Source: an uncultured Planctomycetaceae bacterium
Lineage (GTDB): Bacteria > Planctomycetota > Phycisphaerae > SM23-33
Length of the DNA: 64,000 bases
Direction of reading: 5' to 3'
NCBI GenBank assembly: GCA_964607575.1
Contig: CAZSLS010000004.1
Coordinates: 22,960 to 86,959 of the forward strand
Shown: in pieces, positions 1-64,000 of the stretch
How positions within the stretch are numbered: the first letter of the stretch is position 1
How the letters are laid out: each line of letters begins with the position of its first letter
The notes under the pieces: model-generated
Database searches by the model: none
What the model was told of the DNA's origin: nothing
What the model saw: the letters and a program-made list of their open reading frames with translations, nothing else
Made by a program: the position numbers and the translations under genes

Positions 1-1077
1 GCGGCGCCAGCCGACAAGAAGTCCAACTACGAACTGAGAAATCCGCTGAATCGCAATCGCGTCCTGAAGAGGCTCGGCGGAAGCGACGAGACCGAAAAGG
101 CCATCAGACTCTCGCTCGACTGGTTCACGCGAACCCAGGAGCCCGAGGGACACTGGGACGCCTCGAAGCACAAGGGCGGTAAAGGGCACGATAACGCCTC
201 CACCGGTTTTGCCATGCTCTGCTACTTCGGTTGGGGCGCCAAGCACACCGAGAAGGGCCCATACCAGAAACCCATGACCAAGGCCGTCCAATGGCTGATC
301 AAGCGCGTCGGCGAAGACGGAGACTTGACCGCCGGGAACTCTCAGGGCATGTACGACCAGGGTATCGCGACGATGGCGCTGGCTGAAGCGTACGGAATGA
401 CTAAAGACCCCGCGCTGCTCGACCCGCTTCGGCGAGCGGTGGGTTTCATTATCCGCGCCCAGAACAAGGAAGGCGGATGGCGGTACAAGTATAAATCCAG
501 GGACAGCGACACGTCGGTGGTCGGGTGGCAGGTGATGGCCCTGACCAGCGCCCGGATGTCCGGCCTGAGGCTGCCCGAGGAGCCCTTCACCATGGCACGC
601 AAGTACCTCGACAGCGTGTCAAGCGGGAAAAGCGGCGGCAGGTACAGCTACCAGGGCAACAAGAACGCGACGCCGACGATGACCGCCGAAGCCATGTTCT
701 GTCAGCAGATCATGGGTGTCCGCCCGACCCAGCCCCGGATGATAGAGTCTGCGGAACTGATGAAGATAAACCTGCCCCAGAAAGGCAGGCCCAATTACTA
801 CTACTGGTACTACGGCTGCCTGTCGATGTTCCAGCACCAGGGCCCGATCTGGGAACTCTGGAACAAGCAGATGAAGAAGTCGCTTCTGGAGATGCAGATC
901 CGCCAAGGCGACGATATCGGTAGTTGGGAGCCCAAGGGTCAGTGGACCTCCGGAAAGGGTGGGCGCGTGATGTCTACGGCGATGGCCACCTTGTCGCTGG
1001 AAGTCTACTACCGCTACCTGCCGATGTACTCGCGACCGAAAGTAAAAGACCCGACTCCGAACGCCAAGAAGCCCTGA
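1..1077 (+). CDS. Prenyltransferase/squalene oxidase repeat protein (5'-truncated by the window edge)
   Basis: The frame of ORF 214..1077 is open from base 1 (AAPADKKSNYELRNP...EKAIRLSLDWFTRTQEPEGHW). Contains repeated QxxxGGW motifs (AQNKEGGWRY, SDTSVVGWQVMAL, YYWYYG, GGRVMSTAMATLSLEVYYRYLP) typical of planctomycete alpha/alpha-barrel prenyltransferase-like proteins. Confidence 0.8.
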   Translation, partial: AAPADKKSNYELRNPLNRNRVLKRLGGSDETEKAIRLSLDWFTRTQEPEGHWDASKHKGGKGHDNASTGFAMLCYFGWGAKHTEKGPYQKPMTKAVQWLIKRVGEDGDLTAGNSQGMYDQGIATMALAEAYGMTKDPALLDPLRRAVGFIIRAQNKEGGWRYKYKSRDSDTSVVGWQVMALTSARMSGLRLPEEPFTMARKYLDSVSSGKSGGRYSYQGNKNATPTMTAEAMFCQQIMGVRPTQPRMIESAELMKINLPQKGRPNYYYWYYGCLSMFQHQGPIWELWNKQMKKSLLEMQIRQGDDIGSWEPKGQWTSGKGGRVMSTAMATLSLEVYYRYLPMYSRPKVKDPTPNAKKP

Positions 1078-1300
1078 GACCGATCGTTGCGGCGTAGATT
1101 ACGTCCTTGCCCGCGGGCCATTTCGACGGTACCACGGTAGCTCCGGTCCCGGCGCCGGTTCCGGCGATTCCGTGACCGGTCAGTAGTCGGTGCGTTCAGT
1201 GACAACCACCCGCCTCTTGCCCCCGACATCCCGCAGCACGAAGATCAGCGCGCTGTCGGCGTCTCCGTTTTTTACGAGGCGAGCGAAAAAAGGATGCTCC

Positions 1301-1330
1301 CGTAACATGAGCGTAACATACAGTAGTTAC
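1301..1330 (+). promoter_or_regulatory. Candidate OmpR-family binding site: direct repeat CGTAACAT-N3-CGTAACAT plus an inverted GTTAC
   Basis: Two perfect 8-mers at 1301-1308 and 1312-1319 (11-bp period), about 65 bp upstream of an operon that encodes an OmpR-family regulator. Confidence 0.55.
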
Positions 1331-1385
1331 AATTCCTTTCAATGGTGACCGGCAAACGGTTACCTTAGCACGAAAGGACCATGCC

Positions 1386-3644
1386 ATGAAACGCAGAACA
1401 TTCTTCCTCCTGGCCGCAATGGCGATGCTCGCCCCGCAGACCGCTCGGGCCGAATCGCCCGCGCTGCTCCTGGAAAAAGGCGTCTTCGCGGAGGAGACCA
1501 AAGGCGACATCGACGCGGCGATAAAGATCTACAAACAAATCCTTGACGACGCTCAGGCCAACCGCAAATACGTCGCCCGAGCGTACTATCGCCTGGGGAC
1601 GTGTCTTCTGAAGAAGAAGCAGTACATCCAAGCGGAGACCATTTTCCGCAAGCTTATCGCGGACTTCCCGAAAGACGCGAAGCTCGTCGCCCGGGCTCGA
1701 GAACAACTCCGCCAGGCCAGGAGCAGAATCACCGGCACGGAGCTTTCGAAGATCGTCACCCAGGCCGTTATGACCATCTCCACCTGCGCAGAGACCGATC
1801 CTCGCGTCAAGGGCGCCCTGGAGTTGCTGTCCGGGCTGAACGAACCGGCCGTCGTCAAAGAATTGACGAAGCACTTTGCCTCGGAGAAGAACACGGTCCG
1901 TCGCTCGGCGATCTATATCCTGTGGAAGGGCGATTTCTCGAAAATAACGCCGGCCGAAACGGGCCTGACGAAACTCTGCAAGCACAAAGAGGGTATGACT
2001 CGCGGTATGGCCGCCCTGACACTCGGCGCCCGGAAGATCAATTCCAGCTTGCAGGTCTTGTGCGACATGGCGCTGAAAGACCAGAGCCCTTACGCCCGCC
2101 GGTGTGCAGCTTACGCCCTGGGTTTGATGGGGAACCCCGACGCTCGCCCCGTCCTCGAAAAGGCGCTGAAGGACAAGAACGAATTCGTCAGCAACAACGC
2201 AGAAGCTGCCATGACCATGCTGAATGCGCAGGCGCGGCTACCGGCGGACGTGATGGGATACATGGTGGATATCCACATGGGGGACTACAAGAAGTCACAA
2301 GCCAAAGGCCAGCGAGTTAATTCGCATATCTACGGTGTCGACGACCAATTCAACCTGCATTTCGGTGGGCTGATAGCCGTCAAAAACGAGACCGACAAGG
2401 TTATCAATGACGAAATCACGGTAGGCAATTTCGGTTATACCGACTTTGAAGTCATGAACGAAACCGGGGCTCTGCAAAAGATCCGGTTCGTGGACCGCAA
2501 GACCGCCACTGGCGGCAGGTATCGTCTCATGTGGACGCCGGACAAACCGCTCAAATCGGGCCAGGTGCGACTGCTGGGTTGGAAGAAGACAACGACAAGA
2601 AAGCTGACCAAGGTGACGGGCGACTTTCAACTGACAATGAAGAACCACTTCGGTGCGCAGGTGCTGGAGAGTTTCTTCCTGGTCCTTCCACCCAACGTCA
2701 CGATTACCAGGAAATCAACGGACTACGTTTCACTCAAGAGAGTCGGTTCCTTCGACGTATATCATTGGCAGCGAACAGTTCCGGTCAAAACGACTAACGT
2801 TGTAGAGCTTGTTCTCAAGAAAGGGTCCGGCGGTCCAGCGGACCCACTGGTCAAGCTGGCGTGGTATCTGTGGAACCAACGCAAACTCAAAGAGTCCGAA
2901 AAACTCTTCAGGCAGGCGGTCGAGAAAGATCCGAAGAGTTCAGACGCATGGAACGGGCTGGGTTGGGCGCTGCAGAACCAGGGCAAATCCGAAGCCGTCA
3001 GAGCATTCAAAAAGTGCCTCGCGCTGGACTCCAAGAACGCCGGGGCGCTTAACGGGATGGGCTGGATCGCCAAGCAGGAGGGAAGAGAAGACCACGCCAT
3101 AGGATGGTGGCAGAAGGCGGTAATGGCCAATCCGCAAACTACCGCCGCCCTGAGGGGCCTGACGACGACCTTCATGGCCCGAGGGCAGTACCATCAGGCG
3201 GCGGTCTGTTATGCTGCGTGGGTGAAGGTCGATCCGAACAACAAGAAGCTTAAAACCGAAATGGACGATGCACTGGCCAAAGCGAAAGTCGCCCTTGCCG
3301 AGAGCAAGAAGGCCGTCGCGGCGGCCGAGAAGTGGTTAGCGCTGCTCGATGAAGGAAAGTACGCCGAAAGCTGGGACGAATCGGCCGGGTTCTTCCGAAA
3401 GTCCGTCGCGAGAACAAAATGGGCCGCTACGATGAAAGATCTCCGCACCCCGCTGGGCAAGGTCAAGTCCCGCACAAAGCAGGAAGCCGACTATCGGACC
3501 TCATTGCCCGGAGCCCCGGATGGCGAGTATGTCGTGATCATGTTCAAGACGACCTTCGCCAACAAGGCAGGCGCGATCGAGACCGTGACGCCAGTGAAAG
3601 GCAAAGATGGAAAATGGCGCGTTTCGGGATACTATATCAAGTGA
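1386..3644 (+). CDS. Exported TPR + HEAT repeat protein with C-terminal DUF4019-like domain
   Basis: Signal peptide (MKRRTFFLLAAMAMLAPQTARA); TPR motifs (ARAYYRLG, DAWNGLGWAL, ALNGMGW); HEAT repeats (ARRCAAYALGLMG); C-terminal AAEKWLALLDEGKYAESW...LPGAPDGEYVVIMFKTTF...WRVSGYYIK. SD-like AAAGGA upstream. Confidence 0.8.
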   Translation: MKRRTFFLLAAMAMLAPQTARAESPALLLEKGVFAEETKGDIDAAIKIYKQILDDAQANRKYVARAYYRLGTCLLKKKQYIQAETIFRKLIADFPKDAKLVARAREQLRQARSRITGTELSKIVTQAVMTISTCAETDPRVKGALELLSGLNEPAVVKELTKHFASEKNTVRRSAIYILWKGDFSKITPAETGLTKLCKHKEGMTRGMAALTLGARKINSSLQVLCDMALKDQSPYARRCAAYALGLMGNPDARPVLEKALKDKNEFVSNNAEAAMTMLNAQARLPADVMGYMVDIHMGDYKKSQAKGQRVNSHIYGVDDQFNLHFGGLIAVKNETDKVINDEITVGNFGYTDFEVMNETGALQKIRFVDRKTATGGRYRLMWTPDKPLKSGQVRLLGWKKTTTRKLTKVTGDFQLTMKNHFGAQVLESFFLVLPPNVTITRKSTDYVSLKRVGSFDVYHWQRTVPVKTTNVVELVLKKGSGGPADPLVKLAWYLWNQRKLKESEKLFRQAVEKDPKSSDAWNGLGWALQNQGKSEAVRAFKKCLALDSKNAGALNGMGWIAKQEGREDHAIGWWQKAVMANPQTTAALRGLTTTFMARGQYHQAAVCYAAWVKVDPNNKKLKTEMDDALAKAKVALAESKKAVAAAEKWLALLDEGKYAESWDESAGFFRKSVARTKWAATMKDLRTPLGKVKSRTKQEADYRTSLPGAPDGEYVVIMFKTTFANKAGAIETVTPVKGKDGKWRVSGYYIK

Positions 3645-3704
3645 ACCCGGACGATTTGCAGGATCCGATAACATGAACCAGCAGGACCTGGCGAGAGAAG
3701 TTGA

Positions 3705-5702
3705 ATGGTACGCTCGGTGACAACAACGAGCCCCGAGGGCCCATCGGGTGTCGGGACGATGGTGATTATGGTTGTGTTGGCTGCGATCGTACCGGCTGGA
3801 TGCGTCCTGTGGTTTCTGGGTGCGGCCATGGAAAACCAGCAGTTGGCCGTTCGACAACGCCTCTCGGATGTCTACCGCAGCCAGTTCGACGCTCGCAAGA
3901 ACAGCCTCCGATCATTCTGGAAAGGGGTCGATCAGAAACTGGAGCAGGCCCAAAAACTGGATGACGTGGGGGAGATATACAAGCTGCTGATTACCAGCGA
4001 AATATGCAGCGCGATCGTGGTCTACGACGAGTCCGGAGAGGTACTCTATCCCACCCCGCTGAGGCCCTCGCCTCCCGGCGATCGCGCCGAAGGGGGTCTG
4101 TGGGACAAGGCTCGCCAGTGTGAACATGACTTGAAGAATATCGCCGCTGCCGAAATATACGCGGATATCGCAACGCGGACCGAGAACACCGGTCTCGCCG
4201 CCCGCGCGATGCAGGCGCAGATACGCTGCCTGGTACGGGCCGGGCGAACCGGTGATGCGATCGACATCGTCACCGGACCGTTGAGCGAATCGAAGTACAA
4301 CGACGCGCTCGACGTCAACGGGCGACTGATCGTGCCACCCGCCCAAATCCTCGCCCTGCAGCTCGGCGGTGACAAGCTGGCCCCGGAGGTGTCAGATCAC
4401 CTGATCCGCCGGCTCGTCAGACGTTTGTGGGATGACGAGGATACGATCGTACCGTCGGTCCAGCGGCTGTTCCTGATCGATGCGCTGCGGGCAATCAAGC
4501 CCGATGCGGGATCGATGGAATCCGACGGTGATGCTGCGATGCGGGCGTACCGTCTCGATCGCGCCCAGGTCTGCGCCGAGCGCTATCTGGACGCCAACGG
4601 TCAAGCAGTCTCGCAAGAAGTTTCCCACACCGGCGTCGGTAAACTGTGGGCGGCGGCCTCGTCGGACCGGCGGATCGTGGCGGTTTTTACCGATTCGCTG
4701 GAAAACGTTTTCCGGGATACGTGCGATACCCTGCCGACGATTCACGGGGCGGGACTTGATATTCGTTACGATCCGACCGGCGAGGGAGACCCGCGTGCAT
4801 TCCTGTCGGAGTCCGTCGGAAAGCACATGCCCGGATGGCGGATATCCCTGTTCCTGCAAGAACCCGATCCGTTCCAGGCCGCCGCCAACAGGCAGCGAAC
4901 GATCTATTTCATCATCGCCGGAGTCGCGATCGCTCTGATCGTGGCGCTGGCCGGAGGCGTGGCGCGATACCTCGGGCGCCAGATGAAACTCACGCGACTC
5001 AAGAACGATCTGATCGCCACCGTTTCGCACGAACTCAAAACGCCTCTGGCCTCGATCCGCGTCCTGATAGACACCCTGGTAGCCGGACGCCTCGACGACC
5101 AGGCCCAAGTCGACGAATACCTGCAACTCATCGCCAGGGAGAACCTCCGCCTCTCCCGCCTCATCGATAACTTCCTTACATTCTCGCGCATGGAACGCCG
5201 CAAATGTGCCTTTGACTTCGACGAAGTTCAGGTCGCCGACCTCATAGATGAAGCGATCGAATCGACCGGCGACCGGTTCACCGGCGAGCCCGGATGCCTC
5301 GAGGTCGACATCGACAGTGACCTGCCGGCCGTGCGCGGTGACAGCGACGCCCTGGTCACGGTGATCCTGAACCTGCTGGACAACGCCTGGAAGTACTCCG
5401 GCGACGATCGAGAAATACGCCTCAAGGCCTTCGCGCGCGGGCGAAGGGTCTGCATCAAAATAATCGATAACGGTATAGGTATGTCGCCCAGGACCGTCAG
5501 GCGGATATTTAACAGATTCTACCAGGCCGACCGAACGCTGAAGCGATCCGCCGGCGGATGCGGACTGGGCCTGAGCATCGTCAAATTCATTCTCGATGCG
5601 CACGGCGCCTCTATTGACGTTGTCAGCCGCCCCGGCGCAGGCAGCACTTTTATCGTTAAACTCCCCGCCCGGCCCCGGCTGGCAAGTGAGCAACGGGACT
5701 GA
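3705..5702 (+). CDS. Membrane sensor histidine kinase
   Basis: Two TM segments flank a large periplasmic domain; H-box VSHELKTPL; N-box NLLDNAWKYS; G boxes DNGIGM and GCGLGLSIVK. Confidence 0.93.
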   Translation: MVRSVTTTSPEGPSGVGTMVIMVVLAAIVPAGCVLWFLGAAMENQQLAVRQRLSDVYRSQFDARKNSLRSFWKGVDQKLEQAQKLDDVGEIYKLLITSEICSAIVVYDESGEVLYPTPLRPSPPGDRAEGGLWDKARQCEHDLKNIAAAEIYADIATRTENTGLAARAMQAQIRCLVRAGRTGDAIDIVTGPLSESKYNDALDVNGRLIVPPAQILALQLGGDKLAPEVSDHLIRRLVRRLWDDEDTIVPSVQRLFLIDALRAIKPDAGSMESDGDAAMRAYRLDRAQVCAERYLDANGQAVSQEVSHTGVGKLWAAASSDRRIVAVFTDSLENVFRDTCDTLPTIHGAGLDIRYDPTGEGDPRAFLSESVGKHMPGWRISLFLQEPDPFQAAANRQRTIYFIIAGVAIALIVALAGGVARYLGRQMKLTRLKNDLIATVSHELKTPLASIRVLIDTLVAGRLDDQAQVDEYLQLIARENLRLSRLIDNFLTFSRMERRKCAFDFDEVQVADLIDEAIESTGDRFTGEPGCLEVDIDSDLPAVRGDSDALVTVILNLLDNAWKYSGDDREIRLKAFARGRRVCIKIIDNGIGMSPRTVRRIFNRFYQADRTLKRSAGGCGLGLSIVKFILDAHGASIDVVSRPGAGSTFIVKLPARPRLASEQRD

Positions 5703-5705
5703 CAC

Positions 5706-6401
5706 GTGAACGCGGAAACCGTATTGATTATCGAAGACGAGCCCGCTCTGCTGCGGGGCCTGAGCGACAACTTCAGGTTCGAAGGGTATACCGTCCGCAC
5801 CGCTGACGACGGCGAGAAAGGCTTGTGCGCCGCGCTCGATTCGGGGCTCGACCTGATCATCCTGGACATAATGCTGCCGAAGATCAACGGATACGAAATC
5901 TGCCGCCGCATCCGTGCAGAAGGCTTGGAGACGCCGATTATTATGCTGACAGCCAAGGGGCAGGAGTCAGATATCCTGCTGGGGCTGAATCTCGGCGCCG
6001 ACGACTACGTCACCAAACCGTTCAGCATCAAGGAACTCCTCGCTCGGGCAAACGCCTTCCTGCGCCGCCGGCGCACCGCGACGCCGGATGTCTACAGTTT
6101 CGGAGATTGTGCCCTCGACATGTCAGCCGACCGGTTGGTCCGCGGCGGGGCGGAAGTTCCGCTGACGCCCAAGGAATCCGGTCTGCTGAAATTCATGCTA
6201 TCGCAGGCCGGACGAGCCCTCACCCGCGACGAGATACTCCGGCGCGTCTGGGGATACGACGTGTTCGTGACCGCCAGGAGCATCGACCGCTGCGTAAACA
6301 CGCTCCGCAAAAAGATCGAACCGGACCCCGCCCGCCCGACGTTCATAAAAACCATCCGAGAAATCGGCTACCGATTCGAAATACCAGAAGATCAGGACTG
6401 A
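5706..6401 (+). CDS. OmpR/PhoB-family response regulator
   Basis: REC domain (IIEDE, LDIMLP, MLTAK, GADDYVTKPF) plus winged helix (LTPKE, RSIDRCVNTLRKKIE, IKTIREIGYRF). Confidence 0.95.
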   Translation: MNAETVLIIEDEPALLRGLSDNFRFEGYTVRTADDGEKGLCAALDSGLDLIILDIMLPKINGYEICRRIRAEGLETPIIMLTAKGQESDILLGLNLGADDYVTKPFSIKELLARANAFLRRRRTATPDVYSFGDCALDMSADRLVRGGAEVPLTPKESGLLKFMLSQAGRALTRDEILRRVWGYDVFVTARSIDRCVNTLRKKIEPDPARPTFIKTIREIGYRFEIPEDQD

Positions 6402-6420
6402 GAGAACCTCAAAGGGCCTT

Positions 6421-6744
6421 ATGAATTCAAAATCGAGACCTGAGTGGATCAAGTGGGTAAGGCGTGCATTCTTGTTGATTGTAGTGATAGTCATCATTGC
6501 GTCGAAACGCTTTGACCTGCAGGACAGGGCGGTGTTCCTTTCATATGCCTCCGGCTGTTTCATTGCTGTGGCGGTTCTCGTTAGCGTGGTGACCATAGTC
6601 GTGTTTTCGTTGGCTGTTGTGCGGGAGTGGCGGATGCCTTCAGGTCGCAGAGTCTTCTGGCGGCGTCTGCTCTTAATCCTGGCGCTAATTGCGATAAATA
6701 TCTGGGGAGTGTGGTTAATGCTGCGTTGCTTTAGGCTCATCTGA
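6421..6744 (+). CDS. Small membrane protein (about 3 TM), function unknown
   Basis: 107-aa ORF with three hydrophobic stretches, directly after the response regulator; lower GC than its neighbours. Confidence 0.5.
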   Translation: MNSKSRPEWIKWVRRAFLLIVVIVIIASKRFDLQDRAVFLSYASGCFIAVAVLVSVVTIVVFSLAVVREWRMPSGRRVFWRRLLLILALIAINIWGVWLMLRCFRLI

Positions 6745-7199
6745 AACATGGGCGGATCGTGGGTTGCCAGCGAGCGCCGTCGCACGTGAGTTCAATGGAG
6801 AAGGCATGGAATCCGCCCTTAAGTGGCGGGTAAAGGAGATTCACACTGACCTTGCGGGCGTCCGTAATGATCGCCTGAGGGGTCAGAACGTCTGGCAAGA
6901 AGAAAGGGGCGGCGAGTATCTAATATCCAGCAAGGAATTTCCGATGATCAAGTGAACGGCGATCCTTCGATCCCTTCGACAAAACTCTCTTCGACTCGCT
7001 ACGCGACTTCCTTGCCATTAACCGCGCCAGCGTGTAACTTTTTTTTTTAGTGTTTTTACCGGCCGTAACTGATGCTCGCCATGGGGATAACGTTACAAAA
7101 GGAGGGAATCAGGCCCCGAAAGCATCAGAAGTGAAGCATCTTGTCCTCGTAGAAGGTTTCAGAGATGATACAATAGTAATAGAGATGCAAAGGCCACGA

Positions 7200-7269
7200 C
7201 AGGTTCTAAGTGCTGGATTCTAGGTTCTAGGGTTAAACCTGACACCTAAAACCTAGACTCTAGAACCTG
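7200..7269. repeat. Inverted array of degenerate heptamers forming a hairpin
   Basis: AGGTTCT-AAGTGCT-GGATTCT-AGGTTCT-AGGGTT followed by AAACCT-GACACCT-AAAACCT-AGACTCT-AGAACCT; the outer CAGGTTCTA and TAGAACCTG are complementary. Confidence 0.6.
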
Positions 7270-7276
7270 CCCCTTA

Positions 7277-7374
7277 CGCACACGCTGTAAACGCCGGTCG
7301 CTAGGACCGGCTACACGTATGCGACTCTACCAGACCCCGCCGGTGGGCGGACTGGTGTGGCAAGAAGCAAGAGT
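7277..7374 (+). promoter_or_regulatory. Candidate structured leader RNA upstream of phosphomannomutase
   Basis: Nested stem CGCACACG/CGTATGCG, TGTA/TACA, GCCGGTC-GCTAG-GACCGGC; a second stem ACTCT/AGAGT encloses ACCAG/CTGGT and CCGCC/GGCGG. Confidence 0.4.
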
Positions 7375-7590
7375 TTACAAGTGAATATGGGTTTTAGGGG
7401 CGGGTGGGCGATGTGCGCGCATTGCGGCCGCGGCGGGATTGAAACTGCCCCTTGTTTTCGCCTCCGCGCTCTGGGCGCCTGAAATTTAGATGCGATTGCC
7501 CCGCAGAGCGGGGCTGACAGGCATCTTCTCTGACGTTACACTCTGGGGGATGGCGAATTGCTCTCATCCAACGAGTACGAGGTAAGACCA

Positions 7591-9075
7591 ATGTCCGAAA
7601 CGACAATTCGAGTTGATGAGTTGATGGAGTCCAGCGGCGTGAAGTTCGGGACCAGTGGGGCTCGCGGGCTGGCTGTGGCGATGACTGATGAGGTTTGTTA
7701 CGTTTATACGGCTGCTTTTTTGCAGCATCTGGCGGTCGAGGGCATGATCTTGCCGGGCAGCTCGGTGGCGATCGCCGGCGACTTGCGGTCTAGTACGGAT
7801 CGGATAATGGCCGCGGCGGGGCGGGCGGTTAGCGATATGGGTTACACGCCGATCAATACCGGCAAGTTGCCCTCGCCGGCGGTGGCGAGTTTCGGTATGG
7901 TCAAGGGTATCCCAACGGTGATGGTCACCGGTAGCCACATCCCCGACGATCGCAATGGTATCAAGTACAACCGCAGCGATGGCGAGATTATGAAAACCGA
8001 CGAAGCGGGGATCAAAGCACAAGAGCTCACGTTCGGTTCGGACCTGTTCAATGACGATGGGATGTTGGCGGCGCCTTTCGAACTGCCGGCGATTTCGACA
8101 GAGGCTGCGGAGTTGTACGTCGGGCGGTACGTGGACTTCTTCGGGACCGACGCCCTGGCGGGCAGGTCGATCGGGGTGTACGGGCACTCGAGCGTGGGGC
8201 GGGAGTTGATCTGCGAGATATTCACCGGTCTGGGGGCCGATGTGACGAAGCTGGGCTTTTCCGATACGTTTATCGCGGTCGATACCGAAGCGATCCGCCC
8301 GGAGGATGTCGAACTGGCCAGCCGGTGGGCGGGCGAGAACGACTTCCACGCGATAGTCTCCGCCGACGGGGATACCGATCGCCCGCTGATCAGCGACGAA
8401 TCGGGCCAGTGGCTTCGCGGTGATGTGTTGGGGATTCTGTGTGCGTCGTATCTCGGCGCCGATGTGGTGGTCACGCCGGTGAGCTGCAATAGCGCAGTGG
8501 AGAAGTGCGGGCGGTTCGGGCGCGTGATTCGCACGCGTATCGGCTCGCCGTACGTCATCGCCGGGATGGTCGAAGCGTCGACCGCCGGTGGTCAGTGCGT
8601 GGTCGGGTACGAGGCCAACGGTGGATTCCTGACCAACTCGGACATTTCGCGCGACGGGAAGACTCTGATTGCGCTGCCCACGCGTGACGCGGTGCTGCCG
8701 ATGGTGTGCATCATCCTGCTGTCGATCCGCGAGGGCAAAACGATATCTGAGCTGCTGGGCGATCTACCGCAGCGGTTCACCGCGTCCAACCGCCTGAAGG
8801 AGTTCCCGATCGCGACTTCGCAGGCGAAGCTGGCGGAGTTTACCGTCGGTGGGGCGGGAGCTTTTGAAGCCGCGTTTGGGCATTTGTGCGGGACGGTCAC
8901 GGACATCGACGATACCGACGGGCTCCGCGTGACGTTCGACAACGCCGAAGTGATCCACCTGCGACCCTCGGGCAACGCACCCGAATTCCGCTGCTACAAC
9001 GAAACCGACACGCCCGAGCGGGCGGAGGAACTCAACGAAGCCTGCCTGGCGGCGATGGAAGCCTGGCGTAACTAA
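7591..9075 (+). CDS. manB: Phosphomannomutase (alpha-D-phosphohexomutase)
   Basis: KFGTSGARG, catalytic TGSHIP, metal loop DGDTDRP, sugar loop GYEANGG and C-terminal HLRPSGNAPE. ATG at 7591 is preceded by GAGGT. Confidence 0.9.
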   Translation: MSETTIRVDELMESSGVKFGTSGARGLAVAMTDEVCYVYTAAFLQHLAVEGMILPGSSVAIAGDLRSSTDRIMAAAGRAVSDMGYTPINTGKLPSPAVASFGMVKGIPTVMVTGSHIPDDRNGIKYNRSDGEIMKTDEAGIKAQELTFGSDLFNDDGMLAAPFELPAISTEAAELYVGRYVDFFGTDALAGRSIGVYGHSSVGRELICEIFTGLGADVTKLGFSDTFIAVDTEAIRPEDVELASRWAGENDFHAIVSADGDTDRPLISDESGQWLRGDVLGILCASYLGADVVVTPVSCNSAVEKCGRFGRVIRTRIGSPYVIAGMVEASTAGGQCVVGYEANGGFLTNSDISRDGKTLIALPTRDAVLPMVCIILLSIREGKTISELLGDLPQRFTASNRLKEFPIATSQAKLAEFTVGGAGAFEAAFGHLCGTVTDIDDTDGLRVTFDNAEVIHLRPSGNAPEFRCYNETDTPERAEELNEACLAAMEAWRN

Positions 9076-9091
9076 CATTGGAGCAAGTACC

Positions 9092-9772
9092 ATGAAACGG
9101 ACAACACTTACCACCGCCATCGTAATACTGGGCATGTCCCTGGGATGCGCCAAGCCGCCCAGCATTACCTCCCTGGCGGTCGGACAGGAGGTCGAACTCT
9201 TCAACGGGCGTGACCTGACCGGTTGGAACATTCTGACCAAGGAATACTTCGACATGCCGGGGAAGGTCAGCGTCAAAGACGGTGCGATGATACTGGGCTC
9301 TGGAAGCGAGCTCACCGGCGTGCAGTGGGGCGGTGAGATGCTCAGAACCGACTTCACCGTGTCGCTGGAGGCCAGGAGAGTCGACGGCTCGGACTTCTTC
9401 TGCGGGTTGACATTTCCGGTTGGAAAAGGCTATGTGAGCCTGATTCTCGGCGGTTGGGGCGGGATGGTTGTGGGCCTGTCGAACGTAGACGACATGGCTG
9501 CAAACGAAAACGCAACGACCCAGGCGATCGAGTTCGTCAAGAACAAGTGGTACTCCATAGAAGTCACCGTGAGCGAGGGGTATGTCCGCGTGTGGCTTGA
9601 TGACGAGAAGATCATCGAGCAGGTTATCAAGGGCAAGCGGTTCGATATCTGGCCGCAGCAGGAACTGCTCCGCCCGTTGGGTGTCTCGACGTATTGTACG
9701 GTCGGCGCCATCCGACGCTTCGCCGTCAAACGCCTTGTCCCGTCCGAGGTGAACTTGAAAGTCGACGAGTGA
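9092..9772 (+). CDS. DUF1080 (3-keto-disaccharide hydrolase-like) lipoprotein
   Basis: Lipobox SLGC; LFNGRDLTGW; LEARRVDGSDFFCGLTFPV; LGGWGGMVVGLS. Confidence 0.8.
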   Translation: MKRTTLTTAIVILGMSLGCAKPPSITSLAVGQEVELFNGRDLTGWNILTKEYFDMPGKVSVKDGAMILGSGSELTGVQWGGEMLRTDFTVSLEARRVDGSDFFCGLTFPVGKGYVSLILGGWGGMVVGLSNVDDMAANENATTQAIEFVKNKWYSIEVTVSEGYVRVWLDDEKIIEQVIKGKRFDIWPQQELLRPLGVSTYCTVGAIRRFAVKRLVPSEVNLKVDE

Positions 9773-9783
9773 GTCTCACGTAA

Positions 9784-9820
9784 TAAAAACGCCGGCGGCA
9801 ACCAGGTGGTCGCCGCCAGC
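9784..9820 (-). terminator. Probable intrinsic terminator between convergent genes
   Basis: GGCGGCAACC-AGGT-GGTCGCCGCC hairpin with an adjacent A-tract (U-tract on the minus strand). Confidence 0.5.
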
Positions 9821-9844
9821 TGGGGCATTCGTAAGTCTGAAGGA

Positions 9845-11122
9845 TCAGCGTCCGCAGTGTGGGCAGGTCTGCTGTCTGTGCTGGGGTCCGCCGCGTCCGA
9901 AGCTGGCCTGCGGTCCGCGCTGGTATCTACCGCGTCCGAAGCTGGCCTGCGGTCCGCGTTGGGGTCCACCGCGTCCGAAGCTGGCCTGCGGTCCGCGTTG
10001 GAATCCGCCGCGTCCGAAACTGGCTTGTGGTCCGCGCTGGAATCCGCCGCGTCCGAAGCTGGCCTGCGGTCCGCGCTGGAATCTGCCGCGTCCGAAGCGG
10101 GCTTGTGGTCCGCGCTGGAATCCGCTGCGTCCGAAGCTGGGTTGCGGTCTGCGGAAAGCCCCGCCTCTGGAAGCGCTACCGTGATGACTTCTGCTGCCAT
10201 GGCTGGACTGGCTCCGGCGACGGCCATGCGATCCGTGTCTGGACCTGCTGCTGTGACCGCTGGACCTGCCGCGAGCCTGTGAGGATCCGGAGCTTCTATG
10301 CTGACTTATCCTATTGCGTATTGCTTCATGAATCCGCTTGATGAACTCTTCCCTGGACTTGGGGCTGGACTTGGATGCTTGCGCACCCTTTTTGTGCATT
10401 GCGGCGAATCGGCGTTTCATCTCTTCACTGGGTCCCCGCCCGGAGAAGCCACGATGCGGGCCACGGCCTTGGAAGCTGCGCTGTGATCCAGGGCTTTTAT
10501 GCTGGCTCATCTTTTTGCGCATTCCTTCGTGCATCTTCTTGATGAACTCTTCTCTGGATTTGGGGCTGGACTTGGATGCTTCGGCACCCTTCTTGCGCAT
10601 TTCGGCGAATCGGCGTTTCAGCTCTTCACTGGGACCTCGCCCGGAGAAGCCGCGCTGCGGTCCGCGCCCGAAGGACCCGCCTTGCGGTCTGCGACCATGG
10701 AAACCGCGTTGCGAGCCGAAGCCCTTATTCTGGCCCATCCTTTTGCGCATTTCTTCGTGCATCTTCTTGATGAATTCTTGCCTGGACTTAGGGCTGGACT
10801 TGGATGCTTCGGCACCTTTCTTGCGCATTTCGGCGAATCGGCGTTTCATCTCTTCACTGGGTCCCCGTCCGGAGAAGCCGCGATGCGATCCGCGCCCGAA
10901 GAAGCCGCCTCGTGGCCCACGACCCTGGAAGCCGCGCTGCGGACCATGTCCCTGTGGCGCCTTGGCTTTGGATGCGTCTTTGTCTCGATCGCTGGTGTAT
11001 TCAGATTTCTTGTCATCGTCACGCCCTCGGGGGCCGCGGCGCGAGTATTGCGCAAACGACCATGTTCCCGAAAAGGCGACCGTCAACACTGCAACCAACA
11101 ACATAATCCCGTACCGTTTCAT
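9845..11122 (-). CDS. Exported, highly basic, low-complexity repeat protein with C-terminal CPHC
   Basis: Signal peptide MKRYGIMLLVAVLTVAFSGTWSFA; SD AGGAGA; three ~65-75-aa repeats (SEEMKRRFAEMRKK...EEFIKKMHE) and seven 13-aa SFGRGGFQRGPQA repeats. Confidence 0.75.
   Translation of the reverse strand: MKRYGIMLLVAVLTVAFSGTWSFAQYSRRGPRGRDDDKKSEYTSDRDKDASKAKAPQGHGPQRGFQGRGPRGGFFGRGSHRGFSGRGPSEEMKRRFAEMRKKGAEASKSSPKSRQEFIKKMHEEMRKRMGQNKGFGSQRGFHGRRPQGGSFGRGPQRGFSGRGPSEELKRRFAEMRKKGAEASKSSPKSREEFIKKMHEGMRKKMSQHKSPGSQRSFQGRGPHRGFSGRGPSEEMKRRFAAMHKKGAQASKSSPKSREEFIKRIHEAIRNRISQHRSSGSSQARGRSSGHSSRSRHGSHGRRRSQSSHGSRSHHGSASRGGAFRRPQPSFGRSGFQRGPQARFGRGRFQRGPQASFGRGGFQRGPQASFGRGGFQRGPQASFGRGGPQRGPQASFGRGRYQRGPQASFGRGGPQHRQQTCPHCGR
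9884..10160. repeat. 39-bp tandem repeat, about 7 copies (coding)
   Basis: The unit ~CCGCGTCCGAAGCTGGCCTGCGGTCCGCGCTGGAATCCG recurs in tandem. Confidence 0.9.
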
Positions 11123-11487
11123 GACTTATCTCCTTTGCAACAAATAACACGAAGTAGGATTGTGAACCTGTAGTTTATGTGGACACCCGCCCGTATCGGT
11201 AACGGGAAAACTGGATTAATCTGTATCGACTCATACAATTTTCCATTTTCCCCTTGGTTAGATCGGGATTCTGTGGTATCATGGTCGCAAGTAGGGTTCG
11301 CTTCGGATGGAGAGGCGGACCGCATATGATCCGGGCCTGAGCCGGCTCGAATTGAATTCGTCAAAGAGTCGCATCGAGAATGAGGGCATCGGCGTTTTCG
11401 CCCATGCGTTTCCTTTCGTGATCAGGGTTTCAACTATCTGGTTTCGTGCCGGTTGACTGCCCTGGGACGTGGAAGAGGAGTCAGAGA

Positions 11488-12132
11488 ATGAAAATGAGGA
11501 TAATGACAATCCTGCTGCTGGTGTTTGTGTTGGCTGGGGCGGATCGGGTCCGGGCGGACTTGATCGTCAACGGCGACTTCAGTTCTGGTGGTACGGGCTT
11601 CTCGACCACTTATACGTATACCAACACTTCCTCAGTGAACCTGACGGGCGCCCAAACGTATACGATAATCAACGATCCCCTCAATGCCCATGTCGCATTC
11701 AGCTCGTACGGCGATCACACCACGGGCGATGGTCCCATGATGGTCGTTAACGGCGCCGTCAACTCTGGTGTGACCGTGTGGTCCGAGACCGTCAGTGTCT
11801 CCCAAAACGTTGACTATACGTTCACGGCGTGGGTCTCTTCGTGTTATCCTCTTAACCCGGCCAATTTGAACTTCCTGATTAATAACGTGTCTATCGGTAC
11901 TATGAATGCCCCGCCTGTTACGGGGATATGGGATGACTTCGTCGGAATCTGGGATTCTGGTTCGGCCACAAGCGCCACGATCAAGATAGTAGACCTCAGC
12001 ACTGCAAACGACGGCAACGATTTCGCTCTCGACGACATTTCCTTCACGCCAGAGCCGGCTTCGTTGTTATTGGTCTGCGTAGCGACACCGTTCGTACTGA
12101 AGCGTCGTAAACTGACCAACGGTCGACGATAA
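11488..12132 (+). CDS. PEP-CTERM protein with jelly-roll (carbohydrate-binding-like) domain
   Basis: Signal peptide; DLIVNGDFSSG...GNDFALDDISF; C-terminal TPEPASLLLVCVATPFVLKRRK sorting signal; GAGGAG SD upstream of ATG 11488. Confidence 0.85.
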   Translation: MKMRIMTILLLVFVLAGADRVRADLIVNGDFSSGGTGFSTTYTYTNTSSVNLTGAQTYTIINDPLNAHVAFSSYGDHTTGDGPMMVVNGAVNSGVTVWSETVSVSQNVDYTFTAWVSSCYPLNPANLNFLINNVSIGTMNAPPVTGIWDDFVGIWDSGSATSATIKIVDLSTANDGNDFALDDISFTPEPASLLLVCVATPFVLKRRKLTNGRR

Positions 12133-12157
12133 AAGCACCCTTCTCCGATTCAAAATG

Positions 12158-12205
12158 AACAAGGGCGGGAACAGACCCGCAAGTTCTCTGTTCCCGCCCT
12201 TTGTT
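12158..12205. terminator. Bidirectional intrinsic terminator
   Basis: AACAAGGGCGGGAACAGA...TCTGTTCCCGCCCTTTGTT inverted repeat between convergent genes. Confidence 0.75.
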
Positions 12206-12241
12206 TGTCTGCGGCGCGTTACCGCGCCGCGGTGTTGTTTT

Positions 12242-13633
12242 CTACAAGCTCCAGCCGTCTCGATACTTTATGTGGAGCAGTTCGTTGGCCTTGGGGAAAT
12301 TGGTGAACTTCATTTGCTTGCTGTCGAACTCGAGCTTCTGACCGCTGAAACGCATCGCCAGCACGCCCAGGAGCACCATTTCCGTCAGTGCCCCGCCGTA
12401 TTCAAAGTTTGAACTTGCCGGCTTGCCGTCCTTGCAGGCCCGAAGCCAGTCGCCCATGTGCCCGTTCTTTATGCGCCGCAAGGTCTTGGGCGGGCGGTTG
12501 GGGTCGTATTCCTTCTGCTTGGTTTCGGGGAATATCCGCATTCCGCTGGCTCCGTGCGAGCCGTGCTTGATCTGGCCTTTGGACCCGAAGATAAACGCGC
12601 CGCTGGCGTCAATCCTTCGTCCCTTTTCGAGATCCTTGGGACGCGGTGTTTTGTACGATCCGTCAGTCCAGACCAGCTTGACCGGCGGCATTTTGCCTCG
12701 TGCGGGGAATTGGTATGTCAGCGTCGAAGCGATCGGGAACGCCTGATCGGCCAGTTCGGGCTTGTGGTGCTTGACCTCGGCCTGCACGCTCGTCGGGTAG
12801 CCCAAGTCCAGAGCCCAGAACGCCGGGTCCAGTATGTGGCAGCCCATATCGCCCAGCGCCCCGGTTCCGTACGCCAGCCACGCGCGCCACTTGAACGGAT
12901 GGTACGCCGGATGATACGGGCGTTCCTTCGCCGGTCCCTGCCAGAGGTCCCAATCGAGGTCCTTCGGTACCGGCGGCGTGCCTTTGGGTAATTCGCGTGC
13001 GGCGAAGTTGGCGTACCACGGTCCCTTGTCCGGGCGGTCTGACCATGCGTGAACTTCTTTCACGTCTCCGATCGCCCCTGCGGCGATCCATTCCTTCAGC
13101 AGGCGGATCGCTTCGGAGGAGTGTCCCTGGTTGCCCATCTGCGTCTGGACTTTGTATTTGCGGGCGGCCTCTTTGAGCATACGCGCTTCGTAGACCGTGT
13201 GGGCCAACGGTTTCTGGCAGAACACGTGTTTGCTCAGCTTCATGGCGGCCATTGCAATCACCGCGTGCGTGTGGTCCGGCGTTGCGATCATGACCGCGTC
13301 GATATCCTTCCGCTTTTCGAGCATGATTCGGAAGTCTTTGTACGTTTTGGCCTTTGGGAATCTCTTAAACGTCCCGGCGGCTTTCTTGAAGTCCACATCG
13401 CACAGGGCGACGACATTCTCGCCCTGACACTGCCTCATATTGCCCCCGCCCATGCCGCCAACGCCGATGCCCGCGACATTCAGCTTGTCGCTGGGGGCCT
13501 TGGCTCCGGCTTTGGCGCCCAAGACGTGACTCGGCATGATGGTAAGCACGCTGGCGCCGGCGGCTGCTCCTGCTCCGGCTGCTAGAAAATCGCGACGGGT
13601 GAGCTTCGGCGCCTTTGAGTTCTGGTCTTTCAT
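12242..13633 (-). CDS. Tat-exported Gfo/Idh/MocA family oxidoreductase
   Basis: Tat motif LTRRDFL; Rossmann AGIGVGGMG; ATPDHTH; CQKPL; QMGNQG; GALGDMGCH. ATG 13633 has AAAGGA upstream. Confidence 0.92.
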   Translation of the reverse strand: MKDQNSKAPKLTRRDFLAAGAGAAAGASVLTIMPSHVLGAKAGAKAPSDKLNVAGIGVGGMGGGNMRQCQGENVVALCDVDFKKAAGTFKRFPKAKTYKDFRIMLEKRKDIDAVMIATPDHTHAVIAMAAMKLSKHVFCQKPLAHTVYEARMLKEAARKYKVQTQMGNQGHSSEAIRLLKEWIAAGAIGDVKEVHAWSDRPDKGPWYANFAARELPKGTPPVPKDLDWDLWQGPAKERPYHPAYHPFKWRAWLAYGTGALGDMGCHILDPAFWALDLGYPTSVQAEVKHHKPELADQAFPIASTLTYQFPARGKMPPVKLVWTDGSYKTPRPKDLEKGRRIDASGAFIFGSKGQIKHGSHGASGMRIFPETKQKEYDPNRPPKTLRRIKNGHMGDWLRACKDGKPASSNFEYGGALTEMVLLGVLAMRFSGQKLEFDSKQMKFTNFPKANELLHIKYRDGWSL

Positions 13634-13773
13634 CGATTGTCCTTTCACGCGGGTTATTGAGGCTTCTAGCGTACCAAACCGACGCCCGCCGACGCAAGGG
13701 CCGAACCTGCAAAAACGTTTTGGTTATACGCGGTTTGGAGGATACAATCCTGTTCGACGCGAAAGGACTGTCT

Positions 13774-16662
13774 ATGCCTCCCAGAACGTTGAGAACTATC
13801 GGATGTTTGATCGTATTCGCCTGCGTGTGCGGGCCGGTCCGGGGCGCCGAAAAAACGCTGATCGCGCATGGCGGTTCCTGGACCGTTCGCGACAAGGCGG
13901 TCTGGACTGACGGGATGGGCGGTCCGAAATTGGTTGCGACAGGAACCGATTTCGCCGACGGACAGGCCGGCGTTGAGGTCTACTTCGACAATGCGGCGAC
14001 CGGTAACGCCGGGCTGATCGTTCACGTAAGCCAAGCCGGCGTCGGCGCCAATAAGTTCATCGGATACGAGATCGCCCTGGACCCCGGAAGACAGCAGTTG
14101 CGCTTGGGGCGTCACAAACACAATTTCTCGCTGATGAGGGACATCAAGACAACCGTACCCCTGAGACGATGGATTCCGCTGGTGGTTCGGATCAAGGGCG
14201 GGCTCATTGAGGTGGACGTCGACGGTAAAAAGACCGCCTCGATGAAGGACCCGCGAGGCTTCCTGCCCGCGGGGGCGGTCGGGTTGAGGCCCTGGGCGCG
14301 GAAGGCGGGGTTCCGCAACCTGTGGGTGATGCAGAAGGACAAGAAACGCACAATCGAGTTCCGCCAGGAGCTTATCGGCGGGCGGATCGCCGCGCCGCCC
14401 AAACGCAAGCCAAAGGTCCAACCTAAACCGGCACCGCAGATAACCACCGCCGATCAACTCGCCTTAAAAGCCCGATTCATAAAAGCCGTCCCGCGCCTGG
14501 TCTTTGTCAAGCGGCATCACTTCAAGCGCCCGTTTGGTATCGGCTCGATCATCGGCTGGAACATCTTCACACCGGGCGGGGGGATATATACGTGCGACCT
14601 GACCAAGACCGGAGCGGCGCGAGAGACCGAACTGTTCAGGAACGATGACGGGACCATATACGACATGAGCCTGTCGTTCGACGCGAAGAAGATCCTGTTT
14701 GCTTGGCGTGACTGCAAGAAGGGCGAGCCGTTCCACATCTACGAGATCGGTGCGGATGGCAAGGGCCTCAGGCAGATCACCAGCGGACGCTTCCACGATA
14801 TCCACCCGTTCTATCTGCCCGACGGGAAGATCGGGTTCGTCACGTCGCGCGTCGAGGCGTTTACGATGTGCCAACCGGGTGCGGCGTGTGCGTTGTACAT
14901 CATGGACACCGACGGTAAGAACATGCGTCGGATACATTTCGGTACGCTGGCCGATCACTCGCCGTATGTGATGAACGACGGAAGAATCCTCTTTACGCGG
15001 TGGGAATATCAGGACAAGAGCCTTACCTACCCCCAGGGCCTCTGGACGATCAACCCCGACGGGACGCGACTGAGGTTGTTCTACGGGAACACGATCTACG
15101 AACCGGCGGTGACCTGGCAGGCCAAGGGGATTCCGGGCAAATCGACGGTGCTGTGCACGCTGGCGCCGCATCACGGGAATCCGATAGGCGCCATAGGGAT
15201 CATCGACCGCAGCAAGGGCCTGGAGAACCCGCTGGCCATCGAAAACATCACGCCGGAAGTACCGTACCGCCCGGACCTCAACCGCGCCGGCCATGGCGAC
15301 AGGCAGTATCCTCGTTCGTACCGCGATCCGCACCCGATCACCGGCGATCTGTATCTGGCGTCGCACCAAGCCGCCGGGCGGTTCGGCATATTCGCGCTCA
15401 ACAACAAGGGCGCCAAGGCGCTCATTCACGGGGATGATGAGCTTTCGTGCTTCAATGCGCTTCCGCTTGCGCCGAGGACGCCTCCGCTCAGCAAGCCCAT
15501 GCTCGAACCGTCGGACAAGAAGTATGGCACGTTCATCATCACCAACGTCTACGAAGGATTGACGGGCGTAAAGCCCGGACAGGTCAAGGCGATCCGCGTC
15601 ATGCGCGTCTATCCCAAGCCGTGCAACATGCGCGGGAGGCGGGCATACGACATGGATCCGCTGCAGTCCCGCGCAACGTACTACTCCAAACGGTGCGTCG
15701 GGACGGTACCGGTCGACGCCAAGGGGACGGCGAGTTTCAAGGCCCCCGCGAAGGTGGAGCTATACTTCCAGGCCCTCGACGCTTCGGGCAAGGAACTCCA
15801 GCGGATGGGGACCGTCACGCAGATCATGCCCGGCGAGACCCAGAGTTGCATCGGATGTCACGAAAATGCCTTCATGGCCCCCCCGAGCGGTGCGGCGTTC
15901 GTCAAGCTGCTGAGGCGCAAGCCCGTTGACATCACGCCTCCGCCCTGGGGCGACGGGCCGATAGACTTCGTCCGCCACATCCAGCCGGTGTTCGACAAGT
16001 ATTGCATCAAGTGTCACAACGGTGCCGATCCCAAGAAGGGCCTGGACCTCTCGGGCGACAAGACGCGGTATTTCAACATGGCGTACGACTCTTTGCTGGA
16101 CCGCAAGATGGTCCAATACCACTGGCTGTTGAGAGCTCCGGTCAGGAACTGGAAACCGCTGACCACCGGCTCGCGAGTCAGTAAGCTAATAAAGTACATC
16201 GACCAGAAGCATGAGAAGGTGGTCGTCGACGATGAGTCGCGGAGGCGGATCTACACGTGGATCGACGCCAACGTTCCGTATTACGGGACGTACGATCACA
16301 CCCGCCCGGGCACGCCGGGATCGAGAGATCTCTGGACTGGTCCCTGGCTCGGGCAACTGAGAAACGCCCTGAAGGCCGCACGCGTCAAACACGGCTTCGC
16401 CCACACCGACGTCAACCTGACCCGCCCCGAATTCAGTCGCGTGCTGACCGCATACCTGTCCAAATCCGCCGGTGGACGGGCCGACGATAAGAAAGCTGTA
16501 TTCAAGAGCAAGTCGGACCCCAAATACGTGGCGATTCTCAAAGCGATCCAGGCCGGTAAGCAGGCCCTCGACGCCAACCCCCGCGTTGACATGCCCGGCG
16601 CCAAACCAAAACCGTATCCCAAAGACTACGGAAAACTCTACAGCGGATTCTCCGGCCCGTAA
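13774..16662 (+). CDS. HzsA-like protein (lectin/DUF1080-like domain + TolB-like propeller + hydrazine synthase alpha middle domain + two CxxCH)
   Basis: Signal peptide; propeller motifs (LSFDAKKILF, DIHPFYLPDGKIGF, DGRILFTRWEY); GTVPVDAKGTASFKAP..ELYFQALD...PGETQSCIGCHE; second heme site QPVFDKYCIKCH; WIDANVPYYG. Confidence 0.8.
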   Translation: MPPRTLRTIGCLIVFACVCGPVRGAEKTLIAHGGSWTVRDKAVWTDGMGGPKLVATGTDFADGQAGVEVYFDNAATGNAGLIVHVSQAGVGANKFIGYEIALDPGRQQLRLGRHKHNFSLMRDIKTTVPLRRWIPLVVRIKGGLIEVDVDGKKTASMKDPRGFLPAGAVGLRPWARKAGFRNLWVMQKDKKRTIEFRQELIGGRIAAPPKRKPKVQPKPAPQITTADQLALKARFIKAVPRLVFVKRHHFKRPFGIGSIIGWNIFTPGGGIYTCDLTKTGAARETELFRNDDGTIYDMSLSFDAKKILFAWRDCKKGEPFHIYEIGADGKGLRQITSGRFHDIHPFYLPDGKIGFVTSRVEAFTMCQPGAACALYIMDTDGKNMRRIHFGTLADHSPYVMNDGRILFTRWEYQDKSLTYPQGLWTINPDGTRLRLFYGNTIYEPAVTWQAKGIPGKSTVLCTLAPHHGNPIGAIGIIDRSKGLENPLAIENITPEVPYRPDLNRAGHGDRQYPRSYRDPHPITGDLYLASHQAAGRFGIFALNNKGAKALIHGDDELSCFNALPLAPRTPPLSKPMLEPSDKKYGTFIITNVYEGLTGVKPGQVKAIRVMRVYPKPCNMRGRRAYDMDPLQSRATYYSKRCVGTVPVDAKGTASFKAPAKVELYFQALDASGKELQRMGTVTQIMPGETQSCIGCHENAFMAPPSGAAFVKLLRRKPVDITPPPWGDGPIDFVRHIQPVFDKYCIKCHNGADPKKGLDLSGDKTRYFNMAYDSLLDRKMVQYHWLLRAPVRNWKPLTTGSRVSKLIKYIDQKHEKVVVDDESRRRIYTWIDANVPYYGTYDHTRPGTPGSRDLWTGPWLGQLRNALKAARVKHGFAHTDVNLTRPEFSRVLTAYLSKSAGGRADDKKAVFKSKSDPKYVAILKAIQAGKQALDANPRVDMPGAKPKPYPKDYGKLYSGFSGP

Positions 16663-16678
16663 TCACGCCGGCCGGAAA

Positions 16679-17251
16679 CTATCTGAACCTTCTACTTTTC
16701 GAAAGTTGTTTAGCGACGTTTCTGATTCGCTTGTTTGCGCCGTTTTGAGCCAGCCAGACGACCTGCTCGCTGACGAGGTCCGGATGTTCCAGGACACGCT
16801 CGTGCACCCAACTATCCTGGGTTTGCTTTATCCGTTCAAAGGTTTCGGCGAGCCCCCGTTCGTCGATTGCCCTGAGTATTTCATGTCTCGCATATACCTT
16901 ATCCACCGGTGGCTGGTGAACTTCACTGCGATTGCCCAACTCGCCGAACTGCTCGGCGGTAAGGAGGCCCGATCTGACCAGTTCAATAACCCTGTTCAGA
17001 CGAAGATCCTCCCCGTCCGGTCCGCAGTCAGTGAGAGCGAATATGTTATCGATCTCATCGTCAGAGAGAGCTTGTTTGGATTGGATGTAGTTCCGGTACG
17101 CCCCGCACCTGTAGTGCTCGGCGTTGTCATCGTCGGACATTTGTATCTCGGCGTATTGGGCAAGGAGGAACTGTTCCGAAATGATCCCTGAGGATATCCA
17201 CTCGCGGTCGTATCCCAGTCTTGCCAGCGCCTTGTCAATGTCCGTGTCCAT
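16679..17251 (-). CDS. Hypothetical protein (helical)
   Basis: 190-aa ORF in line with the upstream minus-strand genes, with short intergenic gaps. Confidence 0.6.
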   Translation of the reverse strand: MDTDIDKALARLGYDREWISSGIISEQFLLAQYAEIQMSDDDNAEHYRCGAYRNYIQSKQALSDDEIDNIFALTDCGPDGEDLRLNRVIELVRSGLLTAEQFGELGNRSEVHQPPVDKVYARHEILRAIDERGLAETFERIKQTQDSWVHERVLEHPDLVSEQVVWLAQNGANKRIRNVAKQLSKSRRFR

Positions 17252-17262
17252 CGGTGTCTGAG

Positions 17263-18498
17263 CTATTCTATCAGGCCTTTGCCCGGTTTTGGGAAGGGGT
17301 TCTTCCCTTCGGGGTTGGTGAAGTCGAAGTCCGCCGAGAACGTCCGGCCTTTCAGTTGGAGTTCTGCTTCGTCGAGATACTTCATCATTGCGTGATAATC
17401 CGCGTTGCTGTAAGCGTTAACGCCGTGTGTGCCTGCGGGTATTTTGCCTGCATACGTGCCTTTGAGGCGCCTGAAAATACCTTCGCTCGAGTAGTAGTTG
17501 TCTCGCGGCGTGGGGCCTTTGAGCGACTGTTTGGTCTTGATGTCGTTCCTGGTCAGAACAGCGGTCAGCTTCTTCCATCTGTCCGGTGTTGTCTTGTCGA
17601 GGCGGAACATCAGTGCGTTGCGGATTGGCGCCATGATCGTAAAGACCTTCGCATAGGCTCGCCTGTTGTGGTCCTCGATCTTCCCGGCGACCTGGATCAG
17701 TCGATAGCCCTCCTGGAAGGGTCGGCCTTGCGGGGGGACTTCTATGCCGATTGAGTTCACGACAAGGTTGTATCCGTCCTTGACGGCCTTGGGATTGGCC
17801 GCGCACGGTTTTGTGAATTTCTTCCTCTTGTGATCCGGTTTACGTCCGGCCGGCTTGGGGCTATTGCCGAGTTTCGCCAGGCGAGCGACGATTTTGGCTT
17901 CCTGGTCCTTGTAGTTCGGGCGAGCCCACTTGCCCCACACGCGAAGATACTCGGGGATCGTTGTCGCACCGTCGCTGTTGGAGTCCAGCGCGTCGAAGAC
18001 GGCTCCGGCTAGAGCCTTGTCCTTCAACGGTGAATTGCTGACGAACTCGGCGCGGGCGATCTTACCGTTCCTGTCGGCGTCGGTTCGCTGGACGATTCCC
18101 TTGGCCTCGTCGGTAATGATGCGGTTCATGACGTATTCGACTCGCGTGACCACGCCGTCGGCGTTGCTGTCGGCCGCTCCGAAAATGCCTCGCCGCGCCT
18201 GCGGCGTCATGAAGCCGCCGTTTTCAATATACTCTTTCTTCGAGTGCTTTCCATCCTTATTGGGGTCGGACCTGTTGAAATGGCTGATGTACGCGTTTAA
18301 CTGCTTGTCGCTGACGCCATCGCCCCGTTTGGCGCCAAGCATCTTGAGAATATCCAGAACGTTCCGGCCGGCGATTTTGATCTTCTCGCCGGTGTATCGC
18401 GATTTGGGTCCCGCCGCGTCCTTGGCGGATGCGGGTATAGCTGCTGCGGTCAGGACAATCGTGCACATGGTCGTCAGTATGGCGGTTGATCGCTTCAT
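17263..18498 (-). CDS. Exported EF-hand calcium-binding protein with uncharacterised C-terminal domain
   Basis: Signal peptide; four EF-hand-like loops: DPNKDGKHS, DSNADGVVT, DADRNGKIA, DSNSDGATT. Confidence 0.75.
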   Translation of the reverse strand: MKRSTAILTTMCTIVLTAAAIPASAKDAAGPKSRYTGEKIKIAGRNVLDILKMLGAKRGDGVSDKQLNAYISHFNRSDPNKDGKHSKKEYIENGGFMTPQARRGIFGAADSNADGVVTRVEYVMNRIITDEAKGIVQRTDADRNGKIARAEFVSNSPLKDKALAGAVFDALDSNSDGATTIPEYLRVWGKWARPNYKDQEAKIVARLAKLGNSPKPAGRKPDHKRKKFTKPCAANPKAVKDGYNLVVNSIGIEVPPQGRPFQEGYRLIQVAGKIEDHNRRAYAKVFTIMAPIRNALMFRLDKTTPDRWKKLTAVLTRNDIKTKQSLKGPTPRDNYYSSEGIFRRLKGTYAGKIPAGTHGVNAYSNADYHAMMKYLDEAELQLKGRTFSADFDFTNPEGKNPFPKPGKGLIE

Positions 18499-18526
18499 TG
18501 GCTTGCTCCCGGTTTAGCATCACCCT

Positions 18527-18802
18527 TCATCTGCGTGTGATTAGTCGTCGGAGCCAGCGTGCCGGGCGTTTGAGTTTTTCCCGCCATGCCGCCAGCGGCG
18601 AGGTGTCCTTTTCGGGGTCTGACAGTACGATCGAGTAGAACCAGTCAGCCACTTCCTGCGGGAACCCGACCTCGTCTACGGGCTTGAACGGAATCGGCGT
18701 GACCTGGTCGGGATGCCTGAGTCCCCAGTCGATGAACCGCTCGGTCTCGGCGATTATCTCTCGCTGATAGGCGCGCCAGGATTCCTCGACGTTCGAGTCC
18801 AT
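18527..18802 (-). CDS. Hypothetical protein
   Basis: 91-aa ORF filling the gap between co-oriented genes. Confidence 0.55.
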   Translation of the reverse strand: MDSNVEESWRAYQREIIAETERFIDWGLRHPDQVTPIPFKPVDEVGFPQEVADWFYSIVLSDPEKDTSPLAAWREKLKRPARWLRRLITRR

Positions 18803-18819
18803 GCGTTATCCGTGTGTTG

Positions 18820-20829
18820 TCATGCCTGGGGCGCCTTTTTGCCCCTTCGTGCGAAGTGGGCGATCAGGACCATCAGGAAGAACAACCCGACCCCGCCCAG
18901 CCCGACCCATCCGCCGCCCCACATGCCCGGAAGGCCTCTGGTTTTCTTCCAGGCCATGTAGACACTACCGATCAACACGGCGAATACACCCACGAGCATC
19001 AGCAGATTCCAGAACCATCTCAGCAGGCCCCTGGGCATGTCGTCGCCAAGGAGCTTCCTCTGGTTCAGCAGCAGCGCGAATGTCGTGTAGGCGATCGGTA
19101 TGACTATGAACCCGATCACGGAAGTCGGAATCGCCAGGAACGGCGCCGCGCCGGACCAGATGAACGGTCCGAGTACGCCTACTGCCGGTAGCATGCACCC
19201 AAAACGATATAACCAACCCTTCGACGGGAGATCGACCATCTCGCAGACGGTGAAACCGTTTATCAGCATAAGAATAATGATACTGGAGACCGCCATGCCC
19301 ACCACGCCGATACCGAAGACGTAATGCGCCACCACATCACCCGTTAGCGGCGAGAGGGCTTTGGCCAGGTGGATCGAATCCCGCCTTACCAGCATAGCGG
19401 CAAGTTTGCGGTCGGGCAGCGGGAGCTGTTTGATTCTCTCGTCGAGCAGGGCGGCGGTTTCCTTCTTGGTCAGTTTCGAACCCTTACCGAATTGCGATTC
19501 GTAGGCGCTGGCGCCCATCTCGTGTTTGACGCGTGCGGTGGCTTGTTTCTTGTACCCGCCAAGGAGTTTCTTGTCGACCGGTAGGACGCTGCCTTTGCCC
19601 GATTCGTCCAGAACGGGCATCAGGACGCTCATCTTGTCAGCGCGAAGTGCGTACCCAATGAACTTCTGATCGTTGACGATGGGGAGAAGAGCGGCAGCCG
19701 CCTTCCCGGGGAAGAGTTTCCTGGCTTCGTCCTTGAGATTATCTTTGTAGTTCTCCGCCACGATCGTCTCGAGTTCCGCGAGTTTCTGCTCTTCGGACAT
19801 GTCTGCAAAGCCCGCCGTGGATGTCTTGTCTACGATCCTGATGGCGGATTCTTCGGCGGAGAACGGAACGCACGGTTTGTGGTGGAACTGTGCGGCCGCG
19901 GCGATAACGACGCACCCGGTGGCCAGGATGAACGGAATGAACAGGCCTGTCGAAAGGTCAAACACCGCCAGACCGCGGAACTTCTTGTTCCATCCTCGTT
20001 TCAACATTGAGTACGGTAGGAGGAAGGTCATGTTGATACCGACGGCGGTCGCGGCGGCTGCTATCAGGACATCCACCTGTTCATTGACTATCTTGGTTGA
20101 CCAGAATTCGCCATAGTTGCCCGCATCGGACAATATTCCGCTGAATCTCTCCGCCGGTTCCCAGAACATCGTGATGTCCGGTATGAACCCGTTACCGATC
20201 GCTCCCCAATTCAGTACGCCCTCTTTGGACATATAGACCACAACGCCGACAAACGAGATAACGATGACGGCGACCATGAGCTTCAGCAGGATGTTGAACA
20301 GCTTAAGACCCCATCCGCCCGAATCGTATAGGAACACTATGGTTATGCACAGCACCGCGATTACGCCCGATATCCAGGCCTTGGAGGTGAAGGGGTCCAT
20401 CTGGCTGAATGTCTCGGGCATCAGGTTTTGCGTCATCCCGCCCCAAGCCAGATTGAACTGCGGAAGAGCCCATACGCAGTTGGCCAATAACGTTGCGAGA
20501 ATCCAGCCCCAACCCAAGACAGGGTTTACGTGCGTTTTGATGGCCTGGAAGGGCTTCTCGCCCGTCGACAGAGTTACGTAACTGATCGCACTGAGCATGA
20601 TGATACCGATGATCATCGCTACCGGTTGGAGCCAGAGCAGTGAGAAACCCGCCAGCACGCCCAAGTACAAACTAGCGCCCAGCGACCCGCCACCAAGCGT
20701 TATCGCGCTCTGCAACCAACCGGGCCCCGACAGCCTGAAATACGCACCAAGCGTTGCTATGCGTCCCTTGGCCTGGGCCTTTTCGATTGTCTGGAGATCT
20801 CTATCTGCACCCGAATTCTCTGTTGTCAT
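18820..20829 (-). CDS. NRAMP-related (APC superfamily) transporter
   Basis: About 11-12 TM segments; GPGWLQSAITLGGGS in TM1; AVGINMTFLLPYS; large soluble insert. ATG 20829 is preferred over TTG 20847. Confidence 0.78.
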   Translation of the reverse strand: MTTENSGADRDLQTIEKAQAKGRIATLGAYFRLSGPGWLQSAITLGGGSLGASLYLGVLAGFSLLWLQPVAMIIGIIMLSAISYVTLSTGEKPFQAIKTHVNPVLGWGWILATLLANCVWALPQFNLAWGGMTQNLMPETFSQMDPFTSKAWISGVIAVLCITIVFLYDSGGWGLKLFNILLKLMVAVIVISFVGVVVYMSKEGVLNWGAIGNGFIPDITMFWEPAERFSGILSDAGNYGEFWSTKIVNEQVDVLIAAAATAVGINMTFLLPYSMLKRGWNKKFRGLAVFDLSTGLFIPFILATGCVVIAAAAQFHHKPCVPFSAEESAIRIVDKTSTAGFADMSEEQKLAELETIVAENYKDNLKDEARKLFPGKAAAALLPIVNDQKFIGYALRADKMSVLMPVLDESGKGSVLPVDKKLLGGYKKQATARVKHEMGASAYESQFGKGSKLTKKETAALLDERIKQLPLPDRKLAAMLVRRDSIHLAKALSPLTGDVVAHYVFGIGVVGMAVSSIIILMLINGFTVCEMVDLPSKGWLYRFGCMLPAVGVLGPFIWSGAAPFLAIPTSVIGFIVIPIAYTTFALLLNQRKLLGDDMPRGLLRWFWNLLMLVGVFAVLIGSVYMAWKKTRGLPGMWGGGWVGLGGVGLFFLMVLIAHFARRGKKAPQA

Positions 20830-20843
20830 ATGCCTGTGCCTCG

Positions 20844-22031
20844 TCAATCCAATGTCGTTATGGGAACTTCCGCGCCCTTCTGCTCAGCCGAAACGTACGC
20901 GCTGTAAATTGTTGTGATGCAGTCTGCGGCAAGCGTGATATTCGACTCCACCGGATCACCGTATGCAATCGTCCGGTAGAACGCCTCGATCTCCTGGGGA
21001 TAGCCCGTAAACCAGTCTTCATCCGGCGAGGGGGTCGACCAGCCGGCCTTCGTACCGGTTTTCTCGACAACGTATATGTCGTCGAAATTCGACTCCAGGC
21101 AGTTGTAGGTCTTCATCGCCGTGTTCGGATTGATGTTGCAGATGCTGCGATGGTTATTGGCGGCCACTTCGATACAGTTATGAATACCGCCCACTATGAT
21201 GTCGGAAGCGAAGATGTCGGCGATGGTCCCGTCTTCGAACACAACGTGCATCATCGAAAAATCGTCGATGTCGTGGTAGTCGTTGCGGATGTGCCCTTCG
21301 TCGCGGAAACTGTCCATACGCGTAAGTGCATGGGTCCGCGCCGAAATGCTCGCCGGACGGATCGGTTTACCGTTTCGCGCGTTTCCTTCGACTCGTTTGA
21401 GGTACAACGCCGCCGACAGCGGATGACATCCCTTACCGATCATCACCCCGCCGCCGGAGTACTTCCACTGCGCGTAGGTTTTTGCGTGCGAACCGGAGTG
21501 GGCCTCTTCACCGTGGATCCACAGTATCTGGGCGCCGGTCTTCTCGATGATCTCGCGTTCCTTCTGGATCGCCGGGGCGTAGACCCAATTCTCGGCGTAG
21601 AGGACTTGTCCCTTGCTGGCATGCTCGGCTGCGATCATACGCTCGACCGACGCGATAGCCTCGTCCAACGCCGTCTGCTTGCAGCACGTATCGCCGTTGA
21701 AGTCATCCGATCCGTCGCCGAAGTACCCGGTCAGCGGTTTTTCGACGATGACGAACTTGTCCTTCTGGAGGGCCGCGACGGCGACCTCTTCGTGTGCGGT
21801 TGCCGTCGTGCAGACGTGGACAACGTCGACGCTGTCGATCATTTCATCGAGGCTGTCGAACGCCTGTATGTCGCGTTGGGACGCATAATCCTTAGTTTGT
21901 TCGGCGTCTATAGCGAACACGCCTACAACCTCGGGACTCGTGCCATAGACCTTCTTTATCGCTTCGAAGTGGAACGAGGCGGAGAACCCCGCACCTGCAA
22001 TTCCGCTGCGAACATCCTGTTTTTTGGCCAT
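20844..22031 (-). CDS. Cytoplasmic Gfo/Idh/MocA family oxidoreductase
   Basis: GIAGAGFSASFH Rossmann motif, VEKPL, YAENWVYAP, GGGVMIGKGCHPL. Start MAKKQDV at 22031. Confidence 0.9.
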   Translation of the reverse strand: MAKKQDVRSGIAGAGFSASFHFEAIKKVYGTSPEVVGVFAIDAEQTKDYASQRDIQAFDSLDEMIDSVDVVHVCTTATAHEEVAVAALQKDKFVIVEKPLTGYFGDGSDDFNGDTCCKQTALDEAIASVERMIAAEHASKGQVLYAENWVYAPAIQKEREIIEKTGAQILWIHGEEAHSGSHAKTYAQWKYSGGGVMIGKGCHPLSAALYLKRVEGNARNGKPIRPASISARTHALTRMDSFRDEGHIRNDYHDIDDFSMMHVVFEDGTIADIFASDIIVGGIHNCIEVAANNHRSICNINPNTAMKTYNCLESNFDDIYVVEKTGTKAGWSTPSPDEDWFTGYPQEIEAFYRTIAYGDPVESNITLAADCITTIYSAYVSAEQKGAEVPITTLD

Positions 22032-22181
22032 GCGTGTATTCCTGATAGCGATGTATCCCTCCGGCAGGAGACTATGATGCCAATCATGCCCCCCGACTGC
22101 AAGCGAATTGTCCCGCCGCGGCGTGTCGAACGCCCCTTGCCCCGCCGGATTAACAGTGTAAACTCTTCTTGAGGAGATACC

Positions 22182-25118
22182 GTGATCAAACGTTTTAGCA
22201 TACTGAACTGGATGTTGCTGGTTGTTGTCTGCGGTCCGGCTTGGGGCGCGCCGGTCGTGGATGTTCGCAAGCAGATCGAGGCTGATTGGACCCGCCAGGA
22301 GCGGGTCACACGCAAGCAGATACCCGCCCATGGGATCAAAGGGGCGGTGAAGCGCGGGCGGTTGATGATAGCTGACTTCCGCAAGGCCGGAGCGGGCGCC
22401 GCCGCGGACCGAGCGGCTGCCAAACTCGACGCCGTCGAGGCCAAATGTAAAATCTTTGCTGAAAAGAGCGTTTCGGTCGAAGCCCTGGAAAAAGTCTACT
22501 TTGAAGCCAGATGGGCCGTTAGAGAGTTATCGTTCGCTAATCCGAAACTAGACTTCAAGGAACTGCTGTTCGTGCGTCGCAACTGGCCGCGACGGAACCA
22601 CCAGTGCTCGCATCGCGTTGGTGAGGACCAGATCCCCGGCGCGAACATCTGCATACTCTCACCGTTGTCGCCGGACGGTAAGGTGCGCAACGTGCTGTCG
22701 GGCAAGTATGCAGCCGGTGGGATCGGGCGCCCGGACCTGTCGTACGACGCCAAACGCATCGCCTTTCCCTACGCTGCCCTGCGCGCCAAGCCCACAAAGT
22801 ACGGATACGGCTTGCCCGATGTGCGCGGCGGGGCGTGCGTGTCTTACGATATCTTCGAGGTGGGCGTCGACGGCGAGGGTCTCAAGCGCCTGACGAATGA
22901 CGCGAAGAACGAAGACACCGAACCGTGCTACCTGCCCGACAGGCGGATAGCGTTTACGTCGTCGCGGGCAGGGCGCCTTGTCCAGTGCGGCGATTGGGCC
23001 CTGGCCTGCGGGATATATTCGATGAAGTCCGACGGCAGCAATGTCCGCCGGATAACCGAACCGAAGGAAGGCGAGTTTTACCCGAGCATGCTCGATGATG
23101 GGCGGATCATGTACACTCGCTGGGATTACGTGATGAAGGGGTATAACGTTATCCAGCAGCTCTGGGCGGTCAATCCCGACGGCAGGCGCGCCCAGTTAGT
23201 CTACGGCGACCACTACGCATTTTCCCGCGGTCCGATCGCCTTCCAGGAAGCCAGACAAATACCCGGCACGAGCAGGGTGATATGCGTTGGTGCGGCCCAT
23301 CATAATAGCGGGGTGGGCCCGATCATGATCGTGGACATGGCGGGTAATCGCGGTGGTCCGGAGTCGATGCGCAGAATAACCCCACAAGTCGGATACCCCG
23401 AACTCTACATGCCCAGCGAAGTGTTGGGAAAATACAAGAATTCGCGGCACGCCGCTCGCGGGCGCATGGATGCCGGATGGTATTCCAGCCCGTATCCGCT
23501 GAGTGAGAACCAGTTCCTCGCGTCGTATTCGTTCGATAAGAACAATAACTCCGTACACGGGTACGCGCTGTACCTCTGCGACGTTCATGGTAATCGCGAC
23601 CTGATCTATCGCGGTGATGGTTTCTCGTGTTATTCACCGATCCCGATTCGCCCTCGAAAAAAGCCGCGGATCATCCCCGACATGGTCAAAGGCGTGGACC
23701 CCAAAACGCCCGGGGTACTCACCGTTTCGAATATCTACAAGGGGCTCGACGGGATCAAGCCTGGCGAGGTTAAGTATCTGCGAGTACTCGAAACGTATTC
23801 GAAAACCGTCCACACCACGCCCCAGCGGTGCGATATCGGAGTCGCAAGCGGATGGGATCCTCGCGGAGTCCTGGGCGTTGTTCCGGTCGAGGCTGACGGA
23901 TCTGTCCATTTTGAGGTCCCCCCGTTCAAGCAGATATTCTTCGAGGCGCTGGACAAGGATTATCTCGAGATTCGTCGGATGCGTAATTTCATGAACGTTA
24001 TGCCCGGTGAGAAAACCGGTTGTATCGGATGTCACGAGCCTTACGGTACGCTTCCGGGCAAGGCCGGTCCCGGTGGACCGATAGCGATGAAGCGTCCGCC
24101 GTCGAAGCTGATTGCCCCGCCCTGGGGCGACGGCGCCATCGGTTTCAAGCGCGTGGTCCAACCGGTGCTCGACCGCAATTGCATAAGCTGTCACGACGGT
24201 TCGCCCAAAACCGACAAGGACAGCAAGAAATCGTTCGACCTTCGCGGGCTGCAGATGGTGATTGCTCCGGCGCCTTACGATCGCGATCAGGGCCCGCAGC
24301 ACGCGGTGTCCGATTCGTTCCTGAAGTTGCTGGGGTACGTTTCGTACGTTAAGGTTGGAGGGCACAAGGGACTCAGGTTACCGTTGCTGACGAACGCGAC
24401 CGGTTCGCGGGTGAGCAAGCTTATGAAGGTGCTCGCCGACGGCGGGCACTACAAGGTCAAGCTAAAGACGGACCACTGGCGTGCGTTTGCGGCGTGGATC
24501 GACTGCAACGCTCCGTTCTACGGCGGTTGGGACGAGATCGTGCTTAAGGGTACCAGAGCGCCTCGGCGCCGCAAGTTGATGGTGAATAACGGACCGGCCA
24601 CGATCGCACGCAGGAAGGCAATCACTGGTAAGCTGCCTACCGGTGTGAAGCTCGATGCATTTTTGAATTGCGGCGCCCGGCAGGTTAACGATAAGAAAGA
24701 CGCCGTCCGAATCACCCAGACGCGCGGGCAGAGTTATAGTTTCACCAGGGCGAAGATCGCCGGCCTGTCTCCGACGCAGGGGCTCATCGCCTTCGATGAC
24801 AAGGAAGTTATCTTCGAGATCAGCGGTTTGAGCGGCCGCGGGCGCTGCAGCGTCACCCTGACCTGGTGGGACTACGACACCACCGAGCGTAAGCAGAGCG
24901 TGTGGATATCGAATACCGACGGTAGCGGTAAGGCCTGCGCAATCAAACCTGCATCTCTACCGAACTACAAGAGCAGAAGACAACTGCCCGCCGAGATATC
25001 GTTTACGCTCGATGAGGCGCGGATCAAAGCAGGCAAATGTAAACTCGCCATCCGCAAGGAAGCGAAATACAACGCGGTGATTAGCGAAATATGGGTTACG
25101 TCAAAAAGCGCTCGCTGA
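22182..25118 (+). CDS. Second HzsA-like protein (propeller + HZS-alpha middle domain + two CxxCH + C-terminal beta domain)
   Basis: Signal peptide; ELLFVRR, DTEPCYLPD, DGRIMYTRWDY; GVVPVEADGSVHFEVP...FFEALD...PGEKTGCIGCHE; QPVLDRNCISCHD; WIDCNAPFYG. Confidence 0.8.
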   Translation: MIKRFSILNWMLLVVVCGPAWGAPVVDVRKQIEADWTRQERVTRKQIPAHGIKGAVKRGRLMIADFRKAGAGAAADRAAAKLDAVEAKCKIFAEKSVSVEALEKVYFEARWAVRELSFANPKLDFKELLFVRRNWPRRNHQCSHRVGEDQIPGANICILSPLSPDGKVRNVLSGKYAAGGIGRPDLSYDAKRIAFPYAALRAKPTKYGYGLPDVRGGACVSYDIFEVGVDGEGLKRLTNDAKNEDTEPCYLPDRRIAFTSSRAGRLVQCGDWALACGIYSMKSDGSNVRRITEPKEGEFYPSMLDDGRIMYTRWDYVMKGYNVIQQLWAVNPDGRRAQLVYGDHYAFSRGPIAFQEARQIPGTSRVICVGAAHHNSGVGPIMIVDMAGNRGGPESMRRITPQVGYPELYMPSEVLGKYKNSRHAARGRMDAGWYSSPYPLSENQFLASYSFDKNNNSVHGYALYLCDVHGNRDLIYRGDGFSCYSPIPIRPRKKPRIIPDMVKGVDPKTPGVLTVSNIYKGLDGIKPGEVKYLRVLETYSKTVHTTPQRCDIGVASGWDPRGVLGVVPVEADGSVHFEVPPFKQIFFEALDKDYLEIRRMRNFMNVMPGEKTGCIGCHEPYGTLPGKAGPGGPIAMKRPPSKLIAPPWGDGAIGFKRVVQPVLDRNCISCHDGSPKTDKDSKKSFDLRGLQMVIAPAPYDRDQGPQHAVSDSFLKLLGYVSYVKVGGHKGLRLPLLTNATGSRVSKLMKVLADGGHYKVKLKTDHWRAFAAWIDCNAPFYGGWDEIVLKGTRAPRRRKLMVNNGPATIARRKAITGKLPTGVKLDAFLNCGARQVNDKKDAVRITQTRGQSYSFTRAKIAGLSPTQGLIAFDDKEVIFEISGLSGRGRCSVTLTWWDYDTTERKQSVWISNTDGSGKACAIKPASLPNYKSRRQLPAEISFTLDEARIKAGKCKLAIRKEAKYNAVISEIWVTSKSAR

Positions 25119-25201
25119 AATCTGCATGAGTACAACACCCGCCTGAATTTGAGAGGACTCTCCCGGCAGCGGCTCGGATGGCGGGCATTAGCGGGGGAGG
25201 T

Positions 25202-28200
25202 TTACTTGCTCTTTATATCCCAGAGGGCGTTGGGGTTGGCGATGAATCGCGATATCGGTTTGCTCTTGTTGTAGTCTTTGGTGATGAGATGCGCCTCGTA
25301 CCGATTGCCGATACCGGATGTGTGCTTGATCTGCCGACCGGGTTTCAGCCGGGCAAATCCCTGGAGACTGCCCCAGCGGCTGAGAATGAACAAAGCGACT
25401 TCCTTCCCGCTGCCATTACGCACTGTGACCGAACACCGAGGGGCGTACGAGGTCGAAGGACTCCTGTGCAAGGAATGTACCCTCACGTTGGGCATTGCGG
25501 TCTTCAGTTTGGCAGCGGCCTCCTTCGATACGCCGGAAGTCCTTGTCACAGCCACGAAACTCAGTCCGGGCAGCTTTTTGAGCAGCATTAGACCGTTGTC
25601 GCCCCCTTTCCAGTTGCGGCCGATCAGGGCGTTAACGATATCCCCTCCATCCAACTGCCGGGTCGGATCCAAGGCGAACCACAGGGTCACCAGGCCCCTG
25701 TAGTTTACCTCGCCGCCGAGCCTATGGATTTCGAGGACGGTTTCCTTTACCTGCTTGCTGACGTTATTCGACGCCAGTATCCCCGCCAGACCGGGGCGGA
25801 CCTTCATATCCTTCTTACCGAATTTCTCCAGCACCTGCGCCAGACGATACGAAATGGGAAGTTGGCCCGTTACCGCGATTCTGCGCCAATAGAGGGGCCT
25901 GCCACCGGCCGCACGCTTCATTTCAAAGGTGACCTTCTTGCCCTTGTAATTTGCGATGGGGAAAACCAGCGGCGCTCCCCGCCTCATCCAGATCTGTTTG
26001 ACCGGGATCTTTTCGGTCGGGATTGCGACGCCGGCGACGTGCAGCGTAATGCTTCCTATATGGAGGTCCCCACCGTCGGCGTAACCGGCGTCGACGACCA
26101 TCCACTTGTCATCGTCCCCAACCATTATTTCTCTCGACAGGGTCAGCGGTTGTTCTTCGGTGCGGACGGTCGTCAGGAACCGCCCGCCCGCTCCTGATGT
26201 CTCGTCGAACCGGTTCGTCCAGGTGCAGACCTCCGACTTGTCGAGTTTGAGAGTCCATCCGCGCCAGGAGGTGACCTGCGAGGCAATCCGCTTGCGAACC
26301 TCGTTTCCCAAACCGCTCGGGTCGAGCGCGATCTGCGGATCGAGCCAGTCGAACTTGTCGCGGATGTTCAGCGGGTCGGCGCGGGGTGGGTAATTGCGGG
26401 CGACGGGGTCTACCTGGAGAACCAGGCGTTTCGGCGTGTCGGGCCCGCAGGCAAGGGATATCCATCCGGTATCCGCGGTCTTCCGCGAGCCGATCATCAT
26501 AGGGCTTTCGTACCGTGGTTTGGTCTGCGTCGATCCGACGTATATCCGTGCGCGGACGCATCCGCCCGTGTCGACGAAGTGGTCCAGCCCCAGGCGGCAG
26601 TGAAACGACCTGGCGTGCGGTGGAAGCGTGAAGCTCAATTCGCTGCGGGCGTGTACCCCGAAGCCCCAGGCGTATCGCCGCCCGCCGCTACCAAGGAATC
26701 CGCCGGCGACGTTGCGGTCGGCGCGCCACGGCAGCATCGTCGGGTTGACCACGGTGACCGGACGAACGCGGGACAGCGGGACCTTATCGGGAGAAAACGA
26801 CCATCGCATGCGAATGGAACCGAAACGCGTCCACAGCGGATCGAGGCTCCAGACCGGATGGATAATATGTGCCCACGTACTGCTGTCGCCTTGCCGGGGG
26901 TTGGGCGCCGCCGCCCGATGCAGCCTGAGCGTACTGATATGACGCGTGTAATTTGCGTGATTTGCGACCTGAGAATCGAGTTGCTGCTTAAATCTCGCGG
27001 CTTCGGACACCAATGGTTGACGTGCAGTTATGAGCCTCTGCTGTTCGGTTCTGCTGAAGTTCGCGATCTGCTGAGTCCTGTGCTGCCGCAACCTCAAACG
27101 TTCGGATTCGAGTTGTCTCTTGTGCGCTTCCCGCGATTGGGCGCTCCTGGTGCGCAGGTCCCTGATCTGCTTGTCTCGCTGAGCGGCTGGTTTTCCAGCC
27201 AGGCTTTTGGTCAGGTCCGCCTCGGACTTGCGAAGAAGCTCTTCGTGCTTGCGGCGTTTCTCGGCCAGACCGGCTTGGTCTTTCTTTTGCTGCTGGTCCA
27301 TCCGCTGCTTTAACGCGGTAAGGGCTTTGTCGTAGACCTGACGGTCGGCGGCTTGGGCTTTCTGAAATTCGGTAGCCTTGGCGATGCTGTTCTTGCGGGC
27401 CAGATCGACCGCCTTGCCAATCTTGGCCAGGTGGGCTTGGGCCTGTTCGAGTTGGTTGTCATAGTTCATGAGGGTCATCCACGACCGCATCTCTTGGCTG
27501 ACCGTCCTGAAAGGCGAGGCGCGAAATCGCGTTTCACTGGCGGTGGCGATCAGCCCGCCGGTCGTTTCGAACCGAACCAAGCGAGAGCGAAGCGAGGGGC
27601 TCAGCGCCGCCAATTCCCGGTAATACGCCTTCCAGGGATTGATCCCGGGCATGTGAATCTCGGCGATCTCCGAGAGTTTCACGTCGCGCGTTTCCTTGTC
27701 GAGAAGGAGCGTTACCGAATCTTTGCGCCAGCGAACGCTCGCGAAATCCAACCGCCGCCCGTCGGTGCGGTAGAGATTTCCCGGGTTCAACCGGCGTTTC
27801 GAGGGCGGTCCCCAGACTATGCGCTGAATGCGGCCGGGCAGGATGCGAACGTGCCCCGATGGCTTGTAAACGGGCGGATACAACTTCTCGACGGGCTTTA
27901 CGAGGACGTGCGCCGGGATATACTGACCGCTGGTTTTACTGCTCGATTCCGCGCCGACCACTCGCCCGATGATCCGGTCACCGCCGATGAATTCAACATA
28001 ACCGCCGCAGTTGTAGGGCGCTCGCCACGGATTCAGCGCCATATCCCGCAACCAGAGCAGCGGATGCTTCGGGTTCGACAGCGCCACCCCCTCGAGGTGC
28101 GCCGAGCCCGGATGCGCGCCCCAGCCGGACAGATTGTCGCCCGAAACCCGCCGCCTGTCGGCGAATACGGCAAGGTAGCGCCCCGCCCCAGCGGTTGTCC

Positions 28201-28273
28201 GCGCCGGACAGGTCGCCGAAACAACCACCGCCAGCAACATGAATTCAATGGAGACCGTCTTTCTCATGACCAT
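25202..28273 (-). CDS. Exported NPCBM/NEW2-domain protein with long coiled coil
   Basis: Signal-like N-terminus; a ~190-aa Q/K/R/E helical segment; NPCBM signature DRNVAGGFL..GGRRYAWGFGVHARSELSFTLP...F...LGLD. Start is uncertain (28273 or 28267). Confidence 0.65.
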   Translation of the reverse strand: MVMRKTVSIEFMLLAVVVSATCPARTTAGAGRYLAVFADRRRVSGDNLSGWGAHPGSAHLEGVALSNPKHPLLWLRDMALNPWRAPYNCGGYVEFIGGDRIIGRVVGAESSSKTSGQYIPAHVLVKPVEKLYPPVYKPSGHVRILPGRIQRIVWGPPSKRRLNPGNLYRTDGRRLDFASVRWRKDSVTLLLDKETRDVKLSEIAEIHMPGINPWKAYYRELAALSPSLRSRLVRFETTGGLIATASETRFRASPFRTVSQEMRSWMTLMNYDNQLEQAQAHLAKIGKAVDLARKNSIAKATEFQKAQAADRQVYDKALTALKQRMDQQQKKDQAGLAEKRRKHEELLRKSEADLTKSLAGKPAAQRDKQIRDLRTRSAQSREAHKRQLESERLRLRQHRTQQIANFSRTEQQRLITARQPLVSEAARFKQQLDSQVANHANYTRHISTLRLHRAAAPNPRQGDSSTWAHIIHPVWSLDPLWTRFGSIRMRWSFSPDKVPLSRVRPVTVVNPTMLPWRADRNVAGGFLGSGGRRYAWGFGVHARSELSFTLPPHARSFHCRLGLDHFVDTGGCVRARIYVGSTQTKPRYESPMMIGSRKTADTGWISLACGPDTPKRLVLQVDPVARNYPPRADPLNIRDKFDWLDPQIALDPSGLGNEVRKRIASQVTSWRGWTLKLDKSEVCTWTNRFDETSGAGGRFLTTVRTEEQPLTLSREIMVGDDDKWMVVDAGYADGGDLHIGSITLHVAGVAIPTEKIPVKQIWMRRGAPLVFPIANYKGKKVTFEMKRAAGGRPLYWRRIAVTGQLPISYRLAQVLEKFGKKDMKVRPGLAGILASNNVSKQVKETVLEIHRLGGEVNYRGLVTLWFALDPTRQLDGGDIVNALIGRNWKGGDNGLMLLKKLPGLSFVAVTRTSGVSKEAAAKLKTAMPNVRVHSLHRSPSTSYAPRCSVTVRNGSGKEVALFILSRWGSLQGFARLKPGRQIKHTSGIGNRYEAHLITKDYNKSKPISRFIANPNALWDIKSK

Positions 28274-28311
28274 CCATGGCCTCGTTCTTGAATAAGGCCT
28301 TTGTTTATGTG

Positions 28312-28392
28312 ATCCAGCAGTTCGCACTGGAACCAGGCGCTCACTCGCTCCATGGCTTCTTCGTAGTTTGGTTTGCTTTCTGATTTCATCAT
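28312..28392 (-). pseudogene. Possible 5' remnant of a URO-D-like/corrinoid-associated gene
   Basis: MMKSESKPNYEEAMERVSAWFQCELLD resembles, from memory, the N-terminus 'KPDxEEAxERxxAWFxxExxDRP' of uroporphyrinogen-decarboxylase-like proteins; the similarity is lost right after this and the frame stops at 28264. Confidence 0.35.
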
Positions 28393-28458
28393 TTTCAGGA
28401 TGCATGTATCATAAGATCGAGCCGACCGGACGACAATGGAACAAACAGGAGCATCAAA

Positions 28459-29034
28459 ATGAAAGTAGTGGCATTCAACGGAAGCGGACGCAAGAACGGG
28501 AACACGGCGATGCTGATCGAGCACGCCTTCAAACCGCTGGGAGCGGCCGGCATAGAGACGGAAATGCTGCAGCTTGCGGGCAATACGATTCGCGGATGCA
28601 CCGCGTGCTACAAGTGCGTGGAGAACAAGGATCAGCGTTGTGCCATCACCGGCGACATCATCAACGACTGCATCGCCAAGATGATCGAAGCCGACGGAAT
28701 CATCCTGGCCTCGCCAACGTATGTCGCCGACGTCAGCGCCGAACTGAAAGCACTGATCGACCGAGGCCTGGTAGTTACCAGGGTCAACGGTAATCTCCTG
28801 AAGCGCAAGGTTGGCGCCGCGATAGTGGCCGTCCGGCGCGGCGGAGCGATCCACGCATACGATTCAATCAATCACTTCTTCCTGATCAGCCAGATGATCG
28901 TACCCGGATCGAGCTACTGGAACATAGGTATGGGTCGCAATATCGGCGATGTGCAGGAAGACGCCGAGGGCATAGAGACCATGACCGATCTGGGCGAGAA
29001 CATGGCATGGTTGCTGGGGAGAATCGCCGATTAA
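28459..29034 (+). CDS. Iron-sulfur flavoprotein (flavodoxin/FMN reductase family)
   Basis: NGSGRKNGNT; CX2CX2CX7C motif (CTACYKCVENKDQRC); ADGIILASPTY; RRGG; PGSSYWN. SD AGGAG. Confidence 0.9.
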   Translation: MKVVAFNGSGRKNGNTAMLIEHAFKPLGAAGIETEMLQLAGNTIRGCTACYKCVENKDQRCAITGDIINDCIAKMIEADGIILASPTYVADVSAELKALIDRGLVVTRVNGNLLKRKVGAAIVAVRRGGAIHAYDSINHFFLISQMIVPGSSYWNIGMGRNIGDVQEDAEGIETMTDLGENMAWLLGRIAD

Positions 29035-29146
29035 TACGGTGCGAATTGGCGGAATTATCGGGGTGTTTTTATATATTTTATACCTTGTGTCAGCCAGCTT
29101 GTTCGCTACGATCTGATGTTCCACAATAATCAGGCAAGCGGAGAAG

Positions 29147-29770
29147 ATGATGAATCGTATGTTTTCTATGTTTGGATTTGTCTTGGTTCTGTCGTTGATG
29201 TTTATTGCTGCGTGCAGCGACCCGCCCGCTGACGCTGTAAGCGGGGCTTCACCGGAGACACCACATAAGAAGATGACCCTTCCTCCCGCTGGATCGGATT
29301 ACGAGATCGTTGGCGTTAAGGATGGATTGTCCGGTTACATGATCAAGTACGACGACAAGCTGTACCGGGGCGGACAGATGAACAACGCCAAAGGGCTTGA
29401 TTTCCTCAAGAAACTGGGTATTACGACTGTCGTCACGATTACGCCAACCGATGATGAACGAACATATGTTGTCAAGCGCGGTATGAAGTTGCTTGAGGTA
29501 CCATTCGCCAAGACCGACGGACCGTCGACGGAAATTCTGGATGCGTTCCTGGAAGCGGTGAAGTCCTCAACCGGACCGGTTTACGTACATTGTCATGGCG
29601 GGACGCACCGGGCGGCGATTCTGGCTGGGCTTTATCGAATGGCTGTTAAGGGGTGGGACTTCAATCGGACCGCCGTCGAATTCGGTACGCTCGGAGGCGA
29701 CCTGAAAGGTGATCATGCGATGCTGGGAAGGATACGGGAGTACGCCAAGCCATCTTCAGGCACGCAGTAG
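29147..29770 (+). CDS. Lipoprotein with protein-tyrosine/dual-specificity phosphatase fold
   Basis: Lipobox IAAC; LYRGGQ; P-loop PVYVHCHGGTHRA (CX5R). Confidence 0.8.
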   Translation: MMNRMFSMFGFVLVLSLMFIAACSDPPADAVSGASPETPHKKMTLPPAGSDYEIVGVKDGLSGYMIKYDDKLYRGGQMNNAKGLDFLKKLGITTVVTITPTDDERTYVVKRGMKLLEVPFAKTDGPSTEILDAFLEAVKSSTGPVYVHCHGGTHRAAILAGLYRMAVKGWDFNRTAVEFGTLGGDLKGDHAMLGRIREYAKPSSGTQ

Positions 29771-29781
29771 AGAGGGCGTCA

Positions 29782-30213
29782 CTAGCCCATGAGCCGGATG
29801 TCGGGAGAGAGCTTCGGGCGGACGTGTTGTTTCACCAGTTCGAGGAGATGGGGTATCTCGAAGGGTTTGGCGGCGAAAGCGACCGCTCCGGCCTCTCGGA
29901 TTTCGTCTTGGGAGTACCTGCCACCCGAGATCATAACGACCCTGACGTACGGGTTAATCCGCAGCATGCGCGCCAGTGCGTCGGTCCCGTTCATCCCGGG
30001 CATCATCATGTCCATGACGACGAGATCCACCTCCGCGGCATGGCGGGAGTAATACTCGATTGCTTCATTACCGCTGCAGCATTGTGTCACGGTGTATCCG
30101 CGTGGACGAAGAACGTCGGAGATCAGTTTTCGAATTGGCGCTTCATCGTCAACGAGCAGTACATGCCCGTTTTGCCGAGGAATTGACAGGTATCGTCCGT
30201 CTTGTATCATCAT
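29782..30213 (-). CDS. Single-domain response regulator
   Basis: VLLVDDE, VMDMMMPGMNG, MISG, AKPF. Confidence 0.88.
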   Translation of the reverse strand: MMIQDGRYLSIPRQNGHVLLVDDEAPIRKLISDVLRPRGYTVTQCCSGNEAIEYYSRHAAEVDLVVMDMMMPGMNGTDALARMLRINPYVRVVMISGGRYSQDEIREAGAVAFAAKPFEIPHLLELVKQHVRPKLSPDIRLMG

Positions 30214-30350
30214 TGAGAGATCCTCGCTGCGTTTCCCGAATCACACAGCATCTCCCTCCGCAGTCTAATCGGAATGACCCGCCACATGGCGCAGGAGAAA
30301 AAGGGATTCTTGATGTGAATTGTAAGTCCGTTTGATCGGCAGGAGTATAA

Positions 30351-31628
30351 CTATGCTACAGTGGTGTTGGAGATGTGTGTTGCAAGCGTGTGCGCCAGTT
30401 CGTTGATCCTGAACGGTTTGCTCAGGAGTCCCAGAGCCCCCTCGTCGATCAGACCGTTGGTCGTCTGGTTCTGGCTGAAGCCCGAAGAGATCAGCACCTT
30501 GACATCCGGGTCGATCGCTTTGAGTTTCCTGAACGTGTCGGGCCCGTTGAGAACGGGCATGATAAGGTCGAGGATCACCAGGTCCACATTCTGGTGGGAG
30601 TCCTTGAAGTACTCGACCGCTTCGGCGCCGTTGATGCACAGCGAAACGGAATAACCCAGCTTCTGCAGCGCCGTAGACACGAACTCTCGAACTATACCTT
30701 CATCATCTACTACAAGAACGTGCCCCGTACCGCTGATGACATCCTGACCGGGCGGGCTGTTGGCGGAGACGCATGCAGTTTCGGAAGCGTGCAGGAGTAC
30801 TCTAAACGTCGTTCCCTGTCCGGGATGGCTGTCGACATGGATGTTTCCGTAGTGGCTTTTGATGCATCCGTAGACGCTCGCCAGCGCCAGTCCCGTGCCC
30901 TGGCCCACCTCCTTGGTGGTGAAGAAAGGCTCGAAAATCCGGCTGCGCGTTTTGCTGTCCATTCCGCCGCCCGTATCGCAAACGCAAACCTCCACGTACG
31001 GTCCGGGGACTATCTCGCTGGGGTAGTCGGCGCACGACTCTTCGTCGAGGGCGACATTCTTCGTCGCGAACGTAAGCACCCCTCCGTTGGGCATGGCGTC
31101 GCAGGCGTTCATGCCCAGATTTACCAGTGCGTTTTCGATCTGAGACGGATCGGCCAGGACCGTCGGCGGATCGGCCTGAAGATCCAGCTTGATATCGATT
31201 CGCTTGTCGATGCTGTGGCTAAGGAGGGCTACTGACTGCTCGATAATCGCGGTGGTGTCAACGGCGACGATCTGAAAGGTTCCCTTGCGGGCGAAGTCCA
31301 GCAGTTGCCTGGTGAGTTCCGCCGCTCGCCTGGAGGCCGCCACGACCTGCTTGAGCATGTCGTCGCGTTCGGCCTGGCCGAAGCCTTCCATCTGCAGGAG
31401 TTCGGCGTTTCCCTGGATGGCGGTCAGAATGTTGTTGAAATCGTGAGCTATTCCCCCAGCCAGTCTACCGACCGCTTCCATCTTCAGCGCATTATACGCA
31501 TGTTGATTCTCATCTCCCTGGTGGCTGTCCAGCGACTCTTGAAGCGCTGCAACCTTCCGGCGGAGTTCGAGAACTTCTTCTATGAGTTGATCTTTGGTCT
31601 TGTCCTGGTCTGCCACGGTGGATTCCAC
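30351..31628 (-). CDS. Cytoplasmic hybrid histidine kinase (HisKA-HATPase-REC, CckA-like)
   Basis: KMEAVGRLAGGIAHDFNNILT; NACDAMPNGG; IFEPFFTTK..GQGTGL; C-terminal REC domain (VVDDE, LDLIMP, KPF). Confidence 0.92.
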   Translation of the reverse strand: MESTVADQDKTKDQLIEEVLELRRKVAALQESLDSHQGDENQHAYNALKMEAVGRLAGGIAHDFNNILTAIQGNAELLQMEGFGQAERDDMLKQVVAASRRAAELTRQLLDFARKGTFQIVAVDTTAIIEQSVALLSHSIDKRIDIKLDLQADPPTVLADPSQIENALVNLGMNACDAMPNGGVLTFATKNVALDEESCADYPSEIVPGPYVEVCVCDTGGGMDSKTRSRIFEPFFTTKEVGQGTGLALASVYGCIKSHYGNIHVDSHPGQGTTFRVLLHASETACVSANSPPGQDVISGTGHVLVVDDEGIVREFVSTALQKLGYSVSLCINGAEAVEYFKDSHQNVDLVILDLIMPVLNGPDTFRKLKAIDPDVKVLISSGFSQNQTTNGLIDEGALGLLSKPFRINELAHTLATHISNTTVA

Positions 31629-31747
31629 TCACAAGTCTTCAGTAAGGTAATTATACTATATTGGAAGAAAGAGCAAACCTGATTTTCAGGAAGTTATGTA
31701 ATTCGGTTCAAAAAAACTCCGAGTCCTGCAGCCCATATGAGCTTGTA

Positions 31748-32854
31748 ATGAGAATTTTAGCACTGGAACCATACTACGGGGGCAGCCACATGCAGTTCCT
31801 GGACGCCTGGTCATCCCACAGCCGCCACGACTTCACGATCCTGGGTCTGCCCGCCCACAAGTGGAAATGGCGGATGAGGCATGCTTCGGTCACACTGGCC
31901 GATCGGGTCGCCGAAATGTCATCCTCCGGCGGTCGATGGGATGCGGTATTCTGCAGCGATATGCTGAACCTCCCGGAGTTCCTCGGGCTCGCGCCACGCC
32001 AGGTGCGCCTCCTGCCGTGTGTGGCGTACTTCCACGAAAACCAACTGACCTACCCCGACGAACGCAAAGACCCGCGAGATATACATTTCGCCCTGTCGAA
32101 TATGACTACGGCCTTGGCGGGCGGGGCGTGGTTCAACTCGGCGTTCCATCGCGATTCGTTTCTCGGCGCCCTTGGAGCCCTCCTGGCGGACATGCCCGAT
32201 TACCAGTTGCCCGGCGTGGTCGAGCGAATCCGATCGGCCAGCCGGGTCATGCATCCAGGCGTCGACCGGTTCCCGCCTCGCCGACCGCGCCGCGACGGAC
32301 CGATGCGGATACTTTGGGCCGCACGATGGGAACACGATAAAGACCCCGAAACGTTCTTCGATGCCATAGGGCGCCTTCAGACCGCAGGAACCGAATTCCG
32401 CATCAGCGTTATTGGCCAGCAGTTCAATCGGGTTCCACCCGTATTCGAAACCGCACGCAAGCAGTTCAGCGACCGGATCGACCGCTGGGGATATCAGGAA
32501 ACGCTGGACGAGTATCGCGCTGCGCTCGGGGAAGCCGACGTGTTCGTGTCGACCGCCCGGCATGAATTTTTCGGTATCAGTGCGGTCGAAGCTGCGGCCG
32601 CCGGGGCGATGCCCGTCCTGCCCAAACGACTGGCGTATCCGGAAGTGTTTCAGCTTGGCAAGGTCCCGGGAGCCGAGGCGTTGTTCTACTCCGGAGGCGC
32701 CGACGGACTGGCCCGCAGACTCGCCGAACTCGCCGACGGAGATTTCCGGTCCAGCGCTGCTGAGATAGTTAAACCGCTGGCCTGGCCCGCAGTTGCCGCT
32801 GCTATGGACGATGCAATAACACTGACCTCAAATGCGTCCGGGCCCAAGAAATAA
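31748..32854 (+). CDS. GT4 glycosyltransferase with DUF3524 domain (GTDC1-like)
   Basis: LEPYYGGSH, LPAHKWKWRMR, YFHENQLTYP, FNSAFHR, RWEHDKDPE, HEFFGISAVEA, PKRLAYPE. Confidence 0.85.
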   Translation: MRILALEPYYGGSHMQFLDAWSSHSRHDFTILGLPAHKWKWRMRHASVTLADRVAEMSSSGGRWDAVFCSDMLNLPEFLGLAPRQVRLLPCVAYFHENQLTYPDERKDPRDIHFALSNMTTALAGGAWFNSAFHRDSFLGALGALLADMPDYQLPGVVERIRSASRVMHPGVDRFPPRRPRRDGPMRILWAARWEHDKDPETFFDAIGRLQTAGTEFRISVIGQQFNRVPPVFETARKQFSDRIDRWGYQETLDEYRAALGEADVFVSTARHEFFGISAVEAAAAGAMPVLPKRLAYPEVFQLGKVPGAEALFYSGGADGLARRLAELADGDFRSSAAEIVKPLAWPAVAAAMDDAITLTSNASGPKK

Positions 32855-33123
32855 CCAGACCCAACGCCGCCCCACGCAGAACTACCGATGTCACAAATGG
32901 TTCACGTTCTTTCGGGAGTGTTTCCTGCCGCCAATTTCTCAATTACCAGTCGTCAGGTGGGAATTTATCGCATTTATTGCTAGGAGATATCGGTATTCTG
33001 TGGTATAGTAACCATCGCTCTAGTTCGCTTAGGGAGCGGCGGAGCTATTATCAGCCAAATGAGGCATGGGCGTTCTCGCTCACTCGCACCACCTCCAGGC
33101 CACACCGGCCAAGTTCCCGTAAG

Positions 33124-33174
33124 GTGAGAGTTCTTCACGCAGACTGAGTGAGTCTGCGAGGGGAAGTACTCTCA
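33124..33174. other. Long imperfect hairpin in the leader of the PEP-CTERM gene
   Basis: TGAGAGT..CTTC.CGCAGACT / AGTCTGCG..GAAG.ACTCTCA. An extended -10-like TGGTATAGT lies at 33001-33009. Confidence 0.45.
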
Positions 33175-33280
33175 GCGGAGTTAACACATTTGGACGTGCG
33201 TGCGCGCGGCCTCACGGAACAGATCGGTTCGTTCGGGTCACTCGCGTCGCGGGTTCGGCAAGAGACAAAGGAGACGCATC

Positions 33281-36200
33281 ATGAACAAGGGAAACTCTTA
33301 CATTACGGTGGTTTTGATTGCGGCGGTGCTGAGCGTTTTTGTCACGGAGGCGCCGGGCGCATCGCGAAACTGGGGCGGGTCGATCGACAGCGACTGGTTC
33401 AAAGCGGGCAACTGGACCCCGTCAGGCGCACCGGCCAGCACCGACGACCTGACCATCGGGCCTTACCTGCCCCTGCCGCCCACACCTCCCCGGCCCTCGA
33501 CGACACTCCCCGTTTTCGTAGACGGTGGCGGATCGATTTCCGCAGTCTCGCCTATGGGGAGGGCTTATTTCGACGACCTGACTATCGGCGATACTGCCGC
33601 CGGTTCGATGGACATCACGCTGGGGGGCGATGTTATCAGCGCGGTCGGTTATGTCGGGCGCCAAAGCACGGGCTCAGGGGCCGTAAACGTCAGCGGAGGT
33701 GGATCTATCTGGGACAACTCGGCGACCCTCTATATCGGTTACGACGGCGATGGTGAGTTGTTGGTCCAGGACGGCGGCTACGTCAGCAGTGCGTCTTCTT
33801 ACATAATGACGAGGCTGGGGTCCAGCGGCAGCGCTACAGTTACCGGCGCCGGGTCGAAGTGGATTACCGATTCGCTGTACGTCGGCAGCAGCGCCCCCGG
33901 AACCGGGAATCTGACCATCGCTGACGGCGGGCTTGTCTCCAGTTCGTCCGGATCGATCGGCACCGCCGCGCTCTCCAACGGCAACGCTCAAGTTACCGGG
34001 ACCGATTCCGAATGGTCCATCACCGGCGGACTGTCGCTCGGATCACACGGGGCCGGGAAGCTTACAGTAGGCGGCGGCGGTAAGGTCCGCGCCGACGGGA
34101 TGCTGTACCTCGGGGATGGAGGGCTGTTAGGGGGCGGCGGGACGGTCGATCTCAACAGCGGCGGATTCATTGTCGCCGATGTGGTCTCCCTTTCGAGCGG
34201 GGGGGTCTTCAATATCGCCACCGGTTCGACGCTGCGCACGAACCGCATGTCGGGATTCGGTAACAGCGTGACCGCCGGGCGCCTGCAACTGGGTAATGTC
34301 AGAGGGGCCACCGCCGGGGCTCATACGGTCTCTGCTGGACAGACCTTCGACGTCAATCATGACTTCATCGTGGGATACGACGCCCCGGCCGCCTTCACGC
34401 AGACCGGGGGCGCCGTCACGGCGGACTATGAGATTCTTGGTTACTCCAGCACCGGGACATACAACCAGTCGGACGGCACCCATCAGATCGCCACGTATCT
34501 GCACCTGGCCGAGGGATTCGGAACCGTCGGGACGTACACTCTGAGCGGTGGATCGCTGACGGTGGGAACCGAGGAAATCGTCGGGCGGGGCAACGGTCCG
34601 GGCTCATTCGTTCAGACAGGCGGGACGCACACCGTGGGCTCCGACCTGTATCTGGGGCAGCTTGCCGGTCCGTTTGGGGGCGGAACGTACAACCTCAGCG
34701 GCGCCCCGTCGCAACTGACCGCAACGAACGAATACATCGGGTACGAGAACACAGGTGTGTTCACCCAGAGCGACGGTACGCACCAGGTGCAGGATGTATT
34801 GTACCTCGGTCACCAGGCCGGCGGGACGGGGACCTACAACTTCAGCGAAGGGACGCTGATCGTAAAGACCGAGTACGTCGGGTACAACGGAACGGGCATC
34901 TTTAACCAGACCGGCGGGTCGCACCATGTCTTGGGCGGAGAGACCCTCTATCTGGGATACGCCGCCGGTTCCAGCGGCGCCTACACGCTCGACGGCGGGA
35001 ACCTGACCACCAGCGAAGTAAAGATCGCCGAGGAAGGCTCCGGAACATTCATTCAGAACGGCGGGATTCATAGCGTTACCGGGAAAATGTACGTCGGGCA
35101 CGTCAACGACGCTCCGGAAATCGGACGATACGAACTGCATGGCGGGACGCTGTACGTAAGTCTGAACGAGTACGTGGGCGACTACGGCGCCGGCGAGTTT
35201 CTCCAGACCGACGGCGCCCACACGGTCCTGGGCGATCTTTACGTCGGGACCTACGATGCCACCGACTGCACCGGAAGCTACGATATGACCGGCGGAACGC
35301 TGGAAGTTAGAGGTATCGAGACGGTAAGCGCGGGCGCCCCCGGTGTGTTTACGCAGAGCGGCGGGACGCACACCGTTCAGGACGACCTGATAGTCGGCGG
35401 CGGGTCGACGGGCATGGGACGTGGAGACGGGATCTACAATCTGAGCGCTACCGGTATCCTCAACAGCAACGCCGACGTGTACATCGGAACGGGCGATTCG
35501 GAGATGGCGGTCATAGGTGTTGGCCTGTTCGATCAGTCCGGCGGGGCGCATACGGTGGCGGGGAGCCTCTACGTGGGTCACGGACGCAGGACCGGCCTTT
35601 ACAACGGTACGTACAACCTCAGCGACGGGACGCTCGACGTGGGAGATCACATATACGTTGGATACGAAGGTGTCGGCAAGTTCAACCAGTCCGGCAGTGG
35701 ACAGAGCACAACGGGCCAACTCGTTGTAGGGTACGACGCCGACGCGCTTGGAGTCTGCAACCTCGACGGTGGAACGATGACGGCATCAATCAGCGAAACC
35801 GTCGGTTACTACGGGACCGGAGAATTCAACCAGACCGATGGGGTCAACGATGCCGGCGTCTCACTGGTCCTGGGCGGTGGGGGCGGGTCTGTCGGAACGT
35901 ACAATCTCGACGGGGGGGGCGGTGTTGTCGGGTAGCACGTACGTGGGAACGTATGGAATCGGGCACTTCACGCAGACCGCCGGGACGCATACCGTCGATA
36001 ACATACTGGTCATCGCATCCACCAATTTCGCGGAAGAGGCCAGCACGTACGATCTCCAGGGCGGCGATCTGTCGGTTACCGACGAGGACATTGGACAGAA
36101 GGGAACCGGAACGTTTACACAGTCGGATGGGACGCACACCGTCTCGGGCGAATTGATTATCTCCAGAGATCCGGGCTCCAGCGGTTCGTACGAACTGAGC

Positions 36201-38993
36201 GGCGGAGACCTGTCGGCCGGAACCGAGTACATCGGGTATCAGGATGCCGCTTCGTTCGTCCAGACCGGCGGGACGCACACCGTCACCGGCGACCTGTATA
36301 TGGCGCACGGGTGGAATCCTTCAATCACCACCTACGCGCTGGGCCCGGCCGGGGCGCTTTCGGTCGACAACGACGAGTACGTCGGCTATTGGGGCCCCGC
36401 AGAGTTTACGCAAACCGGCGGGACGCACCACGTCGGAGGCGATCTGACTGTCGGATACGAAGTCGACGGATTCTGCCGCTACGACCTCAGCGGGGCCGCA
36501 AGCGTACTGACGGTCGACGGGAACGAACGCATCGGCCACCTGACCTTCGGAGATTTCACGCAGTCCGACGGAACGCACACCGTCACCGGACAACTCATTG
36601 TGGCCGGCGAGTCGGGCGCACAGGCTTCCTTCACCCTCAGCGGGGGCGCATTGACGGCCGGGAGCGAGATCATCGGTAGACAGGGCATGGGTACCTTCGA
36701 TCAGACCGACGGGACGCACGAGGTTACCGATACTCTGATCGTCGGGCATTCCGGTGAAGGCATGGGAACCTTCAACCTCGACGACGGGACGCTTCAGGCC
36801 GACGCCGAGATCATCGGCAAGGGCGCCCTGGGCGAGTTCAACCAGAACGGCGGGACAAATACGGTGGCTGCGACGCTGACAATCGCCGGCCAAAGCGAGG
36901 AAGGAGAGGGAGAGGAACCAGGAGGATGGGCTCAGGGGACCTACAATCTCGCCGGCGGCGCCTTGACCGCGCTGACCGTCGACAACAACGACACCGTCAA
37001 CCAATCCGGCGGAACGCTCGATACGGACACGTTCAACAACGCCGGAACCTTCAACCATACCGGCGGGACAATGACCGCCGATACGTTCAACAACACGTCG
37101 TCCCCGACGACACACGTTCACGACCCGGCCGTCTTCAAGGCCGATACGGTCAACAACAACTCCGAATTCTATCTGTTCGGTGGAACCGTCCGCGGGGTCG
37201 CTGCCCTGATGGGGACGTTCAATAACAACGGCTCGTTCCACATGTCCGGTGGAACGTTCGAGGATTACCTGGTCAACCAAGGCTACGTTTACTACTCCGG
37301 CGGGACGTTCAACGGAATCTTCGAGCACTGGAACGGCGCCACATTCGAGCGCGACGCCGACTTCACGGCTGAGGGCGGAATCATCAACTATGGGATCCTG
37401 ACCTCGGCGCCCGGTCAGCAGTTGAACGCCAATGGATTCGGGATCCTGAATTACGGTGAATTCTATCTGAACGGAGGGACGTCTGCGGCCACCACGTTCA
37501 CCAACGACTTCGGTGCCTATTTCGAGGCGTACGGGACACTCGACGCCGATCTGGTTAATAACGGCGTGCTCGAGACTGAGGGCATGCTCATTGTGACCGG
37601 GACGACTACGAACATGGGCCAGGTGCGCATCGAAAGCACCGAGCACCTGCGCTCCGCCGGCGGAATGACGAGTACGGGAATTGTGGAGATGGAAGGCGGT
37701 TCGATCGGCGGTCCGGGCGCGCTGGTCAACCAGAGCGGAGGCGTTATCCGCGGATTCGGCGGAGTCAGCGCGCCGACAACCAACGACGGCGGCGTAATCC
37801 ACGCCACCGGCGCGCAGCTTACCTTCACTAACCTTTCCGGCGGTAATGTTAACGGGGGTGAACTCCGCGTTGCAGACGGGTCTCGCCTCCAGATCGTCAC
37901 GCCGTTTGCCAGTTCGGGAACCATCGTGACCGAAGGTGAAAACGCCGCATTGCTGGGCGGGCAGATCGCCAACACTGGAACGCTCAGCGGAGCCGGGCGG
38001 GTCAGCAATATCTTCCTGAATGACGGAGTCGTCCGCGCCACCGGTGGAACACTGACCCTTTCAGGTGCCGGCAACACCAACACCGGCCGCTTCGAGATCC
38101 CCGACGGTGCATCGGTGGTGGTCTCGCAGGGTCTGGCCGTCAACGCCGGGACCATCGCACTGACCGGCGGAACGTTCGACAACAATGCCCGCGCTATGAC
38201 CAACACCGGTTCGATCCTCGGGCGAGGGGTCGTCACCACCGGCGGGCTGGTCAATGACGGCCTGATGGCCTTTGCCGACGGAGACACCGAAATCTTCGGC
38301 GACCTCGCCAACAGCAACACCATCAACGTTACCGAATGCACGACCACCTTCTTCGGCGACGTTACCAACGCCGCCGGCGCGACGATCAAGAACACCGATG
38401 GAACAGTCAGGTTCCTCGGCGACTTCGTAAACAACGGGACGTACACGAGCGACCCGGCCGACAACTACTTCGTCGACATCACCGTCGGGGCAACGGGATC
38501 CTTCATCGGCGGCCGGGGTGATCGCTTCTTAGTCGCCGGCGACTTCGACAACGCCTCGGCGGCGTCTGCGATATGGGGCACCACCGAAGCCGAACTGGTC
38601 TTCCTGGCGAACGCACATACGCTGGAACTGCCCGGTGCGGACATGGGAACCACCTACGCGGGAATGGACGACAACTTCGCGTGGGGCATCCTGCGCCTCG
38701 CGGAAAACGGTTCGCTGACACTCGCCGACGGTAACGCCGCACCCGGCGGAGCGATGTACGTTACAACCCTGATCCTCGAAGACGGGCTCTCGCAGATCGG
38801 TTCGATCGCGGACAACGGGTTCAGCATCTACTACGACCCCGCATCGTCCGACAACGACTATCTAGGCAACCAGACGTTCCCCCTGCCCGGCGGCGGACAG
38901 ATCGCACCAGTCCCCGAACCGGCGACACTGACGCTACTGGCGCTGGGCGGTCTCGCACTGCTTCGCCGACGGAGACGCGGCGGGATCAACTAG
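33281..38993 (+). CDS. Large PEP-CTERM surface protein with beta-helix (autotransporter passenger-like) repeats; frameshifted at the G8 tract 35912-35919
   Basis: Signal peptide at 33281 (AAGGAG SD); WFKAGNW; the 'G.F.Q.GG.H.V...LYLG....G.GTYNL.GG.L' repeat continues across ORFs 33200..35935 and 35838..38993; C-terminal VPEPATLTLLALGGLALLRRRRR. Removing one G joins the ORFs into ~1903 aa. Confidence 0.85.
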
Positions 38994-39042
38994 ACGCGAA
39001 AGGCAAACCAAAGCGTGATGAAAGTGAGGAGATAACTTCTTC

Positions 39043-39855
39043 TCATGTCGGGGGCTGGCTTGTTTGAACGTGCCAAAGTGTTATGGCTGCGGCGGTGGCG
39101 AGGTTCAGGGAATCTGCTCCGGGGGCCATTGGGATTGTTAGTTGGATTTTTGCGCGGGCGATCAGGGGTTCTTCCAGACCGGTGGCTTCGCTCCCGAACA
39201 TGAGGGCTGTCGGGGCGGTTGGGCGGAAGTCGGCGAGATTTATGGCCGTTTGGTCGAGTACCATTGCGGCCAGTTGGTAGCCCCGGTCGGTCAGGACGGT
39301 CAGGTCGTCGGCGAGGTGGGTGCTTCGCGTTAGTTTGAGTTGGAAGGCGGCGCCCATCGAGACTCGCAGGACGCGGCGGGAGAATTCGTCGCAGCATCGC
39401 TCGCCGAGCAGGATGATTTCGATGCCTAATGCGGCGGCTGTGCGGAAGATGGCGCCGAGGTTCTCGGCGTTGCCTGTGTCGGGCAGGATTACGATCGTGC
39501 TGCCCGGCGTGGCTTGTGAGAGAGCTTGTTCCAGTGTGGGCAGTTCTGGTCGGTCGGCGCTGGCGATTACTCCGCGGTGGAAGTCGAAGCCTGCTATGGC
39601 TGAGAGTGTATCGTCGTCTGCGACGAACAGATCGCCGCCGCGGTCGGCGAATTCGGCGAACTCATCTGCGAAGCGGGGCGTGGTGAGTACTTGCGTATTG
39701 GGGTATTCGGCCGCGATAAGGCGATGCGCGAGCCATCGGCCTTCGGCGATCATCATGCCTTGGCTGCGCAGGTCGCGGTCGCGCAGATTCGAGAAAGCCT
39801 CCAGCCGCGGATCGTCGCCGCCGGCGGGAGATGTTTCTTGCGTTCGGTTCTTCAC
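39043..39855 (-). CDS. TrmH/SpoU family RNA 2'-O-methyltransferase
   Basis: NAENLGAIFRTAAALG, RVLRVSMGA, MFGSEATGL, IPMAPGADSLNLATAAAI (SPOUT motifs). Confidence 0.9.
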   Translation of the reverse strand: MKNRTQETSPAGGDDPRLEAFSNLRDRDLRSQGMMIAEGRWLAHRLIAAEYPNTQVLTTPRFADEFAEFADRGGDLFVADDDTLSAIAGFDFHRGVIASADRPELPTLEQALSQATPGSTIVILPDTGNAENLGAIFRTAAALGIEIILLGERCCDEFSRRVLRVSMGAAFQLKLTRSTHLADDLTVLTDRGYQLAAMVLDQTAINLADFRPTAPTALMFGSEATGLEEPLIARAKIQLTIPMAPGADSLNLATAAAITLWHVQTSQPPT

Positions 39856-40086
39856 GTCGATCCTTTTCTATCCGGCGGGGGTCGTGGTTACCGCGGTCGT
39901 GCTATAAGTATCGAGAACTGCCGGGGAAACTGCAATCTGAGCTTTGCGAAATTCGATATCGCGCCTTTGGCCCCTGCTCCGAAGCGAAAACTGTTTTGAG
40001 TTCGACCGCGGACACCGATAGAATCTTTGGCAAGGCCTACGGTGATTGCGGGCGTGGGCCCATCTGTTGGCAGGGAGAGACCGTTT

Positions 40087-43000
40087 ATGACAGATGGATT
40101 CAGCATAGTTTGTCCGGCGTGCGGTCAGGGGCGGGCCCTTTCGTTGGGTCTGACGCCAAATGAAGATGGAAAGTTGATCTGCGCAAATTGCGGCGCCGAG
40201 ATTCCAATCCCCCTCGCCGCTCCCGATGAGTCGCTGGAAGACAGCACCACTTTTCAGGGCGACTTGCCGACCAGCGTGGACCCTCCACGAGAAGCGCAGG
40301 TGGAAGCGGATGATTCAGACGAGTCGCTGGAAGACAGCACCACTCTTCAGGGCGACTTGCCGACGGCTGTGGACCCTCCGCGAGAAGGGCAGGTAGAAGC
40401 CGATGATTCGGACGAATCGCTGCTGGGCGACGCCGATGGACCGCGATACGCCGAACAGGAGACCATCGGTCACGGGGGGATGGGCGAGATCGTTCTCTGC
40501 GTCGAGCACAACACGCGACGCGAGGTGGCGATGAAGCGCATGCTGCCGACGGCCGCAAAACACCCCCGCCAGCGAGCGCGGTTCGTCGAGGAGGCTCAGG
40601 TCACCGCGCAACTCGAGCATCCCAATATCGTTCCCGTCCACGAACTCGGGCGAGACGCCCGGGGCGCGATCTACTTCACGATGAAACTCGTCAAGGGGCG
40701 ATCGCTGGCTGAAATACTTGCGCTTCCCCCCGACGGCGAGGAAACACACTCGCTCGGCGAGTTGCTCCAGATATTCCTGAAGGTCTGCGACGGCGTGGCG
40801 TTCGCCCATTCGCGCGGGGTGGTCCACCGCGACCTGAAACCGGCAAACATCATGGTCGGCGACTTTGGCGAGGTGCTCGTGATGGACTGGGGCATAGCGA
40901 GAATTCTCGGGCACGAGGAGATCGTCGGCGAGGACGACGGGACAGGCGTCCAGTCCAGCCGCCATGACACGGACTCACCCGGATTGCATACGGTCGCCGG
41001 GTCGACGATGGGCTCGCCGTCTTACATGCCTCCCGAGCAGGCGACCGGTGCAATCGACAAGATCGATCACCGCTCGGACATCTACTCGCTCGGGGCCATC
41101 CTGTACAGTATTCTGACACTGAAGCGCCCTGTCACCGGACCAACTGCCGAGGCGATAATGAACAAGGTCGTCAGGGGGAATATTCACCCGCCCGAGCGGC
41201 GGGCGCCGGGTCGGAACATCCCTCGCGAACTGTCGGGCGTCGCGATGAAGTGTCTGGCGAAATACCGCAGGGATCGCTACGCATCGGTCCCCGACCTGCA
41301 GCGAGACGTAAACCTGTACCTCGAAGGTCGCAGCGTCTCGGCCGCCCCCGACACGTTCGCCCAGGCGCTGGTCAAACTCGTCAAGCGAAACAAGCCCGTC
41401 AGCGTCTCGATAGCGGCCGCCGCGGTGATCCTGATCGCCGTTGTCTCCGTGGCGTTCATCCGCGTGACCGGGGCGATGCAGCGCGCGATCCGCGGTGAGC
41501 AGCAGGCGGTTACGGCACAGCAGGAGCAGCGTGCGACGGCGCTTGCGGCCTCGGAGCGTTTTGCGATGCAGGCGATTCGTGCGGCAGAGACCGGGCGCCC
41601 GGAAGAAGCTTTGCGCCGCGTTACCGACGCCGAGACAGTCGCCCTCCACAGCCCCTGGGGTCCGTACGCGCGCGGTATGTTCGCAAGGACCAACAAGGAC
41701 TATCCGGCGGCGGTGGACCTGTTCCGCAAGGCCCTGGAAATCGATCCCGCCCACGCCAAGAGCAATGTCGCCCTGTCGGAAACGCTGCTCCGGATGGGCG
41801 ACCTCGACCAGGCACAGAAACTGCTCGCCGGTATCAGTACCGCCAAGGACTGGCGGGCACTGCTGAACGTAGGGCAGACCCTCTACGACACCAGGCGATG
41901 GGAGGACTCCCAAGTGGTCTTCAAGCGGGCGGTCGAACTGATGGAGAAGGAGAAAGATGCCTCCACAGGCGTCAGGCTCGCTACCGCAAAGGAAGTGCAG
42001 GCTAAAATCGACGAGGCCCAGCGGATTATCGATCTGGCCCGGTCAAAGTCAGCCTGCGCAGGATTCGCCGACGAGATCAAGGATCTTCCCGCCGATGAGC
42101 AGGTCAAGCTGGTCAGAGCCAAGTTCGAAGAGGTCAACGGCGAGGGGGTGAAGATTGCGGTCGCAGAAGTCAGGGACGGCCGGTGGATTCGAGCGCTTCT
42201 CCCGCCCAAGACCCGATTCCTGGAACCGTTAAGAGGCCTGCAGTTGCAGGAGCTGATCACCTCCGGGACGAAGGTCAGCGACCTCGAGCCGCTCAAGGGC
42301 ATGCCGCTGACACATCTGAACTGTCGCAGCACGCTGGTGAACGATCTGGCACCGCTTTCCGAGGGCATGCCGCTGACATTCTTGAGTTGCTACGGTACCT
42401 TTGTCAGCAGCTTGGAGCCACTGAAAGGCATGCGGTTGAAGGAATTGGACTGTGGTGGTACGAAGGTCACCGATCTGAGCCCCTTGAAAGGCATGCCTTT
42501 GGAGCGCCTGAACTTGCAGTCGGTACAAGTAAACGATCTGGAGGTCCTCAAGGGCATGCCGCTGGTGCGGTTGCACTGTTTCAATATGCCCATCACCGAT
42601 CTGAGCCCGCTGAAGGGCATGCTGCTGACGTACCTGAGCGTTGCCAGGACGAAGATCTTCGATCTGAGCCCACTGAAAGGCATGCCGCTGACGAATCTTG
42701 ACCTCCAGGCTACGAGGGTAACGGACCTGACTACGCCGAAGGGTATGGAGTTGGAGGAATTTACCTGTAGCGGTACGGAGATCACCGACTTGGGCCCGTT
42801 GAAGGGCATGCAACTGAGGGGGTTCAAGTGTGCTAACAGCAAGATCGGCGACCTGTCTGTGCTAAAGGGCATGCCGCTGATATGGCTCCATTGCAACAGA
42901 ACCCAGGTCAGTGATCTGCGTCCACTCGAGGGGGCACCTCTGGAGGTGCTCGTGATCAACAATACGAAGGTTACGGACCTGACTCCCCTGGTCGGTATGA

Positions 43001-43164
43001 AGCTTGAAACCTTGTCCTTCACGCCGAAGAACATCACCAGAGGCATCGAGATCATCAGGGGCATGAAGACCATCGAACGTTTCAGCGTCACCGACCGCTA
43101 TGGCGCCGAGCAGATCAAGCCCGATGATTTCTGGAAAAGGTACGACGCGGGGGAATTCAAGTAA
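40087..43164 (+). CDS. Hanks-type Ser/Thr kinase receptor: Zn ribbon - acidic repeats - kinase - TM - TPR - LRR
   Basis: CPACG...CANCG; GHGGMG, VAMK, HRDLKPAN, DWG, GSPSYMPPEQ; TM SIAAAAVILIAVVSVAFI; TPR-like helices; about 13 x 21-aa LSPLKGMPL..L....T.V.D LRRs. Confidence 0.9.
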   Translation: MTDGFSIVCPACGQGRALSLGLTPNEDGKLICANCGAEIPIPLAAPDESLEDSTTFQGDLPTSVDPPREAQVEADDSDESLEDSTTLQGDLPTAVDPPREGQVEADDSDESLLGDADGPRYAEQETIGHGGMGEIVLCVEHNTRREVAMKRMLPTAAKHPRQRARFVEEAQVTAQLEHPNIVPVHELGRDARGAIYFTMKLVKGRSLAEILALPPDGEETHSLGELLQIFLKVCDGVAFAHSRGVVHRDLKPANIMVGDFGEVLVMDWGIARILGHEEIVGEDDGTGVQSSRHDTDSPGLHTVAGSTMGSPSYMPPEQATGAIDKIDHRSDIYSLGAILYSILTLKRPVTGPTAEAIMNKVVRGNIHPPERRAPGRNIPRELSGVAMKCLAKYRRDRYASVPDLQRDVNLYLEGRSVSAAPDTFAQALVKLVKRNKPVSVSIAAAAVILIAVVSVAFIRVTGAMQRAIRGEQQAVTAQQEQRATALAASERFAMQAIRAAETGRPEEALRRVTDAETVALHSPWGPYARGMFARTNKDYPAAVDLFRKALEIDPAHAKSNVALSETLLRMGDLDQAQKLLAGISTAKDWRALLNVGQTLYDTRRWEDSQVVFKRAVELMEKEKDASTGVRLATAKEVQAKIDEAQRIIDLARSKSACAGFADEIKDLPADEQVKLVRAKFEEVNGEGVKIAVAEVRDGRWIRALLPPKTRFLEPLRGLQLQELITSGTKVSDLEPLKGMPLTHLNCRSTLVNDLAPLSEGMPLTFLSCYGTFVSSLEPLKGMRLKELDCGGTKVTDLSPLKGMPLERLNLQSVQVNDLEVLKGMPLVRLHCFNMPITDLSPLKGMLLTYLSVARTKIFDLSPLKGMPLTNLDLQATRVTDLTTPKGMELEEFTCSGTEITDLGPLKGMQLRGFKCANSKIGDLSVLKGMPLIWLHCNRTQVSDLRPLEGAPLEVLVINNTKVTDLTPLVGMKLETLSFTPKNITRGIEIIRGMKTIERFSVTDRYGAEQIKPDDFWKRYDAGEFK
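40225..40425. repeat. 93-bp tandem duplication (2 copies plus a partial third) in the kinase N-terminus
   Basis: DESLEDSTTFQGDLPTSVDPPREAQVEADDS / DESLEDSTTLQGDLPTAVDPPREGQVEADDS / DESL. Confidence 0.85.
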
Positions 43165-43226
43165 GGCTTGCCAAGCCGTTAACGATTGACAAAGCTTGCG
43201 GGCGTTAGTCTACTATGCCTGCGATT

Positions 43227-43955
43227 ATGAACACAGATGACTCTATTCCATCGGACGTGCAGGATGGCGGTGAGGCGGCGTCCGTGTGCCCGCGCTGCGG
43301 GCTTGCGGCCGCTCCAGGTGCGGAATATTGCAGGCGTTGCGCCGCGAAGCTCGGTCCGCACAAGAAAGTGCCCTGGTGGCACGTCCATCGGCGGATGTAC
43401 GATTGGGTGCTGCATTTCGCCCACCACAAACACTCGACGACAGCGTTGTTCTGCCTGAGTTTCGCCGAGAGCAGCTTCTTCCCGATACCGCCTGACGTGC
43501 TGCTCGGTCCGCTGTGCCTGGGCAATCGCAGGAAATCGATGTGGTTCGCCACGGTCACCACGGTCGCGAGCATACTTGGGGCATACCTGGGGTACCTGAT
43601 CGGATTCGCGTTTATCAACGTTGCGGTGATGATTCCCGGCATCACTCATGAGGACATCAAAGTGTTGGCTCGCGAGTTTGAAGTTAGGGGCCAGTGGTAC
43701 GTATTCATAGCCGCCCTGACGCCGATTCCATTCAAGCTGCTGACGATAACAGCCGGTGTTGCGAAAATGAACCTGGCGGTTTTTACGCTGGCGTGTCTGA
43801 TAGGCCGATCGATGCGTTTCTTTGGCGTGGCGGGCGTCTTCTGGTTGATCGGACCCAAGGCGCTTCCGTTTATCGACAAGTGGTTCAACTGGCTGGCGCT
43901 GGTGTTTGCGGCGATGCTTGTTGGGGGATTTGTAGTTATGAAATACGTGTTTTGA
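43227..43955 (+). CDS. DedA/YqaA (VTT) family membrane protein with N-terminal zinc ribbon
   Basis: SFAESSFFPIPPDVLL, LTPIPFKLLTITAG, GRSMRFF; CPRCG...YCRRC. TTGACA (43186) and TACTAT (43211) upstream favour ATG 43227 as the start. Confidence 0.85.
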   Translation: MNTDDSIPSDVQDGGEAASVCPRCGLAAAPGAEYCRRCAAKLGPHKKVPWWHVHRRMYDWVLHFAHHKHSTTALFCLSFAESSFFPIPPDVLLGPLCLGNRRKSMWFATVTTVASILGAYLGYLIGFAFINVAVMIPGITHEDIKVLAREFEVRGQWYVFIAALTPIPFKLLTITAGVAKMNLAVFTLACLIGRSMRFFGVAGVFWLIGPKALPFIDKWFNWLALVFAAMLVGGFVVMKYVF

Positions 43956-43990
43956 ATCCGAAAAGCAACCGTTGTCGGGAGTATTGAGAA

Positions 43991-44545
43991 ATGGCCATAT
44001 CCGCCGAAGACCGCGGCAAGCTGGTGTCTCTGGCCCGCGGCGCCGTAGCCGCACAGGTGACTGGACAGGGGCGCCCCGAGCCCCCCGCGCCGGAAGGCAT
44101 CCTCGCCGAGATGCGTGGGTGCTTCGTTACGCTCACCAACGCCGGTCGCCTGCGCGGGTGCATTGGCACGTTTCGACCGGACCGCCCGCTGGGGGAGATG
44201 ATAATCGAGATGGGGATGTCGGCGGCCGGGCACGACCCGCGGTTTCTGGGCAATCCGATCACACCGGGGGAACTCGACGAACTGAAGATCGAAATTTCAG
44301 TGCTCTCGCCGCTGGTCAAGACCGACGATCCGCTGAGCCTGGAAATCGGAAAGCACGGGATATATATCGTCGGCGGCGGCGGGCGGTCGGGCTGTTTTCT
44401 TCCGGAAGTGGCCACCGATCAGGGATGGGGCGTCCGGGAGTTTCTGGATCACTGCTGCACGGGCAAAGCGGGCATGTCCGGGGGGGCGTGGCAGGACAGC
44501 GATACCACGGTTTACCTGTTCACGTCCGAGAAGTTCAACAGCTAG
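43991..44545 (+). CDS. amrA: AMMECR1-domain protein (AmmeMemoRadiSam system protein A)
   Basis: GCFVTL...LRGCIG, DPRF, EISVLSP, GKHGI, FLPEVA, KAG. Confidence 0.9.
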   Translation: MAISAEDRGKLVSLARGAVAAQVTGQGRPEPPAPEGILAEMRGCFVTLTNAGRLRGCIGTFRPDRPLGEMIIEMGMSAAGHDPRFLGNPITPGELDELKIEISVLSPLVKTDDPLSLEIGKHGIYIVGGGGRSGCFLPEVATDQGWGVREFLDHCCTGKAGMSGGAWQDSDTTVYLFTSEKFNS

Positions 44546-45045
44546 TCCACCTCGATGAATTTCACCGTGTCGCTGTCGGTGTCGAGAATTGCGACTGTCG
44601 GGTACTTTGGCTTTCGGGGACCGTCCAGTGCGCCGGGGCAAATCACCCGCACCGGACCGTATGTCTTATTCGCGGTGCGATGCGTGTGTCCGTGACATAT
44701 GTAGGGGAACTGTCGACCGGTTATGAACTCGTTGAGCAGTTGCTGGTTGTCACCGTGCAGCGCGATCAGGTGGCGCCCGTCGCCGAGGGGCACTTCAAGG
44801 AAGTCGGCTGCGAAGTTGACACTGAACCCTCTGGCCTCTTCGGCGAGTTTCTCGGGGCGGCGATCCATATTGCCTGCTACCAGGTATACGTCCGCTCCCC
44901 GGTAGGCGAGGATTGCAAGCTGGTCGGCCGCCACAATGTCTCCGCAGTGAACGAGAACTTCGGCGCCATGCTCAATAAGCAGCGCTACGGCGTTTTCCAG
45001 TCGCAAAGCATTCGCGTGTGAGTCGCTCAGGAGTCCGATCAACAT
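44542..45045 (-). CDS. YfcE-like metallophosphoesterase
   Basis: SDSH, HCGD, GNMD, LHG, HGHTH calcineurin-like motifs. Confidence 0.88.
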   Translation of the reverse strand: MLIGLLSDSHANALRLENAVALLIEHGAEVLVHCGDIVAADQLAILAYRGADVYLVAGNMDRRPEKLAEEARGFSVNFAADFLEVPLGDGRHLIALHGDNQQLLNEFITGRQFPYICHGHTHRTANKTYGPVRVICPGALDGPRKPKYPTVAILDTDSDTVKFIEVD

Positions 45046-45087
45046 CTATCGACCTGGAGTTTGGGGTCCGTGGGGTGGTGGTGGGTT

Positions 45088-45612
45088 CTATTTGGGGATC
45101 TCAACGGGCATGGGCTGCTCTGCGGGCGATGAGTAGATGGCTTGCCCCGAAGGCGGGCGGTAACGGGCTATCAACCATACCTTCTCCGTTCGCGGAGGTA
45201 TTCTCCAAGGCAGGCGCAGCGAGTAACCCCAAAGTGCGCCGTATTGTCCTACGACCAGCTCGGAGAGTTCCTTGGCGCTGAACGTCCATGACAAGAACGG
45301 TTTGGTCGCATCGCTGAGTTTGTCGGGCTTGTCGCCCTCGTAAATCATTATGTCCACTTCGCCGTTGACGAGAACGGACTTGAGCCCGCCGCCGGTATCT
45401 CTGAAGAGCATGACCTGCGCGATAACGCCGTCAAAACCGGGCTTACCGTCCCAGTTGACGATGGCGCTTTCGGGAACGAACAGACCGATGCGGTCGGCAT
45501 GTGCGACCGGTGCGGGCACGCCTTTGTTCGTGGGCGGTGTGCATCCGTTCGACACCGCCGCCGATACGACAGCGATAACGACCAGGAAGTTTTTCAAAAC
45601 AGTCACGTGCAT
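45088..45612 (-). CDS. Lipoprotein immediately downstream of the secretin (candidate pilotin)
   Basis: Hydrophobic signal ending in a lipobox-like SNGC; starts 10 bp after the secretin stop. The pilotin role is inferred from position only. Confidence 0.6.
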   Translation of the reverse strand: MHVTVLKNFLVVIAVVSAAVSNGCTPPTNKGVPAPVAHADRIGLFVPESAIVNWDGKPGFDGVIAQVMLFRDTGGGLKSVLVNGEVDIMIYEGDKPDKLSDATKPFLSWTFSAKELSELVVGQYGALWGYSLRLPWRIPPRTEKVWLIARYRPPSGQAIYSSPAEQPMPVEIPK

Positions 45613-45622
45613 ACCGGTTGGA

Positions 45623-48600
45623 TCAGTCACTGGATAGTTCCTTATCAAAGTTGATTACTTTATTCGTTTTGGCGGGCCTTGTCGTTGGTCCCGCATCGGG
45701 CATTTTTCCGAGCGATTCAAGCGGTATGAGTTCGGTGGCGGCTCCGTCTGTCAGGGCCGATTTTTTGATTGGAAGCGGTAGGAGGTCCTTGTAGGGCCTC
45801 TGCTCACTGAGCCATTCGAGCAGTCCCTGGCGCCTCTTCTCGCTCAGGAGGTCCTTGCGTTTGACCTGCTTCCTGGTCTCGGCGTCGGATTCGGCGGTGG
45901 TTCTCTGTACGTATGGCGTGAGGACTATCAGCAACTCGCGGCGTTGCCTGATGACGGTGGTTGTCTTGAACAGTTCGCCGAGTATCGGCAGGTCGCCGAG
46001 GAACGGAACTTTCCGTTCGGTATTGTTGTCCTGGGATGTAATAAGCCCGCCGATGACGATTGTGTGTCCGTCCCTGACGGTAACGGTGGTGGTCGCTGAA
46101 CGATTGTCTACTACGATCGCGCTGACGCCTTCGCTTATCTCGACGCTGTCTGAGTCGGAGATAGAACTGATCTCGGCGCTGATCTCAAGCTTGATGTCGC
46201 CGTCGGGATTGATGCGCGGCGTGGTCTGCAGGAGGATGCCCACGTCCTCGTACTGGATCGTGTTGAACACCGAACCGGTCTCGGTGGCGCGGCTGTTGGT
46301 TATGAAGGGCACGCGCTGACCGACGTTGATCTCACCGGTCTGGTTGTCGGCGGTGAGTATCTGCGGGCGAGACAGAACTTCGAGGCGCCCTTCGGTCTGC
46401 AATGCGTGCAGGAACAGGTCGATATCGCCACCGCTCAGCGAGAAGCGGAAACCGCCGCTGGTGTTGAACGAACCTGCGACGCCGAAGTTCGTGCCTACCC
46501 TGCGGACCGTGCCGTTCGAACCGTTCCTGGCGGAGTGGTCCCACTCGAATCCGAGATCGGATCGTCCGGTGAGCGTTACTTCAGCCAGCAGCACTTTGAT
46601 GAGCACCTGGGGCAGGGGCTGGTCGAGTTCATCGATCATGGCCGAAATGGTCTTGAAGTAGCGCGGGCTGGCCGATAGCAGCAGGGTGTTCGTCGTTTCT
46701 TCGGCTACTATCGCCACTTCCTGCTCGAGCAATTTGTGAGCTGCCCCGAGGCCGTCGGTGCCTAGCGCTTGTGAGACGGTCTGGCGTTCCTGGTCCAGGA
46801 ACGATCTCAGCGCGGTTTGGATGTCGGCGGCCTGGGCGTTTCTCAGACGGTAGATTTTTGTCTCGCGTTCCTGTGCGGGCGAGGAGTCGAGTTCCTTGAT
46901 TACCGTACCGGCCAGTTCGACATACTGCTTGGTCCCTCCGACGAGCAGGCTGTTTGTTCGCGTGTCGACGGTTACCGTCAGTGCGCTCTGTTCGGCCGAA
47001 CCAAGGGTGGCTGAAACCTCGCCGTTCTTGCCAGCCGGTCGGGTGGTCGGCTTCAGGGTGTATTTGATTGACTTTGAATCCGCCGCGCCGGTCTGCTGCA
47101 GCCGGAAGAGCTGGGTGAGCACTTCGCCCATTCGGGCGGCGTCGGCGTTCTTCAGCGGGAAGACCTTGATTTCCGCCGCTCTCGGCGCGGTGTTGTCCAG
47201 CGCCTTTATGAGATTCGCCAGGAGCGGCATGTTTTCGACGGGCGCCGAGACGACCAGCGTGTTGTTTCTGCTGTCGGGCGTGATCAGGAGTCCTTCCTGC
47301 AGCGCTTTGGCGACCACCAGCTTACCGTCCTTGTCCTGTGTGACGAACTTCAGCATCGCCTGGCGGACGTTGGGATCGTCGATTGCGGACTTCGGTTTGG
47401 TTGTCAGCGTTTCCAGGAGTATCGTCGCGAGTTCACCTGCGTCGGCGCTCTTGAGTTCGAAGACGCGGATCTCGGTGATCCTGGCCCCCGAACCGGTGTC
47501 GAGTTGCTTGATCATGTCGGCGATTGACTTGAAGCTTTCACGGCTTCCGGTCACCAGGAGGGTGTTGGTGCGGGTGTCGGGTATGATGCTTGTCGGGAGG
47601 GACCGCCCGGAACTTCCGGAGGCCTGTTCGGCCTGGAGTTTGGCTTGATAGAGGCTGTTGAGCGTGTCGGCGAGGTTGGTTGCGCTGGCTTTCTTCAGCG
47701 GGAACGCCCGGATGTCGCCGGTCAGGGCGTCTTCGGCATCGACTTTTCGGATGATCTCCGCGATTACCGCGAAGTTTTCCTTGCTGGCCGAAACGATCAG
47801 CACGTTGGTTCGCGTGTCGACGGCGATGGCTACTTTTTCTCGATTTGCCAGTGCGGCGTTCGTGCCGGCGGCGATCGCTCCGGGCTTGTAGAGGCCCTGG
47901 GTTATCAGGCTGCTCAGCAGGGTCGAGACTCTCTGCGCGTCGGCGTGCTTCAGGGGGAACAATTTAACGATACCGGTTTCCATGGGCGGTTCGATATCGA
48001 CTTTCTTCAGCAGGCCTTCGATGAGCGTGAGGTTCTCCTTGTTGGCCGATATCACCAGCGCATTTGTAAGCGAATCGACAGAAACGTCCACGCGGTCCTG
48101 CGGGGCGGGTGTCGTGCCCGAAGGGGTCATGGAGACTAACCTGGCGGCGAATATCTCACGAATCATCGGCCCGACGACGCCCGCGTCATTGTGCTTCATC
48201 GGAACCACCACCAGCTTGACCGCCGGATCGGTGAGTTTGACGTCCAGATTCTTCAGCAGGCTCTTGAGCACCTTGGTGTCGTCGGTGTTGGCCGCCACCA
48301 GCAGGCTGTTGGTCCGCAGGTCCGGAAGGATAACCGGTTTCTGGCGGCGGATGTCGTCGGTGCGTGCGGCCTGGTAACGCTCGTTAAACAGGTTGCTCAG
48401 CGTCGTCGTGAGCGTCCCGGCGTTGGCTTCCTTCAGTGGAAACAGTTGTATCTGCCCGCTGAGCGCAGCGGGTTTGTCGTCGAGCTGTTCGGCGAGGTCC
48501 TTGACGATCTTGAATCCCTCCGCCGAACCGCCGACGATGAGGCTGTTGCTTCTGGCGTCTGCGACCACGATCACGCGGAGCGCTTCGGCATCTTTGATGC

Positions 48601-51600
48601 CGAGCGACTGCTGGCGGACCACGCGTGCGTCCATCATTGTCTGCAGCACGGACGACAGCGTGTCGGCCTCTGCGTTCTTCAGCGTTACCAGGCGGATGTC
48701 CCTGAGGTCTATCGGCGTCTTGCGGTCGAGGCTCTGCATCAGGTTCGTGAGCATCGTGAAGGTCTTGTCGCTGGCCGAAACGATCAGGCTGTTGGTACGA
48801 GTGTCGACGGTAACGGTGGGGCGGTCTTCCTGGCGGATCAGGCTCGCGTTGCTACCGCTGTAAAGTTCCTGAACAACCGTTTGCAGGCGCGTGGCGTCGG
48901 CGTTGATCAGCGGGAAAATGCGCACCGTGTTTAACGATCCGGCGCCGGTGATATCCATCTGGGTAATCACGTCGGAAATTATGGTCATCAGGTCCTTGCG
49001 TGCCGCGACGACCAGGATATTAGTAGCCGGGTCGGCCTGTATGGTGAAGGCGGCGCGGGTTTTGGGCTTGTCGGACGTGACGGTTTTCTTCTTCGCCGCG
49101 GCGGTTTGCAGTCGCGTGACGAACGTTCGCACGCCCGAGACGGCGGGGTCGTCCGTCGGCTCAGTGAATACGCCCCGCAGTACCGGAAGGAGGCGTGCGG
49201 CGTCGGCGTTCTTGAGTTTGAAGAGTTTGACCTCGGTGACGAACTTGTCGGCCGTGCGGTCGAGGTCCTTGATCAGAATCTCCGCTAGTGCGAGCGATTC
49301 GGCGAGACCGGCTATTACCAGCGTGTTGGTTCGCAGGTCGGCAGATACGTTCAGCCCGGCGGTGAGTGCCTTGCCCGAGGCGGATTTGGGCACGACCTTT
49401 CCGACGGTGGATGTTCCCGTCGGTCCTGCGAGTTTCTTGCCCTGCGTGTTGAATATGTCGTCGAGGATGCTTCTAACGGTTTCGGCGTCGGCCTTTTCGA
49501 GCCTGACGATTCGCACCAGCACGCCCTCGCCCACGGGTACGGTATCGAGCATTTCCACGATCGCCTTCATGGCCTTGAGATTGTCCGGCGTGGAGGTGAT
49601 CAGCAGGGAGTTTGACCCCTGTGCAGCCGGGGTTGCCGCGTCGGCGGATACTTTGATCGGCTTGGTCAGGTCCAGTTCGGGCAGTTGTTCCTTGAGGCCT
49701 CCACGCACCCTGAGGATTCGGATCTGCTCCTGCAGCGCGCGGGCCTCGGGGGTTACCACGTTGTTTGCGCTTGGACGGAGCATTTCGGTAAGAACGTCCG
49801 CCAGGCGTGTGGCGTCGGCTTTCTTCAGCGGGATTATCAGGACCTCGATTTTTTCAAACGCCGGGGGTTTGTCCAGACGCGTGATGATCTCGCCGATCTG
49901 CTCGAACAGCGTTTCGCGCGTGGTTACTATCAGCGATCGCGTGCGCTCGTCGGGGCTGATGTCGATTGACTGACCGCCGGCCTGTTTCTGCAATTGCGAG
50001 ATGAGTCCCTTCAGCGCCGGGAGTATCTTCGAGGGCGTTGTGTTCGTCAGCGGGAACAGTTTGAACTGCAGTTTCCCGGCGACCTCGACCTTGTCGAGCA
50101 CTTCTATTAGTGCTTCGACTTCCACCATCTTTTCCTTGGTGGCGGCGACCATCACCGTCTGGGTCTGCTGGATCGCGCTGACGGTGACCTCGTCTTCGGC
50201 TTTGGCCTGTCGCCCTCGGCTGCGGAACGCCGATGTCAGCGCCGAGGCCACCCGGACGGGATTGGCGTTCTTCAGCACGAACGCCTTGACGGTTCTCTTG
50301 GACGAGATCGCCGCCGCTTCCAGCGTTTTCACCAGCGCCTCGATCGCCTTGAAATCTTCGTCGGAGGCGTTGACGAGGATAGCTTTCTGCGAAGGCAGCA
50401 CGGTGGTTTCAACCTGCCCGCCGGTCGCAGGTGTCGCAGCTTTTTTCCCCCGCTGCCCCGGCGCTCCGCGCTTACCGGAGTTTCCGGACTGGTTGTAGAT
50501 CTGCTGTATGGCTTTGTCCACTTCTTCAGCGTCGGCGTGCTCGAGCGTTATCACTCGCAGCGTTCCGCGCGACGGCTTCATGTCTTCGACCTGTTTGACC
50601 CACTGGGATACCTGTGCGTACATCACTTCGCTGGTGGCCAGTATCAGCGCGTTTGCGCGGTCGTCGGCGGATACCGCCAGCGGTTCGACGCTGCGCTTCT
50701 CGCGCCGCGCCGCGGACACCTGCTGCTTGTACATGTTCGTGATGACCGAAGCGACCGACGAGGCGTTACCGTTCTTCAGCGGGATCACGAAGACCTGCTG
50801 GGCGGTTTTCAGCGCTGCCTGGTCGAGTTGCACTGCCATTTGCATCAACTGCCCGAGTTCGGCCGACGGACCGGTCATCACAATGGCGTTACTGCCCGCG
50901 TCGGCGGAAACGATCACCTGCTGGCTCGTCGACGCGGGCGATCTGCGGCCCCTTCCCCGACCGCCGCCGGTGGAACTCTGCCCGCTGCCGGCTGCAATCT
51001 TGCTCAGCACGGTCACCAGTTCGGTGGCTTTGGCGTTCTTGAGGAGTACGAATTCGGTCTTCCTGCCACCGGACTCTTCGGTATCGAGCTTGGCCAGGAG
51101 GTCCTCGACGGCCAGGAGGTTCTTCGGATTGGCGGTGACGATAATGCTGTTTGAATTCCCTTCAGCGACGACATTGACCATGTCGTCAGGTTCGATCCTG
51201 ACACCGCGTTGCGGAGCGAACGCCTGTGACAGCGCCGCAGCCACCGAAGAGGCCTGTGCGTGCTTGAGCGTCAGCAGCGTTCTCACCGATTTGCCCTGGG
51301 GCGTGGTGGCGTCGAGTTGGGCGGCCATTTCTTTGATCTTGGCGAACGTCTTCTCATCTGCTCGGACCAGCAGCATCCGTGAACCGGTGGCCGGTTCGAT
51401 AATCACGTTCTGCGGCGTGACCGAGCTGCCTCGCGAGCCTCTTCGGCGCGATCCGCCGGAGCTTCGCGCCTGCGAAGTGAAGACGCGCGTGAGCATCTCG
51501 GCGAGTTTGGTCGGGTCGGCGTTGCGGAGTGTGATCATCTGAATGGGGTACTTGGTGGCCGGCGCCTCGTCGATTTCCTTGAGAAGCAGGGCGATCTTCT

Positions 51601-54600
51601 TGTGGTCTTCTACCGATGCCTTGACCACGAGCGTGTTGGAGGAGCGGTCGGCGCTGATCCGAAGTGCTCCCGCCGTCGTCTTGCCTTTGCCTGTCCCGCC
51701 GCCCGTTGTTAGCGTTGCCGTCAGCGAGGTCGCAACTCCGGCGGCCTCCACGTTCTGGATTCGGTAGACCTTCACCGACAGGGCGTCTGTGGCCTGGGAG
51801 CTGTCTATCTGTTCGATGGTCTTGGCGATAAGTTCGTGTTTTTCCGCGGGCGCTGAGACCAGGACGGTGCGGCTTGTTTCCTGTGCGGTGATGACTATCG
51901 GCATATCACTGGCGGCGCCGCGGGTTGTCCTGCGGGTCGCGCCGCGAGTTGAGCCTCTGGTTCTCGCGGTTCCGGTCGAGCCGGAGGAGACAAATAGTTT
52001 CTGGAGTGTTTGGACAGTCTGCGTTATGTCCGCATGCTTCAGGGGGTACAGGCGAATCGTCGGGATTTTCGTCAGGGCGGCCGACTGGTCGAGTTCTTCG
52101 ATCAGCGTTTCGACGATCTTCATGGTTTCGGGCTGGGCCGACACGATGACGGAATTGGTGTTGCTGTTGGCGGTGACGCTCAGTTCGGTCTGGGTTGACG
52201 CCGGAGCCTGTGCATTGCCCGCCTGCATCGCGGCGCGAATCATTTCAGCACGCTGCTGCTGGGCGGACCTGCCTCTTCCGCCCCTTGACCTGGCGTTTGT
52301 CTGCGATTGCCTGTTACCGCTGGTTGACAGCTTGAACAGCTCTTTAAGGTTTGACGCCACTTCGGTTGCGTTGGTGTTCTTCAGGACGAATACACGAACT
52401 TCGGTCAGGACGGTTGCGTCCTTGTCGAGTTCTTTGACCAGCGGGTCGATTATCTCGAAGTCCATCGGTTTAGCCCGCACGATCAGGCTGGAGGTTCTCT
52501 GGTCGGCAACTACGGTGATAACCGGCGGCGGGATGACGGCGGGAGGCGCTGCGCCCCGTCCTCTCCCGGTATTCCTTGCCGCGGGCTGCTTTGGGGGGTT
52601 GAACAGATTCGACAGCGTCTTGGCGATTACCGTGGGGTTCCCGTGCTTGACTATGTAGGTTCGGAACTCCGCTTCGCCGCCGGTGGTGCTGTCGGAGAGG
52701 CGTTCGATCAGGTCGCTGACGTTCTCGAGTTCGGTTCGAGTGGCCGAGATGATAAGCGCGTTTGCGGCGGCGTCTACCGCGATGACGATCGGGGGCGCCT
52801 CGGCGTCTGCGGGCTGGGTGGTAGCCGCCGGTCGCGTCGTCGGTTCTCCGGGGGCGCCTTTCGGTCCGGGCGCGGCGCCGGTTGGTTTGTCCTTGCTTTC
52901 TGTGATGACGATCTTGGAATCTGACATCTGCCCGTAGACGCGGCGGATGACTTCCGCCATTTTAGCCGCCTGGACGCCCTTGAGCGGGACGACCTGGACT
53001 TGGATGCTGTTATCCATCGCCGCTTCGTCGAGATCCTCGATGACCTTTTCCATCGTCTTGATGTCGGCGTCCTTGCCGATGATGGTGATGGCGTTGGCGA
53101 AGATGTCCGACTCGATCACGGGCTTGTCGGCCCCGCGGCGCTCGGCGTACATTGCGGTGAGTTTGTCGGCTACGTCGGTGGCGATGGCGTTTTCCAGCCA
53201 GATGTACCGGACGATCTTGAGCGAGCGTTCGGGCGCCTTGTCGAGATTATCGAGTATCTGTTCGACCAGCGCGAAGTGCGAGGCGGTCGTCGAAACTATC
53301 AGCGAGTTGGTCCGCTCGTCGGCGGTTATGCTGAACGGCGGGGGGGTTATGTTCCTGTTACCGCGGGCATACTGCCTGATCATGTCCTGGAACAGCTTTC
53401 CGACCGATTTGGCCAGTTCGCTTGCCTCGCCGTTCTTGAGCGGGAATATCTTCACGCTCAGCGCCGAACTGATCCCGCCGGAGTCGAGCTGCATTATCAT
53501 CGCCTTGACCGCGGGGACCTCGGAGGCGGGTCCCCTGATCAGGACGCTGTTGGAGTTGGGTTCGGGCGTGACGGTAACGGTTTCTTCGTTGGTGGTCGGA
53601 GCGGGGAATCTTGACCCGCGCCGGGTAGGACGCCTGCTGGCCGCCTGCTTGGCCAGAGACGCGTTGATCGCCTCGGCCAGTGTTTGGGCCTGTGCGTTCT
53701 TGAGCTTGATGATCTCGATTACGATGTCGGATTCGGGCTTCCTGGCGTCGAATGTTTCGATAAGTTCACCGGCCAGCGCCAGGACCTCCGCGCTGCCCTG
53801 AACGATGACGATGTTCTCCTTCGACATCGCCGAGACGCGCACCGTCGACGATGTCGGCGTCGTGGCGCCCCTCGAACCCCTGCCCCGGCCCCTGCGCGAT
53901 CTGGGCGGGGCGGAACTGCTGGAGAACTGCTGGGTGAGCATGGTTTGCAGCACGGGTACGACGTCGTCGGCCTTGGCGTTCTTGAGGATGAACGACTTGG
54001 TCTGTGATCTGATCGACGCCTTCTCGGCGACCTTCTTGATCAGCTTCTCGATCTCCACGAACTGCTTTGCGGTAGCGGCCACCAGCAGTTGATTTGCCAT
54101 GCTGTCGGCCTGGAAACGCGCTTCGGGCTCGGTGCTCTTGCGCGATCTGTTCTGTTTGGCGAACAGTCTGGTCATCGATTCGGCGATTTCCGCGGCGCTG
54201 GAGTTCGTAAGTTCGTAGGTTCGGGTCTCCACTACTTCGGGCCCCGTACCGGCGTCGAGCGTGGTTATGAGTTGTGCGATTTCTTCGATTGTGTTCTTGG
54301 GCGCGTCCACCAGGACGGCGCGATCGTTAGGCGCGGCGCTTACCACGACGCGGTTTGGATCCTTTGGCTTTTCCGGGGCGGGTGGCATGTAATAGTCGTA
54401 GTAAGACCTTCGCCTGCGCTCGCTCTTCTTTTCGATCGGATAGAGCTGCTGGAGCATTGTGACGATTTCCGCGGCCGAGACGTTCTTGACCGGAAGGAGG
54501 CGCGTTTCGCGAACCTGTTCTTTGATGCTCTCGTCGAGCTTGGCGATTATCTCATTGATCATTTCCCACTTGCTCTCGGGCGCCCGGATCATCAGCGCCC

Positions 54601-57283
54601 CGGTGTGCTCATCTCCGCGGATGAACACGTCGGGCGTCTCGCCGCGCCTCTTTGGCGGGAGCATTTCCTGGAGCATCGTTGCGACTTTGTTTGCGTTGCC
54701 CGATTTGAGGTTGACTATCCTGATCGGGTTGATCTGGGCGGACTTTTCGACGTCGATCGACTTGACCAGCGCTGCGATTGCTTCGTGGTCCTGCGGGCTC
54801 GCCGAGATAACCAGCGCGTTGCTGTCGGTGTTGAATGAGATGGTCACCGGAACGCCCGGGGTGGCGCTGACCTTGGGTACCGACGGCGCCGAGTAGGAGG
54901 AATACCGCGAGTACCTGTACGAAGAGTAGGACGAATAGCTCGGTCTGGACGACTGGCTCCCCGTACCGTAGATTCCCTGCAGAGTGGCCGCGAGATCCTT
55001 GGCGTTTGCATATTTGAGCTTCAGCACGCGCGTTTCGATTTGACCCTTGGTGAGCTGGTCGAGTTTCTTGATCATCTCGTCGAGCATCTTCCATTTCTTC
55101 TCTGATGCCCTTATCAGCAGCGTCCCGGTCTGGTTGTCGCCCTGTATGAATACGTCGGGCGCCTCGCCTTCGCGTTTTGGAGGCAGCATCTTGGAGAGCA
55201 TTCCCGCTACTTTATTGGCGTCGGCGCTCTTGAGGTGGACTATCCGGATCGGATCGACTTCGGCGGCTTTCTCGACGTCGATCGACGTTATCAGTGCGGA
55301 TATGGAGTCGAGGTCTTCGGCGCTGGCGGAGATCACCAGCGAGTTCGACGACGTGTTATACGCGATGCTGACCGGGGTGATACCGGGTGTTTCGTAGCGT
55401 GATGACCTTGTCGACGGATAGAGTGTTTTGAGCGTGTTTGCCAGTTCCCTGGCGTCTGCGAACTTGAGTTTGATTACGCGAGTCGGCGGTACGGCCGACG
55501 AATCGGCGATCTCTGTCAACTTGTCGATCGCCGCTTTGACCTTCTTCCAGTGTGCCGGCGGTACGGAGATCATCAGCGAGTTGGAGGAGTTATCCGCCTC
55601 GACGCGGAAACCGGGTATGCCTGTCGACTGTCCGCTTCTCGCGGCGAAGAGGTTTTCCAGAGCTTTGTCGAGTATTTCGGCGTTTCCGCTCTTGAGCTGT
55701 ATGACGTGAATTTCGTACGCGTCGGCCTCCGGTGCGCGGTCGAGTTCCTTGATGACGCCTGCGGCCGCTTCGACGTCAGTCGGTGAGCCGACGACGATCA
55801 GTGAGTTTGTGCGCCCGTCCGCACTGACCGACAGCGAGCCTCTTAAGACGCCCTTTGCGTCAGGTTTCGATGTTGCCTTGGTAACGATCTCGGCGATTTG
55901 CGACGCGTCGGCCGTCTTCAGCGGGAAGATACGCATCCCGCCGGCGAGAGTCACGCCCTTGTCGAGCTTCTCGATGAGTTTTGCGACTTTGTCGATATCA
56001 TCCGCCGTCCCGGAAACGATAATACGATTTCCGACCTCGTCGGCGACCACCTTGGTGGTGTTCTTGGACGTGGAGGGTATTCGTACCGGTCTGCGGGACG
56101 ATGAGGAGCTTGATGATTTGGGAGTGTAGTAGCGAACCGTCGTACCGAGCAGATCGGTGATCATCTTCGCTACGGTGGCGGCCTTGGCGTTCTTCAGCTC
56201 GAAGACCCGCACTTCGCTTTCGCCGACGCTTTCCTTGGTGTCGAGTTGTTTGAGCATAGCTTCGGCCATTGCGATCTTGTCGGGCATTCCGACGAGGATA
56301 ACCGAGTTGGTTCTCTTGTCGGGATTGACGGTAACCACGTTTTTCGCATCCGCCGGTGTGGGCACGGCGCGACGATATCTTTCGGAGTAGACGGTCTTGG
56401 AGAATATGCCCATGGTTCCGAAAAGTTTGCCCACGATCGTACTGGCTTCGGCGGCCGTCGCATTCTCTAGCACGACGGTATGTATCTCCTGCTTCAACTG
56501 CTGCTCGTCGCCGTCCAGCGCCGACAGCATTTCATTGATTCGGCGGATGTTGGCGAGGTTGTCGGTGATGATGACTCCGCGTCCCCGGGGCATGGGCACG
56601 ATCGACCCGTACGCCGAAACCATTCGCACGACCGATTTGGATGCGGCGTCGGCGTCCAGGTTTTTCAGGGGCAGGAGTACGGTGGCGATTTCACTTCCGC
56701 GGAGCTTGGCGGTTTTGTCCAGCCCGCGGATGATCTTCAGGGGCATCTCCGGGAGTTTGGCAAGCGGGGTCAACTGCATGAACCGCCCGAATTCCATCAG
56801 GCGGAATCCGCGCATCGCCAGGATGATGTTGAGCGTGTCCAGCGCCTCTTCGTAGGTGTAGGGCTCGGCATCCATGAAGGTCAGCTTGCCTTCGACGGCG
56901 ACCTCGCCGATCAGGGGCTTGTTGGCCATCTGGGCGAATCGCTTGACCACGTCGGCGCATGAAACATCGTGATAATTGAAGCGAACCGTATTCGTTGCGG
57001 GCCTTGCGATCTTTATCGCCGGACGGGTGGTCGGCAACTTCGCTGCGACCTTTTCCGCCGGCCGCGTCGTCGGCGCTTTGCCCGCGACCTTTTCTGCCGG
57101 TCGTGTCGTCGGCGCCTTGTCCGCGACCTTTGCTGCCGGTCGTGTCGTCGGCGCCTTGTCCGCGACCTTTGCTGCCGGTCGTGTCGTCGGCGCCTTTTTG
57201 GCGGCCGACGGGGCGGCAAGCAGTGGTAAGGCCGCTACTACGCTCGCGGCGATGATGGCACAAGTTATCTGCAGATATCGCAT
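45623..57283 (-). CDS. gspD: Giant GspD-like secretin (3886 aa): N0 + ~39 secretin N-domains + secretin domain
   Basis: Signal peptide; N0 (VRFNYHDVS..DVVKRFAQMA); repeated 'V+.LKNA.A..+A..L..+F...V.AD.RTNSL+V.A...+..+I..LD' units; C-terminal secretin domain (PQVLIKVLLAEV, LSRPQILTADNQTGEINVGQRVPF, YEDVGILL..TPRIN, GHTIVIGGLI, KVPFLGDLPILGELF, RELLIVLTP). Confidence 0.92.
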   Translation of the reverse strand: MRYLQITCAIIAASVVAALPLLAAPSAAKKAPTTRPAAKVADKAPTTRPAAKVADKAPTTRPAEKVAGKAPTTRPAEKVAAKLPTTRPAIKIARPATNTVRFNYHDVSCADVVKRFAQMANKPLIGEVAVEGKLTFMDAEPYTYEEALDTLNIILAMRGFRLMEFGRFMQLTPLAKLPEMPLKIIRGLDKTAKLRGSEIATVLLPLKNLDADAASKSVVRMVSAYGSIVPMPRGRGVIITDNLANIRRINEMLSALDGDEQQLKQEIHTVVLENATAAEASTIVGKLFGTMGIFSKTVYSERYRRAVPTPADAKNVVTVNPDKRTNSVILVGMPDKIAMAEAMLKQLDTKESVGESEVRVFELKNAKAATVAKMITDLLGTTVRYYTPKSSSSSSSRRPVRIPSTSKNTTKVVADEVGNRIIVSGTADDIDKVAKLIEKLDKGVTLAGGMRIFPLKTADASQIAEIVTKATSKPDAKGVLRGSLSVSADGRTNSLIVVGSPTDVEAAAGVIKELDRAPEADAYEIHVIQLKSGNAEILDKALENLFAARSGQSTGIPGFRVEADNSSNSLMISVPPAHWKKVKAAIDKLTEIADSSAVPPTRVIKLKFADARELANTLKTLYPSTRSSRYETPGITPVSIAYNTSSNSLVISASAEDLDSISALITSIDVEKAAEVDPIRIVHLKSADANKVAGMLSKMLPPKREGEAPDVFIQGDNQTGTLLIRASEKKWKMLDEMIKKLDQLTKGQIETRVLKLKYANAKDLAATLQGIYGTGSQSSRPSYSSYSSYRYSRYSSYSAPSVPKVSATPGVPVTISFNTDSNALVISASPQDHEAIAALVKSIDVEKSAQINPIRIVNLKSGNANKVATMLQEMLPPKRRGETPDVFIRGDEHTGALMIRAPESKWEMINEIIAKLDESIKEQVRETRLLPVKNVSAAEIVTMLQQLYPIEKKSERRRRSYYDYYMPPAPEKPKDPNRVVVSAAPNDRAVLVDAPKNTIEEIAQLITTLDAGTGPEVVETRTYELTNSSAAEIAESMTRLFAKQNRSRKSTEPEARFQADSMANQLLVAATAKQFVEIEKLIKKVAEKASIRSQTKSFILKNAKADDVVPVLQTMLTQQFSSSSAPPRSRRGRGRGSRGATTPTSSTVRVSAMSKENIVIVQGSAEVLALAGELIETFDARKPESDIVIEIIKLKNAQAQTLAEAINASLAKQAASRRPTRRGSRFPAPTTNEETVTVTPEPNSNSVLIRGPASEVPAVKAMIMQLDSGGISSALSVKIFPLKNGEASELAKSVGKLFQDMIRQYARGNRNITPPPFSITADERTNSLIVSTTASHFALVEQILDNLDKAPERSLKIVRYIWLENAIATDVADKLTAMYAERRGADKPVIESDIFANAITIIGKDADIKTMEKVIEDLDEAAMDNSIQVQVVPLKGVQAAKMAEVIRRVYGQMSDSKIVITESKDKPTGAAPGPKGAPGEPTTRPAATTQPADAEAPPIVIAVDAAANALIISATRTELENVSDLIERLSDSTTGGEAEFRTYIVKHGNPTVIAKTLSNLFNPPKQPAARNTGRGRGAAPPAVIPPPVITVVADQRTSSLIVRAKPMDFEIIDPLVKELDKDATVLTEVRVFVLKNTNATEVASNLKELFKLSTSGNRQSQTNARSRGGRGRSAQQQRAEMIRAAMQAGNAQAPASTQTELSVTANSNTNSVIVSAQPETMKIVETLIEELDQSAALTKIPTIRLYPLKHADITQTVQTLQKLFVSSGSTGTARTRGSTRGATRRTTRGAASDMPIVITAQETSRTVLVSAPAEKHELIAKTIEQIDSSQATDALSVKVYRIQNVEAAGVATSLTATLTTGGGTGKGKTTAGALRISADRSSNTLVVKASVEDHKKIALLLKEIDEAPATKYPIQMITLRNADPTKLAEMLTRVFTSQARSSGGSRRRGSRGSSVTPQNVIIEPATGSRMLLVRADEKTFAKIKEMAAQLDATTPQGKSVRTLLTLKHAQASSVAAALSQAFAPQRGVRIEPDDMVNVVAEGNSNSIIVTANPKNLLAVEDLLAKLDTEESGGRKTEFVLLKNAKATELVTVLSKIAAGSGQSSTGGGRGRGRRSPASTSQQVIVSADAGSNAIVMTGPSAELGQLMQMAVQLDQAALKTAQQVFVIPLKNGNASSVASVITNMYKQQVSAARREKRSVEPLAVSADDRANALILATSEVMYAQVSQWVKQVEDMKPSRGTLRVITLEHADAEEVDKAIQQIYNQSGNSGKRGAPGQRGKKAATPATGGQVETTVLPSQKAILVNASDEDFKAIEALVKTLEAAAISSKRTVKAFVLKNANPVRVASALTSAFRSRGRQAKAEDEVTVSAIQQTQTVMVAATKEKMVEVEALIEVLDKVEVAGKLQFKLFPLTNTTPSKILPALKGLISQLQKQAGGQSIDISPDERTRSLIVTTRETLFEQIGEIITRLDKPPAFEKIEVLIIPLKKADATRLADVLTEMLRPSANNVVTPEARALQEQIRILRVRGGLKEQLPELDLTKPIKVSADAATPAAQGSNSLLITSTPDNLKAMKAIVEMLDTVPVGEGVLVRIVRLEKADAETVRSILDDIFNTQGKKLAGPTGTSTVGKVVPKSASGKALTAGLNVSADLRTNTLVIAGLAESLALAEILIKDLDRTADKFVTEVKLFKLKNADAARLLPVLRGVFTEPTDDPAVSGVRTFVTRLQTAAAKKKTVTSDKPKTRAAFTIQADPATNILVVAARKDLMTIISDVITQMDITGAGSLNTVRIFPLINADATRLQTVVQELYSGSNASLIRQEDRPTVTVDTRTNSLIVSASDKTFTMLTNLMQSLDRKTPIDLRDIRLVTLKNAEADTLSSVLQTMMDARVVRQQSLGIKDAEALRVIVVADARSNSLIVGGSAEGFKIVKDLAEQLDDKPAALSGQIQLFPLKEANAGTLTTTLSNLFNERYQAARTDDIRRQKPVILPDLRTNSLLVAANTDDTKVLKSLLKNLDVKLTDPAVKLVVVPMKHNDAGVVGPMIREIFAARLVSMTPSGTTPAPQDRVDVSVDSLTNALVISANKENLTLIEGLLKKVDIEPPMETGIVKLFPLKHADAQRVSTLLSSLITQGLYKPGAIAAGTNAALANREKVAIAVDTRTNVLIVSASKENFAVIAEIIRKVDAEDALTGDIRAFPLKKASATNLADTLNSLYQAKLQAEQASGSSGRSLPTSIIPDTRTNTLLVTGSRESFKSIADMIKQLDTGSGARITEIRVFELKSADAGELATILLETLTTKPKSAIDDPNVRQAMLKFVTQDKDGKLVVAKALQEGLLITPDSRNNTLVVSAPVENMPLLANLIKALDNTAPRAAEIKVFPLKNADAARMGEVLTQLFRLQQTGAADSKSIKYTLKPTTRPAGKNGEVSATLGSAEQSALTVTVDTRTNSLLVGGTKQYVELAGTVIKELDSSPAQERETKIYRLRNAQAADIQTALRSFLDQERQTVSQALGTDGLGAAHKLLEQEVAIVAEETTNTLLLSASPRYFKTISAMIDELDQPLPQVLIKVLLAEVTLTGRSDLGFEWDHSARNGSNGTVRRVGTNFGVAGSFNTSGGFRFSLSGGDIDLFLHALQTEGRLEVLSRPQILTADNQTGEINVGQRVPFITNSRATETGSVFNTIQYEDVGILLQTTPRINPDGDIKLEISAEISSISDSDSVEISEGVSAIVVDNRSATTTVTVRDGHTIVIGGLITSQDNNTERKVPFLGDLPILGELFKTTTVIRQRRELLIVLTPYVQRTTAESDAETRKQVKRKDLLSEKRRQGLLEWLSEQRPYKDLLPLPIKKSALTDGAATELIPLESLGKMPDAGPTTRPAKTNKVINFDKELSSD
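57019..57197. repeat. 39-bp coding tandem repeat (APTTRPAAKVADK, about 5 copies) at the secretin N-terminus
   Basis: The unit GCCGGTCGTGTCGTCGGCGCCTTGTCCGCGACCTTTGCT recurs in tandem. Confidence 0.88.
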
Positions 57284-57312
57284 ATCACAACTCCTGAGCC
57301 TCTCAGGGCTCT

Positions 57313-58413
57313 TTATTTTTCAAAACTCACACTCTGTGGTCTTGTTGTCGGCTTGTGGCTGGTCGGCTCCGTGTCGCCGGCGACGCGAAGTGCCGGTGGC
57401 AGGTCAGGGCCTTTGAGGATGCGTTTGGCGTTAACGTACTGGTTGCCCTCGATCGCCCAGTAGTCCGAGTCGATCCTGACGATCACTCTCGCCGGGCTCA
57501 ACAGTTCGGGCTTGTCCGGATCGGGCAGTTGTCTGTAGTCAACCATGACGATTTTCCACCCCATCAGCTTCTCGCCTTCTTTGTATTTGTGGACCGCGCC
57601 GGTCTTGTCGATTTCATTGACCACCCATATCTCGGGTGCGCCGCGGAACATCGGAAGTCCGCATATCCTGTATCTGGGCTTCGGTCCTGCCGGCGGTTTG
57701 GGCGGATCTGCTTTTCGTACGGGCGGCTTGGCCTTGACGACAACCGGCGGCTTGGGCGGGGCGACGTACTTGATGTAGCGGCGGAAGATGTCTCGCTCCG
57801 GAATAACGTTGTAGCGCTTGCGGCGCTCGGATTTCATATCGATCGCGAGTTTCATGTCGGCCGGACGTGTCTTTGCAAACTGCGGTCCTTTTTTCGCCAC
57901 CAGCGACAGCGCTACGTAGTCGAACTCGACCCTGAACGGTCCGTCCCTTTCTCGCGGCGAGATCGCCAGATTCTCGATCCGATGCAGTACGGTATCCTCT
58001 TCGAGCATGTACAGGAGGTTCAGGATATGCTCCATCTTTCCGCTCTTGACGACGTGCCATGCAGTTTCCCGCAGATCGCCGGAACTCTTGGTATGTCCCG
58101 CATTGACTCCCTTGCCTTCGCTGGTCAGTCCGCTGCGGTCGAGCGCCGCCATCAGGTACCCGAAGGTTGCGGCGCGCACTTCGTCATCGTCCCTTCCAAA
58201 AGTACGAGCGGCGAGATCCTCGAGGTGGTCTTTGTTGCTTTTCAGGGACTTCGCTGTCTTCGCGAGATCGGCGAGGCTCTTCTTCGCTTTGCGAATGCTA
58301 TTATCGAGTGTTCCGGACGGGGACAGGAACAGACCGTTTATGAATGCGCCAAGGACGATAACACATATGATCCCGCCAGTAATTATCGCCAGTATCTTTT
58401 CGCGATTGTTCAT
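57313..58413 (-). CDS. GspM/PilO-like protein with C-terminal GspC-HR/PilP-like beta domain
   Basis: MNNREKILA + TM + coiled coil; PilO-like GKMEHILNLLYMLE...RIENLAISP; Pro-rich linker; beta domain with YKEGEKLMGWKIVMV. Confidence 0.6.
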   Translation of the reverse strand: MNNREKILAIITGGIICVIVLGAFINGLFLSPSGTLDNSIRKAKKSLADLAKTAKSLKSNKDHLEDLAARTFGRDDDEVRAATFGYLMAALDRSGLTSEGKGVNAGHTKSSGDLRETAWHVVKSGKMEHILNLLYMLEEDTVLHRIENLAISPRERDGPFRVEFDYVALSLVAKKGPQFAKTRPADMKLAIDMKSERRKRYNVIPERDIFRRYIKYVAPPKPPVVVKAKPPVRKADPPKPPAGPKPRYRICGLPMFRGAPEIWVVNEIDKTGAVHKYKEGEKLMGWKIVMVDYRQLPDPDKPELLSPARVIVRIDSDYWAIEGNQYVNAKRILKGPDLPPALRVAGDTEPTSHKPTTRPQSVSFEK

Positions 58414-60098
58414 CGTCTGGACCCCCCGTATCTGGATCTTCCGGATCCGCCGGACCTGCGATATCCGCTGGATCCGGATCTCGAACTTCCGTTGCGCAAC
58501 TGTCTGGCCGAATCGTCATCGGCCGGACGCGGAACGTGTTTGTGTTTGGTCAGGTCCACCGGCATCCCGGGCTTGACCGTCAGCGTGATTTCTTCGCTGT
58601 GTGTGTAATCGCCCCGGTCGCTGGGCCCTGAGCCCTTGGACTGGGGGTTGTATCCCACATCGGCCAGGCGGGCCTTGAAATCATCGAGCACCTGGTGACC
58701 TTTGGCGTAGGCTTTGAAAGTTATCGTACCGCGTCTTTCGGTTTTGAAGCTGGACCTGAGGTAAAGATCCCTGCAACCCGGGGCCAGTTGGCTTATCAGC
58801 GCCAGATGGTCCGCCCAGTTGGTGCGGGCATTCAACCATGCGTCGACGGTCTTGCGGCGCCGGGCCATTTGGAGGTGGCCTTGCGTGGCTTTTTTGAGTT
58901 TCCTTTCCCGGCTCTTATAACCTGCGAGGGTTTCTTCCTTTCCGCCGAGGTAGAACCCTCTTGCCACCATGACCATACCCAGGAGCAACACCACCGCGGC
59001 TGCGATGATCGCCACTCGCGTCTTCATTACGTTGTGCTGCACCGGCGGGCGTTTGGGATTGAGGAAGTCAAAGGGCAGGTCCTGTCCCTGGTGCGCGATG
59101 GCAAGACCGATCGTCGCTGAATACGCCGAGGCGTTTTCGCGAGTGGGCAAATCCAACGCACCGGCCGGAGAGAGCAACTCACACTGTATTCCCAGCTTGC
59201 CCTCGACGCCCCCGAGCACCTGCGTTTCAATTCCCGTCCCGCCTGCGATCAGCACGGCGGTGATCTCACCGTGATGCTGGGCCGAACTGTAACTGTGAAT
59301 GCTGCGAACTATTTCGCGAACGACCAATTCAACCGAGCGCCTCTTCTGGTCGGTTCCGCCGGGGGGTACGCGCACCACCGCCGACCTGCAGAATGCCAGC
59401 GAATTGCCCTTCAATACGTTGATTTCGGTTTCGTTGCTGGTGATGTTAACGGACATCACCGTCTCGTCTTCTCCGCGCCGCACGCAGGCGTCGACGCATT
59501 TCATGTTCGCGTAAGGTCTGAGGCCCAGGCGCCAGAGTTTGATACCGGCAGCTTCGGCTATCCGGCGGTAGTGATCCACCACCTCGGTGGATACCGCCCC
59601 GACCAGAACGCCGATACCGGCGTCCTGATCGTGTCCGTTGGTCGATTCGGCGAGATCGAGGTGGCTGGTGATTGTGAAGTCTATGACGGATTCTTCGGGG
59701 GTGAATGGCAGGTCCTTTTCGACCTGGAAGCGGATCATCGAGGCCATTTCCTCCGGCAGGGTTCCCGGCGGAAGGGTCAGCGGTTTGAGAACCGCCTTTC
59801 CGCGCGGGACGCTCATCAGCACGCCGCATCGTCTCAGGGAGGTCTTGGTGTTCTTCGAGAAATCCTTCAGTGTCAGGGCGAGGAACTTGCCCGTAGCTTC
59901 GGCATCGTTCAGGTCGAGTTCCGCGGGCACGGGGTTGGAATAGAGAGTCTCGATGTTCGTGATCTTGCCCGTCCGCCGCGCGTGAACTATCCGCACGAAC
60001 TCGCTGTCGAAGTCAATAGCCACGAAACCCCTGGGCACGGAGGGGCTCATCCGCTGCTTCAGCTTGTTTATCAATGCGTTGTCGGTCAGTGATGCCAT
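58410..60098 (-). CDS. PilM/GspL-like actin-fold protein fused to a PilN-like periplasmic domain
   Basis: VAIDFDS; LTLPP...MIRFQVEKDLPF..EE..IDF; FDFLNPKRP before the TM; periplasmic coiled coil. The start overlaps the gspK stop (TGATG). Confidence 0.75.
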   Translation of the reverse strand: MASLTDNALINKLKQRMSPSVPRGFVAIDFDSEFVRIVHARRTGKITNIETLYSNPVPAELDLNDAEATGKFLALTLKDFSKNTKTSLRRCGVLMSVPRGKAVLKPLTLPPGTLPEEMASMIRFQVEKDLPFTPEESVIDFTITSHLDLAESTNGHDQDAGIGVLVGAVSTEVVDHYRRIAEAAGIKLWRLGLRPYANMKCVDACVRRGEDETVMSVNITSNETEINVLKGNSLAFCRSAVVRVPPGGTDQKRRSVELVVREIVRSIHSYSSAQHHGEITAVLIAGGTGIETQVLGGVEGKLGIQCELLSPAGALDLPTRENASAYSATIGLAIAHQGQDLPFDFLNPKRPPVQHNVMKTRVAIIAAAVVLLLGMVMVARGFYLGGKEETLAGYKSRERKLKKATQGHLQMARRRKTVDAWLNARTNWADHLALISQLAPGCRDLYLRSSFKTERRGTITFKAYAKGHQVLDDFKARLADVGYNPQSKGSGPSDRGDYTHSEEITLTVKPGMPVDLTKHKHVPRPADDDSARQLRNGSSRSGSSGYRRSGGSGRSRYGGSRR

Positions 60099-61498
60099 CA
60101 GTCGCCGGCTTGCTCCTGTAGGTTTTCCAGGGCAAACGGCATGCCCAGGGAGGTCAGGTCGCGGAGATAAAGGATCCGCGGCGAGGTCGACGCCAGATCC
60201 ACAATCGCTTCGAGCACACAGTAACGCCCGCTGTTTATACCGTAGCCAACCACCTGAATACGATACTGGAAACCGCGCGCCGTTAACAGCGGTGCTATCG
60301 TCTTGAATTTGTCCGCCCCGACCAGATCGTTGGCGTACAACCATGCGGTGGTCGCTTTTTCTTCCGGAGTGAGATCCGCGCGGATCGAAACGATCCGGTC
60401 GACCAGGTCGGCGCTGTCGCCGCCGAGGACAGCCAACAACGCTTCGGGCGGGGCGGTATTGACGTTAATCGCCGCACTCCAGGCCGTTGAGCTGCTGGAT
60501 ATCGTCAGCTTGTCGAGTACCTTGGCCAGATCGCCCGCCGAGTTGACCCCCGACTGGCGAGTCTCGCTCCTGCCGGAGCTGCCCGAACTCCGGGACGTGT
60601 AGCTCATGTTCAGCAACTCGCTGGGATGGGTAAATTTTTTACCGCCGGTCTGGCAGAACTCGATGAACTCGGCCGTCGTCCTGCCTACCGCCCTGCGAAG
60701 CGCCCTGGTGTCCAACCGCCCGTTGATATTGATGCGTGCCTGGTTCTCGTTATCGACGTTGCGATCGTAGGCAATTGTCGTCAGCAGCGACCGCAGCCCC
60801 TGGTTGAGTATTCCGTCGCCGTCGTCGTCGGGGTGGGTGTCTTCGCCGTCGTCCTCATTCGGATCGAGCAGACCGTTGAAGTTGGCGTCCTCGCCGTATA
60901 CTAGTGTCCCGTCGAATCCCTTGACGAGCAGCAGTTCTTCTACGGTCATCAGCGACCCGTTTCGGATGGCGTAGGGATGGGCCAACTGGTTGTAGTACTC
61001 CTGCTCGGCGCCGTTTTCCTGGGGCTCGTCGTCCGAGTCGCGGAAATCGATCAGGCAGTCGACCAGTTCGGCGGTCATGTTCGGAAGGCCTTCGAGCACC
61101 TTGCGCGAGGCGGTGTTGATGTTGATCTTCCCGGCGGTATCGCTTACCCCGTAGCGGATTTCCGTATCGTCCTGGTCGTTATAGGCGTAGATCGTGAAGT
61201 ACCACTCGTCGCTACCGTCGTTGCAGACGAACTGGTCGGCGTAGAGGTCGGGGTTGTCGTAATTACCGCCCTCGGTCGGCGGTTGGGCCAGTATCGCCAT
61301 CGCGTGTTTGATTCCGCTGAAGGCGGTAGACCAGGCCTGGTCGCCCCGCACGTACGAGCCCGAAGCGGCGACTTCAGCCTGCATGCGGTACATCACAGAG
61401 GCGGCGATCATCGTTGATATCGCGCTGACGACCAGGATGGCGTAGAGCACCATGCCCGCCCGTCTTCTGCACCTGCGGATTGTCAGGGGGTAAACCAT
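60098..61498 (-). CDS. gspK: Type II secretion minor pseudopilin GspK
   Basis: RRAG|MVLYAIL (no E5); GKININTA; IDFRDSDD; GAEQEYY; TVEELLLVKG; acidic Ca-binding loop EDANFNGLLDPNEDDG; INVNTAP. Confidence 0.88.
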   Translation of the reverse strand: MVYPLTIRRCRRRAGMVLYAILVVSAISTMIAASVMYRMQAEVAASGSYVRGDQAWSTAFSGIKHAMAILAQPPTEGGNYDNPDLYADQFVCNDGSDEWYFTIYAYNDQDDTEIRYGVSDTAGKININTASRKVLEGLPNMTAELVDCLIDFRDSDDEPQENGAEQEYYNQLAHPYAIRNGSLMTVEELLLVKGFDGTLVYGEDANFNGLLDPNEDDGEDTHPDDDGDGILNQGLRSLLTTIAYDRNVDNENQARININGRLDTRALRRAVGRTTAEFIEFCQTGGKKFTHPSELLNMSYTSRSSGSSGRSETRQSGVNSAGDLAKVLDKLTISSSSTAWSAAINVNTAPPEALLAVLGGDSADLVDRIVSIRADLTPEEKATTAWLYANDLVGADKFKTIAPLLTARGFQYRIQVVGYGINSGRYCVLEAIVDLASTSPRILYLRDLTSLGMPFALENLQEQAGD

Positions 61499-61501
61499 AA
61501 C

Positions 61502-62266
61502 TTACCTGCGTCCCCCCCCGGGCCCGCCGCGGATGATCGTGCCTTCAGTTTTCATCACCGAAAGCGGTAGATAGATCAGGCGCTTCGACGCCTGACCGGG
61601 GTACTCTTCGGGCTCTTCGTCTTCGGTCTCCATTGCAGTCATCTCGTCCTCGTAGACCGGTTCGTCTCCGAGCGTCACTTCCACCGCCAGGGGCAGGCCC
61701 TGGTCGGCGGTCCACACTTTGGTCCACGACTCCCCGTCGTAATAAGCCAACCGCAGATACTTCAGCTTGTCGGTCACCAGCGCCACGCGGATATTCTCGC
61801 CTTCTTCGGCTTCGGGCGCGTCCAGGAGCTTCTGGCACGTGCGTTCGATGCCGACAACGTACTCCTCGCCGTCTTCATCTTCACGGATCGCCTGGCGGTA
61901 GGTGACCAGCCGTATGTCGGTTTCCGGCGGGATAGGTTGGTCGAGGATGTTTCGGTCGACCCACACTGACTTCCCGGGGACGGCAGTAGTGACGAACGCG
62001 ATGTAGTCGGCTTCTCCGGCGATACCCAGACCGAGCCTCCGCATGCTCATCGCGCATTGCAGTTCTGTGGTTATTCTCCGCATCAGCGACCTGCGGGACA
62101 CGATCTCTTGGGTCTTGGCGTTTATACTATCCCGCGCCGAGGCAATATGGCTCGTAAACCAGATCGCCGAGCCCATCAGACCGACTATCAAGCCGACGGC
62201 CAGAATCACTTCGAGCAGGGTGAAGCCCGCGCACCTGCGCCGCCGGTGTGTGGTTTGCGGGATCAT
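61502..62266 (-). CDS. gspJ: Minor pseudopilin, GspJ-like
   Basis: Prepilin motif AG|FTLLEVILA; C-terminal YYDGESW...LPLAVEVTL. Confidence 0.75.
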   Translation of the reverse strand: MIPQTTHRRRRCAGFTLLEVILAVGLIVGLMGSAIWFTSHIASARDSINAKTQEIVSRRSLMRRITTELQCAMSMRRLGLGIAGEADYIAFVTTAVPGKSVWVDRNILDQPIPPETDIRLVTYRQAIREDEDGEEYVVGIERTCQKLLDAPEAEEGENIRVALVTDKLKYLRLAYYDGESWTKVWTADQGLPLAVEVTLGDEPVYEDEMTAMETEDEEPEEYPGQASKRLIYLPLSVMKTEGTIIRGGPGGGRR

Positions 62267-62715
62267 GGCGCGAGCCCTCCGGCGACGTCAGCGGGCTCGT
62301 CTTCGGTTTCTTCGGTTTCCGGCGGTTCGGCGATGAGGAATCGCGTCGAGTACGTATAACCGGACGGGACGTTGGTTATGACGACCTGCACACGCAGCAA
62401 TTGCGGGCCGTCCAGTTCCAGTTCCGCGTCGAGTTCGACATCTTCGGTGATGATCTCCCAGGTCCAGTCGGCAAGCGATTCGTCTTCTTCGTATTCGTTA
62501 GGTCCGTCGTCCTCGGGCGGGAGAATACCGATATGCATCTCCGATACCTTGCTGATCGCCAGGTCGGCGGCTTCGGATTCCAGGCGCATTGTCCTCAGTG
62601 AGCGGAAGCACGAATGCACTCCGACCATCACGCCAAGGGCCGTCATCGCGAAAATCGCGGTTGCCAGCACTATCTCCAGCAGCACCATGCCGCGAAGATT
62701 ACTCCGAGTTTTCAT
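62263..62715 (-). CDS. gspI: Minor pseudopilin, GspI-like
   Basis: LRG|MVLLEIVLATAIF; LAISKVSE; WTWEI; LLRVQVVI; located between the H-like and J-like genes. Confidence 0.7.
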   Translation of the reverse strand: MKTRSNLRGMVLLEIVLATAIFAMTALGVMVGVHSCFRSLRTMRLESEAADLAISKVSEMHIGILPPEDDGPNEYEEDESLADWTWEIITEDVELDAELELDGPQLLRVQVVITNVPSGYTYSTRFLIAEPPETEETEDEPADVAGGLAP

Positions 62716-63412
62716 CTTCCTCGTCTGCAAAGGGATCTTCCTCGTCGTCCGCGGCTTGCCCGTAGAGAATGCGAGTGGTTATGAGATTGTTTTCCCCGTC
62801 GAGCTTTACAGCCGCCCGCAGCGAATCGCCGAGGTCCGCAGACTCCAGCTCGATGAGAACCGAGTCGCTCGTACCGTCCGGATTAAACGTGATAGTTTGC
62901 ATTTCGCTGCTGTCGTCCTCGTCGCCGGCGCTGGTTGGCGCTTCGTCAATGGGCTGCCCGTCAGGCCCGGTGGTCCGACACCTGGTGACCGCGATCCGAT
63001 CTCGGGGTATCCTGGAAATCCACGGGCATGTTTTGTGGGCTTCGAACTGTCCCGGCTCGCTCAGCGGCGCCGGTTCCCAGAGCAGCGCCGGAAGGCGGGT
63101 CTCTTCATCGAACGCCAACCGGACCCGGCGTGCCGAATTCGCCGCTTCGGCGCGGGCCATCCGAAGAGTTGTCTCCAGGCGGTCGACGGCGTACTCGAAG
63201 TTCCTGCGATCGTTCGACGACATTCCCGAGACAATAATGACTACCAGAATGACTGAAATCAGCGCGATGGCGATCGTTACTTCCAGAAGCGTAAAGCCTC
63301 CGCCGGGGCGCATCGGCCGCGAAAACGGCGCAGAGGCGCCCGCGCCCCTTTTACGTCGAGTCCCCGGACTCGATTCGACGAGCCCGGGGCAGGATGGACT
63401 GCTTCGATGCAT
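62699..63412 (-). CDS. gspH: Minor pseudopilin, GspH/FimT-like
   Basis: GG|FTLLEVTIAIALI; LRMARAEA; ITFNPDGTS. The true start may be further downstream (MRPGGG at ~63313). Confidence 0.72.
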   Translation of the reverse strand: MHRSSPSCPGLVESSPGTRRKRGAGASAPFSRPMRPGGGFTLLEVTIAIALISVILVVIIVSGMSSNDRRNFEYAVDRLETTLRMARAEAANSARRVRLAFDEETRLPALLWEPAPLSEPGQFEAHKTCPWISRIPRDRIAVTRCRTTGPDGQPIDEAPTSAGDEDDSSEMQTITFNPDGTSDSVLIELESADLGDSLRAAVKLDGENNLITTRILYGQAADDEEDPFADEEDENSE

Positions 63413-63433
63413 TTTTCGTATCCCGGCGACCTG

Positions 63434-63907
63434 CTAAACGCCGTCTTCCTCGTCTTCCCAGCTCTTGATGTCGTCGCCTTCGCCGCTGTCGTCTTCGCCG
63501 TTGGGCCCGTGAGACCACACCTGGAGCACCTGCCTGGTCGTATCACCCTGCTCCTGGTCCACCAGTTGATAGCTGATCTCGTTGCCCCAGGGGTCCTTGA
63601 GCTGTTTGCGGGTGATGTATGGTCCGGCCCACTTACCGGCCATCGAATCATCGTCGAATGCGGGCATGGTGACCAGGGCGTTGAGACCGCCTTCGTCTTC
63701 AGTGGGATAGTGCCCGATATTCAGATTGTATTTCCCGAGTTCCCCCGCGAGCATCTTAATCTGGATATCGGCGGTATCGACCCTCGACTTCGACCATTGC
63801 GGGATGACATTGACTGCCACCACAGTCGCGAGAATGCCAACGATCGCAATCACCAGCAGTACCTCGACAAGCGTAAAGCCGCGAGTTTTTCTGTTCCGTC
63901 TTGTCAT
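63434..63907 (-). CDS. gspG: Type II secretion major pseudopilin GspG
   Basis: RG|FTLVEVLLVIAIVGILA; YNLNIGHYPT..GGLNALV; W.GPY; KDPWGN; SHGPNG..GDDI. Confidence 0.93.
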   Translation of the reverse strand: MTRRNRKTRGFTLVEVLLVIAIVGILATVVAVNVIPQWSKSRVDTADIQIKMLAGELGKYNLNIGHYPTEDEGGLNALVTMPAFDDDSMAGKWAGPYITRKQLKDPWGNEISYQLVDQEQGDTTRQVLQVWSHGPNGEDDSGEGDDIKSWEDEEDGV

Positions 63908-64000
63908 GTTTTTGTCCTTTCAAGTTTCGTGTTGCGACATCGGCGGGCGGTCGTTCCGCCAGGCCGCAGTTTATCGCTATAGTTTATTGAAACTGACTCG

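What the first reader, a model, noticed from the sequence alone, without database searches (positions are those of the whole stretch)
45623..57283. Giant secretin with ~39 stacked N-domains: a candidate periplasm-spanning secretion tube
Seen: one uninterrupted 3886-aa ORF with a signal peptide, N0, about 39 secretin N-domain repeats (manual count, from IATVLLPLKNLDA to ETKIYRLRNAQA) and an intact C-terminal secretin domain. Known: proteobacterial GspD has only N0-N3, and each N-domain forms one ring of the oligomer. Inference: if these N-domains also stack as rings of a few nm each, the result is a conduit on the order of 100 nm, which would suit the enlarged, invaginated periplasm of Planctomycetota. 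Long secretins do appear in planctomycete annotations, but I know of no structural or functional study of one this long.
Basis: partly seen in the sequence, partly recalled or inferred. Interest (0 to 1): 0.92.

Follow-up and report, generated by a model that had tools for sequence, protein, structure and literature searches.

The report
Giant secretin with 39 N-domains
A marine Phycisphaerae bacterium encodes a 3,886-residue outer-membrane secretin with about 40 ring-building modules instead of the usual four; it belongs to a large, apparently unstudied family that may build a secretion tube 100-200 nm long.

Summary
Window 45623..57283 (-) is one uninterrupted 3886-aa ORF. It has a signal peptide, a 13-aa tandem-repeat linker, N0, N1, 38 further full-length Secretin_N domains (39 N1-type domains in all), an intact secretin pore domain and a 93-aa tail.

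It is not an assembly artefact. The repeats are only 60-77% identical as DNA, and independent assemblies give the same 38-domain body.

It closes a complete T2SS operon, gspE-F-G-H-I-J-K, pilMN-like, pilO/gspM::HR-like, gspD. Only a small conserved ORF (P0124) lies downstream.

It is not unique. I found 623 database proteins of 2137-6801 aa. The 121 I examined carry 23-64 N-domains. They are named Phycisphaerae or Planctomycetota wherever a source gives a name.

New here:
- Inter-domain spacing is fixed: 9-11 aa in 4677 of 5028 linkers. It matches the GspD N2-N3 boundary to within one residue.
- Each domain has a positional orthologue: 3670 of 3791 steps are collinear.
- The neighbouring gene carries a GspC-HR/PilP-like domain that could dock N0.

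These points favour an ordered stack of rings roughly 120-200 nm long, but no oligomer or tube has been shown. Ten literature searches found no study of such secretins. Verdict: a new variant of a known kind; interest 0.72.

The parts
45623..57283 (-). Giant gspD-type secretin gene, 3886 aa (P0001). The mature protein is about 415 kDa with pI 9.35.
57212..57283 (-). Probable Sec signal peptide (aa 1 to about 24), judged by eye.
   Evidence: Sequence; no predictor was run.
57018..57196 (-). Tandem repeat of 39 nt (13 aa, APTTRPAAKVADK-like), 4.6 copies. It forms a Pro/Thr/Lys-rich linker between the signal peptide and N0. A second assembly has one copy fewer.
56792..56977 (-). N0 domain (aa 103-164).
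   Evidence: Pfam PF21305 at 26.8 bits (cut-off 27). Aligns to PilQ and XcpQ N0-N1.
56513..56689 (-). N1 domain (aa 199-257), the first and most divergent Secretin_N-type domain.
46622..56482 (-). Array of 38 full-length N-domains (aa 268-3554). Each is 61-103 aa, and they are separated by 9-12-aa linkers.
   Evidence: [quoted passage not shown]
46622..49837 (-). Conserved pore-proximal core, domains 27-38 (aa 2483-3554). Each has a positional orthologue in 113-119 of 119 homologues.
49544..49837 (-). Domain 27 (aa 2483-2580). It has a positional orthologue in all 119 homologues and scores among the best conserved (score/self 0.67; domains 31-33 score 0.70-0.71). It has a 38-aa insertion in the alpha1-beta2 loop.
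45905..46405 (-). Secretin pore domain (aa 3627-3793).
   Evidence: PF00263 E 2.5e-50; TIGR02517 best stretch aa 3334-3798
45626..45904 (-). C-terminal tail (aa 3794-3886) ending in a PTTRPA motif. It sits where the S-domain sits in T2SS secretins. Function unknown.
   Evidence: the S-domain analogy is recalled, not tested
57313..58413 (-). P0122, 366 aa: TM helix, coiled coil, PilO/GspM-like fold, Pro-rich disordered linker, and a C-terminal GspC-HR/PilP-like beta domain (aa 247-329). It is the candidate inner-membrane dock for the N0 ring.
   Evidence: found upstream of 16 of 27 giant-secretin loci
58410..60344 (-). P0123: PilM-like actin-fold domain, TM helix, a short periplasmic part and an Arg/Gly/Ser-rich tail. 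It is equivalent to GspL or a PilM-PilN fusion. The true start is probably downstream of the first ATG.
60098..61498 (-). GspK-like minor pseudopilin.
61502..62266 (-). GspJ-like minor pseudopilin.
62263..62730 (-). GspI-like minor pseudopilin.
   Evidence: 30.9 bits, below the cut-off of 44.35
62699..63412 (-). GspH-like minor pseudopilin.
63434..63907 (-). GspG major pseudopilin.
   Evidence: TIGR01710 99.5 bits against a cut-off of 88.85; Pfam T2SSG
45088..45612 (-). P0124, a small protein with a hydrophobic N-terminus followed by Cys (a possible lipoprotein). It lies directly downstream of the secretin. Candidate accessory protein or pilotin; it matches no known family.
   Evidence: found downstream of 11 of 27 distant giant loci and 4 of 4 close ones

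Best explanation
This is the outer-membrane secretin (GspD) of a complete type II secretion system. Its periplasmic part has been lengthened from the usual N0-N3 to N0 plus 39 N-domains.

Proposed mechanism:
- Like solved secretins, the protein would oligomerise (12-15 copies, about 5-6 MDa).
- Each N-domain would then form one ring, and the 40 rings would stack through short, GspD-like linkers.
- The result would be an ordered conduit roughly 120-200 nm long.
- At the far end the secretin domain forms the gated pore in the outer membrane.
- At the near end the N0 ring would be held at the inner-membrane platform by the HR/PilP-like domain of the neighbouring PilO/GspM-like protein P0122.
- The GspG-K pseudopilus, driven by GspE, would work inside this conduit to expel folded exoproteins.

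Shown here: the domain inventory and count, the N-domain fold, the linker regularity, the positional orthology, the operon, and the size of the family.

Inferred only: oligomerisation into rings, a continuous tube, its length, the N0-HR contact, and the link to a wide planctomycetal periplasm.
For: 1. Identity as a secretin:
- Secretin_N x 38, Secretin and N0.
- TIGR02517 GspD at 1348.8 bits against a cut-off of 351.
- N0+N1 align to PilQ and XcpQ.

2. Fold:
- The AF2 model of three consecutive domains (22-row alignment) has pLDDT 77.7 and three beta-alpha-beta-beta-alpha units.
- The top Foldseek hits are all ring-forming T2SS secretins: EpsD, GspD, ExeD and PulD, E 1e-10 to 8e-9.

3. Stack-like spacing:
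- 4677 of 5028 inter-domain gaps in 121 giant secretins are 9-11 aa, and 4954 are 7-13 aa.
- All 37 gaps in this protein are 9-12 aa.
- The domain boundary aligns to the N2-N3 boundary of E. coli GspD (5wq7, a 15-chain ring structure) with a one-residue difference.

4. Each position in the stack is individually conserved:
- Paralogous domains within the protein are far apart (mean local score 58 against self-scores of 300-490).
- Reciprocal-best domains between this protein and 119 homologues are collinear in 3670 of 3791 steps.
- Domains 27-38 are found in 113-119 of 119 homologues.

5. Both ends have an anchor:
- The pore domain is intact.
- P0122 carries a PilO/GspM fold (Z 10.3 to 2rjz).
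- It also carries a C-terminal domain matching GspC-HR from the GspC-GspD complex (3oss_C, Z 6.5, rmsd 2.1, 59 aa), GspB, PilP and PulC-HR (Z 5.0-6.0).

6. System context:
- GspE scores 640.4 against a cut-off of 630.25, and GspG scores 99.5 against 88.85. GspF, H, I, J and K all have a T2SS family as best hit.
- At least gspF and gspG lie upstream of the giant gene in 5 of 5 relatives checked. The full gspE-to-pilO::HR order was seen in 2 of them (G389, G210).

7. Precedent: the six N-rings of Thermus PilQ span its wide periplasm as a channel about 35 nm long (PMC5745081 and PMC4463427, passages read).
Against: - No oligomer, ring or tube was demonstrated here or in any paper I found.
- In the AF2 monomer the inter-domain linkers are the weakest parts (pLDDT under 50 at residues 79-81 and 161-163) and pTM is only 0.37. 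The relative orientation of domains is therefore undefined in isolation.
- The same genome holds ordinary-length secretins with open frames of 645, 536, 1051 and 318 aa. These must work across the same envelope, so periplasm width alone does not require this length.
- Domain number ranges from 23 to 64 among relatives. If length matches the envelope, this implies nearly three-fold differences in periplasm width.
- The alpha1-beta2 loops are long (up to 48 aa), low-complexity and strongly cationic (net +96 per protomer). If they face the lumen they would clutter a conduit.
- A pseudopilus would need to grow to 100 nm or more per stroke.
- The HR-like match has middling Z-scores (5.0-6.5), and its binding to N0 was not tested.
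- The width of the periplasm in these uncultured bacteria is unknown.
Confidence: 0.6

Rival explanations
1. Partly ordered leash. Only the conserved pore-proximal rings (roughly domains 27-38) stack as a tube. The variable N-proximal domains, with their Arg/Gly/Ser-rich loops, stay flexible. They would act as an extensible tether that keeps the inner-membrane platform connected to the pore while the planctomycetal inner membrane moves or invaginates.
For: - There is a conservation gradient. Domains 27-38 have orthologues in 113-119 of 119 homologues, with score/self of 0.51-0.71. Domains 1-8 have them in 40-107 of 119, with 0.32-0.48.
- The RG/RS-rich loops are concentrated in domains 2-24.
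- Linkers have low pLDDT and the monomer model has a low pTM.
- Thermus PilQ shows hinge flexibility at N4 (PMC5745081 passage).
Against: - The linkers of the N-proximal domains are just as uniform (9-12 aa) as those of the core.
- The N-proximal domains are still collinear orthologues rather than freely shuffled repeats.
- Flexible tethers usually have variable Pro/Gly-rich linkers, which are not seen between these domains.
Confidence: 0.22
2. Envelope ruler or strut. The main role of the long rigid oligomer is architectural. It would set or hold a species-specific distance between inner and outer membrane, with secretion secondary or restricted to the usual pore function.
For: - Domain number is constant among the nine closest orthologues (38 in eight, 40 in one) but ranges from 23 to 64 across the family.
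- Length scales strictly with domain number (89.5 aa per domain, r = 0.98).
- Both ends have plausible membrane anchors.
- Length-setting envelope proteins such as Lpp in E. coli are known (recalled, not checked here).
Against: - The gene is always embedded in a complete T2SS operon with ATPase, platform and pseudopilins. This argues for a working secretion machine.
- There are no data on copy number per cell or on envelope dimensions.
Confidence: 0.1
3. Conduit for a true pilus or for uptake, not for classical type II secretion. The machine would be a type IV-filament system whose fibre runs through the long channel. It might serve adhesion, DNA uptake or polymer uptake.
For: - The platform proteins look more like PilM/PilN/PilO/PilP than GspL/M/C.
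- GspE also scores 591 bits on the PilB model.
- The ATPase carries an MshEN c-di-GMP-binding domain, as in MSHA pilus systems.
- The closest structural precedent, Thermus PilQ, serves pili and DNA uptake.
Against: - GspE and GspG pass the T2SS equivalog cut-offs, whereas the PilB model is below its cut-off (591 against 675.65).
- A full GspH-I-J-K set of minor pseudopilins is present.
- The secretin passes the GspD model.
- No PilT-type retraction ATPase was seen in the operon. The rest of the genome was not searched for one.
Confidence: 0.12
4. Artefact. The ORF would be an assembly expansion of repeats or a dead gene.
For: - The genome is a 462-contig MAG.
- No RNA evidence was available.
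Against: - The repeats are only 60-77% identical as DNA.
- There is no stop codon in 11.6 kb.
- Orthologues from independent assemblies keep the same architecture.
- Each domain shows purifying conservation.
- Independent runs cover the gene evenly without joints or indels.
Confidence: 0.01

Closest known systems
T2SS secretin GspD/PulD/EpsD (cryo-EM structures 5wq7, 5wq8, 5zdh, 6i1y, 6hcg)
   Same: - The C-terminal secretin pore domain is present.
- N0 is followed by beta-alpha-beta-beta-alpha N-domains.
- The inter-domain boundary has the same length as N2-N3.
- The gene sits in a gspE-K operon.
- These structures are the best sequence and fold matches.
   Different: - It has 39 N1-type domains instead of three (N1-N3), and is 3886 aa against about 650 aa.
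- The alpha1-beta2 loops are long, cationic and low-complexity.
- A 13-aa tandem-repeat linker precedes N0.
- No recognised pilotin or S-domain was identified.
Thermus thermophilus PilQ (six stacked rings N0-N5, 13-mer, channel about 35 nm long)
   Same: Extra N-domain rings lengthen the secretin so that it spans a wide periplasm. The authors describe it as 'exceptionally long' (PMC5745081 and PMC4463427, passages).
   Different: - It has six rings against about 40 here.
- It is a type IV pilus and DNA-uptake machine, not a T2SS.
- Its linkers are irregular (a 17-residue N3-N4 linker and a gap of about 20 A), against uniform 9-12-aa linkers here.
GspC HR domain / PilP / GspB (secretin-N0-binding beta domains; 3oss, 6hcg chain e, 2ivw, 4wfw)
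   Same: The C-terminal domain of the neighbour P0122 (aa 247-329) superposes on them (Z 5.0-6.5, rmsd 2.1-2.5, 59-63 aa). As in GspC and PilP, it follows a Pro-rich linker.
   Different: - Here it is fused to a PilO/GspM-like protein rather than being a separate GspC or a PilP lipoprotein.
- There is no sequence-family match.
- The Z-scores are middling, and binding to N0 is untested.
Database annotations 'secretin N-terminal domain-containing protein' and 'type II secretion system protein D' in Phycisphaerae and Planctomycetota MAGs
   Same: These are direct homologues of 2301-6165 aa with the same architecture.
   Different: They carry automatic names only. I found no paper that describes them, in 10 searches of the held library.

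Membership tests
Secretin superfamily (PF00263) | C-terminal secretin pore domain | tested here: met
   E 2.5e-50 and 170.8 bits against a cut-off of 27.5, covering profile positions 1-168 of 169 at aa 3627-3793.
Secretin superfamily | Periplasmic N-domains with the beta-alpha-beta-beta-alpha ring-building fold | tested here: met
   - 38 Pfam Secretin_N stretches.
- The AF2 model shows three beta-alpha-beta-beta-alpha units.
- Foldseek top hits are GspD-family N1-N3.
Secretin superfamily | Homo-oligomeric ring of 12-15 subunits | tested here: inconclusive
   The one multimer job gave no verdict (see Tried and rejected). Solved homologues have 13-15 chains.
T2SS secretin GspD (TIGR02517, equivalog) | Whole-protein score above the curated cut-off | tested here: met
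   It scores 1348.8 bits against 351.35. The total is inflated by 20 repeated stretches, but the best stretch covers model positions 126-595 of 600 at aa 3334-3798. The other secretins in the genome stay below this cut-off.
T2SS secretin GspD | N0 domain at the N-terminus | tested here: met
   - PF21305 scores 26.8 bits, 0.2 below its cut-off.
- Residues 95-270 align as N0+N1 to PilQ 3jc8_Qa (E 1.5e-5) and to XcpQ and GspD N0-N1 (E 0.004-0.01).
T2SS secretin GspD | Encoded with the T2SS ATPase, platform and pseudopilins | tested here: met
   - GspE and GspG score above their equivalog cut-offs.
- GspF, H, I, J and K have a T2SS family as best hit, below cut-off.
- gspF and gspG lie upstream of the giant gene in 5 of 5 relatives; the full gspE-to-pilO::HR order was seen in 2 of them.
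T2SS secretin GspD | S-domain with a cognate pilotin lipoprotein | not tested
   A 93-aa C-terminal tail and a conserved small downstream protein (P0124) exist. Neither matches a known family.
T2SS secretin GspD | N0 bound by the HR domain of GspC | tested here: inconclusive
   An HR/PilP-like fold is present in the neighbour P0122 (Z 5.0-6.5). The contact itself was not modelled.
Type IV pilus secretin PilQ (TIGR02515, subfamily) | Score above the cut-off, together with a PilB/PilT/PilMNOP context | tested here: inconclusive
   - The protein also passes this subfamily model (453 against 284 bits), and the platform proteins are PilM/O/P-like.
- The ATPase fails the PilB cut-off (591 against 675.65), and GspG-K pseudopilins are present.
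- No AMIN domains were seen.

The most novel reading that the evidence does not exclude
Giant secretins would be the longest homo-oligomeric protein channels known. They would be rigid tubes of 5-10 MDa and 100-300 nm, made of 24-65 individually specialised rings. The tube would join the inner-membrane T2SS motor directly to the outer-membrane pore across the enlarged periplasm of Phycisphaerae. Ring number would act as a genetically encoded ruler for envelope width. The cationic Arg/Gly/Ser-rich loops (about +96 per chain, roughly +1,400 per 15-mer) would form a functional lining or coat, for example a selective brush in the lumen or a contact with cell-wall polymers.
Probability: 0.3. Interest if true: 0.88.

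Novelty: new variant of a known kind. Interest (0 to 1): 0.72.

Why it matters
Secretins are textbook gated channels with three to six periplasmic rings. A whole bacterial class carrying versions with 23-64 rings would change ideas on several points:
- how long a secretion conduit can be;
- how a pseudopilus piston works over 100 nm or more;
- how Planctomycetota bridge their unusual envelope.

The prediction is simple and testable. Tube length, and possibly periplasm width, should scale with N-domain number. The fixed linker and the positional orthology reported here also give a defined set of constructs for cryo-EM.

Tried and rejected
- Multimer modelling. One complex-prediction job used four copies of the three-domain segment with a 22-row alignment. 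It scored 0.35, 0.35 and 0.27 against controls of 0.00, with the mark at 0.42. The verdict was 'no answer', so I use it neither for nor against ring formation.
- Expression. The look-up of sequencing runs listed no RNA holder. This is no evidence either way.
- Read support. Read laying used Logan contigs only. They are short and none spans the gene. X3, X4 and X1 show no joints or indels. The low-depth relative X5 shows two joints with short sides (21 and 34 letters), which I discount as coming from a related strain or from repeats.
- Misassembly or pseudogene: rejected.
- P0122 and P0124 match no Pfam or NCBIfam family.
- The Atlas look-up of P0124 gave only unnamed clusters.
- Foldseek on the whole P0122 model saw only its PilO-like half. 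The HR/PilP-like half appeared only with VIA-align wide.
- The search for related loci on genome contigs returned only four close relatives and one unrelated 27%-identity hit. The survey was therefore done with the genome search.
- The first loop analysis was uninformative because the self-built HMM models the loop as match states. It was redone by HMM position.
- In L013 the longest frame was an antisense one. This was corrected.
- Orientation of the cationic loops (lumen or outside) could not be tested, because no PDB coordinates were available in the script box.
- Literature. Ten searches found nothing on giant planctomycetal secretins. 'secretin' as a word start also matches 'secreting', so one search was noisy. 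Three papers were read as passages only: PMC11131199, 10.1101/2023.11.21.568195 and PMC3422733. They mention secretins or gspD only in passing. Subscription journals and supplements were not visible.
Full report
OBSERVATION. The ORF is real and lies exactly where stated: 45623..57283 on the minus strand, 3886 codons with an ATG start and no stop. GC content (0.57-0.62) and skews are even across it. Pfam reports Secretin_N in 38 separate stretches (E = 0, 1337 bits). It also reports one Secretin domain at aa 3627-3793 (E 2.5e-50) and N0 at aa 103-164 with 26.8 bits against a cut-off of 27. NCBIfam's GspD equivalog scores 1348.8 bits against a cut-off of 351.35, with its best stretch at aa 3334-3798 covering model positions 126-595 of 600.

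An HMM built iteratively from the protein's own repeats finds 38 full-length domains between aa 268 and 3554. It also gives a weak hit at aa 203-257. That weak region is N1: residues 95-270 align as N0+N1 to M. xanthus PilQ (E 1.5e-5) and to XcpQ/GspD (E 0.004-0.01). The layout is therefore signal peptide (judged by eye), a 13-aa x 4.6 tandem-repeat linker, N0, N1, 38 more N-domains, the secretin domain and a 93-aa tail.

NOT AN ARTEFACT.
- The DNA repeats are 60-77% identical. The closest pair is a two-domain duplication at 70% over 299 nt.
- The only near-identical array is the 39-nt N-terminal repeat. A second assembly of the same population differs from the window's protein by exactly one such unit and is otherwise identical.
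- Nine close orthologues from ENA, JGI and NCBI assemblies are 3852-4052 aa, with 38 domains in eight and 40 in one.
- Contigs of two runs not flagged as the source cover all 30 bins at depth 20-51, with no indels or joints.

CONTEXT. On the same strand, reading from upstream towards the secretin, the genes are:
- GspE, which has an MshEN domain and lies beyond the window on the same contig (L038);
- a 23S-rRNA-IVP-like small protein, then GspF;
- GspG, H, I, J and K;
- a PilM-like protein with a TM helix (P0123);
- P0122, then the giant secretin, then the small protein P0124.

GspE (640.4 against 630.25) and GspG (99.5 against 88.85) pass the T2SS equivalog cut-offs. The PilB model does not (591 against 675.65).

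P0122 matches no sequence family, but its AF2 model (18-row alignment, pLDDT 71.7) shows five parts. These are a TM helix, a coiled coil, a PilO/GspM fold (Z 10.3 to PilO 2rjz; also EpsM, PulM, XcpY and EpsL), a disordered Pro-rich linker, and a beta domain at aa 247-329. The matches listed for that beta domain are the secretin-binding HR family: GspC from the GspC-GspD complex (3oss_C, Z 6.5, rmsd 2.1, 59 aa), GspB (Z 6.0), PilP (Z 5.4 and 5.0) and PulC-HR (Z 5.0). These Z-scores are middling, so this is a lead rather than proof.

P0122-like genes lie just upstream of 16 of 27 giant-secretin loci from relatives. P0124-like genes lie just downstream of 11 of those 27, and of 4 of 4 close relatives. 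Short flanks limit both counts. In 5 of 5 relatives for which I fetched about 16 kb upstream, at least gspF and gspG precede the giant gene. In G389 and G210 the whole order gspE to pilO::HR is conserved.

THE FAMILY.
- A search restricted to proteins of 2137-6801 aa found 623 with E <= 0.001 among 1825 scored. The best 120 are 2301-6165 aa. Where a source names them, they come from Phycisphaerae or Planctomycetota MAGs and are called 'secretin N-terminal domain-containing protein' or 'type II secretion system protein D'.
- With the self-built HMM these 120 plus the query carry 23-64 N-domains (median 41). Length = 89.5 x n + 442 aa, r = 0.98.
- Among the 150 best 50%-identity representatives of the C-terminal 416 aa, 102 are 2000 aa or longer, 23 are 1000-2000 aa and 25 are shorter. 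Of the 48 under 2000 aa, 14 do not start with M and so are probably fragments.
- At least 20 of 40 close relatives have open frames of 2152-5263 aa.
- In an even sample of 400 other genomes of the phylum, giant frames (3474-5073 aa) appeared in 9. Eight of these are among the 23 same-class genomes. One is from another class: G389, which has 54% C-terminal identity and the full operon.
- The window's genome also holds ordinary secretins, with open frames of 645, 536 (cut by a contig end), 1051 and 318 aa. The three that I scored (645, 536 and 318 aa) do not reach the GspD cut-off.

ANATOMY THAT BEARS ON MECHANISM.
(a) Spacing. The gap between successive domain envelopes is 9-11 aa in 4677 of 5028 cases and 7-13 aa in 4954. 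The 47 gaps of 48 aa or more look like single missed domains. A profile of the three-domain segment aligns to E. coli GspD (5wq7, 15 chains) across the N2-N3 boundary with a one-residue difference.
(b) Individuality. Domains within the protein are distant paralogues: the mean local score is 58 and the best is typically 80-120, against self-scores of 300-490. The exception is the duplicated pair of domains 5-6 and 7-8. Even so, reciprocal-best domains between this protein and 119 homologues are collinear in 3670 of 3791 steps. Domains 27-38 are present in 113-119 of 119. Domain 27, which has a 38-aa insertion, is matched in all 119 and is among the best conserved. Length variation is concentrated in the N-proximal and middle parts.
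(c) Fold. The AF2 model of domains 30-32 shows three beta-alpha-beta-beta-alpha units (pLDDT 77.7). pTM is low (0.37) and the linkers are weak. The top Foldseek hits are all T2SS secretin ring structures.
(d) Loops. The alpha1-beta2 loop varies from 6 to 48 aa (median 22). It is rich in Arg (11.9% against 3.8% in the cores), Gly (10.5% against 2.6%) and Ser. The loops carry net +96 per chain, whereas the folded cores carry net -31.

MECHANISM. The best-supported reading is an ordered stack of about 40 rings formed by a 12-15-mer (415 kDa per chain, so 5-6 MDa). It would be anchored in the outer membrane by the secretin domain. At the inner membrane, the HR-like domain of P0122 would hold N0.

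The length estimate is an extrapolation. Thermus PilQ, with six rings plus the cone, is about 35 nm long (PMC4463427 passage), which gives at most about 5 nm per layer. GspD rings are about 3 nm each; this figure is recalled, not checked. Forty rings would then give roughly 120-200 nm. That Planctomycetota have an enlarged periplasm is also recalled (Boedeker et al. 2017), not checked here.

The points against this reading are set out in the Against line. The most important are that no oligomer has been shown, that ordinary secretins coexist in the same cell, and that the loop orientation is unknown. The main rival is a partly ordered leash.

COMPARISON AND NOVELTY. By every testable criterion this is a member of the secretin/GspD family. 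It differs in degree, with ten times the usual number of N-domains. It also has a PilO::HR fusion partner and cationic loops. [quoted passage not shown] Ten searches of the held library found no description of the giant Phycisphaerae secretins. Subscription journals and supplements were not visible, so prior mention cannot be excluded. I rate it a new variant of a known kind. It is widespread in nature and structurally extreme, and cryo-ET could test it directly.

Noticed in passing
window 57018-57196, 45626-45700 and 57313-57360; G000 contigs C155, C239, C145, C140, C74, C30, C5, C47, C195, C38: A short motif, PTTRP(A), occurs 47 times in the genome's open frames of 150 aa or more; my rough chance estimate, made by hand and not from a call, is about 2. 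Eight of these are in the giant secretin. Eighteen of the 47 lie in the last 80 residues of their frame. These include the C-terminal tails of the giant secretin, of P0122 and of the 645-aa secretin on C155. It looks like a lineage-specific tail motif of envelope proteins. Function unknown.
   Followed up: partly
window 57018-57196: The 39-nt (13-aa) tandem repeat after the signal peptide differs by exactly one unit between the window and a second assembly of the same population. The two proteins are 3886 and 3873 aa and are otherwise identical.
   Followed up: yes
window 46622-56482 (loops) and 58410-58500 (tail of P0123): The alpha1-beta2 loops of the N-domains are Arg/Gly/Ser-rich and carry net +96 per chain. 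The periplasmic C-terminal tail of the PilMN-like P0123 is also RG/RS-rich (…SGYRRSGGSGRSRYGGSRR). Low-complexity cationic segments therefore appear in two parts of the same machine. Their orientation and role are unknown.
   Followed up: partly
window 49544-49837: Domain 27 has a positional orthologue in all 119 homologues and is among the best conserved domains (score/self 0.67, against 0.70-0.71 for domains 31-33). It carries a 38-aa insertion in the alpha1-beta2 loop. It marks the start of the core shared by all family members, and could be a docking or wall-crossing ring.
   Followed up: partly
window 54522-54820 and 55047-55345: This is the only recent internal duplication: a two-domain block (domains 5-6 and 7-8), 70% identical over 299 nt. 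Most homologues have two extra domains between this protein's domains 35 and 36.
   Followed up: yes
L038:2767-3216 (G000:C4, outside the window): A 149-aa 23S-rRNA-intervening-sequence-like four-helix protein (PF05635, E 8e-38) sits between gspE and gspF. Upstream of it, GspE carries an MshEN c-di-GMP-binding domain (NF053729, 45.9 bits against a cut-off of 38).
   Followed up: no
L013 (G008:C20:19000-35800): A 5186-codon open frame lies on the strand opposite the 5039-aa giant secretin gene. It has no N-domain hits. It is probably a codon-usage effect (the sense strand has no TTA, CTA or TCA codons) rather than a gene.
   Followed up: no
L031, L040 and L045 (G389:C1): G389 is a 9.2-Mb single-contig genome of another class of the phylum. 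It carries a 4537-aa giant secretin with the full gspE-to-pilO::HR operon. Its C-terminal identity to this window (54%) is higher than that of several same-class giants (38-40%). This may be lateral transfer or an uneven evolutionary rate.
   Followed up: partly
window 40027-43164 and 35838-38993: Downstream of the secretin end of the operon, on the other strand, lie two large genes. One is a 1045-aa Ser/Thr kinase with TPR and LRR repeats. The other is a 1051-aa protein with a PEP-CTERM anchor motif.
   Followed up: no
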